From the IMG/VR virus record IMGVR_UViG_3300032093_000005: a stretch of DNA of 64,000 nucleotides. One strand, written 5' to 3'. This DNA is from a virus. Its lineage: Duplodnaviria; Caudoviricetes. The notes under the pieces were generated by a model that searched no databases, had not been told where the DNA came from, and worked only from the letters and a program-made list of their open reading frames with translations. The translations under genes were made by a program, and so were the position numbers. Of the stretch, positions 1 through 64,000 are shown one piece after another; position 1 is the first letter of the stretch; each line of letters opens with the position of its first letter.

Positions 1-130
1 CACCAGGACGTTCATTATTAAACACAATAAACTCAAAATCATCTTTGACGTGGCGTTTAATTGATTCGTACTGAAGTTGAATAAAGTCAGGACGATTATG
101 GGAATAGGTATAAATTTTAACCTTGCTCAT
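1..130 (-). CDS. 5' part of a gene running off the window; probable glycosyltransferase-cluster protein
   Basis: ATG at 130 overlaps the GT11 stop; reads MSKVKIYTYSHNRPDFIQLQYESIKRHVKDDFEFIVFNN, resembling a GT-A N-terminus. Confidence 0.5.
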   Translation of the reverse strand, partial: MSKVKIYTYSHNRPDFIQLQYESIKRHVKDDFEFIVFNNERPG

Positions 131-1098
131 TTGATGCTCCTATAAAATTGATTTATTTCTTTGTATTCTTCATACTCTTCCCTACAATCAGCACCAGTCA
201 TCAGATCACCATCACGATCCAACCAATACCAATCATCCACAATAGATTCGTGAGGTCTCCACCAACCATTGGAAGTTTTATAATCAAACCAATACTTAGG
301 AGCAATCACGTCACAATCTTTATTTGTCCAAACTGGCCAAAATGCAAAAGTAGAAGAAGAAATAATAACGTTTTTTGCAGTATTGAGAATTGAATAATCA
401 ACACCAACTGGCCCACCTGGATAGGCATACCAACCAATACTTCCTTGATATGGATCTTTTTCTTCCATTATAGCAGAACCAACAACTTCGGCAAATGGAA
501 TGAATTGTCTTGCATGTTCTGGGTCATCAGTGACACAGACAAATTTCATATCTGGATTTTTGTCCAGCATATGTTTTGCTGCGGTCTGATAATACTCTGG
601 AGGAACCCAAGAAGCACCGGTCAAATAATCACCGCCACGAAATTGAATTACACAAATATCATCAGAAGAATAGTCGGTGATTTTGTTGTCATAGTCCAAC
701 CATTTAATAATATCATCCCTACGATGACTAATGTATGACATATTTTGAAAGTATCCCTCAACCTTTGTGTTATCAGGAAGTTCACTCCAGAGGTGATCAT
801 CAAACACATTCATCTCCTCTCCTCCCATGTAGGAAGGATACCTCTGCCTACGCTCAAGGTAATAGTTATTGATTCCTTCGGGCAGTTCAACTGGAGGTCC
901 ACCCTCAGGACCATGACCACCAATGACGGGTTTACCCATATCAAAGTTAGTCATAAATGCACATGCTTTGAAAGGGGTAGTTGGTTTCTTTTGAATACCC
1001 CAATCATACCCCATTCTTTCAGCAATGATTCTTGGAACAAGAATGTGCCAAAGTTGGTTCCCAATACCAGAACCATCATAAATTTCAGAAACAATCAT
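127..1098 (-). CDS. Glycosyltransferase family 11 (alpha-1,2-fucosyltransferase-like)
   Basis: GIGNQL start motif, EGYFQ, QFRGGDY (HxRRGDY-like), VTDDP, IISSSTFAFW. Confidence 0.85.
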   Translation of the reverse strand: MIVSEIYDGSGIGNQLWHILVPRIIAERMGYDWGIQKKPTTPFKACAFMTNFDMGKPVIGGHGPEGGPPVELPEGINNYYLERRQRYPSYMGGEEMNVFDDHLWSELPDNTKVEGYFQNMSYISHRRDDIIKWLDYDNKITDYSSDDICVIQFRGGDYLTGASWVPPEYYQTAAKHMLDKNPDMKFVCVTDDPEHARQFIPFAEVVGSAIMEEKDPYQGSIGWYAYPGGPVGVDYSILNTAKNVIISSSTFAFWPVWTNKDCDVIAPKYWFDYKTSNGWWRPHESIVDDWYWLDRDGDLMTGADCREEYEEYKEINQFYRSIK

Positions 1099-1934
1099 TT
1101 GATTAAACTTGTAAACTTCTCTTTGTTATCAAGGATATATTGTGGGTAAGAATCATCTACAGGTACAGTTTGATAAATTGCATAGTCTCTTCCCAATGGA
1201 TCTTTGTTATCTTTGACTCTGGCAACATTCCGTTTGATTTGATCATTGTTTAACTCAGAATGAGCAGCACACTCAATCTTTTTTAACACTCTCTCCTCAA
1301 CAGAAAGTCCTTCACTTCCAACATAACTCCAGTGCCACCCACCAGGAAAAATTCTATAATTTTTTTCATTTTCCTGTTTACTACGCAATTCAGATAAAGT
1401 ATATTTGTTAAGAATTGATTTACTGAATAATTTAGTGCCCAACCATCTTGGCCTATCTTCATAATCCCAATCGGTTGTCATAGCACGAATTATACCACCA
1501 ACTTCAACAAGATTCAAGTATCCCATACAATTTTCTTGGGCAAAATGAAAAATTGCTTCCTGTTGAAAATAAGTGTTTAGTTTTTCAATTGCTTCTGGAT
1601 TAGGAACTTCATCAACGTCACTCCAAATAATTGCATCTTCATCAGATATATTTTGTAAAATGCAATTCTTAATATTATCCTTTTGAAAAACATCTCTTTG
1701 ATATGGATGAAGTTCTGGTGATGTTGTATCCTCAACAATGTTGTGAATGATTTTATGGTTGAACTTTTCAAACCTGCCTTTATTTTCTTGATAGTAAAGT
1801 GGTTTATCCAGACCAGAAAATGTTTTTGTTGCTTCACTTAAAATAAAGAAATCAACATAAGGATCAAGAATATTCAATCTAATTTCTAAGATATCCAATT
1901 CATTGAAAAAAGGAAATACATCAATTACTCTCAT
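1095..1934 (-). CDS. Glycosyltransferase family 17 (beta-1,4-GlcNAc transferase-like)
   Basis: DVFPFFNELDILEIRL, SEATKTFSG, YQR, SDVDEVP, GGWHWSY motifs. Confidence 0.8.
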   Translation of the reverse strand: MRVIDVFPFFNELDILEIRLNILDPYVDFFILSEATKTFSGLDKPLYYQENKGRFEKFNHKIIHNIVEDTTSPELHPYQRDVFQKDNIKNCILQNISDEDAIIWSDVDEVPNPEAIEKLNTYFQQEAIFHFAQENCMGYLNLVEVGGIIRAMTTDWDYEDRPRWLGTKLFSKSILNKYTLSELRSKQENEKNYRIFPGGWHWSYVGSEGLSVEERVLKKIECAAHSELNNDQIKRNVARVKDNKDPLGRDYAIYQTVPVDDSYPQYILDNKEKFTSLIK

Positions 1935-2778
1935 ACTCCTCCTTCATCGCATTAAAGACTTTTGAAATTCCTTCTTGAATAGATGTTTTTGGCATCCACC
2001 ATTTCATAATAAAAGTATCTGCTTGATTTCTTTTGTCTAATTGAACAGAATCCTTTTCTTCTGATGGTTTAACTATAACATCATGATTTCCAATCAAAGA
2101 AAACTGCCCATTGATCATACTTGCAATATCTCTAATTTTCGTATAGTGAAAACTAGTAATATGAAGATTGTCTTCTGGAGTAAAATCAGTGAAATTTTCC
2201 ATTACCGTTTCAAGTGCTTCGCAGCAATCTTCAGCATAGAGAAAATCACGTTGTTCTTCACCATCAGTAAGCATATCAATTACACCAGTTTCAAATCCTT
2301 TACGAATGAAGTCTGTAATAACATGTGCCTTCTCATGATTTTTTTCAATACCATAGACATTCCAGAACTTAACAATCAGTCCGTTCAAAGATTTTGTATA
2401 AAGTTCTCCAACATTTTTCAAAACACCATATGGAGAGTAACTCATATTACTCATTTGAGACGATGCAAATACAAATCTCACATTATATTTCTGGAGAAGA
2501 GTAAATGCATTTGCCATCAAACGACAATTGTTATTAATAAACTGGAAAGTATGTTGATACTTTTTCAGATATCGTGATCCACCCACATCAAAAGCAAGGA
2601 AAAATACAAAGTCAGAATCAGAAATTCTTTCTTCCAAAAGAGGATTTGGAATAGTTGTCATGTCTTCATCTGAGGTATTCACCAAATCAAATTCATGAAC
2701 TTGATGTCCCTTGTTACGCAAATACTCCGTCAGATAAGCACCGATTTGCCCACTGGAACCCAATACTGTAATTTTCAT
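1921..2778 (-). CDS. NAD-dependent epimerase/dehydratase (extended SDR)
   Basis: GSSGQIG Rossmann motif, YGVLK YxxxK, NVYG, RDFLYAED. Confidence 0.85.
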   Translation of the reverse strand: MKITVLGSSGQIGAYLTEYLRNKGHQVHEFDLVNTSDEDMTTIPNPLLEERISDSDFVFFLAFDVGGSRYLKKYQHTFQFINNNCRLMANAFTLLQKYNVRFVFASSQMSNMSYSPYGVLKNVGELYTKSLNGLIVKFWNVYGIEKNHEKAHVITDFIRKGFETGVIDMLTDGEEQRDFLYAEDCCEALETVMENFTDFTPEDNLHITSFHYTKIRDIASMINGQFSLIGNHDVIVKPSEEKDSVQLDKRNQADTFIMKWWMPKTSIQEGISKVFNAMKEEYESN

Positions 2779-2779
2779 A

Positions 2780-3859
2780 TCAAACAGGGTGATGGAAAGG
2801 AACGTAGGTTTCGTTTTCTAACTGAGAATTAATCCAATGATAAGTTTTTGAGATACCCTCTTCAAGACTCATCGAATAATCCCACTGAAGTTTTTCACGA
2901 ATCAAACTATTATTTGAATTACGACCACGAACTCCAAGAGGTCCATCAATATGCTTTTTAGTAATTTTCTTACCTGCTACCTTTGCAGCAATATCAGCAA
3001 GTTGATTAATGGTTACCATCTCTTCAGAACCAATATTGACTGGACCCATGAAGTCTGACTGAACCAGACGATAGGTTGCCTCAACACATTCATCAATATA
3101 AAGAAATGAGCGTGTCTGCTCACCATCTCCCCAAATTTCAACTTCACCACCTTCTACAGGAAGTTCTGCTACTTTACGACAAATTGCTGCTGGTGATTTT
3201 TCTTTACCACCTCTCCAAGTTCCTTCTGGACCAAAAATATTATGGTAGCGAGCAACTCTGACTGGGATACCATAATTTCGATTATAAGCAAAGAAAAGAC
3301 GTTCAGAAAACAATTTTTCCCACCCATATTCACTGTCTGGTCCAGCAGGATAAGCGTCATTTTCTTTTAATCCAGGATTTTCAGCGTCCATCTGAATATG
3401 CTCTGGATACATACAAGCAGATGATGAAAAGAAAATTTTAGTTCTATTTACACCTAACCTTTCATTCAAATCTTTGACTGAACGAAGAATATTTAAATTA
3501 ATAGTAGCAGAATTATTCATCACATCTGCATCATGATCACCTGTAAAAATATACCCTGCTCCACCCATATCAGCAGCAAACTGATAGATTTCATCAAAAG
3601 TTCCAATATATCTTGATGGAACAAACTTATAAAAGTTATTTCCATATCCTCTAAATTGAACAACTTTTTCTACAAGGTTTTGATCTGTTAGATCACCTTG
3701 AATAAATTCATCTGCTTCAGTTTTAGAATGTTCTGGTCTTTTTACATCTACACCACAAACCCAATAACCTTCCTTTTTAAGTCTTTTTACCATGTGACTT
3801 CCAATAAAGCCACCTGCACCAAGAACAAGTGCTCTCTTTATATAATTTGCCATAAACAA
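2780..3859 (-). CDS. GDP-mannose 3,5-epimerase-like SDR
   Basis: GAGGFIG, FAADMGGAGYI, SSACMYP, DAYPAGPDSEYGWEKL, EKSPAAICRK are GME-family signatures. Confidence 0.8.
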   Translation of the reverse strand: MFMANYIKRALVLGAGGFIGSHMVKRLKKEGYWVCGVDVKRPEHSKTEADEFIQGDLTDQNLVEKVVQFRGYGNNFYKFVPSRYIGTFDEIYQFAADMGGAGYIFTGDHDADVMNNSATINLNILRSVKDLNERLGVNRTKIFFSSSACMYPEHIQMDAENPGLKENDAYPAGPDSEYGWEKLFSERLFFAYNRNYGIPVRVARYHNIFGPEGTWRGGKEKSPAAICRKVAELPVEGGEVEIWGDGEQTRSFLYIDECVEATYRLVQSDFMGPVNIGSEEMVTINQLADIAAKVAGKKITKKHIDGPLGVRGRNSNNSLIREKLQWDYSMSLEEGISKTYHWINSQLENETYVPFHHPV

Positions 3860-3891
3860 GTCAATAATCTCCTAGTATATATTATAGCATA

Positions 3892-4824
3892 TCAAAGCAA
3901 GTTTTTCTTATACCACTCATACGTTTGAGTGATTCCTTGACGAAGTTCAACTTGAGGTTCCCAACCAAGAGATTTAATTTTATCTACATTTAAAACTTTA
4001 CGGGGAGTTCCATTTGGTTTTGTTGTGTCCCAATTAATATCATGTTCATAACCAACAATATCAGCAATTGTTTCTGCTAATTGTTTAATAGTTACATCCT
4101 CACCCGTTCCAATATTAATATGTTCTTCACCTTCATAGTTTTGCATACAAATGAAACATGCTTCGGCAAGATCATCAACATATAGAAACTCGCGCATTGC
4201 TGATCCATCTCCCCACAATTTGACCTCCCAGTATTTACTATGGTTTAAAGCAGAATGAAACTTAGCAAGCATCGCAGGAAGAACATGAGATGTTTCTAAA
4301 TTAAAGTTATCATAAGGTCCATAAAGATTGGTTGGCATCAGTGAGATTGCATTAAATCCATATTGTCTCCGATACGCCTGACACATTTTAATTCCAGCAA
4401 TCTTTGCAATCGCATAAGAATCATTTGTCGTTTCTAGAGGTCCGGTAAGAAGTTGATCTTCTGTAATTGGAAGATTTGGATATTTTGGATAAATGCAAGA
4501 AGATCCTAGAAAGAGTAGTTTTTTTATTCCAAAATTATAAGATGTATTGATAATATTTGATTGAATCATCAAATTATCATATATGAAATTGGCAGGATAA
4601 GTTTTATTTGCCATAATTCCACCTGCTTTGGCAGCGGCAAGAAAAACATATTCCGGTTCCTCAGAACAAAAATAACGCTCAACTTCACCTTGATTTCTAA
4701 AATCAACATCATCACGAGTACCTTTGATGATATTAGTATATCCCTTCCCTTCAAGGTTTCTGACAATTGCCCTACCAACCATTCCGTTAGCACCGGCAAC
4801 TAAAATTCTAGAATTGTTTTTCAT
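3892..4824 (-). CDS. fcl: GDP-L-fucose synthase (WcaG/Fcl)
   Basis: [51 protein letters not shown]; start set at MKNNSR. Confidence 0.92.
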
Positions 4825-5818
4825 TAGTACACATATCCTCAACTAATTGTTCGAAAGAAATTTTAGGTTCCCAACCTAATTTTTGTTTTGCTTTTGTATA
4901 ATCTCCAAGAAGAGAATCTACTTCTGCTGGACGAAAATACTTTGGATCTACCATAATACGAACTAGTCCCGTATTTGTATCAATCCCAATCTCAGTTCCT
5001 TTATCTGTGAACTGCCATTCAATGTTCATTCCAAAATAAGGTGCTGCCATCTCAACAAACTGACGGACAGAATATTGTTTTCCAGTAGCAATCACATAAT
5101 CATCTGGTTCTTTTTGTTGTAGCATAATCCACATTGCTTCAACATAATCCTTAGCGTGTCCCCAATCACGCTTAGCATCAAGGTTACCTAACTTGAGAAC
5201 TGTCTGTTTTTCTTCAGATAATGCCTTAAATCCTTTAGTAATTTTACGGGTTACAAATGTTTCTCCTCTTCTAGGAGATTCGTGATTAAAAAGGATACCT
5301 GTACAAGCATACATTCCATATGCTTCACGATAGTTCTTAGTAATCCAGTATGCGTATAGTTTTGCTACCCCATAAGGAGAGCGGGGATAAAAAGGAGTAG
5401 TTTCACGTTGAGGAACTTCTTGAACAAGACCATAAAGTTCGCTTGTAGAAGCTTGATAGATGCGAACACGATCTTCCATACCCAATAAACGCACTGCTTC
5501 AAGAACCCGAAGAGTACCCATACCATCCACATCAGCAGTGTATTCAGGCATCTCAAAGGATACTTTGACGTGACTCTGAGCACCAAGATTATAAATTTCA
5601 TCTGGTTGAACTTTTTGAATAACTCTAACTATATTAGTTGAATCTGTTAAATCTCCATAATGTAATTTAATATTTTGAAATATATGATCAATACGATAAG
5701 TATTGATCATAGAAGAACGTCTAATGATGCCATGAACTTCATATCCTTTTTCCAAAAGAAATTCAGCAAGATATGATCCATCTTGTCCAGTAATACCTGT
5801 AATTAGAGCAACTTTCAT
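4808..5818 (-). CDS. gmd: GDP-mannose 4,6-dehydratase
   Basis: [58 protein letters not shown]. Confidence 0.97.
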
Positions 5819-6747
5819 TATTTTAAAATTAATTTTTTATACCACTCAATTGTTTTATCTAAACCATCTTCGAAAGAAACTCTAGGAGACCAACCAAGTT
5901 GATTTTTAATTTTAGATATATCTGTTGAATAACGACGATCATGTCCAGGTCTATCATTTACATATTCTATCATGTCATCCCCCATATTCATATGATTCAA
6001 TATAGAGCGAACAAGATCGATATTTTTCATCTCACAATTTCCACCTATATTATATTTTTGCCCCTCTTTCCCCTTTAACCATACTTCAATCAATGCTTCA
6101 CAATGATCCTGGACATATAACCAATCACGAATTTGTTGCCCATCACCATAGACAGGAACCTTTTTACCAGACAGCAGATTAGTTATAGCTTTAGGAATCA
6201 TTTTTTCTTGATATTGTCTAGGACCATAGTTATTTGAACAATTTGTAATTATTGTAGACAAACCATAAGTGTTGTGATATGCCATTACAAAATGATCACT
6301 TGCTGCCTTTGATGCTGAGTATGGATTTCTAGGAGAATAGTTAGAATTTTCTGTGAAGTATCCTTCTTCAATTGATCCATAAACTTCATCGGTGGAAATA
6401 TGAATGAACTTTCCAACTTCATATTTCAAAGCAAGATTCAATAGATTAACAGTTCCACTAATATTGGCGTGAATAAATGGTGAGCAATCTTCTATTGAAT
6501 TATCTACATGACTTTCTGCGGCAAAATGAAAGACAGTTGAAGGTTTATATTTTTTAAACACAAACTCACAACTATGTTTATCTGCAATATCCGTAGTGTA
6601 TAATTTAACAGGATCTGGAATATTATGCCAATCGGCAGCATAAGTTAAATTATCAATACAAATAATTTCTTCTGTTGTACATTTAATAAGATGATGAAGA
6701 AAATTACTGCCTATAAATCCTGCACCACCTGTAACTAATATAGTCAT
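5818..6747 (-). CDS. rfbB: dTDP-glucose 4,6-dehydratase
   Basis: [56 protein letters not shown]. Confidence 0.93.
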
Positions 6748-7235
6748 TTTTGACCGTACCTTTCTAGAAGTTCTGGAGAATATTGTTGAATATCTTTTAT
6801 ATTTTTTTCTTCTCTTTTAGCATTCTCAAGATCATAAACTCTATTTCTAAGTTCTGTAGTTGAATATTGATGTCTTCTCATATGATAATGAATTTCTATA
6901 CCATTATCAATGCAGTATTGTTTTCCAGTAACTTCAACATCTCTATATTCTTCACTCAAAAAACGAATGTGAAAAGTTTGAGTCTTGATAAGATTTAAGA
7001 GATCTGCTTCAGTATCGTAAACAAGAATTTCATCCACATATTTACACGCCTGTACCTGAGCATATCTTTCGTAGATAGACTGTACTGGTTTATTTTTTAA
7101 ACCAGGTCTATCTATAGTAGGATCAACTTGAAGTGCTACTTTTAAATAATCGCACATTTCCTTTTCCATTTTGAGCATTGTAACATGTCCAGCATGAAAA
7201 AGATCAAAACAACTACAATTAAATCCGATTTTCAT
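6744..7235 (-). CDS. Cytidylyltransferase (TagD/RfaE-like HIGH family)
   Basis: FDLFHAGH motif, PVQSIYER, CKYVDE, YSTT; start moved to MKIGFN because the ORF-track start lies in a terminator. Confidence 0.85.
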   Translation of the reverse strand: MKIGFNCSCFDLFHAGHVTMLKMEKEMCDYLKVALQVDPTIDRPGLKNKPVQSIYERYAQVQACKYVDEILVYDTEADLLNLIKTQTFHIRFLSEEYRDVEVTGKQYCIDNGIEIHYHMRRHQYSTTELRNRVYDLENAKREEKNIKDIQQYSPELLERYGQK

Positions 7236-7262
7236 ACGAATATACTTTTTTATCATTATACT

Positions 7263-7292
7263 AAAAAAGGTGGGTTTATGCAACCCACCTTT
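7263..7292 (-). terminator. Intrinsic terminator
   Basis: AAAGGTGGGTT-GCATA-AACCCACCTTT followed by a T run on the - strand. Confidence 0.85.
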
Positions 7293-7297
7293 ATGTG

Positions 7298-7447
7298 CTC
7301 AGGCTCGCCACCAATTCTTTGACTGGAAATTGGAAACCAGGCGGGAGAGAGTCCCATCCGCACCAACGTCATTTTAGAGATGCCGTAAACTCAAATAGGG
7401 TCATATTTGACTCCACCAGTATAAGTTTTAAGTCGTTCCAGGACTAA
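7298..7447 (-). ncRNA. wcaG/manA-like cyanophage structured RNA
   Basis: Two H-type pseudoknot-compatible units, each followed by UGGYG, plus hairpins; directly upstream of wcaG-type sugar genes; family name from memory, not from an Rfam scan. Confidence 0.7.
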
Positions 7448-7664
7448 TGTAAAGTTGGGTTAACTTTGATATCTCAGTAATACCAAAAAATGCTATTAGA
7501 AATAACACGTCCCAAAGTTTAAGTTTGATAGCAAAAGGAATGCCGAGTAATCCCCCAACAAACTTTATCATCAAACCACTTTTAAAATCTCCCCACAACA
7601 TAACTTGATAACCAAGTAGAAGGAGAAGGTTCCCAAGATACCTCAGGACACTTGTTTTAGACAT
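7428..7664 (-). CDS. Small membrane protein
   Basis: Three hydrophobic segments; in operon order. Confidence 0.6.
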   Translation of the reverse strand: MSKTSVLRYLGNLLLLLGYQVMLWGDFKSGLMIKFVGGLLGIPFAIKLKLWDVLFLIAFFGITEISKLTQLYISPGTT

Positions 7665-7692
7665 AAGGGGTTTTCATCACCGACCAGTGCTG

Positions 7693-7947
7693 TTATAGAC
7701 CATCCGTGTCTTCTTCGTCATCTTTTACATAACAAGGAACTCTATCTGGATCTAACCAAAGCGCATAGTTGAAATCTTCCATTGCAGTAGAGCATTGTAG
7801 ACCATTATCAAAAAGATAAATGTCATTCCAGCGTTTGGTATAGTAATTTTGCTTTTGCATACGGTAATCGGGTTTACCGTTGAGTTCAATAATACCTGCT
7901 TCTACAAAACGGTATTCTCCACGCTCCAGAAGAACTTTGGGTTTCAC
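7693..7947 (-). CDS. Hypothetical protein
   Basis: Overlaps the upstream stop (GTGA); coding-like composition. Confidence 0.65.
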   Translation of the reverse strand: MKPKVLLERGEYRFVEAGIIELNGKPDYRMQKQNYYTKRWNDIYLFDNGLQCSTAMEDFNYALWLDPDRVPCYVKDDEEDTDGL

Positions 7948-8156
7948 GCTTCAACTGCCTCAAGATCGCTGGCGACATACTCCATAAGCATTTCGTAGTC
8001 GTCAAGGGGGTCACCAGAAAATACTACTCCTTCATTTTCGTAGAAGCGGCGCACCTTTTTATAAAGTTTCGGACTCTTTACGTCAAGGTAGATTTCCCCG
8101 TTAGCAGCAAGACGAAGAGTGCTAACATCTTTTTTGAACTTTTGAATCAGAGACAT
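7944..8156 (-). CDS. Hypothetical early protein (MSLIQKFKK..., 70 aa)
   Basis: Real start at 8156, just below the promoter at 8179-8207; the longer ORF-track call runs through tRNA-Pro. Confidence 0.7.
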   Translation of the reverse strand: MSLIQKFKKDVSTLRLAANGEIYLDVKSPKLYKKVRRFYENEGVVFSGDPLDDYEMLMEYVASDLEAVEA

Positions 8157-8178
8157 TGTTTTGAATGTTGACCTTAGT

Positions 8179-8230
8179 ATTATAAGGGTTTGAGACTTTT
8201 GTGTCAAGTGTGCCAGTGAAGTAACTGGCA
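8179..8230 (-). promoter_or_regulatory. Sigma70-type early promoter with upstream inverted repeat
   Basis: TTGACA(8207-8202)-17 nt-TATAAT(8184-8179); TGCCAGT-N6-ACTGGCA at 8211-8230. Confidence 0.8.
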
Positions 8231-8231
8231 A

Positions 8232-8307
8232 TCGGAGTATTCGGATTTGAACCGAAATTATTCCTGCTCCCAAAGCAGGTGCCATGACCAAGTTAGGCGA
8301 TACTCCG
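8232..8307 (-). tRNA. tRNA-Pro(UGG)
   Basis: CGGAGTA/TACTCCG acceptor, CCTGC-TTTGGGA-GCAGG anticodon arm, TTCAAAT T-loop. Confidence 0.92.
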
Positions 8308-8649
8308 TAGTTCCAACTCACCAGAATGAACTGCTGCGTGGCAACAAGCACATAATAGCACACATCCCTTTATTTCGTCAAGAATGCGTTCGTGACTCCA
8401 TCCACGAATCCCATGAAATTTAGCATCTTTTTGAGAAGGGTCTAAGTGATGAACTTGAAGTGCTGATGAATATTTATCATATCCACAAGAAACACATTTA
8501 CCTCCCATTTCTTCTATAATAAAACTTCTTTTTTTCTGCCCCAACTCTAATCTATATTTGTTATGGCAGGCACCACATACTGATTTTTTATGTCCATAAA
8601 ATTTAGATGGGTCGGTTTCTCCACAATGCCCACATTTATGCGTTCTCAT
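8293..8649 (-). CDS. HNH endonuclease (putative homing endonuclease)
   Basis: CxxC pairs, HHLDP, CVLLCACCHAAVH; stop lies inside tRNA-Pro. Confidence 0.8.
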   Translation of the reverse strand: MRTHKCGHCGETDPSKFYGHKKSVCGACHNKYRLELGQKKRSFIIEEMGGKCVSCGYDKYSSALQVHHLDPSQKDAKFHGIRGWSHERILDEIKGCVLLCACCHAAVHSGELELRSIA

Positions 8650-8674
8650 TTTGGTAGAATAAGTTTATCTACCA

Positions 8675-8824
8675 TTATTTATGTTTTTTGTCAAGCGGTT
8701 CCCAGTGCTGCCAGTTGTATTTATGAATTGCCCAGATACCCATAATCGGTGGAACAATCAAAAGATAACAAATAATTCCCAAAGTAAAAGGAGTTTCTAA
8801 TACCCACCTTGAAAAATGTAACAT
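8675..8824 (-). CDS. 49-aa membrane microprotein (not in ORF track)
   Basis: MLHFSRWVLETPFTLGIICYLLIVPPIMGIWAIHKYNWQHWEPLDKKHK; ATG overlaps the upstream stop. Confidence 0.55.
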   Translation of the reverse strand: MLHFSRWVLETPFTLGIICYLLIVPPIMGIWAIHKYNWQHWEPLDKKHK

Positions 8825-9087
8825 CAATATCCTCTCCAAGTTTTAAACTCATAATAAAAATACTGATCAACAATCCAATTATCTAATGGAGCATTCTCTT
8901 CTCTTTGTGCCCATTCAATACAAAAATCTACAATCTTATGATCATTCAATGATTTGTGCCCCCACATTCTTACAAATGCAGAGGCTGCAAAGTGATATTT
9001 TTGTTTAATGTGCGGTCCCATTTCCCTTATAATCTTTGGAGTCATAATATCCTCCTCGTGTTCCGAAGTAGAGTGTTGATAAAACAA
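8824..9087 (-). CDS. Hypothetical protein
   Basis: Operon position; start may be the internal MTPKII. Confidence 0.55.
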   Translation of the reverse strand: MFYQHSTSEHEEDIMTPKIIREMGPHIKQKYHFAASAFVRMWGHKSLNDHKIVDFCIEWAQREENAPLDNWIVDQYFYYEFKTWRGY

Positions 9088-9126
9088 ACGGGATTGAAAC
9101 GAATAGAAGTGCTTTTGCTAATAACA

Positions 9127-9294
9127 TTATAAAAACATTCCTGGTTTATAATCTACTATTTGTTGAATCTCATCAAGTAGTGCTCCATACTCTTTAAACT
9201 TTCTATCTCCTGCAATAAAATGTCTTTGTCTTATCCAAACAGCATCTGCAAGTAGTTTCAGTTCATACTCCGATAAATCTTTAAAACGTTCCAT
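9127..9294 (-). CDS. 55-aa hypothetical protein (not in ORF track)
   Basis: MERFKDLSEYELKLLADAVWIRQRHFIAGD...; GGAGA SD upstream. Confidence 0.55.
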   Translation of the reverse strand: MERFKDLSEYELKLLADAVWIRQRHFIAGDRKFKEYGALLDEIQQIVDYKPGMFL

Positions 9295-9306
9295 TGTAAA
9301 TCTCCT

Positions 9307-10329
9307 TTATCTAACGTGATGACCACCAAACATATAACGCATCCCGTTCAAGATTTTTGCTCCGAATGATCCGAGATTGCGTGAGTTAAATCTTTCAAAT
9401 AGGGCAGTAGTAATGACAGGAGCGGGAACCCCCAAATCCACAGCGGCAGAAACAGTCCAACGACCCTCACCGCTATCGGAAACTCCACCAGAGAAGCGTT
9501 TAAGGCTACCATCCCTGCGTAGCACATCAGCAGTAAGATCAAGTAACCAACTACCAACCACGCTACCACGACGCCATAACTCAGCAACCTCAGCAACATC
9601 AATATCGTAGCAATAGGATTCTGGGTCTGCCATTGGTGCAACTTCTGCGTCTCCTTCTCTGACATACTGAGCACCTAGATTAGCGTTCTTCAAAATATTG
9701 AATCCTTCTGCATATGCCTGCATAATGCCATATTCAATTCCATTGTGAACCATTTTTACAAAGTGTCCTGCACCAGGGCCACCACAATGCAACCAACCAA
9801 ACTCCGCAGAGGTTACGTCCGAGTCAAACTGAGTCCTCGGGGCAGCGGTGATTCCTGGAGCGAGGGCATCAAAAATCCTTGCACAAGTGGCGACCGCAGT
9901 ATTTCCGCCACCAACCATAAGACAGTATCCACGATCCAAACCATAAACACCACCGCTAGTGCCACAATCAATATATTGGATACCAAGTTTTGCCAGGCGT
10001 TCTGCTCTTTTCCGACTGTCTTTAAAATTGCTATTGCCATGATCAATAATAATATCTCCTTCACCACAATATCGTAGTAACTCATTGATTGTCTCCTCTA
10101 CTGTTTCTGCAGGAACAACCATTTGGAAGATACCTGGTTGTTTTCCATCTTTTACTATTTGAACAAGGCTTTGTATAGAAGTTGTAACACCATTAACATA
10201 TCCGTTTTCATATGCTTCTTGTGCCTTTTCATAATTTCTTCTGTATCCCCAAACTTCTATACCTGCTTTCATCATACGGCGAGACATACCTTCGCCCATT
10301 CTTCCAAGTCCAATTAATCCTACTTTCAT
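9307..10329 (-). CDS. gnd: 6-phosphogluconate dehydrogenase, decarboxylating (auxiliary metabolic gene)
   Basis: GLGRMG, IIDHGNS, DCGTSGG, GAGHFVKMVHNGIEYG, DSGEGRW. Confidence 0.95.
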   Translation of the reverse strand: MKVGLIGLGRMGEGMSRRMMKAGIEVWGYRRNYEKAQEAYENGYVNGVTTSIQSLVQIVKDGKQPGIFQMVVPAETVEETINELLRYCGEGDIIIDHGNSNFKDSRKRAERLAKLGIQYIDCGTSGGVYGLDRGYCLMVGGGNTAVATCARIFDALAPGITAAPRTQFDSDVTSAEFGWLHCGGPGAGHFVKMVHNGIEYGIMQAYAEGFNILKNANLGAQYVREGDAEVAPMADPESYCYDIDVAEVAELWRRGSVVGSWLLDLTADVLRRDGSLKRFSGGVSDSGEGRWTVSAAVDLGVPAPVITTALFERFNSRNLGSFGAKILNGMRYMFGGHHVR

Positions 10330-10337
10330 ATATTCTC

Positions 10338-10430
10338 CTATTGTGGATATGCGTTGTTAAGTCCCCATACAACAAAAAATCCAATCGTACCAAAAATAGT
10401 TAATGCGCTAAAAAGTAAATTAGTATTCAT
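10338..10430 (-). CDS. 30-aa membrane microprotein
   Basis: MNTNLLFSALTIFGTIGFFVVWGLNNAYPQ; single TM; chained overlaps with neighbours. Confidence 0.55.
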   Translation of the reverse strand: MNTNLLFSALTIFGTIGFFVVWGLNNAYPQ

Positions 10431-10533
10431 CATCATCCTCATAAGTTGATGGTTCTTCAAATAGTTCATCTAACTTTTGCTGTAAAACTCTTTCTTGAAG
10501 TTCTTGTAGGTCTTTGTCTGTTAAAACTATCAT
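10420..10533 (-). CDS. 37-aa acidic microprotein
   Basis: MIVLTDKDLQELQERVLQQKLDELFEEPSTYEDDDEY; ATGA overlap. Confidence 0.5.
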   Translation of the reverse strand: MIVLTDKDLQELQERVLQQKLDELFEEPSTYEDDDEY

Positions 10534-10709
10534 TTGTCCTTTAATAGTTCCTCCACTCTTTTACGCATATTAGTACTATCTTGTTTGAGATAATCCCTCA
10601 AAGAATAACCACGCCGTCCACGCATAATACAAGTGCCTTGATAAAACATCGTGGCAGCAAACACCAACAGAAAAGCAATGCCAATTATTTCAGAGTAATG
10701 TTGAGCCAT
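10530..10709 (-). CDS. 59-aa membrane microprotein
   Basis: MAQHYSEIIGIAFLLVFAATMFYQGTCIMRG...; one TM. Confidence 0.55.
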   Translation of the reverse strand: MAQHYSEIIGIAFLLVFAATMFYQGTCIMRGRRGYSLRDYLKQDSTNMRKRVEELLKDK

Positions 10710-10891
10710 GGAAGCAATGGTGGGATAACTCCAATCAACCTTAAAAGTCCCTCAGCAAATAAAGCAAGAACCACCCAACCGACGCACATACTAATGATGC
10801 TAGCATTACGGTTGTGTCGTCGTATTGCTGCATCGATCATCTCCTTAACTTCGGAACGGGTTACATAATCATCATCAAAAGGTTCCATCAT
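10685..10891 (-). CDS. Small membrane protein
   Basis: IDAAIRRHNRNASIISMCVGWVVLALFAEGLL; C-terminal TM. Confidence 0.65.
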   Translation of the reverse strand: MMEPFDDDYVTRSEVKEMIDAAIRRHNRNASIISMCVGWVVLALFAEGLLRLIGVIPPLLPWLNITLK

Positions 10892-11037
10892 TTCTCATCT
10901 CCAAGAAACTTCGCAAGAGGATCTCTCCTCGTTTTGACTATTTCAACTGCTCTCTTGTAGAACATATTATCTGTGTTCCCAGAGGCTTCAAAAGTTTCCT
11001 TGATCTTCACCCAATTGTCGTAGGTGTGCTGATCCAT
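10888..11037 (-). CDS. 49-aa hypothetical protein
   Basis: MDQHTYDNWVKIKETFEASGNTDNMFYKRAVEI...; ATGA overlap with next gene. Confidence 0.6.
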   Translation of the reverse strand: MDQHTYDNWVKIKETFEASGNTDNMFYKRAVEIVKTRRDPLAKFLGDEK

Positions 11038-11151
11038 AAGGTTTAAGGTTGAATACTACTAGTTATACTAGTGAGTATTTTTAAACTGTCAAGTTTGTGT
11101 TGATACAAAAATATAGATTAAGAGAATCTAAAATTTTGTAATATTTCTAAA

Positions 11152-11234
11152 CGGAGAGAACAGGAATCGAACCTGCGAAGCTTTTAAACCCAGCCGCTTT
11201 CAAGGCGGTGTCCTCGACCAACCGGACTCTCTCC
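11152..11234 (-). tRNA. tRNA-Ser(UGA)
   Basis: GGAGAGA/TCTCTCC acceptor, CTTGAAA loop, long variable arm, G73. Confidence 0.92.
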
Positions 11235-11244
11235 AAATAAGTCC

Positions 11245-11502
11245 TCAACGGACTTCAAAATCTAATCGTTTAACTTTACGTTGACGACGTGCTTCTTGCC
11301 ACTGAATATCTTCATTGGTAAGAACACTAGATTTTGTTTTTGTATGATAAGAGTTTAGCATAACAACATTAGATAAGTCAACTGCTGAGATCTTATCACC
11401 ACGAATAGTCGCCATATTTGGACAACCACATGTTACAGTTTTACTATGATACCCTTCTAACTCCCTACCACAGGAGCGGCATCTGATTCTTAAGTTTTCC
11501 AT
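11245..11502 (-). CDS. Zinc-ribbon-like hypothetical protein
   Basis: CRSC ... CGC cysteine pairs. Confidence 0.65.
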   Translation of the reverse strand: MENLRIRCRSCGRELEGYHSKTVTCGCPNMATIRGDKISAVDLSNVVMLNSYHTKTKSSVLTNEDIQWQEARRQRKVKRLDFEVR

Positions 11503-11521
11503 TGTATTATAAGTTTAATTT

Positions 11522-11956
11522 TTATTCAGTAAATGATCTCAAAAACCAAACAAACTTTCCGTGTGCCTCATTGAGATCATCAAGTAAATTTGTTGTACCT
11601 CTTGAATTAAGTTCTTCTGCGATCTTTGCTGCTTCTCCAAACATTTCAATTATTGTAGTATGACATTTCAAGAGATCTTTAATCATCTCCATTTCAGAGA
11701 GACCACTTTTTGCTTCTGATACTCTGGATACTTCTGCAACTCTTGAGAGAGCACTAACTGGTTTAGCACCAAGAAATCTCATATGCTCGGAGATTCTATC
11801 AATCTCTTCAAAGAGTGCAGTATATTGCTCACCAAACATTGTATGAACTTGATAGAAATCAGGTCCAGTAATATGCCAATGATATACCCAAGTCTTTTGG
11901 AAAAGTACAAAAAGACTTGCTTGAGTATCAGAAAGTATTTTATATAGTTTTTCCAT
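11522..11956 (-). CDS. dps: Dps / ferritin-like DNA-protection protein
   Basis: YHWHITGPDFYQVHTMFGEQY...DRISEH, HGKFVWFL; Dps size. Confidence 0.9.
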   Translation of the reverse strand: MEKLYKILSDTQASLFVLFQKTWVYHWHITGPDFYQVHTMFGEQYTALFEEIDRISEHMRFLGAKPVSALSRVAEVSRVSEAKSGLSEMEMIKDLLKCHTTIIEMFGEAAKIAEELNSRGTTNLLDDLNEAHGKFVWFLRSFTE

Positions 11957-11974
11957 TATACCATATTTTTTAGG

Positions 11975-11982
11975 TATTTATA
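11975..11982 (-). promoter_or_regulatory. T4-type late promoter upstream of dps
   Basis: TATAAATA on the - strand, 19 nt above the ATG. Confidence 0.7.
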
Positions 11983-11983
11983 A

Positions 11984-12056
11984 TGGGCAATCGCAGATTC
12001 GAACTGCGGACTTTCTGCGTGTAAAGCAGACACTCTAACCGCTGAGTTAATCGCCC
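11984..12056 (-). tRNA. tRNA-Val(UAC)
   Basis: Cloverleaf; TCTGC-TTTACAC-GCAGA anticodon arm. Confidence 0.95.
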
Positions 12057-12062
12057 AAGAAA

Positions 12063-12227
12063 TTAAATCTTGGTCATCATATATTCTACGGTATTTGCTA
12101 CATCATTCATAGCATCCCGTAGATTTTCCCGTTGACCCGACTCCTGCCTAACGACTGGGCGATGATCATCGGTTAAAGTCCAACGCCACTGTTTCATATC
12201 AGAGCAATACCAAAGATTAATTTTCAT
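12063..12227 (-). CDS. 54-aa hypothetical protein
   Basis: MKINLWYCSDMKQWRWTLTDD...; overlaps upstream ORF. Confidence 0.55.
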   Translation of the reverse strand: MKINLWYCSDMKQWRWTLTDDHRPVVRQESGQRENLRDAMNDVANTVEYMMTKI

Positions 12228-12387
12228 TCTTCTGATATTCTAGTTTAATCCAGTTTAGAAGAGCATTGACTTCCATAGAAGAATGATGTGGTTCTCCAAG
12301 ATAATACTCAGTTGTTGCTACATCAGCAGCATACTTTTCAAGTGCTGCAATAGCGACTTCTCTATCACGTTGGGAAATAAGAGACAT
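12217..12387 (-). CDS. 56-aa hypothetical protein
   Basis: MSLISQRDREVAIAAL...; AGGAGG SD, directly below a sigma70 promoter. Confidence 0.6.
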   Translation of the reverse strand: MSLISQRDREVAIAALEKYAADVATTEYYLGEPHHSSMEVNALLNWIKLEYQKNEN

Positions 12388-12408
12388 AAACCTCCTAACT
12401 CGTTATCT

Positions 12409-12442
12409 ATAATACACTAAAAAGGGGGTCTTGTCAACCCCC
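12409..12442 (-). promoter_or_regulatory. Porin terminator overlapping a sigma70 promoter
   Basis: GGGGG-TTGACAAGA-CCCCC-TTTTT hairpin; TTGACA-17-TATTAT. Confidence 0.8.
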
Positions 12443-12464
12443 AATTTACACTATGTAGGAATTA

Positions 12465-13982
12465 TCAGAACGTAAACTTCGTCTGAATCACACCACCATA
12501 GTTGGAAGATGCACCAGCAAATGCCTGATTGTTAGAGGCATAGAACACTGCAGGAGTTACAGTGATATTGTCGGACACCTTATACTTGTAGAAGACTTCC
12601 CACATCGTTGCATCCTTATCCAGTCCTTCCGCGTTACCAGGTTGACCGATGGCGAAACCAGCAGAGTTACCCTTAGCAAACACATTAGACCACTGGAGAC
12701 CAGCATACCAAGTCTGTGAATCGGTAGCACCAGCAGGAGTTGCCTGACCTGCTGCATCCAGACTTACGGTGTTCCAACCATAACCAGCACTCACAGAAGG
12801 AATGATACCAGAAGTCTTGGGTTGCCAATAAGCACTCAGGGCATAACCATTAGAGGTTTGTCCAGGAGCAAGGGCACCAGACTTACCAGCAAGTGCGTTG
12901 AAAGTACGAACACGAGTACCTTCAGTACCATAACGGTAACCGAATGCAGCACCCCACTGAGGAGCACGATAACCAATTTGCGCCAGAGTATTCAGAGCAC
13001 CAGATTCGTTGAACTCACCTTTGGTGGAATCACCACCATTTTGAGCAACATAGTTCACACCAGCAACGAAACCACCTTTACCTTTCTTGGTAGGTTGTGC
13101 CCACTGAGCACCGAAACCAGCACCAGTTGCTTTGTTATAAACACCAGGAGCACCAGCAAGTTGGAAGAAATCAAGGATTTCAGACTTATATGCGGTAGGA
13201 ACCCAAGTCATCTCAGTGTTGCGAACCAGAGCACCAGCAGTCAGAGTTACACCCTTAGCAAGTGCAGGGAACTGGTAGTAAAGGCGGTCAAGAGTAACTG
13301 CGTTTGCAGTGCTCTCTGCCTTATCCAGTTTGAACAGGGAAGAAGATGAACCGAAGGGTTGACTGGAGAAGTTACCCGAACGCAGACGAGTGCGGAGCAG
13401 GTCTTTACCAGTGAACGAAGTATCAAAGTTCAGACGGAGATCGTAGTTGAATGCAGTGTTACCAACATTCGTGCTAGCAGGAGCCTTGGAAGTACCAGGA
13501 GTCCAAGCATTATCTACACCACCAAGAACAAAGTTTACTTCACCTTTCAGTTTAGTGGTAGTAGAGAAACGGGTTGCTTCCAGAGCACCCACTTTTGCTT
13601 CCAGAGTAGATACACGACCACGAATCACGGCAAGTTCATCAGAGAACTCGTTAGCAAGACGCTTCAGTTCATCAGTAACTTCAGTCACACGGTCAAGGCA
13701 AGCATTCAGAAGTGCTGCTGCCTCATAACGGGACATTGCCTTACCACCAGCAAAAGTGCCGTTGGGGTAACCAGCAACGCAACCATAACGCTCTACAAGG
13801 TTGCTGAGTGCCTGATATGCCCAATCAGTGGGTTGCACATCAGAAAGTTGTGAGACACTTGTAACCTGCTCAGTGGAAGAGTACTGGTTGACTGCTGCCA
13901 TATTAAGGTCTGCGGCATTCGCAGCAACAGGAGCAACCATTCCCAGAGCAACAGGTGCAAGCATCAGTTGTTTGAGTTTCAT
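12465..13982 (-). CDS. Cyanobacterial outer-membrane porin (SomA/SomB, OprB-type) with SLH domain
   Basis: Signal peptide, SDVQPTDWAYQAL/GYPNGTF/SRYEAAA SLH domain, coiled coil, FSTTTKLKGE barrel start, C-terminal TKFTF. Confidence 0.95.
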   Translation of the reverse strand: MKLKQLMLAPVALGMVAPVAANAADLNMAAVNQYSSTEQVTSVSQLSDVQPTDWAYQALSNLVERYGCVAGYPNGTFAGGKAMSRYEAAALLNACLDRVTEVTDELKRLANEFSDELAVIRGRVSTLEAKVGALEATRFSTTTKLKGEVNFVLGGVDNAWTPGTSKAPASTNVGNTAFNYDLRLNFDTSFTGKDLLRTRLRSGNFSSQPFGSSSSLFKLDKAESTANAVTLDRLYYQFPALAKGVTLTAGALVRNTEMTWVPTAYKSEILDFFQLAGAPGVYNKATGAGFGAQWAQPTKKGKGGFVAGVNYVAQNGGDSTKGEFNESGALNTLAQIGYRAPQWGAAFGYRYGTEGTRVRTFNALAGKSGALAPGQTSNGYALSAYWQPKTSGIIPSVSAGYGWNTVSLDAAGQATPAGATDSQTWYAGLQWSNVFAKGNSAGFAIGQPGNAEGLDKDATMWEVFYKYKVSDNITVTPAVFYASNNQAFAGASSNYGGVIQTKFTF

Positions 13983-14091
13983 AAAGATTTGTTTTTAGTA
14001 CTAAACGACATGGTACTTCAGGGTTATTTAAACCCTTTGTATATGGGTCACATAATTGGTGCGAGTAGTTGGGGCACCAATTATGCAAGGT

Positions 14092-14159
14092 TATTTAGAG
14101 AATCTTAAGCAAAACTTAAGTTCGAGGATTATCATAGTATAGTTTTGTTCTTCTGTCAA
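14092..14159 (-). promoter_or_regulatory. Tandem early (sigma70) and late promoters of the porin gene
   Basis: TTGACA(14159-14154)-17-TATGAT(14136-14131); CTAAATA at 14098-14092. Confidence 0.75.
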
Positions 14160-14177
14160 CTAAGGTTTCTTTAAGAA

Positions 14178-14249
14178 AGCGGAGTATCGGATTCGAACCG
14201 ACGACGAACTGCTTGGAAGGCAGCCATTCTACCACTGAATTAACTCCGC
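14178..14249 (-). tRNA. tRNA-Gly(UCC)
   Basis: GCGGAGT/ACTCCGC acceptor, CTTCCAA loop, U73. Confidence 0.95.
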
Positions 14250-14298
14250 AAATGATGGAGGATTTCTCCTCCATGCACACTTCCTTCACACAAAAGAA

Positions 14299-14327
14299 AG
14301 TATAAGACATAAAGAGTATTATGTCAA
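14299..14327 (-). promoter_or_regulatory. Sigma70 promoter
   Basis: TTGACA-17-TATACT. Confidence 0.75.
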
Positions 14328-14398
14328 GCCCCCGACAAGATTCGAACTTGCGACCAGCGGTTTACAAAACCGCTGCTCTACCACTGAGCTACAAGGGC
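14327..14398 (-). tRNA. tRNA-Thr(UGU)
   Basis: GCCCTTG acceptor, AGCGG-TTTTGTAA-ACCGCT region with a TGT anticodon, TTCGAAT. Confidence 0.95.
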
Positions 14399-14505
14399 AA
14401 ATGGGTAACGAGTGCCCGTCACCCGCAGGAGACACTTCCTGCAAGTTTCACTGCATTAGAGGGCAGTGAATAAAACGTTTCTAATAGCCTCTCTTACCTC
14501 CCATA

Positions 14506-14599
14506 AGGAAGATGTAGGTATCGAACCTACAAAAGACAGTCCCTAAGAACTGCTGGGAATTCCACCCAGAACGTAGTTTAGAAGAACCAAAGTCCTTCC
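14506..14599 (-). ncRNA. tRNA-like RNA with a non-canonical core
   Basis: GGAAGG/TCTTCC acceptor-like stem, TGTAGG-TTCGATA-CCTACA T-arm, two internal hairpins, no standard anticodon arm. Confidence 0.6.
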
Positions 14600-14601
14600 A
14601 A

Positions 14602-14674
14602 CTGGGGCGGCAGGGATCGAACCTGCGACCTAGATGTTAACAGCATCCCGCTACTACCGCTGAGCTACACCCCA
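14602..14674 (-). tRNA. tRNA-Asn(GUU)
   Basis: U1-A72, G73, GGATG-CTGTTAA-CATCT. Confidence 0.95.
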
Positions 14675-14967
14675 TTATGTTGTTCGTGATGTATTTCTCT
14701 ATGGCAATTAGCACACACAAGAATACATTTATCTGCTTCTGCTTTTTGTTTTTCTATGGCAGCGGTGGTTCCAAGATTTTTTGTTTCTTTGGTAGTGGGA
14801 TCAAGATGATGAAACTCTAATGCAGAAATGCATTTATTGTAACCACATCTTTCACACTTACCACCTTTATATTCTACTAGAAGAAGTTTGTTTTGCTTGC
14901 GTCTTTTAATGACACTTGCTTTATTTGCTTCTCTACGATCAGCATAGGTTCTGGTTTCCTTAGTCAT
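14665..14967 (-). CDS. HNH endonuclease (putative homing endonuclease)
   Basis: KCERCGY, EFHHLDP, CILVCANCHREIH; stop inside tRNA-Asn; late promoter at 14995-15002. Confidence 0.8.
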   Translation of the reverse strand: MTKETRTYADRREANKASVIKRRKQNKLLLVEYKGGKCERCGYNKCISALEFHHLDPTTKETKNLGTTAAIEKQKAEADKCILVCANCHREIHHEQHNGV

Positions 14968-15014
14968 AAGGTAGAAGTTTTATTGTTCTACCATTATTTA
15001 TAAGGGAATAAATG

Positions 15015-15091
15015 TGCCGTTGTGGGGGAATCGAACCCCTACTTCTCCAACTCCCTTGTCGGGGTGTCCTGACCACTAGACTACCAACGGC
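15015..15091 (-). ncRNA. tRNA-like RNA (Glu-like D arm, aberrant anticodon loop)
   Basis: GCCGTTG/CAACGGC acceptor, GTC-TAGTGGTCAG-GAC D arm, GGGG-TTCGATT-CCCC T arm; CCGAC-AAGGGA-GTTGG arm lacks a 7-nt U33 loop. Confidence 0.65.
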
Positions 15092-15175
15092 TTGATGGAG
15101 TAAGTGTGATATATCTCATAAGGATATAACAGGGACTTACCCTCTATCAGTTTATATATGGAGATAAACTCCAAG

Positions 15176-15249
15176 CGGGTTAGGAGGGACTCGAACCCCC
15201 GACCAACAAATTAGAAGTTTGTGGCTCTATCCATCTGAGCTACTAACCC
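15176..15249 (-). tRNA. tRNA-Arg(UCU)
   Basis: GGGTTAG/CTAACCC, ACAAA-CTTCTAA-TTTGT. Confidence 0.95.
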
Positions 15250-15336
15250 AAGAGACCTCCTGGTTTGTGCATCGTTGAGAGGCATAGGAGGGGCGGGACT
15301 TATAGGAGGGTTGGAACCTCGCCTGCCCATGAGAAT

Positions 15337-15365
15337 ATTATACTACTCCTTCGGGCAGTCGTCAA
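15337..15365 (-). promoter_or_regulatory. Sigma70 promoter of the tRNA operon
   Basis: TTGACG-17-TATAAT. Confidence 0.8.
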
Positions 15366-15747
15366 CCCAGACTGCACAGATTCTCATTTCTCCACCAAGC
15401 AGTCTCTGTGCCTCACTGCCGTCTGGTGGTTTCTCAACATATTTTTGTTTATATTTCTTATCATAATCGGAAATAATCCGATCATACTCTGGTGTTACAG
15501 CATCAATCGCACGATCCACATCACGCTTAACTCTACGTTCTACTGCATGAGGATCTTGAAGAATAAGTTCATTAATAATAGTTTGCGGGAAATATTTTCT
15601 CTGAACCTCATCCAGTAAATCCCAAAGTCCATTTTCGGAAATTCCCGTGCATTGTGAGAGTGCTGCAATAAGACTTGATAATACTAAACCAACTATAAGC
15701 AGTTGTTTCTTATCTGTTTTCTTTTTACCAAAGTTAAAATTAAACAT
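15343..15747 (-). CDS. Membrane-anchored hypothetical protein
   Basis: Basic N-terminus, hydrophobic LLIVGLVLSSLIAALSQC (possible lipobox-like Cys), helical body. Confidence 0.7.
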   Translation of the reverse strand: MFNFNFGKKKTDKKQLLIVGLVLSSLIAALSQCTGISENGLWDLLDEVQRKYFPQTIINELILQDPHAVERRVKRDVDRAIDAVTPEYDRIISDYDKKYKQKYVEKPPDGSEAQRLLGGEMRICAVWVDDCPKE

Positions 15748-15772
15748 AAGAGCGCAGCACTCTTAATATGTA

Positions 15773-15964
15773 TCAGTCCTCTTCGGTAAATTCTGCAGGA
15801 GTTTCTTCTGTTAGTTCTGGTTCTGGAAGAGTAACTCCAATTTGAGTTAGATACTCAATTGCACCCTGAACTTTCCAAAAAAGTTCTCTACTTTGATTCA
15901 TTTGTTGTTCTAGAGTAATTCTTTGCTCTAAAAGATTTTTAAGATGTTCTTGCTGTTCAGTCAT
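15773..15964 (-). CDS. Small coiled-coil protein
   Basis: Heptad pattern, VQGAIEYL. Confidence 0.6.
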   Translation of the reverse strand: MTEQQEHLKNLLEQRITLEQQMNQSRELFWKVQGAIEYLTQIGVTLPEPELTEETPAEFTEED

Positions 15965-16016
15965 TTTCCTATAAAAAGTAAAAAGTAAAGGGGAGTCATT
16001 CCACTCCCCTTATATA

Positions 16017-16685
16017 TCAAACTTCTACCGTGATCAGTTTGGAAGCATATTCATGAGCATACGAAGTGCGGGCACCATGATGTCCCCAACCAATCCAACT
16101 ATACGCATAGTCCATGTAACGATTGATAGACTTACCAGGAGTTTTCATCCTATCTTCAATACGTTGCCATTGAACTTCAGTCGTTAGATAACGAAGTTGC
16201 GTGTGAAGTTCTGATGGAGAACCACCATACTTCTTAGCAAAATCACCCAATCCATAATAACGATTGGCAGATGTCCATTGAATCAGTCCGTAACCGCGAC
16301 CGCAGTTACCCCAACTGGTTCTACTACCACCTTCACAAATGTTAGGAACAAAAGTTGATTCCTGACGAATGTTACCCATGATGGTAGCAAGGGCGTTTCT
16401 GTCTTTAATACCACGATTCTGGAAAAATGCCAGAGTAGCATTCTCATGTTCATTACACCCTTTACAAATTAACCTTGTCTCTTTAGGTTTTGCGGGAGCA
16501 ACCTCGCGGATTGCTGTCTTCTTTTCATCTACAAGATTAAACTCTTTGATAATAGCAAATGGTTTGGTCGTTGGTTCCACTGGTGGTGGAGGACCTTGCA
16601 TCTTGTAGTTGACGAATGGCAGTGATGCCGTACTGGTTGTAACCGTTGCCAGAAGAGGCAGGGCTACTGTAAAGATAGATTGCAT
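16017..16685 (-). CDS. Phage tail-lysozyme-like (lysozyme superfamily) protein with N-terminal export signal
   Basis: ALATIMGNIRQES, GYGLIQWT..R, QLRYL; start set at MQSIFTVAL. Confidence 0.75.
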   Translation of the reverse strand: MQSIFTVALPLLATVTTSTASLPFVNYKMQGPPPPVEPTTKPFAIIKEFNLVDEKKTAIREVAPAKPKETRLICKGCNEHENATLAFFQNRGIKDRNALATIMGNIRQESTFVPNICEGGSRTSWGNCGRGYGLIQWTSANRYYGLGDFAKKYGGSPSELHTQLRYLTTEVQWQRIEDRMKTPGKSINRYMDYAYSWIGWGHHGARTSYAHEYASKLITVEV

Positions 16686-16700
16686 TAATTTTAATTGAAC

Positions 16701-16760
16701 TCTACATCCCAATAGAAAGGGGGTATACCACCCCTCTCGGGGGGCACTTTCCTGGGCTCT
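16701..16760 (-). ncRNA. Structured 5' leader
   Basis: CCCAGGAAAG...CTTTCTATTGGG outer stem enclosing a CCCC-GAGA-GGGG GNRA hairpin. Confidence 0.5.
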
Positions 16761-25611: not shown

Positions 25612-25691
25612 AGCCTCATCTTCAACCGGGACAAAGGTAGTCTAGACAAAAAAAGGGGACTTGTCAAGCCCCCTTTGAAGATGTTATAATG
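25608..25691. promoter_or_regulatory. Bidirectional sigma70 promoter element (copy B) overlapping a terminator
   Basis: - strand TTGACA-17-TAGACT; + strand TTGTCA-18-TATAAT; homologous to 63627-63710. Confidence 0.7.
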
Positions 25692-25694
25692 TGA

Positions 25695-27155
25695 TCAATT
25701 CTGAGTTACATAATACTCAACCATATCATCCCAGGTATATTGTGAAAGATCATAACCTTCCTCTACAAGACCATTCACCCACTCTTGAATTTCTTCAGCA
25801 AGTAAATAATCCTCATATTGTTCCATGATTGTACCAATTGCAGTTTCATCCATTTCCATCATAATGTAATTTGCTTCGTCTAAGGTGTCTGCATGACCCT
25901 CAGACAGCAAGTAATTTAAAACAACATCGTAAGGTTGATATGATTCTTTTGCAGTTACAGGGGTTTTATTTTGCTGTTCCAATTTTTTCTGTTGCCTTTC
26001 TTGTTCTGCCTTTAAAGCATCTTCTACTGCTTTAGTATCAATTTTTCCAGGACCTTCCGGACCACCCATCAATTCTCCCTGACGCTGCTTAGATCTGTTG
26101 CCCATTTTACGAAGTTCTTCAGCATCTTTTTCCATTTGACTTTGACCAGTGCCCCTTTGAGTGCCATCTGGGTTTAGTTTAGCAGCAAGTTCTGGTTTTG
26201 CCTTTGCCCAAGTTTTTAGTCCTAGTTCTTCTGCTTCTTTAGTTTTTCCTTGTTTAATGAGTTCTTTATACTTAGAAGTTACAGAATCAGACTTTGGTTT
26301 TGTAGGTGTTGCAGTAGATCCTCCTCCACCACCGCCAGATCCAGAAGGTGTTGCAGGTGGTTTCGGTGATGCTGTTGGTGCTGCTGGTGTTGTTGTAGCT
26401 GGTTGTGGTGATCCTGTTGGTTTTGATCCAGAACCTGCACCTCCAAGTTTTGCTCCCATATATCCAGCAAGAACACCAGTACCTCCGATTAATGCACCTT
26501 TAGCAATTCCTGGAAGTACTGCTTTTGCTTTTGAAGCAACATCCTTTACTTTTTGAGTTGCTTGACTTAGTTTTGCCTTTGAAAGTAATTCTGCAGACTG
26601 CTTACCAGTCATTGGTTTTCCACCATCAACTGGTGATTTTGTTGGACTATATCCACCAACATTTCCTTTTCTCGCTTCCTTTTGAGCAAGATTTTGTATT
26701 CTTCTTCTTGCTACTTCAGGTCTTTTGGAATTTTGAATTATATTTGCAACTTTTTTTCTTGCAGGTTTTGATGCTATTCTTCCCGCAAGTTTAATGGCAC
26801 CACCTAACAATTTATCTGCCAAACCCTCATAAATTGCAACATCAAAAAGTTCTAATTGTTCTTGAATATAATCTTCAGAAACTACACTTTCGGTAAGAAT
26901 ACTTTCATCAAAACTCAAATACTTTTCAATAATTGTTTCTTCTGAAGAATCTGCAAGAAATCCAATAATACCTTCAGCACTATATCCTTCATAAACCATT
27001 GAAGTTGAAATAGTAGCAAGAATATCCTCTACTATTTCTGCTGCTTCCGCATCATAATATTGAGAATCTTCATTCAAAAAATCTTCCTGTTGGATATTGA
27101 TTTCTTCATACAAATACCCAACAGAATTAATGAAGTCTTGCGAAATTCTAGACAT
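25695..27155 (-). CDS. Late low-complexity protein, acidic-domain paralog family
   Basis: YLLSEGHADT..EANYIM..M and WVNGLVEEGYDLSQYTWDDM motifs; TATAAATA at 27186-27193. Confidence 0.75.
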   Translation of the reverse strand: MSRISQDFINSVGYLYEEINIQQEDFLNEDSQYYDAEAAEIVEDILATISTSMVYEGYSAEGIIGFLADSSEETIIEKYLSFDESILTESVVSEDYIQEQLELFDVAIYEGLADKLLGGAIKLAGRIASKPARKKVANIIQNSKRPEVARRRIQNLAQKEARKGNVGGYSPTKSPVDGGKPMTGKQSAELLSKAKLSQATQKVKDVASKAKAVLPGIAKGALIGGTGVLAGYMGAKLGGAGSGSKPTGSPQPATTTPAAPTASPKPPATPSGSGGGGGGSTATPTKPKSDSVTSKYKELIKQGKTKEAEELGLKTWAKAKPELAAKLNPDGTQRGTGQSQMEKDAEELRKMGNRSKQRQGELMGGPEGPGKIDTKAVEDALKAEQERQQKKLEQQNKTPVTAKESYQPYDVVLNYLLSEGHADTLDEANYIMMEMDETAIGTIMEQYEDYLLAEEIQEWVNGLVEEGYDLSQYTWDDMVEYYVTQN

Positions 27156-27198
27156 GGTTATGATTTTAATACCTTTTTATAAAGATATTTATAAAAAA

Positions 27199-28743
27199 TC
27201 ACTTACCAGGAAGTGCTTTTACCCCAAGTTTCTTATTGCGAGCAGCATCATTTTGTCTTGCTTTTTGAAGTGCTTGTTGTGCTTTTACAGCATCATGCTT
27301 CTTGTATGCACCTGCAAACATAGTTCTTCCAATTCTTTCTAATGGATTAGAAGAAGTTTTAGCAAGAGATTGAGCACTTGGCCCTGCCTTATAAACTGCT
27401 TTACCATCCTTAAACGCAAGATGTCCTGCTGTTGATTGCCCACCTCTTTGAACTACACCAGTTTTAGCAAGTTGAACAGTTTTTCTTTGTGATCCAGAAC
27501 CAGTTGACATAAATGCAGGACCACCTGGTTTTTTCTGACTAAATGATGTTTGTCCACCAATACCTTTAATTGCAGTTCCTGCTTGCTTTTGACGATTTGC
27601 TGTTGCCATTGCTTTTCTTTCAACCGCATTAGCACCAGCAACAACATCAAATGCCTTAGATGCTGCCATTGCAGCACCGGTTCCTGCTGCAAGAGATCCT
27701 ACTGGAGTAAGTGGAGCGCCTGCTGCTGCACCTAAAGCACCAGCACCACCAACTACAGCAGCTTTAAGTCCTGATCTCAACCAACCAGAACCTTTTGCTC
27801 TTTCATCAGCAACATCAAGTGCTGCTGCTGCAGGTCCAAGAAGTTTTCCACCGATTCTTCCAGCTCGTTTAAGTCCTGATGGAATTTTAATTTTTGGTCC
27901 AGTAGGTGGTTTTCCTCCAGTTTGTCCAACCGCAGGAAGTGCTGGTGGTTTTCCTCCAGAACCTCCAGAAGATGTTCTGGGTGTAGACGCTTTATCATAT
28001 GCACCTCTCATCATAGCTTCTGGGGGTGCCTGTGGATTAGTTCCACGAGTTGCTAATTTGCCGGCAGGTTGCTTGGCATCGTATGCTGCTGCTCTTGCTT
28101 CTTTTGCTGCTGCTCTGTTTCTTCGCTCAGCTGCTTCAAGTTCTGGAGTAAATTCTCGCCTACCACGACTACTAGTTGATCCTGAAGCAGGTAAAGCAAG
28201 TCTTGAAGGAGTTCCAGAAAGTGTTCTATTTCCATAAGGAACTCTACTTGAAGGTGGTTCTGGAGTTCCATATTTTTTTGGCGGGTTTCCAGGAAACTGT
28301 TGCCAAGCATCAGCAGCAGCTCCTGACGGTTTTCTTGCAGGACTTGCTACTGTAGTTGTTTTTCCTTGAGGACTTACTTCTGGTTGAGTTGTTTGAGATG
28401 CAATTTTATTAGTTTGCGAAACTTCTGGTGCTGCATTTGCCGATGCTCTTGCTCTTGCACTTCTAATTGCAGGAGCTCCTGCAGATCCTCGCAATGGTTG
28501 TCTCTGTCTCCCTAAAGCAGAAGGACCACCTAATCTTTGCTTGCTTCTGTTTGGTAGACTATTATATGTATCTCTATCTAATCTATCATCCAATCTTTTT
28601 AGTGGATCATTATTACCTAAAGCAACTGATCCTGCAAGAGGGGTAGTTGCAGCTGCTAATGCTGCTGCAGCTTCAAGATCTCTTTTCTTTTTTTCATCTT
28701 CATTCAAATATGACTCTTGTAAAAACTGACTAAAAGACTTCAT
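27199..28743 (-). CDS. Late basic Ala/Gly/Pro-rich protein with a capsid-targeting-like N-terminus
   Basis: MKSFSQFLQES; glycine-zipper hydrophobic segment; TATAAATA at 28764-28771. Confidence 0.75.
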   Translation of the reverse strand: MKSFSQFLQESYLNEDEKKKRDLEAAAALAAATTPLAGSVALGNNDPLKRLDDRLDRDTYNSLPNRSKQRLGGPSALGRQRQPLRGSAGAPAIRSARARASANAAPEVSQTNKIASQTTQPEVSPQGKTTTVASPARKPSGAAADAWQQFPGNPPKKYGTPEPPSSRVPYGNRTLSGTPSRLALPASGSTSSRGRREFTPELEAAERRNRAAAKEARAAAYDAKQPAGKLATRGTNPQAPPEAMMRGAYDKASTPRTSSGGSGGKPPALPAVGQTGGKPPTGPKIKIPSGLKRAGRIGGKLLGPAAAALDVADERAKGSGWLRSGLKAAVVGGAGALGAAAGAPLTPVGSLAAGTGAAMAASKAFDVVAGANAVERKAMATANRQKQAGTAIKGIGGQTSFSQKKPGGPAFMSTGSGSQRKTVQLAKTGVVQRGGQSTAGHLAFKDGKAVYKAGPSAQSLAKTSSNPLERIGRTMFAGAYKKHDAVKAQQALQKARQNDAARNKKLGVKALPGK

Positions 28744-28763
28744 CTTCTTCTTACTTTTTTAGT

Positions 28764-28797
28764 TATTTATAAAAAAAGAGGGTTGGTTAGACCCTCT
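28764..28797 (-). terminator. Terminator fused to a late promoter
   Basis: AGAGGGT..ACCCTCT-TTTTTT-TATAAATA. Confidence 0.8.
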
Positions 28798-28820
28798 GAT
28801 AAACTATTTAAAAAATTGTA

Positions 28821-29900
28821 TCACGCACCTCTTACTTGTGAAGATGCTCCAGAACTACCCTTTTTTTCTTGCTCAATCTTTTTTCTCTCATCCTCACGCA
28901 CTTTTAAAGTTGCTCTTCTTTGCAGTTCTGCACCAGCCATATTAGCACCGAAAGAACCATAAGCTTCCACAATACTTTGTCTCCATTCTTCACTCATATT
29001 TGCCATAATGACTGCTGCTGCTTCTTCAGTTTCAGCATAACCTTCGTCAATTAGATAACCTTGAACGATATCGAATAGGTCTAAGTCCATATTCAATCTG
29101 CGCTGTCTAATTTGCTGTTGAAGATTTGGTTTTGATGTAGTAGCAGCAGGAGCAGGAGTTGTTGCCGCAGCAGGAGCAGATGTTGTAGGTCTAGTTGCAA
29201 GTGCTCCAGTACCAGTCAAGTTTGCACCTGTTGCTCTAAGTTGCTGTGCTTGTCTAAGTTCAGCAGAAGTTGGAGTTCTTCTTTCAATACCACCGACTAA
29301 TGGTTTACCTGTTGGTCCTAGTTGTGGTTTAGGAGCAGGTGCAGAAGCAGGTCTTGTAGATGTTTGTACTGCAGGTCTTGCAGGTGCAGAAGCAGGTGCT
29401 TGTGTTGCAGGTCTTGCTGGTGCTTGCACTACAGGTCTCGTAGGTGCTGGTTGTCCAGGTCTCTGGAAAATAGGAGACATTCCTGGTTGAACTGGTTTAC
29501 CTTGAATATTAAAACCACCAGGACCAATTGTAAGTCCACGAAGATTTTGTGCAGATGCAGGTCTTGTGGATGCTTGTGCCTTTTGTCTTTGAAGATATTC
29601 ACCAGTAGTAGAAACTCTTCTATTTGCTTCTACTCCACCAATTCCTTGACGCATCAATTGTTGAACTTTTGCTTTTCCACCACCGGCATCAAATGCAGTT
29701 AATTCATTCAAATATTCTTCATACATATCTTCCCAAGTATATTCACTGAGGTCATAACCTTCTTCTACAAGTGAATTTACCCAGTTCTCAAAGTCCTCTT
29801 GAACTTGCTCTTCAGTCAGTTCAACCTCTTCTTGAGGAGCATAAACATTATTATATGCTTCCATCATATTAAAAGCATCAGTTCCAGTAATTCTAGACAT
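28821..29900 (-). CDS. Late low-complexity protein, acidic-domain paralog family
   Basis: MMEAYNNVY, WVNSLVEEGYDLSEYTWEDM, DLFDIVQGYLIDEGYAETEEAAAVIMANMSEEW; APARPA repeats. Confidence 0.75.
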   Translation of the reverse strand: MSRITGTDAFNMMEAYNNVYAPQEEVELTEEQVQEDFENWVNSLVEEGYDLSEYTWEDMYEEYLNELTAFDAGGGKAKVQQLMRQGIGGVEANRRVSTTGEYLQRQKAQASTRPASAQNLRGLTIGPGGFNIQGKPVQPGMSPIFQRPGQPAPTRPVVQAPARPATQAPASAPARPAVQTSTRPASAPAPKPQLGPTGKPLVGGIERRTPTSAELRQAQQLRATGANLTGTGALATRPTTSAPAAATTPAPAATTSKPNLQQQIRQRRLNMDLDLFDIVQGYLIDEGYAETEEAAAVIMANMSEEWRQSIVEAYGSFGANMAGAELQRRATLKVREDERKKIEQEKKGSSGASSQVRGA

Positions 29901-29928
29901 TTTTTCTTTTATGATTTTTCTATAATTT

Positions 29929-29962
29929 TATTTATAAAAAAAGAGGGTCTTAACGACCCTCT
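29929..29962 (-). terminator. Terminator fused to a late promoter
   Basis: AGAGGGTC-GTTAA-GACCCTCT-TTTTTT-TATAAATA. Confidence 0.8.
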
Positions 29963-30096
29963 AACCATTCTTTCTTAAAATCATAATCACCAAACAGAAA
30001 CTCATCAGATTCTGCTGCTTCCTTATATGCGTTCAGGATTTCCTGTTCACACCATTCATCATAGTTGGAATCATCTTTGAGTATTTTAGGATTCAT
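29950..30096 (-). CDS. 48-aa acidic hypothetical protein (not in ORF track)
   Basis: MNPKILKDDSNYDEWCEQEILNAYKEAAESDEFLFGDYDFKKEWLEGR. Confidence 0.6.
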   Translation of the reverse strand: MNPKILKDDSNYDEWCEQEILNAYKEAAESDEFLFGDYDFKKEWLEGR

Positions 30097-30553
30097 TTTT
30101 TATAAATCTACCACTCTCATCTCTGGGAAGTTTTTTTCTTTTTCCTTCTGCCCAAACTTTTTTCATTGATTCACGCTTTCTTTCAATTTCCTCTGGAGTT
30201 TGTTTTCCAGGTCTTCCCATTTTATGAGCAGAGTTTGATTGCTTTTCTCTTATTTCTGGAGTTCTTTCATAAGGAGTATATAAATTTTTATATTGTTTTG
30301 GTGGTTTATCCCCACCATCAGTTTTATTTTCTAGAATTCCAGTTTTATTATTTAATCTGCCCCATTTAGAAATTAAATTAATTTCTTCATTTAATGCAGT
30401 TTCTTCATCAACATTTTGTAATGGAAAAATAACTCTTTCTGGTGGTGGAACCTCTACACTATGGGATTTTTGTTTCCACCTATCATTTTTCCCCTTACCA
30501 ACATAGTAGGGGGTTCCATCCTCTTTCAAATAAACATAAACATAATAATTCAT
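30086..30553 (-). CDS. GIY-YIG (Seg-like) homing endonuclease next to nrdB
   Basis: YYVYVYLKEDGTPYYVGKG, NKTDGGD; ATGA overlap with the nrdB stop. Confidence 0.8.
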   Translation of the reverse strand: MNYYVYVYLKEDGTPYYVGKGKNDRWKQKSHSVEVPPPERVIFPLQNVDEETALNEEINLISKWGRLNNKTGILENKTDGGDKPPKQYKNLYTPYERTPEIREKQSNSAHKMGRPGKQTPEEIERKRESMKKVWAEGKRKKLPRDESGRFIKNES

Positions 30554-31731
30554 AACTGAAATCCCGAGAAAGTGTCTTTAGTGACATCTTGTTTGATTCC
30601 ACCAACCACATAACTCTCCACTTCCGTTTCCTGGGGTGCCACTTGTAAATTTTTGGAATCAATCCAATGAGAAGTCCAAGGAAGAGGGTTATTCTTCGCA
30701 GGAATATCATAAAGTGGTTTGAGTCCAATTGCCTTCATTCTACGGTTTGCAATCCATTCGACATACTGTTGTAATAGTTTGTCATTAAGACCAATCATCG
30801 AACCATCCTTGAACAGATACTCTGCCCAAAGTTTTTCTTGGTTCACAGCGTTTTCAAAGGTCTTATAGAACCACTGCTCTTCTTCTTTACTGATACGTGC
30901 CATCTCAGGATCATCACCTTCTTTCCACTTGTTCAGAATGTTTTGAGTGATAACCAGATGCTGGTTCTCATCACGAGCAATCAGTGAGATGATCTTTGCA
31001 CTTCCTTCCATAAGCTTGAGTTCGCCAAACGCAAAACTACAAGCGAAGCTGACGTAAAAGCGAATACCTTCAAGAATATTAACGTTTGCAACTGCTCTGA
31101 ATAGTTTTCTCTTGAGTTCATACCTTGCTTCTCGTGCGTATGGTACTTGTTCTAATGCGTGAACCCACTCATTTGAATTGTCATACTGATGAGCACTATT
31201 GATGAAATCGTTGTATGCCTGAGTCACACTCACGGCACGTTCCATAATGCGGTCTTCTTTGAGAATGGTATCAAAAACTTCAGATGGGTCTGAGTAAACA
31301 TTCTTGATGATATAGGTGTATGAACGGGAATGGATCATCTCCATAAACTCCCATACCTTCATACACGCTTCCAGTTCAGGAAGTGAACAGTATGGAGCAA
31401 ATGCCATACCAGGTCCACGACCCTGAACGGAATCCAGCATTACCTGATACTTCAAGTTGCTGGTGAAGATGTGCTTTTGCTCTGGGCGTAGCATATGATA
31501 ATCACTACGATCTTTTTGAAGAGATACCTCTTCGGGTCTCCAGAAATAACCCAGTTGTTGTGTTGTTAGTTTATCAAAAATTGGATACTTGTAAGAGTCA
31601 TACCTTTGAATTCCTAATGGAGCGCCAAAAAACATTGGTTGTTTTTTAGTATCTACTTCATGAGGATTAAAAACGGTCATTGAATCGACCATTGGTTTAT
31701 CCTCCAAACCTGTTTTAAAACTAAATGTCAT
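30550..31731 (-). CDS. nrdB: Ribonucleotide reductase class Ia beta subunit
   Basis: FWRPEEV, LDSVQGR, EMIHSRSY, LEGIRFYVSFA, RDENQH, APQETE. Confidence 0.96.
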   Translation of the reverse strand: MTFSFKTGLEDKPMVDSMTVFNPHEVDTKKQPMFFGAPLGIQRYDSYKYPIFDKLTTQQLGYFWRPEEVSLQKDRSDYHMLRPEQKHIFTSNLKYQVMLDSVQGRGPGMAFAPYCSLPELEACMKVWEFMEMIHSRSYTYIIKNVYSDPSEVFDTILKEDRIMERAVSVTQAYNDFINSAHQYDNSNEWVHALEQVPYAREARYELKRKLFRAVANVNILEGIRFYVSFACSFAFGELKLMEGSAKIISLIARDENQHLVITQNILNKWKEGDDPEMARISKEEEQWFYKTFENAVNQEKLWAEYLFKDGSMIGLNDKLLQQYVEWIANRRMKAIGLKPLYDIPAKNNPLPWTSHWIDSKNLQVAPQETEVESYVVGGIKQDVTKDTFSGFQL

Positions 31732-31775
31732 AATTCTCCCTACTAAACTAACTCACACTGTAATATTTAACGAAG

Positions 31776-34070
31776 TTAAATTTTGCAACTTTCACAATCA
31801 TCATCACCACTCATAATGTCATCAAGAAGAGATTGAAGTTGTTGTTTTGGTTCTTCAACTTCGTCATTTTTCATATCGTGGGTATTTTGGTAATATGCTG
31901 TTTTCCAACCATAGCGATAACAAGTCAAAAGGTCCTGTGCCATCACTGAAGTAGGAACTTCATTATCGGCATAATTTTCTGGATTATACGACCAGTTTCC
32001 AGAAATCGCTTGATCGAAGAACTTTTGCATAACAGCAACAATATGAATATACCCACGATTGCTAGGCATATCCCACAGGAGCGTATAATTGTTCTTAAGT
32101 GATTGATACTGGGGAACAATCTGCTTGAGTGGTCCTTTCTTCGACTTCTTAATGGACAAGTATCCGCGAGGTGGTTCGATTCCATTTGTGGCATTTGACA
32201 CAACGGAACTGCTCTCCGATGGCATCTGTGCGGACAGTGTTGAGTTCCGTACCCCGTATTGTAAAACTTGTTCCCTAAGACTACTCCAATCATACTTCAA
32301 TTCGTTTGGAACGATTTCATCCACATCCTTCTTGTATGTATCAATTGGAAGAATACCTTGACCATATTTGGTGCGATGCGAATACTCACAAGCACCTTTC
32401 TCTTTTGCAAGGTTGACTGTTGCTTGAATCAGATAATACTGGAATGCCTCAGTCAAATCGTGAACAAGTTTCCAGGCACCGGGATCATCATAGTGCTCAC
32501 CATTCTTAGCAAGATAGTGTGCCAAACCAATAAAACCAATACCAAGCGAACGACGTGCTCTAGTGGCGATTTCTGCTGCTTTGACAGGATACCCCTGAAA
32601 GTCAATCAATTCGTCCAGAGAACGCACTGAGAGGTCGCAAAGAACTTCAAGATCCTCGTTATCCCTGATTTTGCCAACATTAATAGCAGAAAGGATGCAA
32701 AGAGCAATTTCACCATCAGTATCATCAATGTGTTGAAGTGGTTTAGTAGGAAGAGTAATTTCCTGACAAAGGTTACTCATCTCAACTTTATCAATGAAAG
32801 AAGAGTGGGAGTTACAGTGGTCAATATTCATAATGTAAATACGACCAGTCTCTGCACGTTCTTTCAAGAGTGAAAGAAAGAGTTCTTGAGCAGCGATAGT
32901 TTTTCTTGAAATAGACTGATCTCGTTCATAAACATTGTATAACTCATCAAATCCATCAGTGCCAAAAGCATCATACAAACCAGGAACGTCGTGCGGAGAG
33001 AAGAGTGAAATGTCTTCGTTGCGGATAAATCGTTCATAGAAGAGTTTAGAGATTTGGATACTGTAGTCTAACTTGCGAACACGATTATCTTCGGTTCCTT
33101 TATTATTTTTTAGTACTAGGATGTCTTGGATTTCTGAGTGCCAAATGGGGAAGTGAACCGTAGCTGATCCACCTCTAATGCCATTTTGAGTACAGCATCG
33201 GACAGTCGCTTCAAACTTCTTGAGGAATGGAACAACACCTGTGTGCTGCACTTCTCCACCTCTGATTTTAGAGTTGATGCCCCTGATGCGACCTGCGTTG
33301 ATACCGATGCCCGCCCTTTGTGCAACATATCTGCCAATAGCCATATCGCTAGTAAAGATACTATCGAGGGTGTCATCAACATCAACAAGGACACAGCTAG
33401 CGTATTGTCTAAGTGGTGTTCTAACTCCCGCCATGATGGGGGTTGGAATGTTGATTTTGTGCTTTGAGATTGCATCGTAATACCTTTTAACGTAGTCTAA
33501 ACGTGTTTCTTTTGGATACTTGGAAAAAATAGTTGCCGCAATCAAAAGGTACATAAACTGTGGCGTTTCATAAAGTGCTCCAGTGCTTCTGTCCTGCACG
33601 AGATACTTATCAACGACCTGACGTAGACCTGCATAAGTGAACAAATAGTCACGGCTATGATCAATGAACGACTGAAGTTTATCAAACTCTTCGTCGGTAT
33701 ACAGCAAAAGAATTTCTGGATCATACACACCACGCCCCACACAACGTTCTACATGCTGTTTGACAGTTGGGCAGTCATAGATACCACCAAACAACTGTTT
33801 ACGGAGGGCAAACAGCAGCAGACGAGCAGCAACGAACTGATAGTTGGGGTGCTCCAGATCAATCAAATCGGAAGCAGAGCGAATCAGAATCTCTTGAATC
33901 TCTGCTGTGGTGATGCCATCATAAAATTGGATACCAGACTGCATCTCAACTTGTGATGCAGATACGTTTGCGAGATCCTTACATGCCTCTTCCACCATAA
34001 CATGGAGTTTATTTAAATCAAGGGGTTCAGTTTTACCGTTCCTTTTGACGACGTTCGTTCCGTTACTCAT
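31776..34070 (-). CDS. nrdA: Ribonucleotide reductase class Ia alpha subunit
   Basis: ATP-cone VVKRNG, PTPIMAG, SCVL, SNLCQEI, MPSESSS, CESCKI. Confidence 0.97.
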   Translation of the reverse strand: MSNGTNVVKRNGKTEPLDLNKLHVMVEEACKDLANVSASQVEMQSGIQFYDGITTAEIQEILIRSASDLIDLEHPNYQFVAARLLLFALRKQLFGGIYDCPTVKQHVERCVGRGVYDPEILLLYTDEEFDKLQSFIDHSRDYLFTYAGLRQVVDKYLVQDRSTGALYETPQFMYLLIAATIFSKYPKETRLDYVKRYYDAISKHKINIPTPIMAGVRTPLRQYASCVLVDVDDTLDSIFTSDMAIGRYVAQRAGIGINAGRIRGINSKIRGGEVQHTGVVPFLKKFEATVRCCTQNGIRGGSATVHFPIWHSEIQDILVLKNNKGTEDNRVRKLDYSIQISKLFYERFIRNEDISLFSPHDVPGLYDAFGTDGFDELYNVYERDQSISRKTIAAQELFLSLLKERAETGRIYIMNIDHCNSHSSFIDKVEMSNLCQEITLPTKPLQHIDDTDGEIALCILSAINVGKIRDNEDLEVLCDLSVRSLDELIDFQGYPVKAAEIATRARRSLGIGFIGLAHYLAKNGEHYDDPGAWKLVHDLTEAFQYYLIQATVNLAKEKGACEYSHRTKYGQGILPIDTYKKDVDEIVPNELKYDWSSLREQVLQYGVRNSTLSAQMPSESSSVVSNATNGIEPPRGYLSIKKSKKGPLKQIVPQYQSLKNNYTLLWDMPSNRGYIHIVAVMQKFFDQAISGNWSYNPENYADNEVPTSVMAQDLLTCYRYGWKTAYYQNTHDMKNDEVEEPKQQLQSLLDDIMSGDDDCESCKI

Positions 34071-35038
34071 ATTTTCTTCCAGTTGTTAAACTTAATTTTT
34101 GCTTCTAAACCTGAATATGTATTTGATTTTAACACATCCATAACGTTAAGTCCAGTGAGCACCATATCATTAATGTCCTTTTGCTCAATGGATGTTGGCC
34201 AAATAATTACCTTGTCTCCTCTGTCGATAGTTTTTGATATTCGGTTGACGATTTCTCGATTGCGAGGTTCGTTATCAAAAACGTAAATATAATCGCCCCA
34301 ACCAAACGACCCAATATCAACGTCGGACCCACACATAGCAACAGCATTTTGTACAAACGTGGAGTCGAAGGGTCCCTCAACAATGTAAATGGGTTTCGAA
34401 GAATCCACTTGGTCAAGACCATAAATCTTCGGGGCATCATCAGAAAGCATCACAGTAATATATTTAACAGGGTTAGGACCTAACGCTCTTCCCTGAAAAC
34501 CAATCAAGTTACTTTCAATATCATACATTGGTATAATAATTCGACTCTCATCCCTACCAATAGTGTCGAACGTAACTTTTTGAGTGTTTGTCCACTCTTT
34601 AAATTTGTCAGCAAAATAAAACTTTTCAGGATCAAGTCTCCTTCTTTCCAAATAGTTTTTTGCTACTTGATTCTCAGATGCTTTAGGTAGATCTAATTTC
34701 TTTTTAAAAACTGGTTTGACAAACTCAAACTTAGGTTCTTCTACAACGAAGTTTTTTCCAGTGTGTCCTTCCTTAAACTTCTCCATTGTGTATTGCTTAT
34801 ACAATACTGTATCGATTTCTTTGAGGAAGTTATTAAAGGACATACTTGCACCACAGTTGTGGCACTTAAAATTAGTATTGTTCTTTACAGGATACAAGTA
34901 TCCCCTCGTCTTGTTCTTGTTCTTCTGGGAGTCCCCACAGATAGGGCAGCGGAAGTTGTAAAGATCCGACTTGACCCTTTTAAATTTTTGCAAGCGTGAT
35001 GAAACAAGTCCAATGTACTTGGAGTCAACAAAATCCAT
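34067..35038 (-). CDS. DNA primase (gp61)
   Basis: CPICGDS zinc finger, CHNCG, IVEGPFDS TOPRIM, KDIND. Confidence 0.95.
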   Translation of the reverse strand: MDFVDSKYIGLVSSRLQKFKRVKSDLYNFRCPICGDSQKNKNKTRGYLYPVKNNTNFKCHNCGASMSFNNFLKEIDTVLYKQYTMEKFKEGHTGKNFVVEEPKFEFVKPVFKKKLDLPKASENQVAKNYLERRRLDPEKFYFADKFKEWTNTQKVTFDTIGRDESRIIIPMYDIESNLIGFQGRALGPNPVKYITVMLSDDAPKIYGLDQVDSSKPIYIVEGPFDSTFVQNAVAMCGSDVDIGSFGWGDYIYVFDNEPRNREIVNRISKTIDRGDKVIIWPTSIEQKDINDMVLTGLNVMDVLKSNTYSGLEAKIKFNNWKKI

Positions 35039-35051
35039 TATGAAGGGGGTA

Positions 35052-35468
35052 TTACTTCGCTCTTTCTATTGTAGCAGGAGCAGGTTTGGGAGTCAAGACA
35101 GTAGGTAACCAAGAACCAGTAACAGTAATTACAATAACTAAAACGGCAAGAACACCACCAACTTGCCATCTGAATTTCAAAAGATTATCTATATTTTCTT
35201 CTATTTTATTAAATCTCTCTGCCATTTCATTATGTTCAATCTCATTATCTTTTTTGATCTCATCAATCATTTTGATAAGTAAATCATCATTTCTGATACT
35301 TTGCTCTATTCTCTCATCGTGTTTTGCAAGAATTGTAGCAATACGCGAATTGCCTTCTGATATTTTATCTACTGCTGATTCCAATTTGGAAAGCATTTCG
35401 CGGGATAGGTCTTCATAAATGCTGAGTTTAGATTCAAGAACCGCCAATTTTGATTCTTGTGAGAACAT
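35052..35468 (-). CDS. Coiled-coil membrane protein
   Basis: Heptads, then KFRWQVGGVLAVLVIVI TM; start at MFSQESK. Confidence 0.7.
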   Translation of the reverse strand: MFSQESKLAVLESKLSIYEDLSREMLSKLESAVDKISEGNSRIATILAKHDERIEQSIRNDDLLIKMIDEIKKDNEIEHNEMAERFNKIEENIDNLLKFRWQVGGVLAVLVIVITVTGSWLPTVLTPKPAPATIERAK

Positions 35469-35469
35469 T

Positions 35470-35697
35470 TTACCTCTTCTTTTTAGACCAACGTTTTCTA
35501 GCACCAGGATATTTACCTTTACCTATGATCGATGGTTTATTTCTTCTGGTGAATCCTAAAATTTTATCATATCCTGCTAATTTTTGGCCACTACTAGTCA
35601 ATCCACCATCACCAACAGAATTTGTTGGTGCTCCACCAATCGCACCATCTTCTTTTAAATATCGAATAGTTTGAATTAATTTATCTAACTTATCCAT
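35470..35697 (-). CDS. Hypothetical late protein
   Basis: LKEDG..PTNSVGDGG, basic C-terminus; TAATG overlap. Confidence 0.65.
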   Translation of the reverse strand: MDKLDKLIQTIRYLKEDGAIGGAPTNSVGDGGLTSSGQKLAGYDKILGFTRRNKPSIIGKGKYPGARKRWSKKKR

Positions 35698-36068
35698 TAA
35701 ATTGCTTGCAATTGAGAGAGACACTCATTATCTTCTTGAATATCATGTATTTGAGTTTTGGGATATTCTGGAAAACGATTCAAAAAAACAAGAAAACTTT
35801 TTATATATGGCCAAAGATCTTTTTCTAAATTATAAAATAGTAATGGCACAGCAGCATCATTGAATACATTAAAAAGAACTGTTAAATGATTAAGAATTAA
35901 ATGAACTTTTAATTCACCAGTGTTCTTATATCTTTTTAAAAGTCTTTTAATATATTTGATTCGCTTCAAATCATCCTCAAAATCATCTTTTGTTAAAGCT
36001 TGAGGATTATCGTAGAATTTTATAGCAAATAACAAATAATTACCTTCATTCAATTCATCAAATCTCAT
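35697..36068 (-). CDS. Conserved T4-like hypothetical protein
   Basis: FEDDLKRIKYIKRLL, LILNHLTVLFNVF. Confidence 0.75.
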   Translation of the reverse strand: MRFDELNEGNYLLFAIKFYDNPQALTKDDFEDDLKRIKYIKRLLKRYKNTGELKVHLILNHLTVLFNVFNDAAVPLLFYNLEKDLWPYIKSFLVFLNRFPEYPKTQIHDIQEDNECLSQLQAI

Positions 36069-36069
36069 A

Positions 36070-37098
36070 TCATGCAGTTACTGTCAATGTAGTTGTACCT
36101 AATCCAACTGATCCAGTAGTTCCAGCACCACCAACATTACGAATAAGAACATCACCAAATTGAGAGGTGAATGAACTAGTAACACCTACTCCATTAGATC
36201 CGTCAGTGATAACTCCAACAAATCCAGATGGAACATCAATTTTAAGAACTGTTGCGTTAGTACGAGTACTAAAAGTAACAGCAAGACCAGCAGTAATTGT
36301 AGATGCAATTGTATTGGCACTTCCAATTCTTACAAAAGTGTCTCCAATTGAAACTACTGGGGTATTAGTAAGTTTTCCAGTAATTGTAACTGAACTTCCA
36401 ACAGACACTCCAGATACAGAATCAACAAAAATTACAGTAGCACCAACCCCCACAGTTTGACCAGATGTGGTGGCAGTGATTAAGAAAGGAACATTTGCTG
36501 TTAAAACTGTTGATGGTGCAGTAAATCCAAATGCTACTCTATTAGTAATTTGACCATTAAATTCAGTATAAACATTTGGTGACCCATGTGTTGCTGCGTC
36601 ACCTGCCCAAGCATATTGCGTATTCCCGTTTGATGATGCATATCCAATGATCGCTGTTGATTCATTAGCACCATTTGCATCAAAAGCGCGGATGCGAACT
36701 GTTGAACCAGCCCCAGCAAAAACAAGTTCATTAAACACTACATGAACATATCCAGTTTGTCCTGTAGTAATGCCAGTTGTTCCACCACCACCTACAGAAA
36801 TTGGTGATGCTTGATTTGGATCCTCAAAGAAAACAGCAACTGGGCCCCCTACACCAATACCAGGAGTTCCACCAGTATTTGTAGTATTCAGTCCAACGAC
36901 AGGAACTAATACTTCGTCATAATAACGAGTTGAAATACCAGAGTTTGCTTTTGTTTTGTATCTTCTTACTACCCAACCACGAACATCTGCAAAACAATTC
37001 CAAGGAGTTGTATTTCTGTCTGTCTCTAACAGATGCTTTGGAATAGCGTAGTTATTAGCAGCAGTTTCGGAAGTTGTAGAAATGCCCCAAAGAGCCAT
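36070..37098 (-). CDS. Probable virion structural protein
   Basis: MALWG N-terminus, Thr/Gly/Val beta-rich; terminator plus TATAAATA at 37130-37168. Confidence 0.6.
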   Translation of the reverse strand: MALWGISTTSETAANNYAIPKHLLETDRNTTPWNCFADVRGWVVRRYKTKANSGISTRYYDEVLVPVVGLNTTNTGGTPGIGVGGPVAVFFEDPNQASPISVGGGGTTGITTGQTGYVHVVFNELVFAGAGSTVRIRAFDANGANESTAIIGYASSNGNTQYAWAGDAATHGSPNVYTEFNGQITNRVAFGFTAPSTVLTANVPFLITATTSGQTVGVGATVIFVDSVSGVSVGSSVTITGKLTNTPVVSIGDTFVRIGSANTIASTITAGLAVTFSTRTNATVLKIDVPSGFVGVITDGSNGVGVTSSFTSQFGDVLIRNVGGAGTTGSVGLGTTTLTVTA

Positions 37099-37172
37099 GT
37101 GTCTTACCTATAAATTCTTTTTCTATTCATATTTATAAAAAAAGGAGACCTTAAGTTTGGTCTCCTTTAATT

Positions 37173-37358
37173 TCATTGTCCAGGAGTTAAATCCTTAGCA
37201 CCTTTTGCTTTTAATTGTCCTTGAATTTGAAGAAGAATAAGTGAAAGAATGCCATTTGATTTGACTTTTGGGTTTGCTCCTAATGCCTCTGAAACTGCAA
37301 ACAGAACAGTTGCAATTAGAGCCTGATTAGCAAGACACCATGCTACTAAAGCGGACAT
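37173..37358 (-). CDS. Small membrane protein (holin-like candidate)
   Basis: Two hydrophobic helices around SEALGANPKVKSNG. Confidence 0.55.
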   Translation of the reverse strand: MSALVAWCLANQALIATVLFAVSEALGANPKVKSNGILSLILLQIQGQLKAKGAKDLTPGQ

Positions 37359-37391
37359 AATATCCTCCGTGTGAAGAGTATCCTGTCCTAT

Positions 37392-38702
37392 TTATTCAGG
37401 AGAAACCATTACAATAGGATTTTTTGCTCCTCTATATCTTGCACCAATTTTTGCAATACTCATTGCAGTTGGAACAGCACGAGCATCCATTTTTTCATCC
37501 TTCTTAAGATTCATTTTTTCAGCATCATCATTTTCACACTCAGATGCTTCCTTCATTGCTTGCTTACGAATTGTAGCAAAATAAACTTTCTTTCCTTTTT
37601 CTGCACCATATTGCTGTTGCATACTTGCCTTCATTCCAGAAGGATCATACTTCTTTTTTAACTTTTTTTCTTTTGTTTTCTCAGATTTATTCATCTTTTT
37701 TTCTTGAAGTATTCCAAGAAATTTTGAGTATCCAGTTTCAAGGATAACTTCACCATAAAGTTCAGTATGTGCTAAAACAGTATTTGATGGATTTACAACA
37801 ACCTTATTTTTTACTTTTGCTGGAAGAATATCAATTTGAGTTGCATTTGCATCAGGATTATCATATTCTGGGGCATCAGTTTGAGGCAAATTTGCCATTC
37901 TTGACACTTCACCGATGAATTCTTCTTTTACGTTTGATGTATCTTTACCATCAGGAACTCCACCTCTTTTACGTTGGATTGCATTATGAACTGAACCACG
38001 ATATTCTTTAGCGCCACTTTCAATTTTACCATCACCATCATAATCTCTCTTTGCTTTTCCTCCACCTAAAGCAGAAGCAGTTTGCTCTCCTTTTTTCTTT
38101 TCACCTTCATATGGAGTTCCATACTCAGTCATTTCAACTTCAAGACCTTTTGATCTAAGTTGGCTAATTTTTTCACGATTGGCATATCTTACATAAGTTA
38201 CATTACTTTTTTTATCAGTAACTCTTACTTTGTATTTTTTACCTTCGCTTGTATTATATTTGTTAAAATGTGCCTTTTCTTCCAAATCATATTTAAGTTG
38301 ATCTAGATCAACTACCTCATTTTTCTTTTCTACAAACACTTTATAGAGTGCTTTTGCCATCAAATCTGAAGCAGATACTTTCATATCCATTTCAAAATTT
38401 TCTGCCTGAGTTCCATCTTTACCAAAAAGTTTTTGTTTTACTGCCGATTTTTCTGCTTCACTCAGGCCACTATGTTGCATATATTCAGCATATGCAGTTT
38501 GTAGTGTTTTATTTTCTCTTCTACTTCTTAGACGAATATCAGAGGCAGCTTGACTTATTCTTTCCTCCTCCGTTTTTTCTACACCACTCTTTGGTTTGTT
38601 ATTACCTGCAGATGGTTTATTTGCTCCTGGTTTTGAAGGAGAAGACATTTGTGCTTGTGGATGCTTTCTTGCAGGAAGATCTTCAGCAATATGCTTTTTC
38701 AT
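37392..38702 (-). CDS. Highly charged late protein, probable head/internal protein
   Basis: KRDYDGDGKIES motif, many (I/L/V)xE sites, Lys-rich segments. Confidence 0.65.
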   Translation of the reverse strand: MKKHIAEDLPARKHPQAQMSSPSKPGANKPSAGNNKPKSGVEKTEEERISQAASDIRLRSRRENKTLQTAYAEYMQHSGLSEAEKSAVKQKLFGKDGTQAENFEMDMKVSASDLMAKALYKVFVEKKNEVVDLDQLKYDLEEKAHFNKYNTSEGKKYKVRVTDKKSNVTYVRYANREKISQLRSKGLEVEMTEYGTPYEGEKKKGEQTASALGGGKAKRDYDGDGKIESGAKEYRGSVHNAIQRKRGGVPDGKDTSNVKEEFIGEVSRMANLPQTDAPEYDNPDANATQIDILPAKVKNKVVVNPSNTVLAHTELYGEVILETGYSKFLGILQEKKMNKSEKTKEKKLKKKYDPSGMKASMQQQYGAEKGKKVYFATIRKQAMKEASECENDDAEKMNLKKDEKMDARAVPTAMSIAKIGARYRGAKNPIVMVSPE

Positions 38703-38711
38703 GAGAACAAT

Positions 38712-40046
38712 TTAACGTTTTACTTTTTTCCTATTTTTATTTATCAAATTAATACCATAAGGTTTTCCACCACTTTCAAGATTTTTAGCACCAACTCCAA
38801 TAACACCAGGAGTCATCATTGCAGCATATCTAAAAGCACCTAAAGTTCCAACTAACGTATTAGGTTTTCCTGGAAGTCGCATCATCTTATCCATTTGCTT
38901 TTCAGAGTAAGATTCTTTGACATCTTTAATCCAAGATTTAAACATCATCCCATTCTCAGTTACACAAATGAGATAATTAGTTCCTCTACGAATAATTTTA
39001 CCATTCAATCCAGTATTTAAATTTTCAACAAAGGTTCCAACTTTAAAAATACTTTCATCAATATAATTTTCTCTTAAAGATTTTTGATCAAATTTTGGAG
39101 CAATTTCCCAAGTATTATATCCTTCTTGCTGAATTTCTTGAATACCCATTCCTTGACGAACTAAATCAAAAAGTTCAAGTGCTTGTTTATTTCTAACTCC
39201 TTTTGGTAAAGCGGAACGGAAAGTCATAAAATCTCCCTCCGCTGCAGCAAGACGTGACCTTGATGCAGATACTCCTTCTACACCTTTATTACTATCAGGA
39301 TCCCTATCACCTGCAGAAAGAACATCAATCACATCAAACTGATATAGTTGTCCATTATAATCGTTTGATAATCTTTCAAATTCTTTGACTCGATCTGCAC
39401 CACCAACAATCCTTACGTTGCTGTATCCGTCATTATGTGCTTTTTTAAGCACATCAAAAATGGTTCTGTAATTGACATCATTGACAATTCTCTCACTATG
39501 GTCAGGGAACATCCGCCTCATGTATGAAATCTTAGTATCAGGATCTAGAGGATTTTTCTTTTTATCCTGACTACGAGAAGGGACAATGATATAATCACCA
39601 CCATCCTCCATTGCTGCCATTGCTGCAGTATCCATCAATTGTTGATGTCCAATGGTAGGAGGATTGAAACGACCAAAAGCAACAGTCAGAGTCCCTTTTG
39701 TTTTAGGAACGGGTGGCGGTGTTGCTACTGGTGCTTCTTCAGGTGCAGGTTGTTGATCCACTGCCTGCTGGTCCATAGGCACCTGTTCTTGAGGAGCAGG
39801 AGCAGAGGGTGCTGGGGCAGCAGATCCAAGAGGGATATTTTTTTCAAATTCTCCTTGCTTAGGATCCTTTCCACCGATCACTTGTCGCTTGTTGAAATAC
39901 TTCAATTGACCACTCACGGTCTTTGCCTCAAATTCACCAGTGGCCCTATTATACCACCCTCCGTGCCCATCGCCAACAAGTCCAAGACGTTTTGCCTGAA
40001 CTGATGCGGAGGTTGCCTCTGTAATGAATTGGGAAAATGTTTTCAT
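38712..40046 (-). CDS. Cytidyltransferase-like (HIGH family) cyanophage protein
   Basis: FGRFNPPTIGH, SRSQD..KNPL, GGADR, SAGDRDPD, SAS; N-terminus MKTFSQFITEA; ATAAATA upstream near 40100-40116. Confidence 0.85.
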   Translation of the reverse strand: MKTFSQFITEATSASVQAKRLGLVGDGHGGWYNRATGEFEAKTVSGQLKYFNKRQVIGGKDPKQGEFEKNIPLGSAAPAPSAPAPQEQVPMDQQAVDQQPAPEEAPVATPPPVPKTKGTLTVAFGRFNPPTIGHQQLMDTAAMAAMEDGGDYIIVPSRSQDKKKNPLDPDTKISYMRRMFPDHSERIVNDVNYRTIFDVLKKAHNDGYSNVRIVGGADRVKEFERLSNDYNGQLYQFDVIDVLSAGDRDPDSNKGVEGVSASRSRLAAAEGDFMTFRSALPKGVRNKQALELFDLVRQGMGIQEIQQEGYNTWEIAPKFDQKSLRENYIDESIFKVGTFVENLNTGLNGKIIRRGTNYLICVTENGMMFKSWIKDVKESYSEKQMDKMMRLPGKPNTLVGTLGAFRYAAMMTPGVIGVGAKNLESGGKPYGINLINKNRKKVKR

Positions 40047-40120
40047 TCTAAACGAAATATTATTACAAAACTGTAACTATATTAACCTTTCTAATATCTA
40101 TTTATCCTTTATTTATTTGA

Positions 40121-40193
40121 TGCCCGTGAGTAGATTCGAACTACCACTGTATGGATTCTAAGTCCACCCTCTCTACCGTTGGAGTACACGGGC
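40121..40193 (-). tRNA. tRNA-Leu(UAG), short variable loop
   Basis: GCCCGTG/CACGGGC, GTGGA-CTTAGAA-TCCAT, A73, only 5 variable nt. Confidence 0.85.
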
Positions 40194-40196
40194 AAA

Positions 40197-40269
40197 TGGA
40201 GATAAGGAGACTCGAACTCCTGACTTCAACCTTGCAAAGGTCGCACTCTACCAACTGAGTTATATCCCC
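40197..40269 (-). tRNA. tRNA-Ala(UGC)
   Basis: GGGGATA/TATCTCC with G3-U70, TTTGCAA loop. Confidence 0.95.
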
Positions 40270-40284
40270 AAGAAAAGAATTATA

Positions 40285-40692
40285 TCACCGAAGTGGCATA
40301 AGGTCAAATAATTCTGGATGAAGAAATCCATATTTTCTCATAATCTCACCTGCTTTTGCATTTGCTTGATTTTCAGTAGGACTTCCAGCATGAGAACTTT
40401 TACGAATAAGTCCCTTTTCCATATGTTGCTTGTAATGCACATATTCATGTGCAAGAGTTCTCATAATATCAATAGGATGGCGGTTGATAATACTCAAATG
40501 AATTACATTTTCTTTTGATATCTCACCAAATGCTGCTATTTTTTTAGAAAACTCAACATCATCTACAAATATGACTGGAATATCATAAGTAAGTTGAAGT
40601 TCTCTTTTAAGGAAGACCTGAAATCTTTTGATAATTAAATCAAATTGAATTTTACTAGTAGGTCTTCCTTTTCTCTTTCCAATCAAAGACAT
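40285..40692 (-). CDS. Zincin-like (HExxH) hypothetical protein
   Basis: TLAHEYVHYKQ, ENQANA; ATAAATA at 40702-40708. Confidence 0.65.
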   Translation of the reverse strand: MSLIGKRKGRPTSKIQFDLIIKRFQVFLKRELQLTYDIPVIFVDDVEFSKKIAAFGEISKENVIHLSIINRHPIDIMRTLAHEYVHYKQHMEKGLIRKSSHAGSPTENQANAKAGEIMRKYGFLHPELFDLMPLR

Positions 40693-40704
40693 TTTTTGAA
40701 ATAT

Positions 40705-40884
40705 TTATTCTGCACCAAGAACAGCGCCAATATTGCCATCAATGTCTTGAATAATAGCACGAATATCCGAAATGCGTGGAGGAACACTTTCTGGATCGTA
40801 AGTATATCCTTTTTGTGATTCAAAAAGAATTTGACGAACGGCTGCAGCCGAACGAACATCCATTTTAAGAGTAACTTTTTTCAT
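40705..40884 (-). CDS. 59-aa hypothetical protein (not in ORF track)
   Basis: MKKVTLKMDVRSAAAVRQILFESQKGYTYD...; ATGA overlap with mazG. Confidence 0.6.
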   Translation of the reverse strand: MKKVTLKMDVRSAAAVRQILFESQKGYTYDPESVPPRISDIRAIIQDIDGNIGAVLGAE

Positions 40885-41297
40885 CGGTCGTCAGCAGCAC
40901 GGTTTTCGGAGAAGTAAACATCAAAAGCACCTTCAGGATAACGCTTCAGAAGTTTTTGCACATTACGAGCAACCACTTCATCAAGAGTTACATCAAGCGC
41001 CATACAAGCTTGAGCAACATACCACATAATATCACCAAGTTCAATAATCAGGTGTTCGCGGTTATCTTCGTTAAACGGTTTACCCTGAAAGATCATTTTC
41101 TTCACAATCTCCATAAACTCACCACCTTCAGCATTGATACCAACGGCAGCAGTCAGAAGACGTTCAATATTAGCACCTTTCTCATCCAGTGCGACAAGAC
41201 GATCAGAAAGGGAGAGAAAGTCTTTGGATGCATCAGAAGTTACAGCATCCACAAACTCGGCATACTTATCAAAATTAACGTGTCTAGCAGTTTCCAT
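40881..41297 (-). CDS. mazG: MazG nucleotide pyrophosphohydrolase
   Basis: EGGEFMEIVKK, ELGDIMWY, NVQKLLKRYP. Confidence 0.92.
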   Translation of the reverse strand: METARHVNFDKYAEFVDAVTSDASKDFLSLSDRLVALDEKGANIERLLTAAVGINAEGGEFMEIVKKMIFQGKPFNEDNREHLIIELGDIMWYVAQACMALDVTLDEVVARNVQKLLKRYPEGAFDVYFSENRAADDR

Positions 41298-42673
41298 TAA
41301 AATTTAAATCCTTCAAACGATTTTTTGGGTTTCTTGTCTTCATCATTATACTCGTCATCCTGTCCAGAGTCAAGTATATCTTTTTGTGCAGACTGTTCAC
41401 AATCATAAAGTCTCATCTTTGCTCTGTCAATACCCACAATAAAACGCTTGTAGATCGTAGGGTCATTGTATCGATTCTTCAATTGTTTCACCATAATCTG
41501 TCCCAACTGTTCAAGTTCTTCAGTGCTAATAAGGGCAAACATAAGATCAGCAGTAGCAGGGAGGCCAAAGGATTCACTAGTATCAGTAAGTTCAACATCA
41601 CTATTACCGTAACCTGAACGAGTGGTCTGAGTAGCGGAGACAATTGGGACATTAAACTCAACTGCGAGTCCCCGAAGTTCTTCAGCAATCGCTTTAATAT
41701 AAGAATATGAATTGACAGAAAGGTTCGACTTATACCTGCTGGAAGCACATATATTAAGGTAATCAATGAAAATAATATCAGGTCTAAATGACTTCTTAAG
41801 TGCCAACTCATTAAGCAATGCCTTAAAGTGTCCACTATGCGCTGATGCAGTGGGATACTCTTTAATTATAAGTGTTCCTTGTGTCTTCTTAGACAGATTG
41901 GTTACTTTATTCTCGAACATTTGACGTGGGAGATCAACCAACGACTGAATCGGAGTATTGAGAAGGTTTGCATCAATCCTTTCCGCAATTCGTTCCTCTG
42001 CCATTTCAAGAGTGATATAGAGAACGGACCTGCCTTGCAGTAAGACGGAACTAGCCACATGGCACATGAATAACGATTTCCCAACACCCGTGCCAGCCAG
42101 AGCGATGTTGAGAGTCTTATTAGGGAGACCACCCTTTGTGATTTTGTTGAAATATTCCAAATCAAACTCGATCTTATCTTCTTTACGATGATAAAAGTCA
42201 TAACGTTCCTCATAGTTTTGAAGATAGTCGTGTCCGATATTATTATCAAAACTTACTGCAAGAGCATCCGAAAGAATGCTTGGAATGGCATCACGATTCT
42301 TATCTTTATTATTTCCATCAGCAATATGAATAGACTCCATGAGTGCCAAATAGATTGCACGATCACGACACCACTTTTCGGTAGTGTCAAGCAACCACTG
42401 CTTTTCTACAGGAGAATCATTCAGAGACTTGTTGATATCTCGAATCTCTTTGATTTGATCTTCTGTCAAATCAGTGCGATTCTCTACCTCAATATTAAGT
42501 GCTTCGATGGTGATTGCCGAACCATACTTAACAATGAATTGAACAATCTCTTCAAAAATAACCTTCTCGGTCTTTTGCTCAAAATAATCTGGTTGAATGA
42601 AAGGTATGACCTTGCGTGAGTAGTCTTCATTAAATACTAGATTCCTAAGAATAGTTGTCTCAATTCGTTCCAT
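41297..42673 (-). CDS. Replicative helicase (gp41)
   Basis: AGTGVGKS Walker A, ITLEMAE, FIDYLN, ATQTTR, SESFGL, KQLKNRY. Confidence 0.96.
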   Translation of the reverse strand: MERIETTILRNLVFNEDYSRKVIPFIQPDYFEQKTEKVIFEEIVQFIVKYGSAITIEALNIEVENRTDLTEDQIKEIRDINKSLNDSPVEKQWLLDTTEKWCRDRAIYLALMESIHIADGNNKDKNRDAIPSILSDALAVSFDNNIGHDYLQNYEERYDFYHRKEDKIEFDLEYFNKITKGGLPNKTLNIALAGTGVGKSLFMCHVASSVLLQGRSVLYITLEMAEERIAERIDANLLNTPIQSLVDLPRQMFENKVTNLSKKTQGTLIIKEYPTASAHSGHFKALLNELALKKSFRPDIIFIDYLNICASSRYKSNLSVNSYSYIKAIAEELRGLAVEFNVPIVSATQTTRSGYGNSDVELTDTSESFGLPATADLMFALISTEELEQLGQIMVKQLKNRYNDPTIYKRFIVGIDRAKMRLYDCEQSAQKDILDSGQDDEYNDEDKKPKKSFEGFKF

Positions 42674-43230
42674 TACTTATAATGCAAATAGGCACTCAAA
42701 ATATACTTTGAACCACTCAAGGGTGGATTTCCCTTATGAGGAAACATCCATAGTGGTGGGAACATTACTAGTGTTCCTTTTTTAGGTTGGATAGATAAGT
42801 CTCTAAAAACAGTCTCTCCCCCAGATTCTACATCATTCAAATACCACATGAAGGATAAAAATCTTCTTGCAGACTCATGATCAACAACATCAACATGTGT
42901 ATCAAATCGATCTTCTCCATCAGGATTATACTTCTTTATACGAAATTGTTCAAGAGCATGTTCCTGTGGAAAAACCCTATCGTCAATAAATTCATAATAC
43001 TTATCACGATACTCAAATATTTTTTTGATGATGTGATTATGAACTTGATTAACTTCTGAAGTGAGTTCTCGATTCTCAGTTAAATTGAATTGAGTGAAAT
43101 TTGGTTTGCCCTGATTATTATGACGTTCATGTTTATCTGAGACTTGCTCAAATAAAGAAACTAGAAAGTCACAGATCTCAGACTCTAAAGCATTTTCATA
43201 TAGATGAATGAGATCATTAAGTTCAACCAT
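42673..43230 (-). CDS. 2OG-Fe(II) oxygenase
   Basis: FDTHVD (HxD), [19 protein letters not shown]; start at MVELND. Confidence 0.88.
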
Positions 43231-44224
43231 AACTAAATTCTTCTTTGGCAATTGCATCAAGTTTCTGCATCACTTCTTCGGTGAAATACTGATTAGGATT
43301 TCTCAGGATTTCTTTTGCATAAATTTTCTTGCCGTCCATCTCATAGCGACCCGCAACATTCTTCCAGAGTCCACCGAGTTCCCCGAGTTCCAGAAGACCA
43401 TAATACCGATCAAGACCGCGCTCATCATAAAATAAACGGACTTCAACGTCTTTATTCTCCTTACTTAAACGTGACTTAGCAGTCTTTGCCTTGATAATAT
43501 TTCCGACCACTTCTGTTCCATCCTTCTCTTTTTTCTTACTGAGATATATGATAGAAGAAGCAGCATACTTAAGACCACTGCCACCACCCATCTCTTTAGT
43601 AGGAACGTAAGCACCAATGACATCATAGGTATGGTTGGTAACAATCATTGGAATTTTTGCTTGTCCAAGTTTAAGAGTAAGCATACGGAATGCACCTTTA
43701 ATGAGTTGAGATTTAGTCATGTCCCGAACTTCTTTATCATTCAGAGCATCATTAATCTCCTTACTCGTGGAAAGCATTCCCAAAGAGTCTAGCACAAAAA
43801 TACAAGGTTTACGTTCTGCTTCTGGTTTTTTCATATACATATCCACTGCTTTGAGTGCCGTTCCACGAAACTCTTCTACGGTGACAACATTAACCACGAC
43901 AAGACGAGAAGTATCAATTCCACGAGATTCTAAAAGAGATTTAGTGATAGCAGCCTCAGTATCAAAGTAGAGACAATAACCATCGGGGTGAGTATCGAGA
44001 AAATTCTTAACCACAGCGAGAGAGAAGAAAGTCTTTCCAGTAGAAGACTCTCCAGCAATAGCAGTAATCTTATTCCCAGATACACCACCAAATATGCTAC
44101 CTGAAACCAGTGCATTAAAAATGTACGAACCCGTGTCAACATAAGTTTCAGTCTCATCAATATCGGAAGCAAGTTGAGTATACTCACCACCAATTTCTTT
44201 TACAATATCTTTAAGAAAGTCCAT
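43223..44224 (-). CDS. uvsX: RecA-like recombinase UvsX
   Basis: [23 protein letters not shown]. Confidence 0.95.
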
Positions 44225-46725
44225 CAGGAAAAAAATAATTCAAGGTTTACTGTTTTTTCTACATTCCACCCAATCGCATCAAGAATAGATTTGAGAGGAT
44301 CTACAAAACTCTTTTCAAATTGTAGTTCATAGTCAATGTATTTGTCAAGACCAAGTTCTTTGGGAAAATCTTGGATGAAAGAGATTACATTTTCTTGAAT
44401 AATATTTGGTTTTTTCAAGAAAATAAACTTAACTTTCTCACCATTATTAATAAGTGAATATTTATTAGTCAGTTTTTTCTCCTTTACATAATGATTAAAA
44501 AGAAGTGCTCCGCGAATATGAATTGGAGTTTTGGGCGCATAAATTGTTGATGATGCAGAATACTTACGAACATCTGAAGCAGTTCTTGGAAAAGCAATTT
44601 GTTCTGGAGGGAGTGCTTTAAATTCTTTACGGCACTTTTCAATAAAGTCAATTACATCCTCCTCAGTTCCGCTCATCATAAGTTTTAACCCATCCTTAAT
44701 CATTTGACGACAAGGGGCAGGAGTTGAAGACTTAACTGCCTCAATACCCATCATTTTGAGTTTAGGTTCTTCATAGCGAACACCTTCACTGTCCCAGACA
44801 TTCAGGATATAGCGTTTCTTCGCAGTCCAGATTCCACGTTCAGCAATGTTCTCACGCTTCATCTGCATTTTCTGATCATAAGCATTCACATACTCGGCCA
44901 GTTCTTGGTAGCAACCTTCAATATACTTTTCAAGTTCCACCTTACAGATCTTATCAAGGAACGAAACAACGCCTTCAGTAGTTTTCTCTCTTCCTTCGTA
45001 TACACGATCAACCAAAGGACCCATATTGAGATAGATAGAATCAGTATCTGAAGCAATAACATAATCGACACCATCAGTTTTAAGAATCTTGTTTAGATAA
45101 GCATTCATCTTGTTCTCAATCCAACGGATAGAAACCTGACCAGACAAGGTGATTGCCTCAGCGTTTGCTAATTTGTAATATCGAAAATACTGGTTACCGA
45201 TAGCACCATAAGCAGAGTTAAGTTGAATCTTCCTTGCCATCTGAATGTTATTACACCTGGCAATCTCCTTTTCAAGTTCCTTTGTTTTTTTCTTTTCATA
45301 CTCTTGCTTTGCAGCGAGCATTTTCTTTTTATAGATGGTGCGATCTTCATAAATTTTTTGCATCAATTCGGGCAAAAATCCACGCACATCCTTTCGGAAC
45401 ATTGCACCATTCGCACAAACAGACTTGTCCTTATACAGTTCAAATGTAATTTCTTGATTAAGAATCTTATCAACAGTTACAGTCGGATGCCTCTCCTCCA
45501 GAAGAGTTTCTGGTGAAATATTGTACTGCATAATGAGATGAGGATACAGGGAGTTAAGATCAAAAGAGACAACCCAATCATACTTCCCTGGAATCGGTTC
45601 TTTAACATAAGCACCTGCATACTTAGAATCTTTATCTGAACGTTCTTTTGGAGGAATTACAATGTTCCTCTTCTTCAAATAGTTATAGATGATAGTATCC
45701 CACATCCGTACTTGTGAAAACACATCCGCATAGTTTGCTTTAGCATCATAAGCCATTGTGATCGCAAGTTCAATCAGTTTCATCTTGTCTTCCAAACGGT
45801 CAACAAGTTCTACGTCAACGATGTTGTATTCTACAAACTTCTGCCATCCTTTAGTATAAAAATCTTTAAATGTATCAAACTCAGAGTGATCTAATTTTTG
45901 TTGCCCAAGTTCTACATTAGCAATGTGATCAAGGCGATAAGATTCTTGATTGGTGTAAGTAAATTTTTTATAAAGATTTAAATAATCAAGTTGAGTAATT
46001 CCACCAACATCATAAGAGATATGCTTACGACCAGAAATGTAAACTTCAGTTTCTGTTACAAGTCCCCATGGAGAAATACGTTTCATAAGTTTTTCACCTA
46101 GAACACGATCTAGACGACGAACAAGATATGGAATATCATACATCTCACTATTCCATCCAGTCACAACTTCTGGCGTGTTGGTTTCAATCATCCACCAGTT
46201 GATGAAATCGGTAAGAAGATCATACTCACTTGAAAATGCACGATATTCAACATTCTTTTGCTTATTGTTAAAAGTACCTTGACCCCAAGTGCGAATCTTT
46301 TTAGAAGAATAATCTTGAATGGTAATTAGTAGAACCTCTTCAGCAGCAGACTCCACATCAGGGAATCCATTTTCAGATGCAACTTCAATATCAAGAGTAG
46401 TAACTTTGATTTTACTAATATCAAACTTTAATTCTTCTTCAGGATACATCTCAGAAATATATTGATAGATATATCCAGTGTTCCCATATATTTTAAAGTT
46501 TTCTACACCCTCATACTTCTTAATAAACTCACGACAGTCACGCACAGAACCAGGTTCGATTGCTTCTACATAATCTCCATTCAGAGTCTGATATTTAGTT
46601 TTTTTATTTGAAGGGACAAAAAGAGTCGGGTTAAACTTCTCACGTGTCATGAAGTGTTTTCCATCTTCATAACCACGAATCAAGAAGTGATCCCCGACCA
46701 TCTGTACATTTGTATAAAATCGCAT
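44224..46725 (-). CDS. DNA polymerase family B (gp43)
   Basis: DIE exonuclease, [22 protein letters not shown]; uninterrupted. Confidence 0.97.
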
Positions 46726-46979
46726 TATGCAGTTAGTTCAAGATACTTTTCAACAATTTCTGGTTTTGGATCCACAATAGTCAAAATACTATCAGAATGA
46801 ATCATCATTTCTCTTTGTTCAGTTACATTTGGCCAAGGAGTTAAATTGCCTTCAGTATCAATGAGATATGGATTAATGAGTTTACAATCTGGTTCGCCAA
46901 GTTCAGAACCAACTTCAATAATTTCAGTTACAATTACGTTATCAACTTTCAGTAAAAGACACTTGATTGTCTTGTCCAT
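46725..46979 (-). CDS. Hypothetical protein (Sm-like candidate)
   Basis: Short beta-rich; paralog-like to 46942-47274. Confidence 0.65.
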   Translation of the reverse strand: MDKTIKCLLLKVDNVIVTEIIEVGSELGEPDCKLINPYLIDTEGNLTPWPNVTEQREMMIHSDSILTIVDPKPEIVEKYLELTA

Positions 46980-47274
46980 TTACTTTCTCCTCATACATTT
47001 TTTTAATTGTCTGAATGGGTTCTACAATAGCAATAGCCCAATCACGTGGAACAGGAATTTGATCATCACTGGTAAGTATAATCCATGGAGATAAAGATAC
47101 CTCTAAGTCTCCATGTGGATTTTCATTTTCTTCCACCAACAAAATTGTTTTACGAGTTTCTACTTTATGTGGATTTGTAAATAGATATCCACATAGTTTT
47201 TCATCAGAAATCAATTCTTTGATGTCAGAAATTACTGTTTCACCAGATTTCAATAATGCTAACTTAATTGACAT
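46942..47274 (-). CDS. Hypothetical protein (Sm-like candidate)
   Basis: KLALLKSGETVI, LSPWI. Confidence 0.7.
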   Translation of the reverse strand: MSIKLALLKSGETVISDIKELISDEKLCGYLFTNPHKVETRKTILLVEENENPHGDLEVSLSPWIILTSDDQIPVPRDWAIAIVEPIQTIKKMYEEKVNGQDNQVSFTES

Positions 47275-47295
47275 TGTTTTGATTTTCCTCCATAC

Positions 47296-47348
47296 ATTAT
47301 ACCAAGAAAAATGGGAGGCGTCAACTGGTTTTTGCCAGTTGCCTCCCT
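47296..47348 (-). promoter_or_regulatory. Terminator overlapping the sigma70 promoter of the gp43 operon
   Basis: GGGAGGC-AACTGG..CCAGTT-GAC-GCCTCCC-ATTTTT; TTGACG-17-TATAAT. Confidence 0.8.
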
Positions 47349-47372
47349 AGCGCCGACGATATTCAAAAGTAT

Positions 47373-47552
47373 TTAGTCTCCACCAGAATCACCAGAAGAA
47401 CCACCAGAACCACTATCAGTATCTAAAGCACATACTTTCTTTTTTGGTGCCATAGCATACTTTACAGTTCTACCATAACAATTTTCTTTGGTTTGTAAAG
47501 GTGGATTACCAAAATCACCTACCTTTTCCATAAACTGCTGAAAAGTTTTCAT
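47373..47552 (-). CDS. 59-aa late microprotein with a capsid-targeting-like N-terminus (not in ORF track)
   Basis: MKTFQQFMEKVGDFGNPP...; CTAAATA just upstream. Confidence 0.6.
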   Translation of the reverse strand: MKTFQQFMEKVGDFGNPPLQTKENCYGRTVKYAMAPKKKVCALDTDSGSGGSSGDSGGD

Positions 47553-47570
47553 CTGGCGTTTTTCTTTTAT

Positions 47571-48005
47571 TTAGAGATAGTCTTTCCTAGTATGATGTTC
47601 CGGAATTACTTTCCCAAGTACGATCCGTAGAAGTCCGTCTTCAAATGTGACTTCCCTGACTTCTGTGTCGTCGGATAAAGTCCACGCTCGTTTAAAACTT
47701 CTGCTAGCCACTCCCTTGTGGATAAACGTCCTATCCGATTCGGAATCTGTTTTTTGTCCTTCGACAAAAAGTTTTCCATATTCTGTGAAAACATTAACCT
47801 CTCCCTTCTTAAATCCTGCAAGTGCAATTTCTAAATGCGACTCAACATTATTTACCTGAACAAGGTTATATGGCGGGTAATTTGTTGTAGTTTCGTGAAG
47901 ATTAAATAAACGATCAAAATATTCGTCCATTCCAATACTATTGCGAGTAATCCTCTCCATCAGAGCAGGAAGATCAGCAGCAGTATATCTTGTGATACTG
48001 GTCAT
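47571..48005 (-). CDS. hsp20: Small heat shock protein Hsp20
   Basis: YPPYN, EIALAGF, HKGVASRSFKR, FEDGLL. Confidence 0.95.
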   Translation of the reverse strand: MTSITRYTAADLPALMERITRNSIGMDEYFDRLFNLHETTTNYPPYNLVQVNNVESHLEIALAGFKKGEVNVFTEYGKLFVEGQKTDSESDRTFIHKGVASRSFKRAWTLSDDTEVREVTFEDGLLRIVLGKVIPEHHTRKDYL

Positions 48006-48079
48006 TATTGTAGCTCCTTAAAAAGCGAGTTTGTTTGTGTGGACCCTTACGGCATCCGTATATAATTATACTAGATCAT

Positions 48080-48107
48080 AAAAAAAGACGGGTAGGAAAC
48101 CCGTCCT
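48080..48107 (-). terminator. Terminator after regA
   Basis: GGACGGGT-TTCCT-ACCCGTCT-TTTTT. Confidence 0.8.
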
Positions 48108-48111
48108 ATTT

Positions 48112-48552
48112 TTATTCGGTATCCTCTACCTTTTTCTTCTTTGCACCAATATTATATTTAGTTTCTAAAATCCAATCTCCCTTGTCCTTATAGGCGAGAA
48201 CCTTGATCTGGTTCAGAGGAGCAATATCTTGAATCTTAGTCAGATCTACAATTTCAATCAAACCCCAATCTGCAAGAAGTTGGGCAATACGATTACGACG
48301 CTGAACATCATTCACAGTCAAGTTAGCATGTTTACCATCAAGAGCAAACAGTTCCTTAAAGTGAACGAGATAATATCTACCTTGCTTGTGCAGAATATGG
48401 CAAGACTGATAGATTTTCTTTTCCTTTCTTGAAGCAACTCCGATACGGGTCAAAGTCTCACGAACCTTTAGAAAATCATCAGGTTCATTGAGAATCACTT
48501 CCACCATTTGGTCGGGCGTCCACTTCACTTCAGGTTCTTGAACTACACTCAT
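48112..48552 (-). CDS. regA: Translational repressor RegA
   Basis: PDDFLKVRETLTRIG, QSCHILHKQG, HFKELFALDG. Confidence 0.96.
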   Translation of the reverse strand: MSVVQEPEVKWTPDQMVEVILNEPDDFLKVRETLTRIGVASRKEKKIYQSCHILHKQGRYYLVHFKELFALDGKHANLTVNDVQRRNRIAQLLADWGLIEIVDLTKIQDIAPLNQIKVLAYKDKGDWILETKYNIGAKKKKVEDTE

Positions 48553-48929
48553 TTTGTTCCTCCAGTTTCAAATTTCGATTTAATAAAATTAAGTTGTTCT
48601 TTAGTAAGAATCCTCAAAGCTTGTTTTGCCTTTTCATTACTATAACCATAATAACGTTTGACATAATCAAGGTCTTTGATTTTATCTTGTCGGAGCCAGG
48701 GAGAAAATCTCTTCTTTTTCCTCAGACTATTTATAAAAAAGTCATATTGCATCTTTTTTGGGAGGAAATGATATTGATTCATTTCATTCGCAAACATTAC
48801 ACAATCAATATGCCCAGATAGACAACGATTGATAACATACGGAGGATATTCCTTCTCAAGCGAAGGGTCTTCTTCAATCAGATTCTGTTTGGTCTGATTG
48901 ATCGAGTTTAACCAGTCCTTCAATTCCAT
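48549..48929 (-). CDS. Clamp loader small subunit (gp62)
   Basis: LNSIN, YPPYVINR, ANEMN, YYGYSNEKA; start at MELKDW. Confidence 0.92.
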   Translation of the reverse strand: MELKDWLNSINQTKQNLIEEDPSLEKEYPPYVINRCLSGHIDCVMFANEMNQYHFLPKKMQYDFFINSLRKKKRFSPWLRQDKIKDLDYVKRYYGYSNEKAKQALRILTKEQLNFIKSKFETGGTK

Positions 48930-49746
48930 AATTAAATAGCAGTAATTCTTTACGGGTTTTTTGTTCTCGCATATATTCACCAACAGAACGCATTGTATAA
49001 GTCAGATCAAACTCAGCAGCATTCCAGTTCTTGAATCGATTCTTTACAAGTTGGTCAGAATTATAACTTACCAATTGATCCATATTATTAGAATCACAAT
49101 CAGCAGCAAACTTATCGTGATCAAATCCTTTGTGCATTGATCCTTTGTGCCCATAGAGATTATCCTTAATGTCATAAGGAGGATCGAGATACATAAAAGC
49201 ACCCTTGTTTCCATCCATCAGATAATCATACGAATAGTTAGTTATACGCCAGTTTTTGATTAGTTCAGAATACGCAGGCAGTTTTTCAATCCCTCGCATA
49301 GAGAAGTTGGCGTTGGATGCTTGTGGTGAAAATGATGAACTCTCTGTGAGACCGCTGAAAGAGCACTTATTGACAACATAAAAAGCCACAGCACGATCAA
49401 AGTTTGACACAGTTTTGTCATTGATCCGTTCCTTTGATTGGAGGAAAAGTTCTTTTGATTTATCTGGAGTATTATTTGCGTTCTTTAAATCAACAAGTTC
49501 ACTTTTCAAATCATACCCAAACATCTGAAGTTGCTGCCAGAAGTTTACCAGTGGTTCATACAAATCATTCACCCAAATATCTAGGCTGGGATATTTCTTA
49601 GTGATATGAATCGCAACACTTCCTCCACCAAGAAATGGTTCTCGGAACTCATCATAGTTGCGAAGGTCTGGAAAGTAAGGATCCATCTTGACGCAAGCAC
49701 GAGACTTGCCGCCTGGATAACGAAGAGGTGTTTTAAGAGATTTCAT
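48874..49746 (-). CDS. dam: DNA adenine methyltransferase (Dam/D12 class)
   Basis: RYPGGKS, EPFLGGG, YLDPPY. Confidence 0.9.
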   Translation of the reverse strand: MKSLKTPLRYPGGKSRACVKMDPYFPDLRNYDEFREPFLGGGSVAIHITKKYPSLDIWVNDLYEPLVNFWQQLQMFGYDLKSELVDLKNANNTPDKSKELFLQSKERINDKTVSNFDRAVAFYVVNKCSFSGLTESSSFSPQASNANFSMRGIEKLPAYSELIKNWRITNYSYDYLMDGNKGAFMYLDPPYDIKDNLYGHKGSMHKGFDHDKFAADCDSNNMDQLVSYNSDQLVKNRFKNWNAAEFDLTYTMRSVGEYMREQKTRKELLLFNYGIEGLVKLDQSDQTESD

Positions 49747-50273
49747 TGCACACTTTCAATAAAGTTCATTATAAGTTTATCCTTTTCCTGAAAATAATTT
49801 TTATTAGAAGAAGGACCGCCATTTAAGAAAAAATGTTCTGGTCCAGGATCACAACTGGCGGTAAGATCATTGCTACCAGATTTTCTAATATTATATAACA
49901 TTGATCCAGGAACACAACAAGCTTTTAATTTATCTGGATCACTAAAAATATAGTAATCTGCTGGAATAAAATTTGATACATCTTTATCTTTTCCTCTACC
50001 ATTTTTTACAACCACCCCCCTTACTGCTGTCTCAGACTTATTCCCAAAGGTTACTTTTTTAGACTCATATGTAGTATTATTTCTATCTACCAAATCCCTC
50101 CCAGTTAAATTAACTCTTCGAAGATTTCCATTACTATATGCTTCATACGCTAACTCAATCATCCTACCAACATCAAAATATTGAGTTGGATCAGTATTTC
50201 CTGTTAGGGTAGAAAGAAGTTTGGATAATTTATCTATCTCAATAACTTTCAAGAAATCAATTTTTGTTTTCAT
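49743..50273 (-). CDS. Putative PD-(D/E)xK restriction-type endonuclease
   Basis: GRDLVD...YESK pattern, ADYYIF; ATGA-coupled to the methyltransferase. Confidence 0.45.
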   Translation of the reverse strand: MKTKIDFLKVIEIDKLSKLLSTLTGNTDPTQYFDVGRMIELAYEAYSNGNLRRVNLTGRDLVDRNNTTYESKKVTFGNKSETAVRGVVVKNGRGKDKDVSNFIPADYYIFSDPDKLKACCVPGSMLYNIRKSGSNDLTASCDPGPEHFFLNGGPSSNKNYFQEKDKLIMNFIESVQ

Positions 50274-50469
50274 AATCTTTAGGATGATACTTCAAATATT
50301 CAAAGAAGGTAAGTTTCATTTCTTTCTGCGTCATACCACAATGCTTTGCAGCAGCAGGAAGAGTCAGTTTAGCACGAAACAAACCTTCGTTTGCCTCCTT
50401 TACATTTTCGGGAGTTGTCTTTACAGGTTCTTCTTTTAGAACTTTGTAGTCTATTTTATATAGATTCAT
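50257..50469 (-). CDS. Hypothetical protein (possible HTH)
   Basis: LTLPAAAKHCGMTQKEMK. Confidence 0.6.
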   Translation of the reverse strand: MNLYKIDYKVLKEEPVKTTPENVKEANEGLFRAKLTLPAAAKHCGMTQKEMKLTFFEYLKYHPKDYENKN

Positions 50470-51422
50470 CGGAACTCACACTCCACCATAATTTCAGTTA
50501 ATGCTGCTAGGAGGTTAATTTCTTGGTCAGCCACGAACGCACATTGGTATTGATACTTAGCAATAACAAGAACGGCAGCAGGGATAGATTGGGGAAGTAA
50601 GCAATCATAAGTGGCGTCGTAAACCCTGCGAAGAAGACTAGAAGCATCGTTGTCCAAGTTGGAGACCACCCACTTTCGGACTTCAGAAAAGTTCTTATCT
50701 TTGAGATTTTTAATAAGTTCATTTACAGAGATGTCTGAGAAAGATGCAAGAATGCCTGAGTCGATTTTTCCTCCTGTAGAATACCTCTGGCATTCGTTGA
50801 GGACCCTACGAAAATCTGGGAAGTGTTTTGTGACAAGTTCAACAACAACCTTTTCATCGTACTCAATTTTCTCCTGATCCAAGATTTGAAGAACTCTTTT
50901 GAAGAAACTTCCTGCAAGTTGTTGTTTCTGCTTCCCTTTAATAGTAAAATCAATGACCGCACATCGGGAATGGAGAGGTTCAATAATCTTGTTCTTGTAG
51001 TTACAGGTGAAGATGAATCGGCAGTTGTTATAAAATGCCTCAATATTCGCCCGTAGTAGGAGTTGAACATCATTACCGGTATTGTCTGCTTCGTCAATGA
51101 TGATGACTTTGTGTTTAGAAGATCCCGTAAGTGAGACGGTCGAAGCGAAGTTCTTTGCTTGGTTTCGTACAGTATCCAGGAAACGTCCTTCGTCGGATCC
51201 GTTGATGACATAATAATCTGCCCCCAATTCATTACATAATGCTTTTGCGATTGTAGTTTTACCAATACCAGGAGGTCCTGCAAGAAGAAGATTTGGAATC
51301 TCACCCTTCTCTACAAACTCCTTGAATGTTTTTTTAGTATCATCGGGAAGAATACAATCCTCAATTACTTGAGGACGGTACTTTTCCACAAAAAGAAATT
51401 CACTTGCCATAATCAAATCCAA
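50466..51422 (-). CDS. Clamp loader large subunit (gp44)
   Basis: EKYRP, GPPGIGKT, IDEAD, SRC, FPDFRR. Confidence 0.96.
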   Translation of the reverse strand: MDLIMASEFLFVEKYRPQVIEDCILPDDTKKTFKEFVEKGEIPNLLLAGPPGIGKTTIAKALCNELGADYYVINGSDEGRFLDTVRNQAKNFASTVSLTGSSKHKVIIIDEADNTGNDVQLLLRANIEAFYNNCRFIFTCNYKNKIIEPLHSRCAVIDFTIKGKQKQQLAGSFFKRVLQILDQEKIEYDEKVVVELVTKHFPDFRRVLNECQRYSTGGKIDSGILASFSDISVNELIKNLKDKNFSEVRKWVVSNLDNDASSLLRRVYDATYDCLLPQSIPAAVLVIAKYQYQCAFVADQEINLLAALTEIMVECEFR

Positions 51423-51925
51423 TCAGGTTTACGTTGGGGCAGTCGAAGGTAGTTATCTTTTACCCAATGTTTTGAGGCAATATACCTTTTGTATGCGGTA
51501 AAGGTATCAATGCTATCATCAAATTTCCATTCCTCAGGCATTGCCCGAGCAAATGGAGTTACTTCTGGAATCTTTCCTCTTGGGAATAAGTAGAAAGCAT
51601 CTACAAGAGTCTTGTAGCAGGAGTGAGTTTTATTATACCGCATAGTATACTCATCACACAAGTTCATTCCCCACTTGATCAACCAATAGGCATTGTGAAT
51701 ACTATCTGCTGCCCATTTTGTACAGGGATGATTGCGAAATGCGCCTTTTTCTGTTTTGTAGGGAGTATTGTCTGTTTTATACAGGTGCCCATACCCGTGT
51801 CCCCATTTTTCTGATGCAACAATGGAAAGCATTTGACAGCATTCCAGAGGCATCTTGACGATATGTTTATCGGGAAGACAAATAGCACTCTCTGCTGGCC
51901 AGGGAGAGGTAACGAAGATATTCAT
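51413..51925 (-). CDS. Pyrimidine-dimer glycosylase/DenV-like family protein
   Basis: MNIFVT, DKHIVKMPLECCQML, HPCTKWA, PFARAMP. Confidence 0.75.
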   Translation of the reverse strand: MNIFVTSPWPAESAICLPDKHIVKMPLECCQMLSIVASEKWGHGYGHLYKTDNTPYKTEKGAFRNHPCTKWAADSIHNAYWLIKWGMNLCDEYTMRYNKTHSCYKTLVDAFYLFPRGKIPEVTPFARAMPEEWKFDDSIDTFTAYKRYIASKHWVKDNYLRLPQRKPDWI

Positions 51926-52356
51926 CAGAAGCAATACTTTTGAAGAACATACTTGACTTTTTCGGGTTTGTCCTCCATCCAAAATGCCTCCCTATCAATA
52001 TATTTAAGTCTAGAATCGAAAGTTATCACTTTCTTTAGATCTTGTTCTTTTTGATAACTTAAAGGCATGAAAGATGGATTAATACCAAAAGAATCTAAAA
52101 AAGTAAATCTAGTTTTACAAGATTGTGCAACATGAACAGACTCATGCATTAGAGTCTCATTAACATTAATATGCAGATTTTCAAATTTTTTCAGAGTATC
52201 TGTACACATTGTTAGAACTCTTTTTGCACTATCGTAAAATCCAAAGATGTCATACTTTTTGCAAATAGGAGCATTTTCAACTACTCGAACTTTGTTAGAT
52301 ACCATTCTATAGACATCCATTTGTTGAGTAGAAAGATAAAGAAGAAATTCCATCAA
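51925..52356 (-). CDS. Zincin-like (HExxH) hypothetical protein
   Basis: TLMHESVHVAQ, DREAF. Confidence 0.6.
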   Translation of the reverse strand: MMEFLLYLSTQQMDVYRMVSNKVRVVENAPICKKYDIFGFYDSAKRVLTMCTDTLKKFENLHINVNETLMHESVHVAQSCKTRFTFLDSFGINPSFMPLSYQKEQDLKKVITFDSRLKYIDREAFWMEDKPEKVKYVLQKYCF

Positions 52357-53039
52357 CAGAAAGTAGAATCAGGTTCCAGAGCAATATAATACTTCAGATT
52401 GTACTTGGTGTTCGTGAACTGAGACAAAAGTTTAGAAGACACCACCACATCGTAGGCACCAGGAATAATCTTGATGTTCTCTACCTTGAAGTTGAAGGTG
52501 AATTCAGCATCGGTCTCACCAACCACAATGGCATACTCGTTAGAAGTATCGTTCTTCTTATCACGAACCACCAGTTTGATGACACCTGCCTCACCAACAG
52601 CAGACAAGTCGGGCAGTTGATACACTGCTGCTGCCTTCACCAGTTTCTCCAAAGAAGTGCTGTCCAGTTGGAAACAAACATCTTGAGAAGGAAGTTGAAT
52701 CTCTTTATCAGGAGGAGAAATAATCACGTTAGGATCGGCATAGAAATATTTCACCCGACGTTTACCTTCTTTGATGCTGAGATACGATTCTTCGGTAAAG
52801 TCCAAATCAGGATCCTGGTGAAGTCCCAGACCATTAAGAAACTGGTTCAGATCGTAGATAGCAAAGTCACGGGGGAACTCTTCATTAATATCTGCTTCAG
52901 CAAGAATGTTTTTTGCTACAGAAATAGTACGAAGTTGATTACCCTGCTTCACAAGAATGGAGTTGTTGATACCAGCAAAGTTCTTCAGGAGAGCAAGGGT
53001 ATTATCAGAGAGTTTCATAGTTTTGTTTTGGAGTTTCAT
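52353..53039 (-). CDS. Sliding clamp (gp45)
   Basis: MKLSDNTLALLKNFAGINNSI, FAIYDLNQFL, YYIALE. Confidence 0.95.
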   Translation of the reverse strand: MKLQNKTMKLSDNTLALLKNFAGINNSILVKQGNQLRTISVAKNILAEADINEEFPRDFAIYDLNQFLNGLGLHQDPDLDFTEESYLSIKEGKRRVKYFYADPNVIISPPDKEIQLPSQDVCFQLDSTSLEKLVKAAAVYQLPDLSAVGEAGVIKLVVRDKKNDTSNEYAIVVGETDAEFTFNFKVENIKIIPGAYDVVVSSKLLSQFTNTKYNLKYYIALEPDSTFC

Positions 53040-53041
53040 AA

Positions 53042-53437
53042 TCAACGGAATTCGGACAGACCATTATTCTGACGGGAATAGTGCCCATCGAAGTGGAGCA
53101 GAAGCATAGCATAGTGAATAACTTTGAGAAGATCACGTTTGTTGCGACCATCTTTATCACCATAGCGACTTCCATATTTCAAGATGTTTGCCTGACAGAA
53201 ACCTGCAGCAAGTTTCTTTGCTGCCATCAGGTCAATTGTTTGAATATCATCATAACCTTGCTCATCACCACAGTAATGTCCGTGATAAGTGCTAGTCACA
53301 TAATCTTCAACATCTTTGAAGATCTTGTCTTCATTATATTTCCAAAGATTGTTTTTAGTTTCATTCATAGAAATAGTGTACTCATTCAGGTTTCTTTCGT
53401 CTTCTGGACCAAACATAATAATAAAGGGAAGGGTCAT
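53042..53437 (-). CDS. DUF3310 / T7 gp1.7-like nucleotide kinase family protein
   Basis: HY..IQTID, FCQANILKY.SRYG.K, DLLKVIHY. Confidence 0.7.
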   Translation of the reverse strand: MTLPFIIMFGPEDERNLNEYTISMNETKNNLWKYNEDKIFKDVEDYVTSTYHGHYCGDEQGYDDIQTIDLMAAKKLAAGFCQANILKYGSRYGDKDGRNKRDLLKVIHYAMLLLHFDGHYSRQNNGLSEFR

Positions 53438-53458
53438 AATTTACCTTCCCCAATTATA

Positions 53459-54601
53459 TCAGAATGTACGGTTCAGGTCAACTTCGTGACCGCCCTCAAT
53501 CGTCAATTCAAGTTCACTAGTGGGCATCTTGAAGTCAGCATCCACTTTATCATACAGTTCCAGAAATGCTTGCTTGGTTTCGTCATCAAAGCGGTTCACA
53601 CACACTTGAATTGCCTTCGCCTTATCATTGAAGATACTGTAGGCACGGATGATATGAACCAAGCGACGGGTGCTGATGATTTCCTCAATACCACCATCGT
53701 AGAAGGTCTTGCGGATGATGTCTGCCCAGTCTACCAGGCGCTTGCAGAAGTCACGGTCTTCCACTTGCAAGTCCAGAGCGATGCCTTCCAGAATCTTCTG
53801 TTCGGTAGCAGGGGCAGGATAGGACTGCTCAAAGGTCACAGGGAATCGTTCCAAGAATGCTTCATTAAGAACATTAGTGCCAATGAATCGACCATCATCA
53901 CTACCTTTACCTTTGGTATTAGCAGTAGCAAAGACATTAAATCCAGCAGAAGGTTTTACAAACTTACCAATCTTTTTCAGGAAGACACCTTTACCTTCCA
54001 GAATAGATTGAAGACACAGAATCTTGTTAGAAGCAAGGTCAATCTCATCCAGGAGTAGAATCGCACCCCTCTCAAGTGCTTCCACCACAGGACCATTGTG
54101 CCAGGCAGTTTCACCATTCACAAGACGAAAACCACCAATCAGGTCATCCTCATCAGTCTCAATCGTGATGTTGACACGAATCAATTCACGTTTCAGTTGG
54201 GCACAAGCTTGCTCCACACCGAACGTTTTACCATTACCCGAAAGACCCGTAATGAACGTAGGATAAAAAAGACGGGACTGAATAATCTTTTTGATATCAC
54301 CAAAATTACCAAACTTGACGAAGGTATCATCTTTATCAGGAATGAGGTTTTGTTCCACAGCAGGGAGGGCAGCAGGTGCTTGATAAGAACGCTCAATCTC
54401 TTCAACACGTTCTTGAGTAATTTCAAGATTCCAACGACCACGATCTGTTTTGAAAGGTTCAAGATAACGAGTTACCGTAGGATAAGAGATTCCTTTAGAT
54501 GCACAGTAACCACGAACATCTGCAGCAGAAAACTCAGTACCATACATAGACTTGAGTTCGGAAATGAGTTGTTCGTTATTCACAGAAGACTTGCGAGACA
54601 T
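53459..54601 (-). CDS. cobS: CobS-like MoxR AAA+ ATPase
   Basis: GLSGNGKT, LLDEID, ATANTKG, LNEAFLERF, ISTR. Confidence 0.92.
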   Translation of the reverse strand: MSRKSSVNNEQLISELKSMYGTEFSAADVRGYCASKGISYPTVTRYLEPFKTDRGRWNLEITQERVEEIERSYQAPAALPAVEQNLIPDKDDTFVKFGNFGDIKKIIQSRLFYPTFITGLSGNGKTFGVEQACAQLKRELIRVNITIETDEDDLIGGFRLVNGETAWHNGPVVEALERGAILLLDEIDLASNKILCLQSILEGKGVFLKKIGKFVKPSAGFNVFATANTKGKGSDDGRFIGTNVLNEAFLERFPVTFEQSYPAPATEQKILEGIALDLQVEDRDFCKRLVDWADIIRKTFYDGGIEEIISTRRLVHIIRAYSIFNDKAKAIQVCVNRFDDETKQAFLELYDKVDADFKMPTSELELTIEGGHEVDLNRTF

Positions 54602-54633
54602 GATGTAGTTGGGTGTTTCATTTGAACTCTCAT

Positions 54634-54690
54634 ATTATACAGACAAAAAAGGGGCAACCAAGTGCCCCATGTGACAGTTTTGAAAGTGTC
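54634..54690 (-). promoter_or_regulatory. Terminator, -10 box and operator-like motif
   Basis: GACACTTT-CAAA-ACTGTCACA, GGGGC..GCCCC-TTTTTT, TATAAT. Confidence 0.65.
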
Positions 54691-54693
54691 CAA

Positions 54694-55734
54694 TCAACGC
54701 ATTGATGGGTTTCTTTCAGCAGCACTCATTGATCCATGATCTCTAGGATCATCATCATCTTCTCTGTCTCTCATTTGCTTTTGTCTTTGCTTTTTCATTT
54801 TTAAATTTTTCTGAGTCTCCAAATCAGCATCAGAAGTTTGTTGTGCTCTTGCAGTTGAAGATCCTCTTTTTCCTTTTGCCTGCAACTTATAAAAAAGGCG
54901 AGTTGCTTCATCAAGATCTTCTTTACTCATGTTTGCCATGAGAACTAAAGCATCTTGATTGGTATCAGCGTAACCTTCAGCAACTAAGTATTCAAGAAGG
55001 TAATCAAAAAGGTCTACTTCCTCTCTTACACCTGCAGATGGTCCGCCAGATCTATATCCAGCAACTCTCTGCGATAATGCTGATTTTTCTCTTGCCTTTC
55101 TTTGTGCTTCATCTTGTGGTTTGGTTGTCAATCCAGAAGTAACAGAACGATCTAAACCTCTGACAGTTGATGTTCCACTAGACATGCCAGTAGGTCTAGT
55201 TCCAACACCACCACCAAAATATCCAGGAGAAATAGGAGTTCTTGGTCCAGATGGTGCTGCCACAGTTGGTTTCTCTGGTGCTGCCATAGATCCTGGACCT
55301 TTTGGCATATCAACCATTAAAGGATTAGGAGTTTTTGTTAATTGTGGTTTTTGTGAAACAACTGGAGGTGTTGTTGTTTTATCTACTTTTGGTTTTTGTG
55401 CTGCAGGCGCAGTTACTTTTGGTTTTTCTCTTGGTGTTCTTTTTGGTCTTTCAGTTCTACCATCATCTCTTGTCTTTGGTGAAGGAAACTTTGGAATATT
55501 TACTCTAGGAATAGAATTATCAGGTTCAGGAAGGGTTAGTCCTGGAAAACGAGGAACTACTGAACGAACACTATATGGATTAATTAAACTTTTTACACCA
55601 TATTGAGTATCAGCAGCATGTGCCTCATCAATGAGATCAGATGAATTATTATACTCGTTTGCTTTCTCTCTCAATTCATCATTATAAACTGCCTCATACA
55701 TAAGGCGAATATCTTGAACCTGTTGGGAATTCAT
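54694..55734 (-). CDS. Late low-complexity protein, acidic-domain paralog family
   Basis: LMYEAVY, DLFDYLLEYLVAEGYADTNQDALVLMANMS; Pro/Lys/Arg core; ATAAATA at 55760-55766. Confidence 0.75.
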   Translation of the reverse strand: MNSQQVQDIRLMYEAVYNDELREKANEYNNSSDLIDEAHAADTQYGVKSLINPYSVRSVVPRFPGLTLPEPDNSIPRVNIPKFPSPKTRDDGRTERPKRTPREKPKVTAPAAQKPKVDKTTTPPVVSQKPQLTKTPNPLMVDMPKGPGSMAAPEKPTVAAPSGPRTPISPGYFGGGVGTRPTGMSSGTSTVRGLDRSVTSGLTTKPQDEAQRKAREKSALSQRVAGYRSGGPSAGVREEVDLFDYLLEYLVAEGYADTNQDALVLMANMSKEDLDEATRLFYKLQAKGKRGSSTARAQQTSDADLETQKNLKMKKQRQKQMRDREDDDDPRDHGSMSAAERNPSMR

Positions 55735-55765
55735 ATGAGTTGTTGTACTTTTCTAAGATTATTTA

Positions 55766-57910
55766 TTACGCAACCAACTCCACAAACTCCCCAAGAATAC
55801 GCTTGTTCATCTTCTTAGACTTCAAACTCTTCACAAAAGCAGATTTGATTTGAGACTTGGTAGCATCTTCAGCAACCTCAAATTCAGATTCCTGAGCAAG
55901 AGTTGCGGCAGAAAGACCAAAGTAGGAATGATAACCAGAAGACTTGATAGTAAATGCCTTTTCTTTTTTCCAGGCATTCATCACCTTATCATAGGTGTCA
56001 CCATAATACCCACAATAGCGGCGAATAAAACCACCAGCATCACGAGATTCCAGAACACGAATACCGATAAAGTTCATATCAGTAAACCTGTCCCGAAGAT
56101 TGCGAAGCAGAACATCAGTGAACTCGTGATACTCACAATCGCAAGAATAAGTCATACCAGTCTTACGGTCACGGAGAAAGGCATTAGGACCGATATGAGC
56201 AGTGCCCATATAAGCGTCTTCCTCCCAGCGGCGTTGAACTTCACGGTGATACTTGAGCAGAGCACCCTCACCATCAGTCAGAATCACACACTGAACCTTC
56301 TGAAGCTTGTTTTCCTTCTGGAACTTAGGAAGAATCTGATGAAGAGAAATCAGTGCCTCATTCAGCGGAGTTCCCGAAAGACTCATACCCATAGGGGCTT
56401 GATAGGAAGTATAAGAATTATAACGGAAAGAAGTAGCAAGGCGGAAGATATTCTTCATCTGCTCATCCAGAGTCTTGCTGTTTACTTTGCTGGTAAGAAG
56501 ATTCATCATAGAGAACCATTCACCAACCTGAACGAGACCATCCTTTTTCTTATAAGCAAGTTCACGAATGTTTGCCTTACCATCTTCATACTTCACCAGA
56601 GGATAATCAGTAGTGAAGGCATAAACCTCAAACGGAATTGAGACCTTCTTACAGAACCAAACAAGGTTGAACAGTTGTTTGACCGTATCCATCATCACTT
56701 CGCACATAGAACCAGACCAGTCCAGAACGAACACCAGACCGTGATTCTTACCATCAGAAAGAGTGGTGACTTTCTTGAAAAGGTCTTCGTTATATTTGTA
56801 AGTATGAAGTTTGGTGCAGTCCAGAACACCAGTGCGAGCAGTGGTAGCACGGGCATAGGAATCTGCTGCCTTGCGACATTCAAACTCTTTTACCAGATAG
56901 TTGACTTCTTTCTGTGCAGAACGCTTGAACTCTACAAAATCCTTATCAACTTTACCAAACACATCAACATAGTTCCATTCACGATCTTGAAGAAAAGAAC
57001 TCCATGTTACTTTACACTTTTCATGGATTTCAGAATTGGGAACAATTACTTTATTAAGATCAAGTTTAGGAAGTTCAAGGTATACATTCTCATATCCATC
57101 ATTGTTAATGAGATCTTTAAGTGCTTCCTCAAGATTGTCCATCGTCTTAACTTCAGGTTCTTCACCATCATCAGGACTCTGAGAAGTAGGTTGCTTCTCC
57201 TGTCCAGTTTCACTCGTTGTGGGAGGTTGAGATTCACTATCAGATCCAGGTTGGTCATTCTCACCCTCTTGCTGATCTGAAAAATCAGAGGCAGGTTGTT
57301 GACTTGCACCAGAATCCTGAGACTCCAGATTATCAATTGGAGTCTTAGTTTCTTCCTGTTGCTTTTGCTTACAATACTTATAAAGTGCCTCAGAAGCAAT
57401 CAAAACATCGGCAAAGGTCTCAGTATCGGCAATCAGATTGATAATCTCAGTCTCTTCACCACGTTCAATAGGTACATCAATATAGTTACCGATCTTGAAC
57501 CAAAGGTTGGCACGGTCAGCAAGATTATAGGTTTCCAGATTGTCGTCTTTGAGTTGGAAGAAATCATCATCGGCAAGTTCTTTATAACCGTTATAGAAAG
57601 TCTTGGCAAGACCAGGATAACGGCGTTTCATCAGTTTTTCGATACGAGCATCCTCTACAATGTTCACAAACTGAGGAGGGACTTTAACTTGCTTAGTCCA
57701 GTCCTCATCGGGAGTATAAAGAGCATGACCAACTTCATGACCAACCAGAAGGTCATAAACAGTGTTGCTTGCCTTTTCCCACATCGGCAGGGTCAACACA
57801 CGGGTGTGTACATTGAACTGAGCAGTCTCTACCTTCTTGTGCTCAACCACAAGGTCTTCGGTGGCAAGCAGTTTGGCAAGTTGAGACTTGATTTCGTGGC
57901 GAACGGTCAT
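55766..57910 (-). CDS. CobT-like protein: N-terminal HExxH domain, acidic linker, vWA domain
   Basis: GHEVGHALY, NIVEDARIE, LDWSGS MIDAS, SGTPL, LTDGE. Confidence 0.88.
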   Translation of the reverse strand: MTVRHEIKSQLAKLLATEDLVVEHKKVETAQFNVHTRVLTLPMWEKASNTVYDLLVGHEVGHALYTPDEDWTKQVKVPPQFVNIVEDARIEKLMKRRYPGLAKTFYNGYKELADDDFFQLKDDNLETYNLADRANLWFKIGNYIDVPIERGEETEIINLIADTETFADVLIASEALYKYCKQKQQEETKTPIDNLESQDSGASQQPASDFSDQQEGENDQPGSDSESQPPTTSETGQEKQPTSQSPDDGEEPEVKTMDNLEEALKDLINNDGYENVYLELPKLDLNKVIVPNSEIHEKCKVTWSSFLQDREWNYVDVFGKVDKDFVEFKRSAQKEVNYLVKEFECRKAADSYARATTARTGVLDCTKLHTYKYNEDLFKKVTTLSDGKNHGLVFVLDWSGSMCEVMMDTVKQLFNLVWFCKKVSIPFEVYAFTTDYPLVKYEDGKANIRELAYKKKDGLVQVGEWFSMMNLLTSKVNSKTLDEQMKNIFRLATSFRYNSYTSYQAPMGMSLSGTPLNEALISLHQILPKFQKENKLQKVQCVILTDGEGALLKYHREVQRRWEEDAYMGTAHIGPNAFLRDRKTGMTYSCDCEYHEFTDVLLRNLRDRFTDMNFIGIRVLESRDAGGFIRRYCGYYGDTYDKVMNAWKKEKAFTIKSSGYHSYFGLSAATLAQESEFEVAEDATKSQIKSAFVKSLKSKKMNKRILGEFVELVA

Positions 57911-57931
57911 GGGTTTGTTGCGTATGAACCT

Positions 57932-57987
57932 ATCATACAAAAAAAGAGGGTGATGAGACCCTCTAGTGTGCCAGTTTGAAAAGTGTC
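57932..57987 (-). promoter_or_regulatory. Terminator, -10 box and operator-like motif
   Basis: GACACTTTTCAAACTGGCACA, AGAGGGT..ACCCTCT-TTTTTT, TATGAT. Confidence 0.65.
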
Positions 57988-59910
57988 TTAATTTAGTTTT
58001 TTAGGTTTTGGTTTGGTAGATGAAGGTGGTTTGCCTTGAAGAGCACTCTGTATTTTACCTGGAAGTTCATCAACAAATTTTACAACAGATGCTGGCATTT
58101 GGGGAGCACTTCCACCAGTAACTGCTTCAACAATATTTTGTTTCCAATCTTCACTCATTGCACCAGCGATTGCTTGTGCTGACTTTTCATCAGAAGCAAA
58201 ACCCTCACCAAGAAGATAATCTACAAGAAGTTCTTCACGAACTGAGCGAATATTTTCATATTCAGATCCACTACCTCTACTGCCAGTCATTCTATGTTGA
58301 GAAAAAGTATCCCCTACTCTTTCATCTCCACGCTTCTTTCTTTCTACTCTTCTTTTCTTTTCAAATTCATGTCTTTTTTTAGGACTCATTTTTTTCTTTG
58401 GTATTGGAAGTCCCGTAATACCTTCTTCAGTTTCGTCTTTTGCTTCGTAAATTGCGTTTTCTTTCATTTTAGTAGTGTACTCCTTTCCACCATAAGTGAA
58501 TGTTGTTGGAACTGGATCTCCAATTCTCTTTGCCTCCTTTTCCTTTCTTTTTGCCTCTCTGAATGCATCATCAAATGTAGAACCAATCTTACGAGAACCA
58601 ACTTTTAAGCGACTACGAATTTGTCCTGTTGGTTTATCTACAGATGGTGTATCAATAGTATTATAAACATTAGTTTTTATATTCTTTCTCAATTCAGCAT
58701 CACTTCTACGCTTTTCACCCTTCATTGCTTGATCAACTGCTACAGTTCCAGCAGCTGCTGTACCAACAATTCCCGCAGTTTTTAGATTTCTTGATAAAGA
58801 AGAAATTGGAGATTTTGACGAACCACCAGAAGAAGATGATCCTGTTGCATATTTTTCTAAACCTGGATACTTCATATTTCCAGTTTTTTCTGTGGGTGAT
58901 AAAGTAGCGCGAACAGTTTGTGTCAAACCACTACCTTTAGATGATTTTCCACCCCCAGAAGTAGGTGTCTTTGAAGTTGGTTTAGGTGCTCTTGTACTAA
59001 CTAATGCTCCTGCTGGTTGTGCTACCTTTGGATCTTTAGGTAATGCTTCTGGTTTAAAGGTTGGCTTAGGTGCTTTTGTACGAACTAATGCTCCTGGAGG
59101 TTCGGCAGACTTTGTTGCCTTAGGAAGTGCTTCTGGTTTAAAAGTTGGTTTAGGTGCTCTTGTAGAAACTAACGCTCCACCAGGTTCTCCCGTTGTTTTT
59201 GCTTTAGGAAGTGCTTCTGGTTTAAAGGTTGGTTTAGGTGCTTTTGTACGAACCAATGCTCCTGCAGGTTCAGCAGACTTTGTTGCCTTAGGAAGTGCTT
59301 CTGGTTTAAAAGTTGGTTTAGGTGCCTTTACACTTGCAGATGTTTTTCCTGCCGAAGGAAGTGCTGGTCTGGATGGTGTACTGGGTAATGCCTTAGTAGA
59401 AGATACTTTAGGACCAGAAGGTTTAGATGGATTTATACGACTGCTAGGTGCTGTTGGTTCATTCCAAACATTAGTTGTAATTTTATTTGCACCTTTTGGA
59501 GCAGTTCTAACAGAAGTTGCTTTTACTGTTCTAACTATTGGTGCTGGAGATGGCGTAGACTTTGCAATAGTTTTTGCAATTTTAGCAGTCGATACTGGAT
59601 TTAATGCGGTACTAGTAATAAGAGAATCAGTAGCTGCAGTTCTTAATGGTGTTTTTGCTCTTTTTGCAATAAATCCCGCTACTGCCTTTGCACCCTTAAT
59701 TAAAGATCCTAGACCTGCCTCACTAATAATTTCTGCCATGATCTGTTTAGATTCTTCTTCAGAGTATCCTTCATTTAGAAGATACTCTAAAACCTGATCA
59801 TAGATATCAATTTCTTCTTGAACATCATTTTCCGAATGTACATCAATATGCTCATAAACTTTTTGATATGCCTCTACAAAATCTCTATATTTTTTATCGT
59901 ACATCTTCAA
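57988..59910 (-). CDS. Late low-complexity protein with internal repeats, acidic-domain paralog family
   Basis: FVEAYQKVY, YDQVLEYLLNEGYS..IMAE, LVDYLLGEGFASDEKSAQAIAGAMSEDW; TATAAATA at 59926-59933. Confidence 0.78.
   Translation of the reverse strand: MKMYDKKYRDFVEAYQKVYEHIDVHSENDVQEEIDIYDQVLEYLLNEGYSEEESKQIMAEIISEAGLGSLIKGAKAVAGFIAKRAKTPLRTAATDSLITSTALNPVSTAKIAKTIAKSTPSPAPIVRTVKATSVRTAPKGANKITTNVWNEPTAPSSRINPSKPSGPKVSSTKALPSTPSRPALPSAGKTSASVKAPKPTFKPEALPKATKSAEPAGALVRTKAPKPTFKPEALPKAKTTGEPGGALVSTRAPKPTFKPEALPKATKSAEPPGALVRTKAPKPTFKPEALPKDPKVAQPAGALVSTRAPKPTSKTPTSGGGKSSKGSGLTQTVRATLSPTEKTGNMKYPGLEKYATGSSSSGGSSKSPISSLSRNLKTAGIVGTAAAGTVAVDQAMKGEKRRSDAELRKNIKTNVYNTIDTPSVDKPTGQIRSRLKVGSRKIGSTFDDAFREAKRKEKEAKRIGDPVPTTFTYGGKEYTTKMKENAIYEAKDETEEGITGLPIPKKKMSPKKRHEFEKKRRVERKKRGDERVGDTFSQHRMTGSRGSGSEYENIRSVREELLVDYLLGEGFASDEKSAQAIAGAMSEDWKQNIVEAVTGGSAPQMPASVVKFVDELPGKIQSALQGKPPSSTKPKPKKLN
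58976..59328 (-). repeat. In-frame tandem repeat, about 4.2 copies of 84/87 nt
   Basis: KAPKPTFKPEALPK...(E/Q)PxGALV(R/S)T repeated with an alternating A/B pattern. Confidence 0.9.
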
Positions 59911-59928
59911 AAGATACTTTTTAGATAT

Positions 59929-60063
59929 TTATAAAAAAGAACCGCCCCGTGAGAGGCGGTTCTTGAGTGCTTGGCGTCGTGCCTTTGCTTGTCGGAGTGC
60001 TTGCGGTTTCAGTTTCCGCTTTTGCTCCTTCTTGGAATGTTTCTGCCAATTTGGGACTTTCAT
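59929..60063 (-). CDS. 44-aa basic microprotein (not in ORF track)
   Basis: MKVPNWQKHSKKEQKRKLKPQALRQAKARRQALKNRLSRGGSFL; 3' end forms the terminator GAACCGCC..GGCGGTTC-TTTTTT. Confidence 0.6.
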   Translation of the reverse strand: MKVPNWQKHSKKEQKRKLKPQALRQAKARRQALKNRLSRGGSFL

Positions 60064-60074
60064 GGGTCTTGTGC

Positions 60075-61790
60075 TTATGGGGATATCATACGGGAGAAAC
60101 CCTTGACCTTCTCAAAGCGTAGGACACTTTCAAATTTGTCATGTAAGTCTGCCTTATGAGAAATCACGAAGATATTAGCATCTTTAATCACATAACGAAT
60201 AATCTTCAGAAATTCATCAGTGCCAAAACCATCAAGTGAAGAATCAAATACCTCATCCATAATCAGCAGATTAGTATTCACAGAATTTTTGACTCGTGCC
60301 ACTTCTCTCCAGGTGAAGAGAAGAGAAAGGTCGATTCTCATTTTTTCACCTTCACTAAAAGAACTATAAGAAAAGTCTTCGTGAATGGGTGATTTTACCG
60401 TTTCGTTAAATTCTTCATCAAGGTGGAAGTTAATATAAAAGTCCATCATTTGAAGATAACGATTCACCTGCTGATTTATGAAAGGAAGATACTTTTTAAT
60501 AATCTTCGTTTTTACACCATCATCCTTGAGTAAGGAATAGGCAAAATCGTAATAAACGATTTCTTCTTTTTTCTTTGAGAGGTCTTCGAATGTTTTTTGG
60601 AGATTTTCTTTGAATTCTTCTAGTTTCTCATGTTCAGTATTTCGGTTTTCAAGTTGTTCGGCAATAGTTTGAATTTCATTTTCAAGATCTCGGATTTGTC
60701 GCTGGTTAAGTGATATCCGAGTATTGTTTTGAGAAATCTCATGGTTGAGTTTCGTAATCTCCTTGGAAAGTGCAATGAATTGACGCTCTCTCTCCTGTTC
60801 TATTTTTATAGTCTCTTCCAGGTCTTGATAACCTTTCTGGAGTTCCTTTGCTTTATTTTGAGCGTCTGTAATTCTATTTAACCGAAACTCTTCTTCAATC
60901 GTTTGAGTACAGGTAGGGCAGACCGTATTCTCAGTAAAAAACTTATGCTCTTTAGTAATTACCGATACTTTCTGCGAGATCTTACCTTTTAGATTGTTAA
61001 GCTTTACTACCTTATCTCCAGCACCAACGACTTCTTCCTGTTCTTTAGTGAACTTGGCAATCTCTTCCTCAGTTTTGTCATTCTCAGACATATAATTACC
61101 AACTTCAGAATCTAATTTGGCAATCTTTTCTTTATTGTTATTGATATTGGCATTACCACGATTCTCAAGTTCTTCAATGAAGTTTTGCTGCATCTTCATC
61201 TTATCCTTGAGATTTTCTTTACGCAACTCAAGAGACTTGACCTGATCTTTCTGAGTACGAATCTTATCTTTGATGAGATTGTTCATCGCAGAAAAGATAC
61301 GAATGTCCAAAAGATCTTCAATCACTTCACGACGATGTGCTGTCGGAAGTTGCATAAAAGGAACAAAAGTACTACTACCAAGAATAACAACTTGTGTAAA
61401 TGATTTATAATTTACCCTAAGAATATTCTCTTCAAGGATTCTCTGATTTGCACGATCATCTGCTTCTTTATGAAGTGCTTCACCATTCACCTCAATATCA
61501 AAGACATTAGGTTTGATTCCACGACGAACAAGATAATCACGACTATTGACCGAAAACTCAATCTCAACCAAACAATCTCTTTCGTTGGTAGTATTAACCA
61601 ATTGAGGTTTATTGATTTTTCGAAATGGTTTGTTGAATAAAGCAAATGTCAGAGCATCAAGTAAAGTGCTTTTGCCTGCACCATTTGTACCGATAATCAG
61701 ATTTGTATTATTTTTTTCAAAGTCAATCTCTGTCCATTGATTCCCAGATGAGAGAAAGTTTTTATATCTAATCTTGTGAAATAGCAACAT
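60075..61790 (-). CDS. Recombination endonuclease subunit gp46 (Rad50/SbcC-like)
   Basis: GTNGAGKS, CPTC zinc hook, FSEGEK, MDEVFD, ISH. Confidence 0.96.
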   Translation of the reverse strand: MLLFHKIRYKNFLSSGNQWTEIDFEKNNTNLIIGTNGAGKSTLLDALTFALFNKPFRKINKPQLVNTTNERDCLVEIEFSVNSRDYLVRRGIKPNVFDIEVNGEALHKEADDRANQRILEENILRVNYKSFTQVVILGSSTFVPFMQLPTAHRREVIEDLLDIRIFSAMNNLIKDKIRTQKDQVKSLELRKENLKDKMKMQQNFIEELENRGNANINNNKEKIAKLDSEVGNYMSENDKTEEEIAKFTKEQEEVVGAGDKVVKLNNLKGKISQKVSVITKEHKFFTENTVCPTCTQTIEEEFRLNRITDAQNKAKELQKGYQDLEETIKIEQERERQFIALSKEITKLNHEISQNNTRISLNQRQIRDLENEIQTIAEQLENRNTEHEKLEEFKENLQKTFEDLSKKKEEIVYYDFAYSLLKDDGVKTKIIKKYLPFINQQVNRYLQMMDFYINFHLDEEFNETVKSPIHEDFSYSSFSEGEKMRIDLSLLFTWREVARVKNSVNTNLLIMDEVFDSSLDGFGTDEFLKIIRYVIKDANIFVISHKADLHDKFESVLRFEKVKGFSRMISP

Positions 61791-62043
61791 TTTTAGGAGG
61801 AATTACGATATCGTCAGGAGTGATCACAGCATACTTGTAATTATACATCTTGCACGTCTTTATGGCAAGGTCGTCATCAACCTCAACCACGTCCATTTCA
61901 GTTTCTTCTTGGTCTTCTAGCATCAAAGCATAACGGGTAGCATCATCCTCATCCTCAAAAAGAAATAAAACTTTATGTCCGTATTGGTCTTGGACAGCAT
62001 ATGCACCATCGTCTTTTCTATCTTTGAGAGTAAGGAGAAACAT
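61768..62043 (-). CDS. Conserved hypothetical protein
   Basis: LFLFEDEDDATRYALML, between gp47 and gp46. Confidence 0.75.
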   Translation of the reverse strand: MFLLTLKDRKDDGAYAVQDQYGHKVLFLFEDEDDATRYALMLEDQEETEMDVVEVDDDLAIKTCKMYNYKYAVITPDDIVIPPKNVAISQD

Positions 62044-62044
62044 T

Positions 62045-63082
62045 TTATTCTACCTCGCAAGCTTGTCGATAAAGATCTTGAAAAATACCTTTGATAATGT
62101 TTTTATCAAATTCAAATTCTGCTTCGTCAATGTAACGATTCAGAATAGACATTGTATTTTCTTCTTCATCAACCTCAAAATCTTCGTTCTCTTGAATATC
62201 AAAGTTTTCTACGATTTTGAGATCTTGAATTCCTGCCGTATAAAGTTTGTCAATAAACTTCTCAAAATCCTTTGGTTTAGATTTTTTACGAACGATCACT
62301 TTTACAATCTTGTTTTCATACTCTGTAGTATCAAACAATTGGTAGGGTGTATCCTCATAATAAATGTTATAGAATAATTTATAAGGATTATTAATTGGAG
62401 TGTGCTCTAAGGTTTTAGTATCAAAGATATGAAATCCCCGAGTATCATTTACATCAGTCCAATACATTTCATAAGGATTACCAAGATAGAAGATAGATCC
62501 ATTGTCAGAACGAGTATGGTAATGTCCAGAAAATACTTTTGTGAAGTTCTTAAAAATATCTGCTTCCAGTCCATGCTCCTCCATAATCAAATTGCGATTA
62601 ACACGGAACCCTTGAAGTTCTAAGTGTCCCATTGCAACTTTTGCTTTGGTCTTTTTAATTTGCTTAAAAGTTTGTTCTTGATTTTCTGGGTTGATCCAAG
62701 GCAAGAACAAAATCTTGAGTCCACCAATACTAACTTCCGTTGCTTCACTATAAGTCTTAATGTTTGAATAAGTCTGAAGAAGAAGACCAGGAGAGTTCAC
62801 ACTATTAGTTGATTTATAGTATGTGTCATGATTTCCAATAATCATATGTACATCATACTTTTTAAGATGGTCAAACACAACTCTTTTTGACCACTCAAGA
62901 CTTTGATAATCAATTGACTTGCGACTATCAAAAGCATCGCCCATATGAATGACTGCCTCTACATTGTTTTCTTCAAGGGCAGGAAAAAATACATTCTTGT
63001 AAAAGAGTTCAAAATAATCGTGAAGATGTTTAGACCCTTTTTTGGCACCGTAGTGACTATCAGTAATAATTGCTACCTTCAT
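62045..63082 (-). CDS. Recombination endonuclease subunit gp47 (Mre11/SbcD-like)
   Basis: TDSHYG, GDAFD, GNHD, GHLE, SGHYH. Confidence 0.96.
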   Translation of the reverse strand: MKVAIITDSHYGAKKGSKHLHDYFELFYKNVFFPALEENNVEAVIHMGDAFDSRKSIDYQSLEWSKRVVFDHLKKYDVHMIIGNHDTYYKSTNSVNSPGLLLQTYSNIKTYSEATEVSIGGLKILFLPWINPENQEQTFKQIKKTKAKVAMGHLELQGFRVNRNLIMEEHGLEADIFKNFTKVFSGHYHTRSDNGSIFYLGNPYEMYWTDVNDTRGFHIFDTKTLEHTPINNPYKLFYNIYYEDTPYQLFDTTEYENKIVKVIVRKKSKPKDFEKFIDKLYTAGIQDLKIVENFDIQENEDFEVDEEENTMSILNRYIDEAEFEFDKNIIKGIFQDLYRQACEVE

Positions 63083-63594
63083 TTATTGCGGTATTGGATG
63101 GCGTCTTTAATGGAATTATACTCCGAACTGTGCCCAGAAAGCAAGCTGTCGTCAACCATCATCACCTCATCAAACCCAGTGCGTTCAATAATTTTTGTCT
63201 TAATATCCAGTTGTTTCTTTTCCTTTTGAATCCTTCTCAGAAATGCGTAGTGAATAATCTGAGTAAAGTAGGCAAAAGGATTCTTGGACTTCTCTGGATC
63301 AAAGTTGTGAATGTATTGGACACAATTCTCAATTCCGTCAGAAATCATATCCTCTCGGAACATATAGTTGACGAAGTTTGGTTTGTATGATAAATGAGTC
63401 GCAATCTTTAGAAAACACTCACCAAGATAATTTGGAATTGGTGGTTTACCTTCCCACTGCTTTGCACGATCCTCTCTAGTTGGATTTCGTGCATTCTTTT
63501 TAAAAAAATCTGCTTCGACTTTAGAACGATAAACTACAAGTGCTTCTAATAGTTCTTTATTATTTACATAATGTTCAGTTTTTTTCTTGGACAT
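63079..63594 (-). CDS. Late transcription sigma factor (gp55)
   Basis: HYVNNK, IATHLSYKPNFVNY, DGIENC, NPFAYFTQI. Confidence 0.95.
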   Translation of the reverse strand: MSKKKTEHYVNNKELLEALVVYRSKVEADFFKKNARNPTREDRAKQWEGKPPIPNYLGECFLKIATHLSYKPNFVNYMFREDMISDGIENCVQYIHNFDPEKSKNPFAYFTQIIHYAFLRRIQKEKKQLDIKTKIIERTGFDEVMMVDDSLLSGHSSEYNSIKDAIQYRNK

Positions 63595-63626
63595 AACATT
63601 GGACTCATTTATAATAACTTTTGTTT

Positions 63627-63710
63627 ATTATAACACATTTTAAGTGGGCTTGACAAGATATAAAAATATGTGTAGACTAGGTTTGTCTCCGTTGAAGATG
63701 AGAATCTAGC
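63627..63710. promoter_or_regulatory. Bidirectional sigma70 promoter element (copy A)
   Basis: - strand TTGTCA-18-TATAAT toward gp55; + strand TTGACA-17-TAGACT. Confidence 0.75.
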
Positions 63711-64000
63711 TTTCTTTAAGACCTTTAAAGATTCTTTCAAGTTTCTTACGAGCATCTTCAACAGAAGAGATATAACCCATCTTCTGTGATAGTTTGATCT
63801 TACCAGAAGGATTATAAACATCAGATGTATCACTATCTTCAATATAATTATTGTAAATATAAATCAAATTTTCATCTTTAGTTTCAGTCATTGTAATAAT
63901 TTTATCAAGTCTAATTATAAAAAAATCATCATCTGACATTTCAATCCATGATTTAACTTTAATATGCATTCCATATTGATTATTAAATGATTTCACTGTA
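63706..64000 (-). CDS. Conserved hypothetical protein upstream of gp55 (5' end probably outside the window)
   Basis: WIEMSDDDFFII, MGYISSVEDARKKLE. Confidence 0.65.
   Translation of the reverse strand, partial: TVKSFNNQYGMHIKVKSWIEMSDDDFFIIRLDKIITMTETKDENLIYIYNNYIEDSDTSDVYNPSGKIKLSQKMGYISSVEDARKKLERIFKGLKES

What the first reader, a model, noticed from the sequence alone, without database searches (positions are those of the whole stretch)
14403..14599. tRNA-like RNA with a 6+6 acceptor/T stack followed by a hairpin array
Directly after tRNA-Asn: GGAAGG...TGTAGG-TTCGATA-CCTACA-TCTTCC gives a 12-bp acceptor-plus-T coaxial domain, as in tRNA or the tmRNA tRNA-like domain. The D and anticodon arms are replaced by an unpaired stretch and the hairpins CTGGG-TGGAATT-CCCAG and CAGTTC-TTAG-GGACTG. 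Downstream are three more strong hairpins (14447-14470, 14425-14442, 14403-14424), and no ORF. Inference: an RNase P/Z-processed tRNA mimic, possibly a decoy for host anticodon nucleases or a ligand for synthetases or T-loop-binding proteins. It would be missed by tRNA scanners.
Basis: partly seen in the sequence, partly recalled or inferred. Interest (0 to 1): 0.65.

Follow-up and report, generated by a model that had tools for sequence, protein, structure and literature searches.

The report
Rearranged, sealed tRNA mimic in cyanophages
Between two tRNA genes, this freshwater cyanobacterial virus encodes a conserved 100-base RNA that copies the shape of a tRNA with its parts reshuffled and its amino-acid end closed by a loop; two unrelated virus groups keep it, and what it binds is still unknown.

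Summary
Real RNA, wrong acceptor. The stretch lies on the minus strand between tRNA-Asn and tRNA-Thr of a T4-like freshwater cyanophage. All named hairpins exist (fold z -5.2). The proposed acceptor stem does not: its 5' strand belongs to a separate hairpin, and only 5 of 51 homologues have such a partner.

The spacer is a chain of exchangeable modules. The tRNA-like one (14475-14574) is circularly permuted: closing helix, a gap-free four-way junction, then T arm, a 7-bp acceptor sealed by a 3-4-nt loop (G3.U70 in 46 of 51), and a stemless Ser/Tyr-type D loop. Fourteen of 31 pairs show double-sided changes across 33 sequences. It also occurs in S-CBS2-like siphoviruses, behind its own promoter.

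No Rfam family matches. It is built like YrlA and two-piece tmRNA but fails their membership tests (no Ro60 gene or motif, no tag). Best guess (0.42): a stable, uncharged tRNA-shaped ligand for a host tRNA-binding protein. Expression, processing and partner are not shown. This scan noted the same module before on other genomes.

The parts
14602..14674 (-). tRNA-Asn(GUU), upstream flank; its 3' processing would release the 5' end of the spacer RNA
14578..14601 (-).
   Evidence: covarying stems, pair probability 0.72-1.0
14475..14574 (-). Module B1: the circularly permuted, sealed tRNA-like RNA (whole unit)
14570..14574 (-). P1 5' strand; pairs with 14475-14479 and closes the module
   Evidence: 4 of 5 pairs change on both sides
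14553..14569 (-). P2: 5-bp stem with conserved 7-nt loop (U-G-N-A-A-Y-U); anticodon-arm-sized, not a canonical anticodon loop; fits the UGNRA T-loop pattern (own knowledge)
14537..14552 (-). P3: 6-7-bp hairpin with a freely varying loop
   Evidence: 3 of 6 pairs change on both sides
14534..14536 (-). P6 5' strand; pairs with 14480-14482; joins the four-way junction to the tRNA-like domain
   Evidence: 2 of 3 pairs change on both sides; not found by energy folding alone
14514..14530 (-). T arm: 5 bp and canonical T loop, preceded by a 3-nt connector (14531-14533)
   Evidence: T loop positions 54-59 invariant
14496..14513 (-). Acceptor-like hairpin: 7 bp (G1-C72, G2-C71, G3.U70) closed by a 4-nt loop at 14503-14506
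14483..14495 (-). 13-nt D-loop-like strand without D stem; invariant GG; matches D loops of tRNA-Ser and tRNA-Tyr of the same phages
14448..14469 (-). Hairpin C, 7 bp, conserved 8-nt loop; first part of the separate C-D-E module
14425..14442 (-). Hairpin D, 6 bp, loop AGUGUC
14403..14424 (-). Hairpin E, 8 bp, loop GGCACU, complementary to the loop of D (possible kissing pair)
14327..14398 (-). tRNA-Thr(UGU), downstream flank; RNase P cleavage here would give the 3' end of the spacer RNA
15337..15365 (-). Sigma-70-type promoter (11 of 12) heading the operon that includes abiF RNA, tRNA-Arg, an HNH gene, tRNA-Asn, this spacer and tRNA-Thr
   Evidence: consensus match only

Best explanation
Shown: module B1 is a conserved, independently inherited RNA fold of about 100 nt, a circularly permuted tRNA-like domain (T arm, loop-sealed 7-bp acceptor, stemless D loop) on a gap-free four-way junction. 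Inferred: it is co-transcribed with the phage tRNAs and cut free by the host tRNA-processing enzymes acting on the flanking tRNAs; it folds the tRNA elbow (invariant GG of the D strand against the invariant T loop); the acceptor normally stays sealed, so it is neither charged nor used in decoding. Most likely job (least certain step): a stable tRNA-shaped ligand that occupies a host protein reading the acceptor/T-arm/elbow face of tRNA, such as a tRNA-directed anti-phage effector or sensor, as one exchangeable item in a cassette of small counter-defence or host-control RNAs.
For: Fold: 97.6% of cells paired, 14 of 31 pairs with double-sided changes, 0 of 500 shuffles as high, slid controls 39-52%. 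Independent unit: 51 distinct copies with four classes of upstream and five of downstream neighbours; module orders after tRNA-Asn vary widely; S-SRM01 has A and C-D-E but another module in place of B1. Kept by two unrelated phage groups: psbA-carrying myoviruses and 62-93 kb phages whose terminase is 69-71% identical to S-CBS2/S-CRES. In those it starts a few bases after a -10-like box, and in L403 and L466 ends 2-3 nt before tRNA-Arg. Sealed: loop of 3-4 nt in 50 of 51, free in sequence, position 73 is U in 43, G in 5, A in 3. Context: the same operon carries an abiF motif RNA with no Abi_2 gene found in this contig or four relatives; abiF motifs neutralise AbiF toxin by direct binding (bioRxiv 10.1101/2025.04.15.648962).
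Against: No partner is identified and no experiment is in hand. Many double-sided changes are shared by the siphovirus copies, so they are fewer independent events than cells. The module is optional: close relatives lack it. G3.U70 retention fits a synthetase substrate better than a passive decoy. The abiF link is guilt by neighbourhood, and the window's contig is only 46% complete. One copy (L452) keeps P2, P3 and the T arm but has lost acceptor and D strand.
Confidence: 0.42

Rival explanations
1. The acceptor loop is opened by RNase P, trimmed and given CCA, yielding a two-piece chargeable mini-RNA (most likely alanine through G3.U70) that binds EF-Tu or enters ribosomes without decoding, a tag-less counterpart of two-piece tmRNA.
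For: Canonical 7+5 geometry; G1-C72, G2-C71 in 48 of 51 and G3.U70 in 46 of 51 while pairs 5-7 covary. One acceptor variant is identical to a cyanophage tRNA-Ala acceptor. In L466 the loop is exactly G73-CCA, so one cut would give a mature end. M. smegmatis YrlA, with a 7-bp acceptor, is cut by RNase P and gets CCA (PMC4201824). Phage two-piece tmRNAs in L157 and L123 have the same topology and a D strand of similar length.
Against: A73, needed for efficient alanylation (own knowledge), is present in only 3 of 51. A3-U70 or G3-C70 is tolerated in 5 of 51. The loop (3-4 nt) is shorter than the 7-nt spacers of the two phage tmRNAs seen. The tmRNA connector and D-strand sequences that go with SmpB binding are absent. 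Another wobble pair (P3) is as conserved as G3.U70.
Confidence: 0.25
2. The modules act mainly in cis or as generic stable folds: they guide processing of the tRNA operon or block exonucleases, and the tRNA likeness is a relic of origin from fused tRNA genes.
For: Always in tRNA clusters; optional; the acceptor and D strand resemble tRNA-Ala/Ser parts; Chen et al. raise nuclease protection as a role of the tRNA fold in YrlA.
Against: Unpaired positions (T loop, D strand, P2 loop) are invariant across two phage groups while stems covary, which points to specific contacts; in several phages it is the first unit after a promoter, with nothing upstream to process.
Confidence: 0.15
3. It is a phage Y RNA (YrlA-like) that binds a host Ro60/Rsr protein and redirects Rsr-PNPase.
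For: Same arm order as YrlA (hairpin, T, sealed acceptor, D, ends paired; PMC4201824); the P2 region near the 5' end matches 4 of 6 specified letters of the GNCGAAN(0-1)G motif.
Against: The motif's C is G; no D stem; no hit to RF02553 in the window and at most 12-16 bits against a cut-off of 69 at sibling copies; no TROVE gene in the own contig or 14 carrier contigs, six of them near complete.
Confidence: 0.1
4. One reading: a normal-order 95-nt tRNA mimic from 14599 with free acceptor ends.
For: Six pairs can be drawn in the window; ARAGORN makes a similar call (tRNA-Phe GAA) in three siphovirus copies by borrowing upstream sequence.
Against: Pair probability 0.000; partner present in 5 of 51 homologues; hairpin A and the sealed acceptor both covary.
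Confidence: 0.02

Closest known systems
YrlA, bacterial and phage Y RNA (Rfam RF02553; Chen et al. 2014, PMC4201824)
   Same: Circularly permuted tRNA-like domain: T arm, acceptor closed by a loop, then D element, with 5' and 3' ends paired; about 100 nt; occurs in phages.
   Different: No Ro60/Rsr gene nearby, no GNCGAAN(0-1)G motif, no D stem, an added gap-free four-way junction, far below the Rfam cut-off.
Two-piece (permuted) tmRNA tRNA-like domain (Rfam RF04321, RF01851)
   Same: Same topology in the precursor, G3.U70 acceptor, stemless D strand of 12-13 nt, 3-nt connector, short helix below the junction.
   Different: No tag reading frame, no pseudoknots, no A73, different connector and D-strand sequences, much shorter acceptor loop.
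Phage T4 RNAC and RNAD (species 1 and 2)
   Same: Small phage non-coding RNAs of unknown function (PMC9697503); encoded in the tRNA cluster (own knowledge).
   Different: From memory they are normal-order with a CCA end; sequence or structure homology was not tested; no cultured phage, T4 included, gave a match.
manA RNA (Rfam RF01745; Weinberg et al. 2010, PMC2864571)
   Same: About 200-nt structured RNA lying between tRNA genes in T4-like cyanophages (S-CREM1).
   Different: No match at E 10 in the window or contig; L157 carries a true manA elsewhere in the same cluster as modules A and C-D-E.

Membership tests
Canonical tRNA | Normal-order cloverleaf with free acceptor ends | tested here: not met
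   Acceptor is a hairpin downstream of the T arm; no ARAGORN or RF00005 call in the window.
Canonical tRNA | 7-bp acceptor stacked on 5-bp T stem with 7-nt T loop | tested here: met
Canonical tRNA | Anticodon loop with U33 and purine 37 | tested here: not met
   P2 loop has G at 33 and U or C at 37 in all 33 rows; P3 loop is free.
YrlA Y RNA | Order T arm, sealed acceptor, D element; ends paired | tested here: met
   against PMC4201824.
YrlA Y RNA | GNCGAAN(0-1)G motif near the 5' end | tested here: not met
   Nearest match has G for the motif's C in all rows.
YrlA Y RNA | Ro60/Rsr (TROVE) gene within a few kb | tested here: not met
   0 of 15 contigs, six near complete.
YrlA Y RNA | Score above RF02553 cut-off | tested here: not met
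   No hit in window; 12-16 bits at sibling copies, cut-off 69.
YrlA Y RNA | Bound by Rsr in cells | not testable with these tools
   Needs a binding assay; host genomes could not be searched.
Two-piece tmRNA | Permuted tRNA-like domain with G3.U70 and no D stem | tested here: met
   46 of 51 G3.U70; 13-nt D strand.
Two-piece tmRNA | Tag reading frame; score above RF04321 cut-off; A73 | tested here: not met
   No tmRNA call; module closes by P1 right after the domain; A73 in 3 of 51.
manA RNA | Match to RF01745 | tested here: not met
T4 RNAC/RNAD-type stable RNAs | Discrete stable RNA cut from the tRNA operon | tested here: inconclusive
   Short RNA-library contigs of relatives cover the module in two freshwater studies, but contigs show neither ends nor strand.

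The most novel reading that the evidence does not exclude
Cyanophage tRNA operons are cassette arrays of small RNA mimics shared between myo- and siphoviruses, and this module is a tRNA-shaped RNA inhibitor of a host defence or quality-control protein, or a tag-less two-piece RNA that is charged and works on ribosomes without decoding: an RNA-only counter-defence class with no characterised member.
Probability: 0.25. Interest if true: 0.85.

Novelty: new variant of a known kind. Interest (0 to 1): 0.58.

Why it matters
It adds a covariation-supported RNA family, absent from Rfam 15 and from the papers I could search, to the short list of permuted tRNA mimics, and the first here without a Ro60 or tmRNA context. 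Its spread across two unrelated cyanophage groups and its place in a mix-and-match array beside an orphan antitoxin motif make a testable case that phages stock their tRNA operons with RNA decoys. That bears on the open question of what the non-tRNA RNAs in phage tRNA clusters do. The RNA is small enough to make in vitro, so fold, RNase P cleavage, charging and partners can be tested directly.

Tried and rejected
manA: suspected from size and position; rejected. Bacterial homologues: the one genome scan gave nine chance hits inside coding DNA; plasmids none; cultured phages none for B1. One exact pattern cannot exclude distant host copies. Alternative pairings of the 3' strand with P2 or with an extended P1 were considered and dropped once P2 and P6 showed double-sided changes. 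6+6 register: dropped after L458 and L466. Levitt pair 15-48: no covariation, so that contact is not supported. Origin: re-permuted copies are called tRNA by ARAGORN at relaxed threshold in 41 calls over 66 constructs, but no real tRNA type is a clear parent; acceptor fits Ala or Ser, D strand fits Ser or Tyr. Phage-encoded partners: no TROVE, SmpB or Abi_2 genes. Expression: all runs were assembled contigs of relatives at low share; cover over the module and none over the HNH gene is no evidence of level or ends, as that gene is variable. Literature searches found no description of this RNA. Searches were errors without result.

Full report
Setting. The window is part of a 96.5-kb virus record, 46% complete, with psbA/psbD genes; the nearest cultured match to this stretch is the freshwater Synechococcus phage S-SRM01, Kyanoviridae. 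The finding lies on the minus strand and fills the gap between tRNA-Asn and tRNA-Thr. A sigma-70-type promoter at 15365-15337 heads the operon: abiF motif RNA, tRNA-Arg, a further spacer RNA, a pseudo-tRNA, an HNH gene, tRNA-Asn, this spacer, tRNA-Thr. Rfam has no match to the spacer even at E 10.

Observation. The spacer is far more structured than chance (z -5.2; z -3.5 for its first half). The acceptor stem is the exception. Across 51 distinct homologues only 5 have any upstream 6-bp partner, and C71 pairs downstream with mean probability 0.94.

The spacer is a chain of modules. Pattern scans of virus and metagenome contigs and 80 loci fetched through the neighbouring porin show that the region after tRNA-Asn is built from units in varying combinations: hairpin A, one or more middle modules of at least six kinds, the three-hairpin unit C-D-E, and others. 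S-SRM01 shares A and C-D-E but has a different middle module. The window's middle module, B1, was found 90 times, 51 distinct with flanks; upstream it has hairpin A (21), a promoter-like sequence (15), another hairpin (8) or something else (7), and five kinds of downstream neighbour.

Anatomy of B1 (14574-14475). P1 closes the ends. P1, P2, P3 and P6 meet with no unpaired base. Above P6 come a 3-nt connector, a 5-bp T arm with a canonical T loop, a 7-bp acceptor-like hairpin, and a 13-nt single strand back to P6. On 39 sequences 99.1% of cells pair and 11 of 30 pairs change on both sides; on 33 sequences including the most distant, 97.6% and 14 of 31, every helix contributing, with 0 of 500 shuffles as high and slid controls at 39-52%. 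These are counts of sequences, not events: many changes are shared by the siphovirus copies. P6 is not predicted by energy alone but has two double-sided changes, one of them in the window itself. Pair 7-66 covaries, fixing the 7+5 register. G3.U70 is kept in 46 of 51; the closing loop is 3-4 nt in 50 of 51 and free in sequence, with U, G or A at position 73. T-loop positions 54-59 and nine of 13 D-strand positions, GG included, are invariant; the D strand matches D loops of tRNA-Ser and tRNA-Tyr of the same phages and no other common type. P2 has the size of an anticodon arm but G33 and U/C37; its loop fits the UGNRA T-loop pattern (own knowledge, untested).

Two phage groups. Besides psbA-carrying myoviruses, B1 occurs in 62-93 kb phages (L401, L403, L407, L412, L466, probably L458) whose terminase is 69-71% identical to S-CBS2 and S-CRES1-3. 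There it begins a few bases after a -10-like box, and in L403 and L466 it ends 2-3 nt before tRNA-Arg, which predicts both ends of a discrete RNA. In L466 the acceptor loop is G-C-C-A. L452 keeps P1-P3 and the T arm but has replaced acceptor and D strand.

C-D-E. All three stems covary (10 of 27 pairs double-sided). The loops of D and E stay complementary in 97.4% of cells while the stems vary; one pair appears as U.G, U-A and C-G, but also as U.U in a few copies. A kissing contact, within or between molecules, is plausible but only moderately supported.

Expression. Only assembled contigs were available. Short RNA-library contigs of relatives cover the module in two freshwater studies. This is a weak hint of transcription and says nothing on ends or strand.

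Mechanism. Shown: fold, boundaries, independence, spread. Inferred from known tRNA processing: release by cuts at the flanking tRNAs. Inferred from invariant unpaired bases: an elbow-like contact and a specific partner. I favour a sealed, uncharged ligand (0.42) because loop length and position 73 are not those of a synthetase substrate, and because the operon also carries an abiF motif, an RNA that binds and neutralises AbiF toxin, without an Abi_2 gene found. The main rival is opening by RNase P and charging (0.25), with M. smegmatis YrlA as precedent and G3.U70 and the L466 loop in its favour. Cis or generic stability (0.15) and a Y RNA for host Rsr (0.10) follow.

Comparison. It is built like YrlA and like the tRNA-like domain of two-piece tmRNA, but is a member of neither: no Ro60 gene, motif or Rfam score, no tag, no A73. 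It is not manA. T4 RNAC and RNAD are the nearest in setting and equally unexplained. No paper describing it was found in the library searched. Earlier notes of this scan reached the same permuted reading on other genomes; I had reached it before opening them (note), and they are not independent support.

Verdict. Interest 0.58.

Noticed in passing
window 15255-15291 (-): abiF motif RNA (RF03085, 49 bits) at the head of the tRNA operon, with no Abi_2 gene found in this contig or four relatives: possible orphan antitoxin mimic.
   Followed up: partly
window 15016-15090 (-): Normal-order pseudo-tRNA with good D and T arms but a broken anticodon arm (RF00005 30 bits, missed by ARAGORN); similar units recur in relatives.
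   Followed up: no
window 15093-15174 (-): Another structured spacer module after tRNA-Arg, conserved in S-SRM01 (L001 about 3711-3790) and covered by RNA-library contigs.
   Followed up: no
window 14665-14967 (-): 100-aa HNH endonuclease gene whose 3' end overlaps the first bases of tRNA-Asn; HNH genes recur next to tRNA-Asn in relatives and may drive module shuffling.
   Followed up: partly
window 14403-14442 (-): Adjacent hairpins D and E have complementary 6-nt loops with no linker; if the contact is between molecules the unit could form chains or rings.
   Followed up: partly
L115, L122, L137, L166, L123, L124, L131 (spacers after tRNA-Asn): At least six other conserved structured modules occupy the same slot or follow it; none matched Rfam in the 13 loci scanned.
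   Followed up: partly
L466:7095-7203 (-): Siphovirus copy of the module whose acceptor loop is exactly discriminator plus CCA; best substrate for an RNase P test.
   Followed up: partly
L454:13934-14004 (-): Stand-alone normal-order tRNA-Ile(UAU)-like gene whose D arm and start of anticodon arm resemble P2 and P3 of the module; possible clue to origin, partly an effect of the search pattern.
   Followed up: partly
L157:4662-4917 (-) and L123:3971-4223 (+): Cyanophages with two-piece tmRNA genes inside the tRNA cluster; L157 also has manA at 3858-4065.
   Followed up: partly
window 7297-7394 (-) and 12465-13982 (-): wcaG RNA (RF01761, 98 bits) and a full-length 505-aa cyanobacterial-type porin gene downstream of the tRNA cluster.
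   Followed up: no

Follow-up and report, generated by a model that had tools for sequence, protein, structure and literature searches.

Late genes of a T4-like cyanomyophage encode candidate virion cargo of two kinds, one with a T4-type capsid-targeting N-terminus and one with a LisH-like module

The window, by which we mean the whole 64,000-nucleotide stretch of DNA analysed here, comes from a T4-like cyanomyophage and contains five late genes, here called A to E (Table 1). All five open reading frames named in the original prediction are present and lie on the minus strand; gene E has a TTG start, with an alternative ATG two codons downstream. Each gene had been thought to have its own (T)ATAAATA promoter, and this is borne out. 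The sequence TATAAATA is present nine times in the window, on the minus strand only (3.46 copies are expected over both strands), a count that was matched in 0 of 100 shuffles. Four of these copies precede A, B, C and E by 20–35 nt, and D is preceded by ATAAATA. These boxes support late expression of all five genes. A, B and C are directly upstream of genes for a C39-like peptidase and a lysozyme, an arrangement also found in phage S-SRM01 (in which the gene A orthologue is QPX48236), and gene D is flanked by cobS (53459–54601) and a CobT/VWA-like zincin gene (55766–57940). Genes A to E are placed among replication and metabolic genes and outside the tail module.

Table 1. Features of the five late genes and of the cytidylyltransferase gene. 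Positions are nucleotides of the window unless residues are given; arrows mark T4-type cleavage positions, which are predicted for these proteins.
Feature	Position	Strand	Remarks
Gene A	25695..27155	-	486 aa
A late-promoter box, TATAAATA	27186..27193	-	
A leader	N-terminus		MSRISQDF..YLYEE, degenerate, within acidic N-terminal 110 aa
A Ala/Gly hydrophobic stretch	residues 210-235		
A core			basic, Pro/Ala/Gly
A module 1	25794-25955	-	
A module 2	25698-25790	-	C-terminal
Gene B	27199..28743	-	514 aa, pI 10.9, predicted disordered
B late-promoter box, TATAAATA	28764..28771	-	hairpin-plus-T-run terminator before box
B capsid-targeting N-terminus, T4-type	28696-28743	-	MKSFSQFLQE↓SYLNE↓
B Ala/Gly-rich hydrophobic region	residues 322-374 (27622-27780)	-	
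Gene C	28821..29900	-	359 aa; phrog_3708
C late-promoter box, TATAAATA	29929..29936	-	hairpin-plus-T-run terminator before box
C leader	29808-29900	-	MSRITGTDAFNMMEAYNNVY..ELTEE
C module 2	29703-29795	-	
C core			disordered, Pro/Ala/Thr/Gln-rich
C module 1	28935-29096	-	then long helix
Gene D	54694..55734	-	346 aa
D late-promoter-like box, ATAAATA	55760..55766	-	first T missing
D leader	55660-55734	-	..RLMYEAVYNDE
D core and tail			basic Pro-rich core; charged tail after module 1
D module 1	54877-55029	-	
Gene E	57988..59910	-	640 aa; TTG start at 59910, or ATG at 59904
E late-promoter box, TATAAATA	59926..59933	-	hairpin-plus-T-run terminator before box
E leader	N-terminal	-	..RDFVEAYQKVYE
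E module 1, copy a	59665-59826	-	
E tandem repeats	58974-59332	-	four x 28 aa
E Ala/Gly stretch	residues 378-396		weak
E module 1, copy b	58096-58245	-	
Cytidylyltransferase gene (NMNAT-like)	38712..40046	-	444 aa; tag MKTFSQFITE↓A at 40017-40046

Four of the proteins have in common, as had been noticed earlier, an acidic module of 40 residues, (D/E)xxxxYLxxEG[YHF][AS] (module 1), which starts at residue 410 of A, 277 of C and 244 of D and is present twice in E (residues 38 and 560). These proteins match a profile of the module at E values of 1e-24 to 1e-43, and the same profile found no copy outside them in the whole 96.5-kb contig. A second module, WVNxLVEEGYDLSxYTWxDM, is common to A (residue 459, the C-terminus) and C (residue 40), and an EAYxxVY-like N-terminal motif to C, D and E (exact in C and E, YEAVY in D, and degenerate in A); both agree with the earlier description. 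Protein B has neither module, so that what had been taken for a five-member paralogous family is better described as four module-sharing proteins and one separate family. The protein termini are acidic and the cores basic. Gly/Ala hydrophobic segments are present, as claimed, in three cores (A, B and, weakly, E), with Kyte-Doolittle peaks of only 1.0–1.5 over 19 residues and with Lys within them. The [IL]xE sites, said to be dense, are in excess in A (13 against 6.3 expected, p = 0.005) and D (5 against 1.7, p = 0.018), and this part of the claim fails for B and E. The N-termini of A (MSRISQDF..), C, D and E (MSRITGTDAFNMMEAY.., MNSQQVQDIRLMYEAVY.. and MYDKKYRDFVEAY.., respectively) do not fit the T4 tag consensus M-K-(T/S)-(Y/F)-x-x-F-(I/L)-x-E, and in its place these proteins have a common (L/I/M)xE(A/S)Y leader. 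Module 1, this leader (in its exact form in C and E, as a variant in D and A) and the late-promoter boxes place the four proteins in a cyanophage EAY-leader/EGY-module family, that of phrog_3708 and its relatives.

Protein B does begin with MKSFSQFLQES, as reported, and we conclude that this is a true T4-type capsid-targeting N-terminus. Its first ten residues fit the T4 consensus, of which the T4 examples are MKTYQEFIAE↓A in IPII and IPIII and MKTFKEF.. in IPI (T4 record). In the T4 tag, targeting depends on residues 4 and 7 and processing on residues 8 and 10 (PMC9026906), and B has suitable residues at all four positions (F4, F7, L8 and E10). The motif MKSF(S/N/K)QFL.E is kept in 114 of 120 B homologues, in which the sequence diverges past about residue 16, and the only two [IL]xE sites in B are at residues 8–10 and 13–15. 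No B homologue was found in the five isolates examined, with or without proteomes. The T4 cleavage site is conserved in the major capsid protein of the cyanophage (GSFLAE↓A, compared with GSFLTE↓A in T4), and the cyanophage gp21 is 43.6% identical to T4 gp21.

Only two open reading frames of the 96.5-kb contig carry a T4-type tag, gene B and an NMNAT-like cytidylyltransferase gene. The orthologues of the latter begin MKKFSAFLNEA (S-SM1), MRFRQFIIEA (S-SZBM1), MKSFLQFLKEA (S-SCSM1), MKNFSSFLTEA (S-CREM2) and MKLFNQFFKEA (S-CRM01), and mass spectrometry has found the protein in purified virions of S-SM1, S-SZBM1, S-SCSM1 and S-CREM2 (PMC3037559; PMC9146016 Table 1; PMC9602691; PMC10665884 Table 3). 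Since its orthologues are detected in virions, the cytidylyltransferase serves as an internal positive control. S-SCSM1_30 has a T4-type tag, yet this protein was not detected in virions.

The module family extends well beyond this phage. A search with the module profile found 4,405 cluster representatives, which form an unannotated family of aquatic phage proteins and have no Pfam family; the N-terminal motif [LIM]xE[AS][YF] is also present in 84 of the best 145 matches, and (L/I)xEAY in 87 of 120 homologues of C, a protein that matches phrog_3708 at 9e-20. A protein may have one to three copies of module 1, placed at the N-terminus (S-SCSM2R_205), at the C-terminus or in between, and the variable cores are shuffled between these architectures, which upholds the idea of interchangeable cargoes. 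In one member, S-SCSM1_89 (QFG06346.1), module 1 (E = 9.5e-12) is combined with an LSEAYAAVY leader and a basic core; this protein and its neighbour S-SCSM1_92, which has a module-2-like stretch, are both annotated as virion protein. Mass spectrometry identified S-SCSM1_89 in CsCl-purified virions of Synechococcus phage S-SCSM1, the one phage in which a member of the module family has been so detected, and the authors of that study concede that abundant late proteins may have co-purified (PMC9602691). S-SZBM1_194, which has module 2, is not among the 30 listed virion proteins of its phage. The proposal that such proteins are carried in the virion is thus supported by a homologue and by the tag-bearing cytidylyltransferase, both in purified virions of other cyanophages.

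In an AlphaFold2 model the modules are confident helix-turn-helix structures (pLDDT about 90) and the rest of the chain is disordered; the helices of module 1 in C span residues 275–285 and 292–301, and are followed by a third at 304–348. Prediction of a homodimer of C residues 262–350, made without an alignment, gave a score of 0.49, compared with 0.06 for the best of three controls, a mark attained by 21 of 30 proteins whose solved structures are pairs of one chain and by none of 23 solved as single chains. At least 81% of contacts are common to the dimer runs, with a partner pLDDT of at least 65, and the predicted interface is C residues 287–306, the invariant EGYA..A..IMANMSEEW stretch. 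LisH (Pfam PF08513) is a known dimerisation motif. It does not match the window's own module copies even at E values up to 10; of 112 relatives, seven match it at E of 0.001 or less, and of the relatives scanned one by one, three pass its gathering score over the first helix (25.4, 24.3 and 21.8 bits; cut-off 21.6). A structural search returned only non-specific helical matches (best Z = 5.7), and the module profile matched no solved structure.

The original prediction took the acidic module to be the capsid-targeting and processing tag itself, which would dock interchangeable cargo to the scaffold core and then be removed by the prohead protease. Among 365 unique copies of the module, two (I/L)-x-E sites are indeed conserved: 82% have L(I/L)xE↓G in the core of the module, and 67% have SI.E↓ at its end, mostly with A, G, E or S after it. 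The modules are also acidic like T4 scaffold proteins, the cores are without (I/L)xE sites, and the same basic cassette is found beside modules in differing arrangements. We nevertheless consider this reading improbable. The T4 tag is a strictly N-terminal 10-residue peptide, unlike a module of such variable position and copy number, and (I/L)xE is not conserved N-terminal of module 1, so the core would stay attached after a cut at the module. The predicted symmetric dimer interface coincides with the invariant residues, the central E-G also fits a structural LisH-type turn, and a separate, conserved N-terminal leader accompanies the module. Its variable position, its resemblance to LisH and its predicted dimerisation through conserved residues suggest that module 1 is probably a self-association (pairing) domain and not an address tag. 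A tag is more plausibly sought in the conserved N-terminal leaders, which are MKSFSQFLQE in B and LxE-AYxxVY in the other four proteins.

Where the proteins reside is a separate question. They might be made late and be missing from the finished virion, either as assembly scaffolds or chaperones that are removed before maturation or as envelope- or lysis-related factors. The adjacent peptidase and lysozyme genes, the hydrophobic stretches in A, B and E, the failure to detect S-SZBM1_194, and the likeness of the acidic helical parts to degradable scaffolds such as T4 gp22, gp67 and gp68 all fit such a role. Virions of S-SCSM1 have been found to contain that phage's own cell-wall hydrolases (PMC9602691), however, so that adjacency to lysin genes is no argument against packaging. 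The Lys-containing stretches would make poor membrane helices, signal peptides were not seen, S-SCSM1_89 and _92 are recorded in purified virions, and the other bearer of B's tag has repeatedly been found there; we therefore hold absence from the virion to be unlikely. Even less can be said for external virion parts (fibres, whiskers or decoration), with the module serving to oligomerise a fibre or chaperone. Virion detection alone gives no location within the particle, a dimerisation module with long low-complexity linkers could form flexible outer filaments, and tail-fibre genes are among the neighbours of S-SCSM1_89; but the models show helix-turn-helix and disorder with no beta-rich, collagen-like or trimeric coiled-coil features, the strongly basic, Pro/Lys-rich cores are unlike known fibres, the genes lie outside the tail module, and the LxE-bearing leaders point to the prohead protease pathway. 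We regard an external location as very unlikely.

The explanation we favour, in which our confidence is evenly poised, is that A to E are late proteins of two kinds carried in the virion, most probably inside the head; this location is inferred, as are cleavage, ejection and any DNA-condensing role. By analogy with T4 IPI–III, the tag M-K-S-F-x-x-F-L-x-E would dock B to the prohead core; cleavage after L-x-E by a gp21-type protease would then remove the tag, and the protein that stays with the DNA would be very basic and disordered. In A, C, D and E the N-terminal helix ending in (L/I/M)-x-E-(A/S)-Y-x-x-V-Y is a probable leader and cleavage site, and multi-module proteins or mixed paralogue pairs might join the basic cargo as a network within the prohead core. 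A bolder version, which we think unlikely, is that LisH-like modules cross-link A, C, D and E as homo- or heterodimers in the prohead and that the protease then cuts the two (I/L)-x-E sites of each module, dissolving the network into polycationic fragments, which would condense the DNA or exit together with it. If true, cargo would be loaded by a modular system that a protease can dissolve, one that is common among ocean cyanophages and differs from the N-terminal tag of T4.

Few marine viruses are as abundant as the T4-like cyanophages. Their published proteomes list the cytidylyltransferase and many "virion proteins" without explanation, and the T4-type address tag offers one, on B and on the cytidylyltransferase; a second, very large unannotated family is defined by a conserved leader, shuffled basic cores and a LisH-like module that probably serves for pairing. 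If they are head cargo, A to E would be the cyanophage counterpart of the T4 internal proteins and would point to what these phages deliver with their DNA into picocyanobacteria, and the tags and module would offer a practical means of loading cyanophage capsids with foreign proteins.

Several known proteins can be compared with those described here. S-SCSM1_89 resembles C and D in its late promoter, ..SLSEAYAAVY leader, basic core, module 1 and basic tail, and differs in having an unrelated cassette for a core and a gene that adjoins that for the cytidylyltransferase, not nrdB or cobS. The first helix and turn of module 1 (..ILxYLLDEGY..) match LisH in three relatives, and the models give the module two short helices followed by a long one and a predicted symmetric homodimer; the window's own copies do not match LisH, the second helix, A..IMANMSEEW, is specific to the module family, and LisH is essentially eukaryotic. 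The T4 internal proteins share with B and the cytidylyltransferase the aromatic residues 4 and 7, I/L at 8 and E at 10 of the N-terminal consensus, with a small residue next to this Glu on its C-terminal side, as well as late promoters and basic mature parts; they are folded proteins of 8–20 kDa, unlike the long, disordered B, their mature parts have no sequence similarity to B, and A, C, D and E differ from them in having the LxE-AYxxVY leader without the tag consensus. A search of S-SCSM1 with T4 proteins matched gp21–24 and found no match to gp67 or gp68, so that a gp67/gp68-like role may be vacant. The module proteins have no detectable homology to gp67, gp68 or gp22, and unlike these core proteins they are much longer, have repeated modules and are encoded outside the head gene cluster. 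Both groups nevertheless have acidic helical segments rich in L/I-x-E, gp68 has a similarly acidic N-half and strongly basic C-half, and the N-terminus of gp67, MEGLIE↓A, resembles the ..LIE↓AY leader of the A, C, D and E family.

The window is part of a T4-like cyanomyophage, represented by one single 96.5-kb contig on which nrdA/B, gp46/47, gp43, cobS and psbA are present. Among isolates, the freshwater Synechococcus phage S-SRM01 is closest; it has been cultured, has orthologues of A, B and C, and carries three syntenic 'hypothetical protein' genes flanked by a homing-endonuclease-like gene and nrdB. All five predicted genes, A to E, were found on the minus strand (table). The window holds nine copies of the box TATAAATA, every one on the minus strand; the expectation for the two strands together is 3.46, and none of 100 shuffles reached nine. 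The original prediction placed each gene behind its own (T)ATAAATA promoter; TATAAATA lies just upstream of A, B, C and E, and D has ATAAATA. A terminator hairpin additionally lies upstream of B, C and E. Exact TATAAATA boxes also precede four further genes, whose products are a Dps-like DNA-binding protein, two homing-endonuclease-like proteins and one Gly/Thr-rich 342-aa protein (phrog_11617, function unknown).

Module 1, the ~40-residue acidic EGY module, is indeed common to A, C and D (one copy each) and E (two copies), and module 2 (WVNxLVEEGYDLSxYTWxDM) to A and C; a module 1 profile search of the 96.5-kb contig gave no copy beyond these four proteins. The N-terminal EAYxxVY motif ascribed to three proteins has its exact form in C and E, and a variant form in D and A. 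B begins MKSFSQFLQES, as described, and has no module in common with the other four; the supposed five-member paralogous family is therefore a set of four related proteins and one separate family. Termini are acidic and cores basic. In E, the basic core has recently expanded internally: it holds 4.2 tandem copies (80% matches) of an 84-nt repeat, which encodes a 28-aa APKPTFKPEALPKA.. repeat. Ala/Gly hydrophobic stretches, claimed for three proteins, were found in A and B and, weakly, in E; considered as membrane helices they are poor candidates (Kyte-Doolittle maximum 1.46), too weak for a claim of membrane insertion. Searches with the five proteins gave nothing credible in Pfam and only families of unknown function in PHROGs.

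Positions of the genes and features discussed in the text (for phages other than the window phage, positions are those of the sequence record used)
Phage	Feature	Position	Strand	Remark
Window phage	A	25695-27155	-	late gene
Window phage	B	27199-28743	-	late gene
Window phage	C	28821-29900	-	late gene
Window phage	D	54694-55734	-	late gene
Window phage	E	57988-59910	-	late gene
Window phage	84-nt repeat in E	58974-59332	-	
Window phage	gene behind TATAAATA	11522-11956	-	
Window phage	gene behind TATAAATA	14665-14967	-	
Window phage	gene behind TATAAATA	19318-19902	-	
Window phage	gene behind TATAAATA	36070-37098	-	
Window phage	lysozyme and C39-like peptidase genes	23482-24150 and 24249-24920	-	directly downstream of A
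Window phage	tagged cytidylyltransferase	38712-40046	-	MKTFSQFITE|A
Window phage	CobS-type AAA+ ATPase gene	53459-54601	-	flanked, with the 724-aa protein gene, by D and E
Window phage	724-aa protein gene	55766-57940	-	HExxH motif; PHROG matches annotated peptidase and cobalamin biosynthesis (CobT-type)
S-SCSM1	S-SCSM1_30	2216-2536		106 aa, MKTFKQFMSE|S
S-SCSM2R	S-SCSM2R_205	6001-7593		S-SCSM1_89-type core downstream of N-terminal module
S-RIM2	SWRG_00161	1-1785		S-SCSM1_89-type core at C-terminus of module-less 632-aa protein
S-CRM01	g95, g94, g93	5418-6312		

The lysozyme and C39-like peptidase beside A have a ~45-aa N-terminal module in common (M..DLHNFF.FYD..N.NHV.AVQWLEDNLP). Two cell-wall hydrolases are among the proteins detected in S-SCSM1 virions (PMC9602691), so the lysozyme and peptidase may, by analogy, also be carried in the virion. 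Between D and E, we read the 724-aa protein as CobT/VWA-like from its motif and matches, and saw no link of this CobS/CobT-like pair to the putative cargo proteins A to E.

The proposed survey of the module across phages proved productive: a 50-sequence profile of module 1 recovered 4,405 cluster representatives at E <= 0.001 and 2,673 at E <= 1e-10, both among 1.84 billion proteins. Of 8,000 candidates scored against C itself, 1,055 are homologues at E <= 0.001. None of them is named, and their N-termini are strikingly conserved (MSR(I/L)TG.DA..L.EAY.AVYAPQELTEE); (L/I)xEAY is found in 87 and MxEAY in 24 of the 120 homologues listed. The pattern [LIM]xE[AS][YF] lies within the first 35 residues of 84 of the best 145 of the 4,405 module 1 representatives, and many of the others read as short, probably partial gene calls. 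A protein may hold one to three copies of module 1, at any position. This co-occurrence and variability define the family signature as a leader, at least one module and variable linkers. S-CRM01 has module proteins g93, g94, g291 and g292; there, a single TATAAATA box precedes a run of three small ORFs, which carry the leader (..SLQESYLEVYEGY, g95), a truncated module (g94) and a full module (g93), and by their sequences look like a family member split in pieces. No module was found in S-CREM2.

What, then, is module 1? The original prediction took it for a capsid-targeting tag. AlphaFold2 models of C with 61 homologues gave confident helices in the leader (6-20), in module 2 (30-46 and 56-70) and in module 1 (275-285, 292-301 and the long 304-348); all other parts are disordered. 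Pfam has no family for module 1; LisH matched 7 of 112 relatives at E <= 0.001, and three passed the LisH gathering score, always over the first helix, while the window's own copies gave no LisH match. When residues 262-350 of C were modelled as a homodimer, the score was 0.49 (best control 0.06). Of 30 proteins whose solved structures are pairs of one chain, 21 reach this mark, versus none of 23 solved as single chains; contact agreement between runs was at least 81% and partner pLDDT at least 65. The symmetric interface so predicted spans residues 287-306 and coincides exactly with the invariant stretch EGYA..A..IMANMSEEW; G287, Y288 and W306 are among the invariant residues. This prediction supports self-association, short of showing it. 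Foldseek against viral models returned family members only, the matches from a VIA search of PDB representatives were helical and non-specific (Z <= 5.7), and a PDB sequence-profile search with the module gave nothing significant. Variable position and copy number, the LisH-like first helix and the conserved predicted interface together speak against a targeting tag, and we argue for a pairing module instead. The module may still be cleaved internally, since it has two conserved (I/L)xE sites, one present in 82% and the other in 67% of the 365 unique copies. We regard the proteins with module 1 as an undescribed LisH-like module family.

The decisive homologue for A, C, D and E is S-SCSM1_89. 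Behind a late promoter, it combines a leader (..SLSEAYAAVY) with a Lys-rich core, a module 1 match (E = 9.5e-12) and a tail that is basic. In that genome the label 'virion protein' stands for detection by mass spectrometry; it is given to S-SCSM1_89 and also to _90 to _93 next to it, among them the tagged cytidylyltransferase and the module-2-like _92. Such detection concerns homologues in other phages, not the window phage or S-SRM01, and may reflect co-purified abundant late proteins (PMC9602691); S-SZBM1_194 (707 aa, module 2) is absent from the 30 proteins detected in the S-SZBM1 virion. The phages with classical proteomes (Syn9, S-PM2 and S-SM1) lack homologues of both C and module 1 and so are uninformative on virion presence. 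A head location, processing and ejection of A to E, like any function of their cores, are what we infer. That the cores are interchangeable was borne out: 247 cyanophage records contain the S-SCSM1_89 core in other architectures, some with module 1 (S-SCSM2R_205) and some lacking it (SWRG_00161), so cores are really shuffled. Judged by sequence, its basic cassette (KGKHGQ..MVSGDSKMSGAEYTHGRRVKAANPG.., function unknown) marks a widely shared core.

B carries a different signal. The T4 record has IPII and IPIII starting MKTYQEFIAE|A, as originally stated, and IPI starting MKTFKEF. The first ten residues of T4 internal proteins are enough for packaging, residues 4 and 7 serving targeting and 8 and 10 processing, and gp21 cuts after L/I-x-E (PMC9026906). 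MKSFSQFLQE|S of B fits all these residues, and only two [IL]xE sites, at 8-10 and 13-15, occur in its 514 residues. The decapeptide is nearly unchanged in 114 of the 120 homologues listed, with sharp divergence past about residue 16, in a search that chooses candidates by shared words and so is biased toward conserved stretches. No B homologue was found in S-SCSM1, S-SCSM2R, S-SZBM1, S-CREM1 or S-CRM01, and for B, which is predicted to be disordered (pLDDT 0.47), nothing pointing to a function came from the ESM Atlas. From its N-terminus, B is a strong candidate substrate of T4-type targeting and processing. Our literature search on capsid-targeting sequences in cyanophages found a T4 review only.

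A whole-contig scan for the tag pattern returned, besides B, one ORF only, a cyanophage cytidylyltransferase/NMNAT-like gene (phrog_395, E = 3.7e-100), which serves as an internal control. Its orthologues in S-SM1, Syn9, S-SZBM1, S-CRM01, S-SCSM1 and S-CREM2 all (6/6) start M-(K/R)-x-F-x-x-F-(I/L/F)-x-E-A. Mass spectrometry found the enzyme in purified virions of S-SM1 (PMC3037559), S-SZBM1 (PMC9146016 Table 1), S-SCSM1 (PMC9602691) and S-CREM2 (PMC10665884 Table 3), a recurrence that the tag kept in six other cyanophages would explain. One or the other leader is present on three S-SCSM1 ORFs, two of which are on record as virion proteins. The third, S-SCSM1_30, has a virion protein on either side and sits just ahead of the large terminase gene; its tag makes it a candidate small internal protein missed by proteomics. 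In an alignment, the S-SCSM1 major capsid protein reads GSFLAE|A where T4 has its cleavage site, GSFLTE|A; the gp21 proteins of S-SCSM1 and T4 share 43.6% identity. Together with the tagged enzyme in virions, these likenesses to T4 make it plausible that these cyanophages target and process proteins by a T4-type system, with B as a strong candidate substrate.
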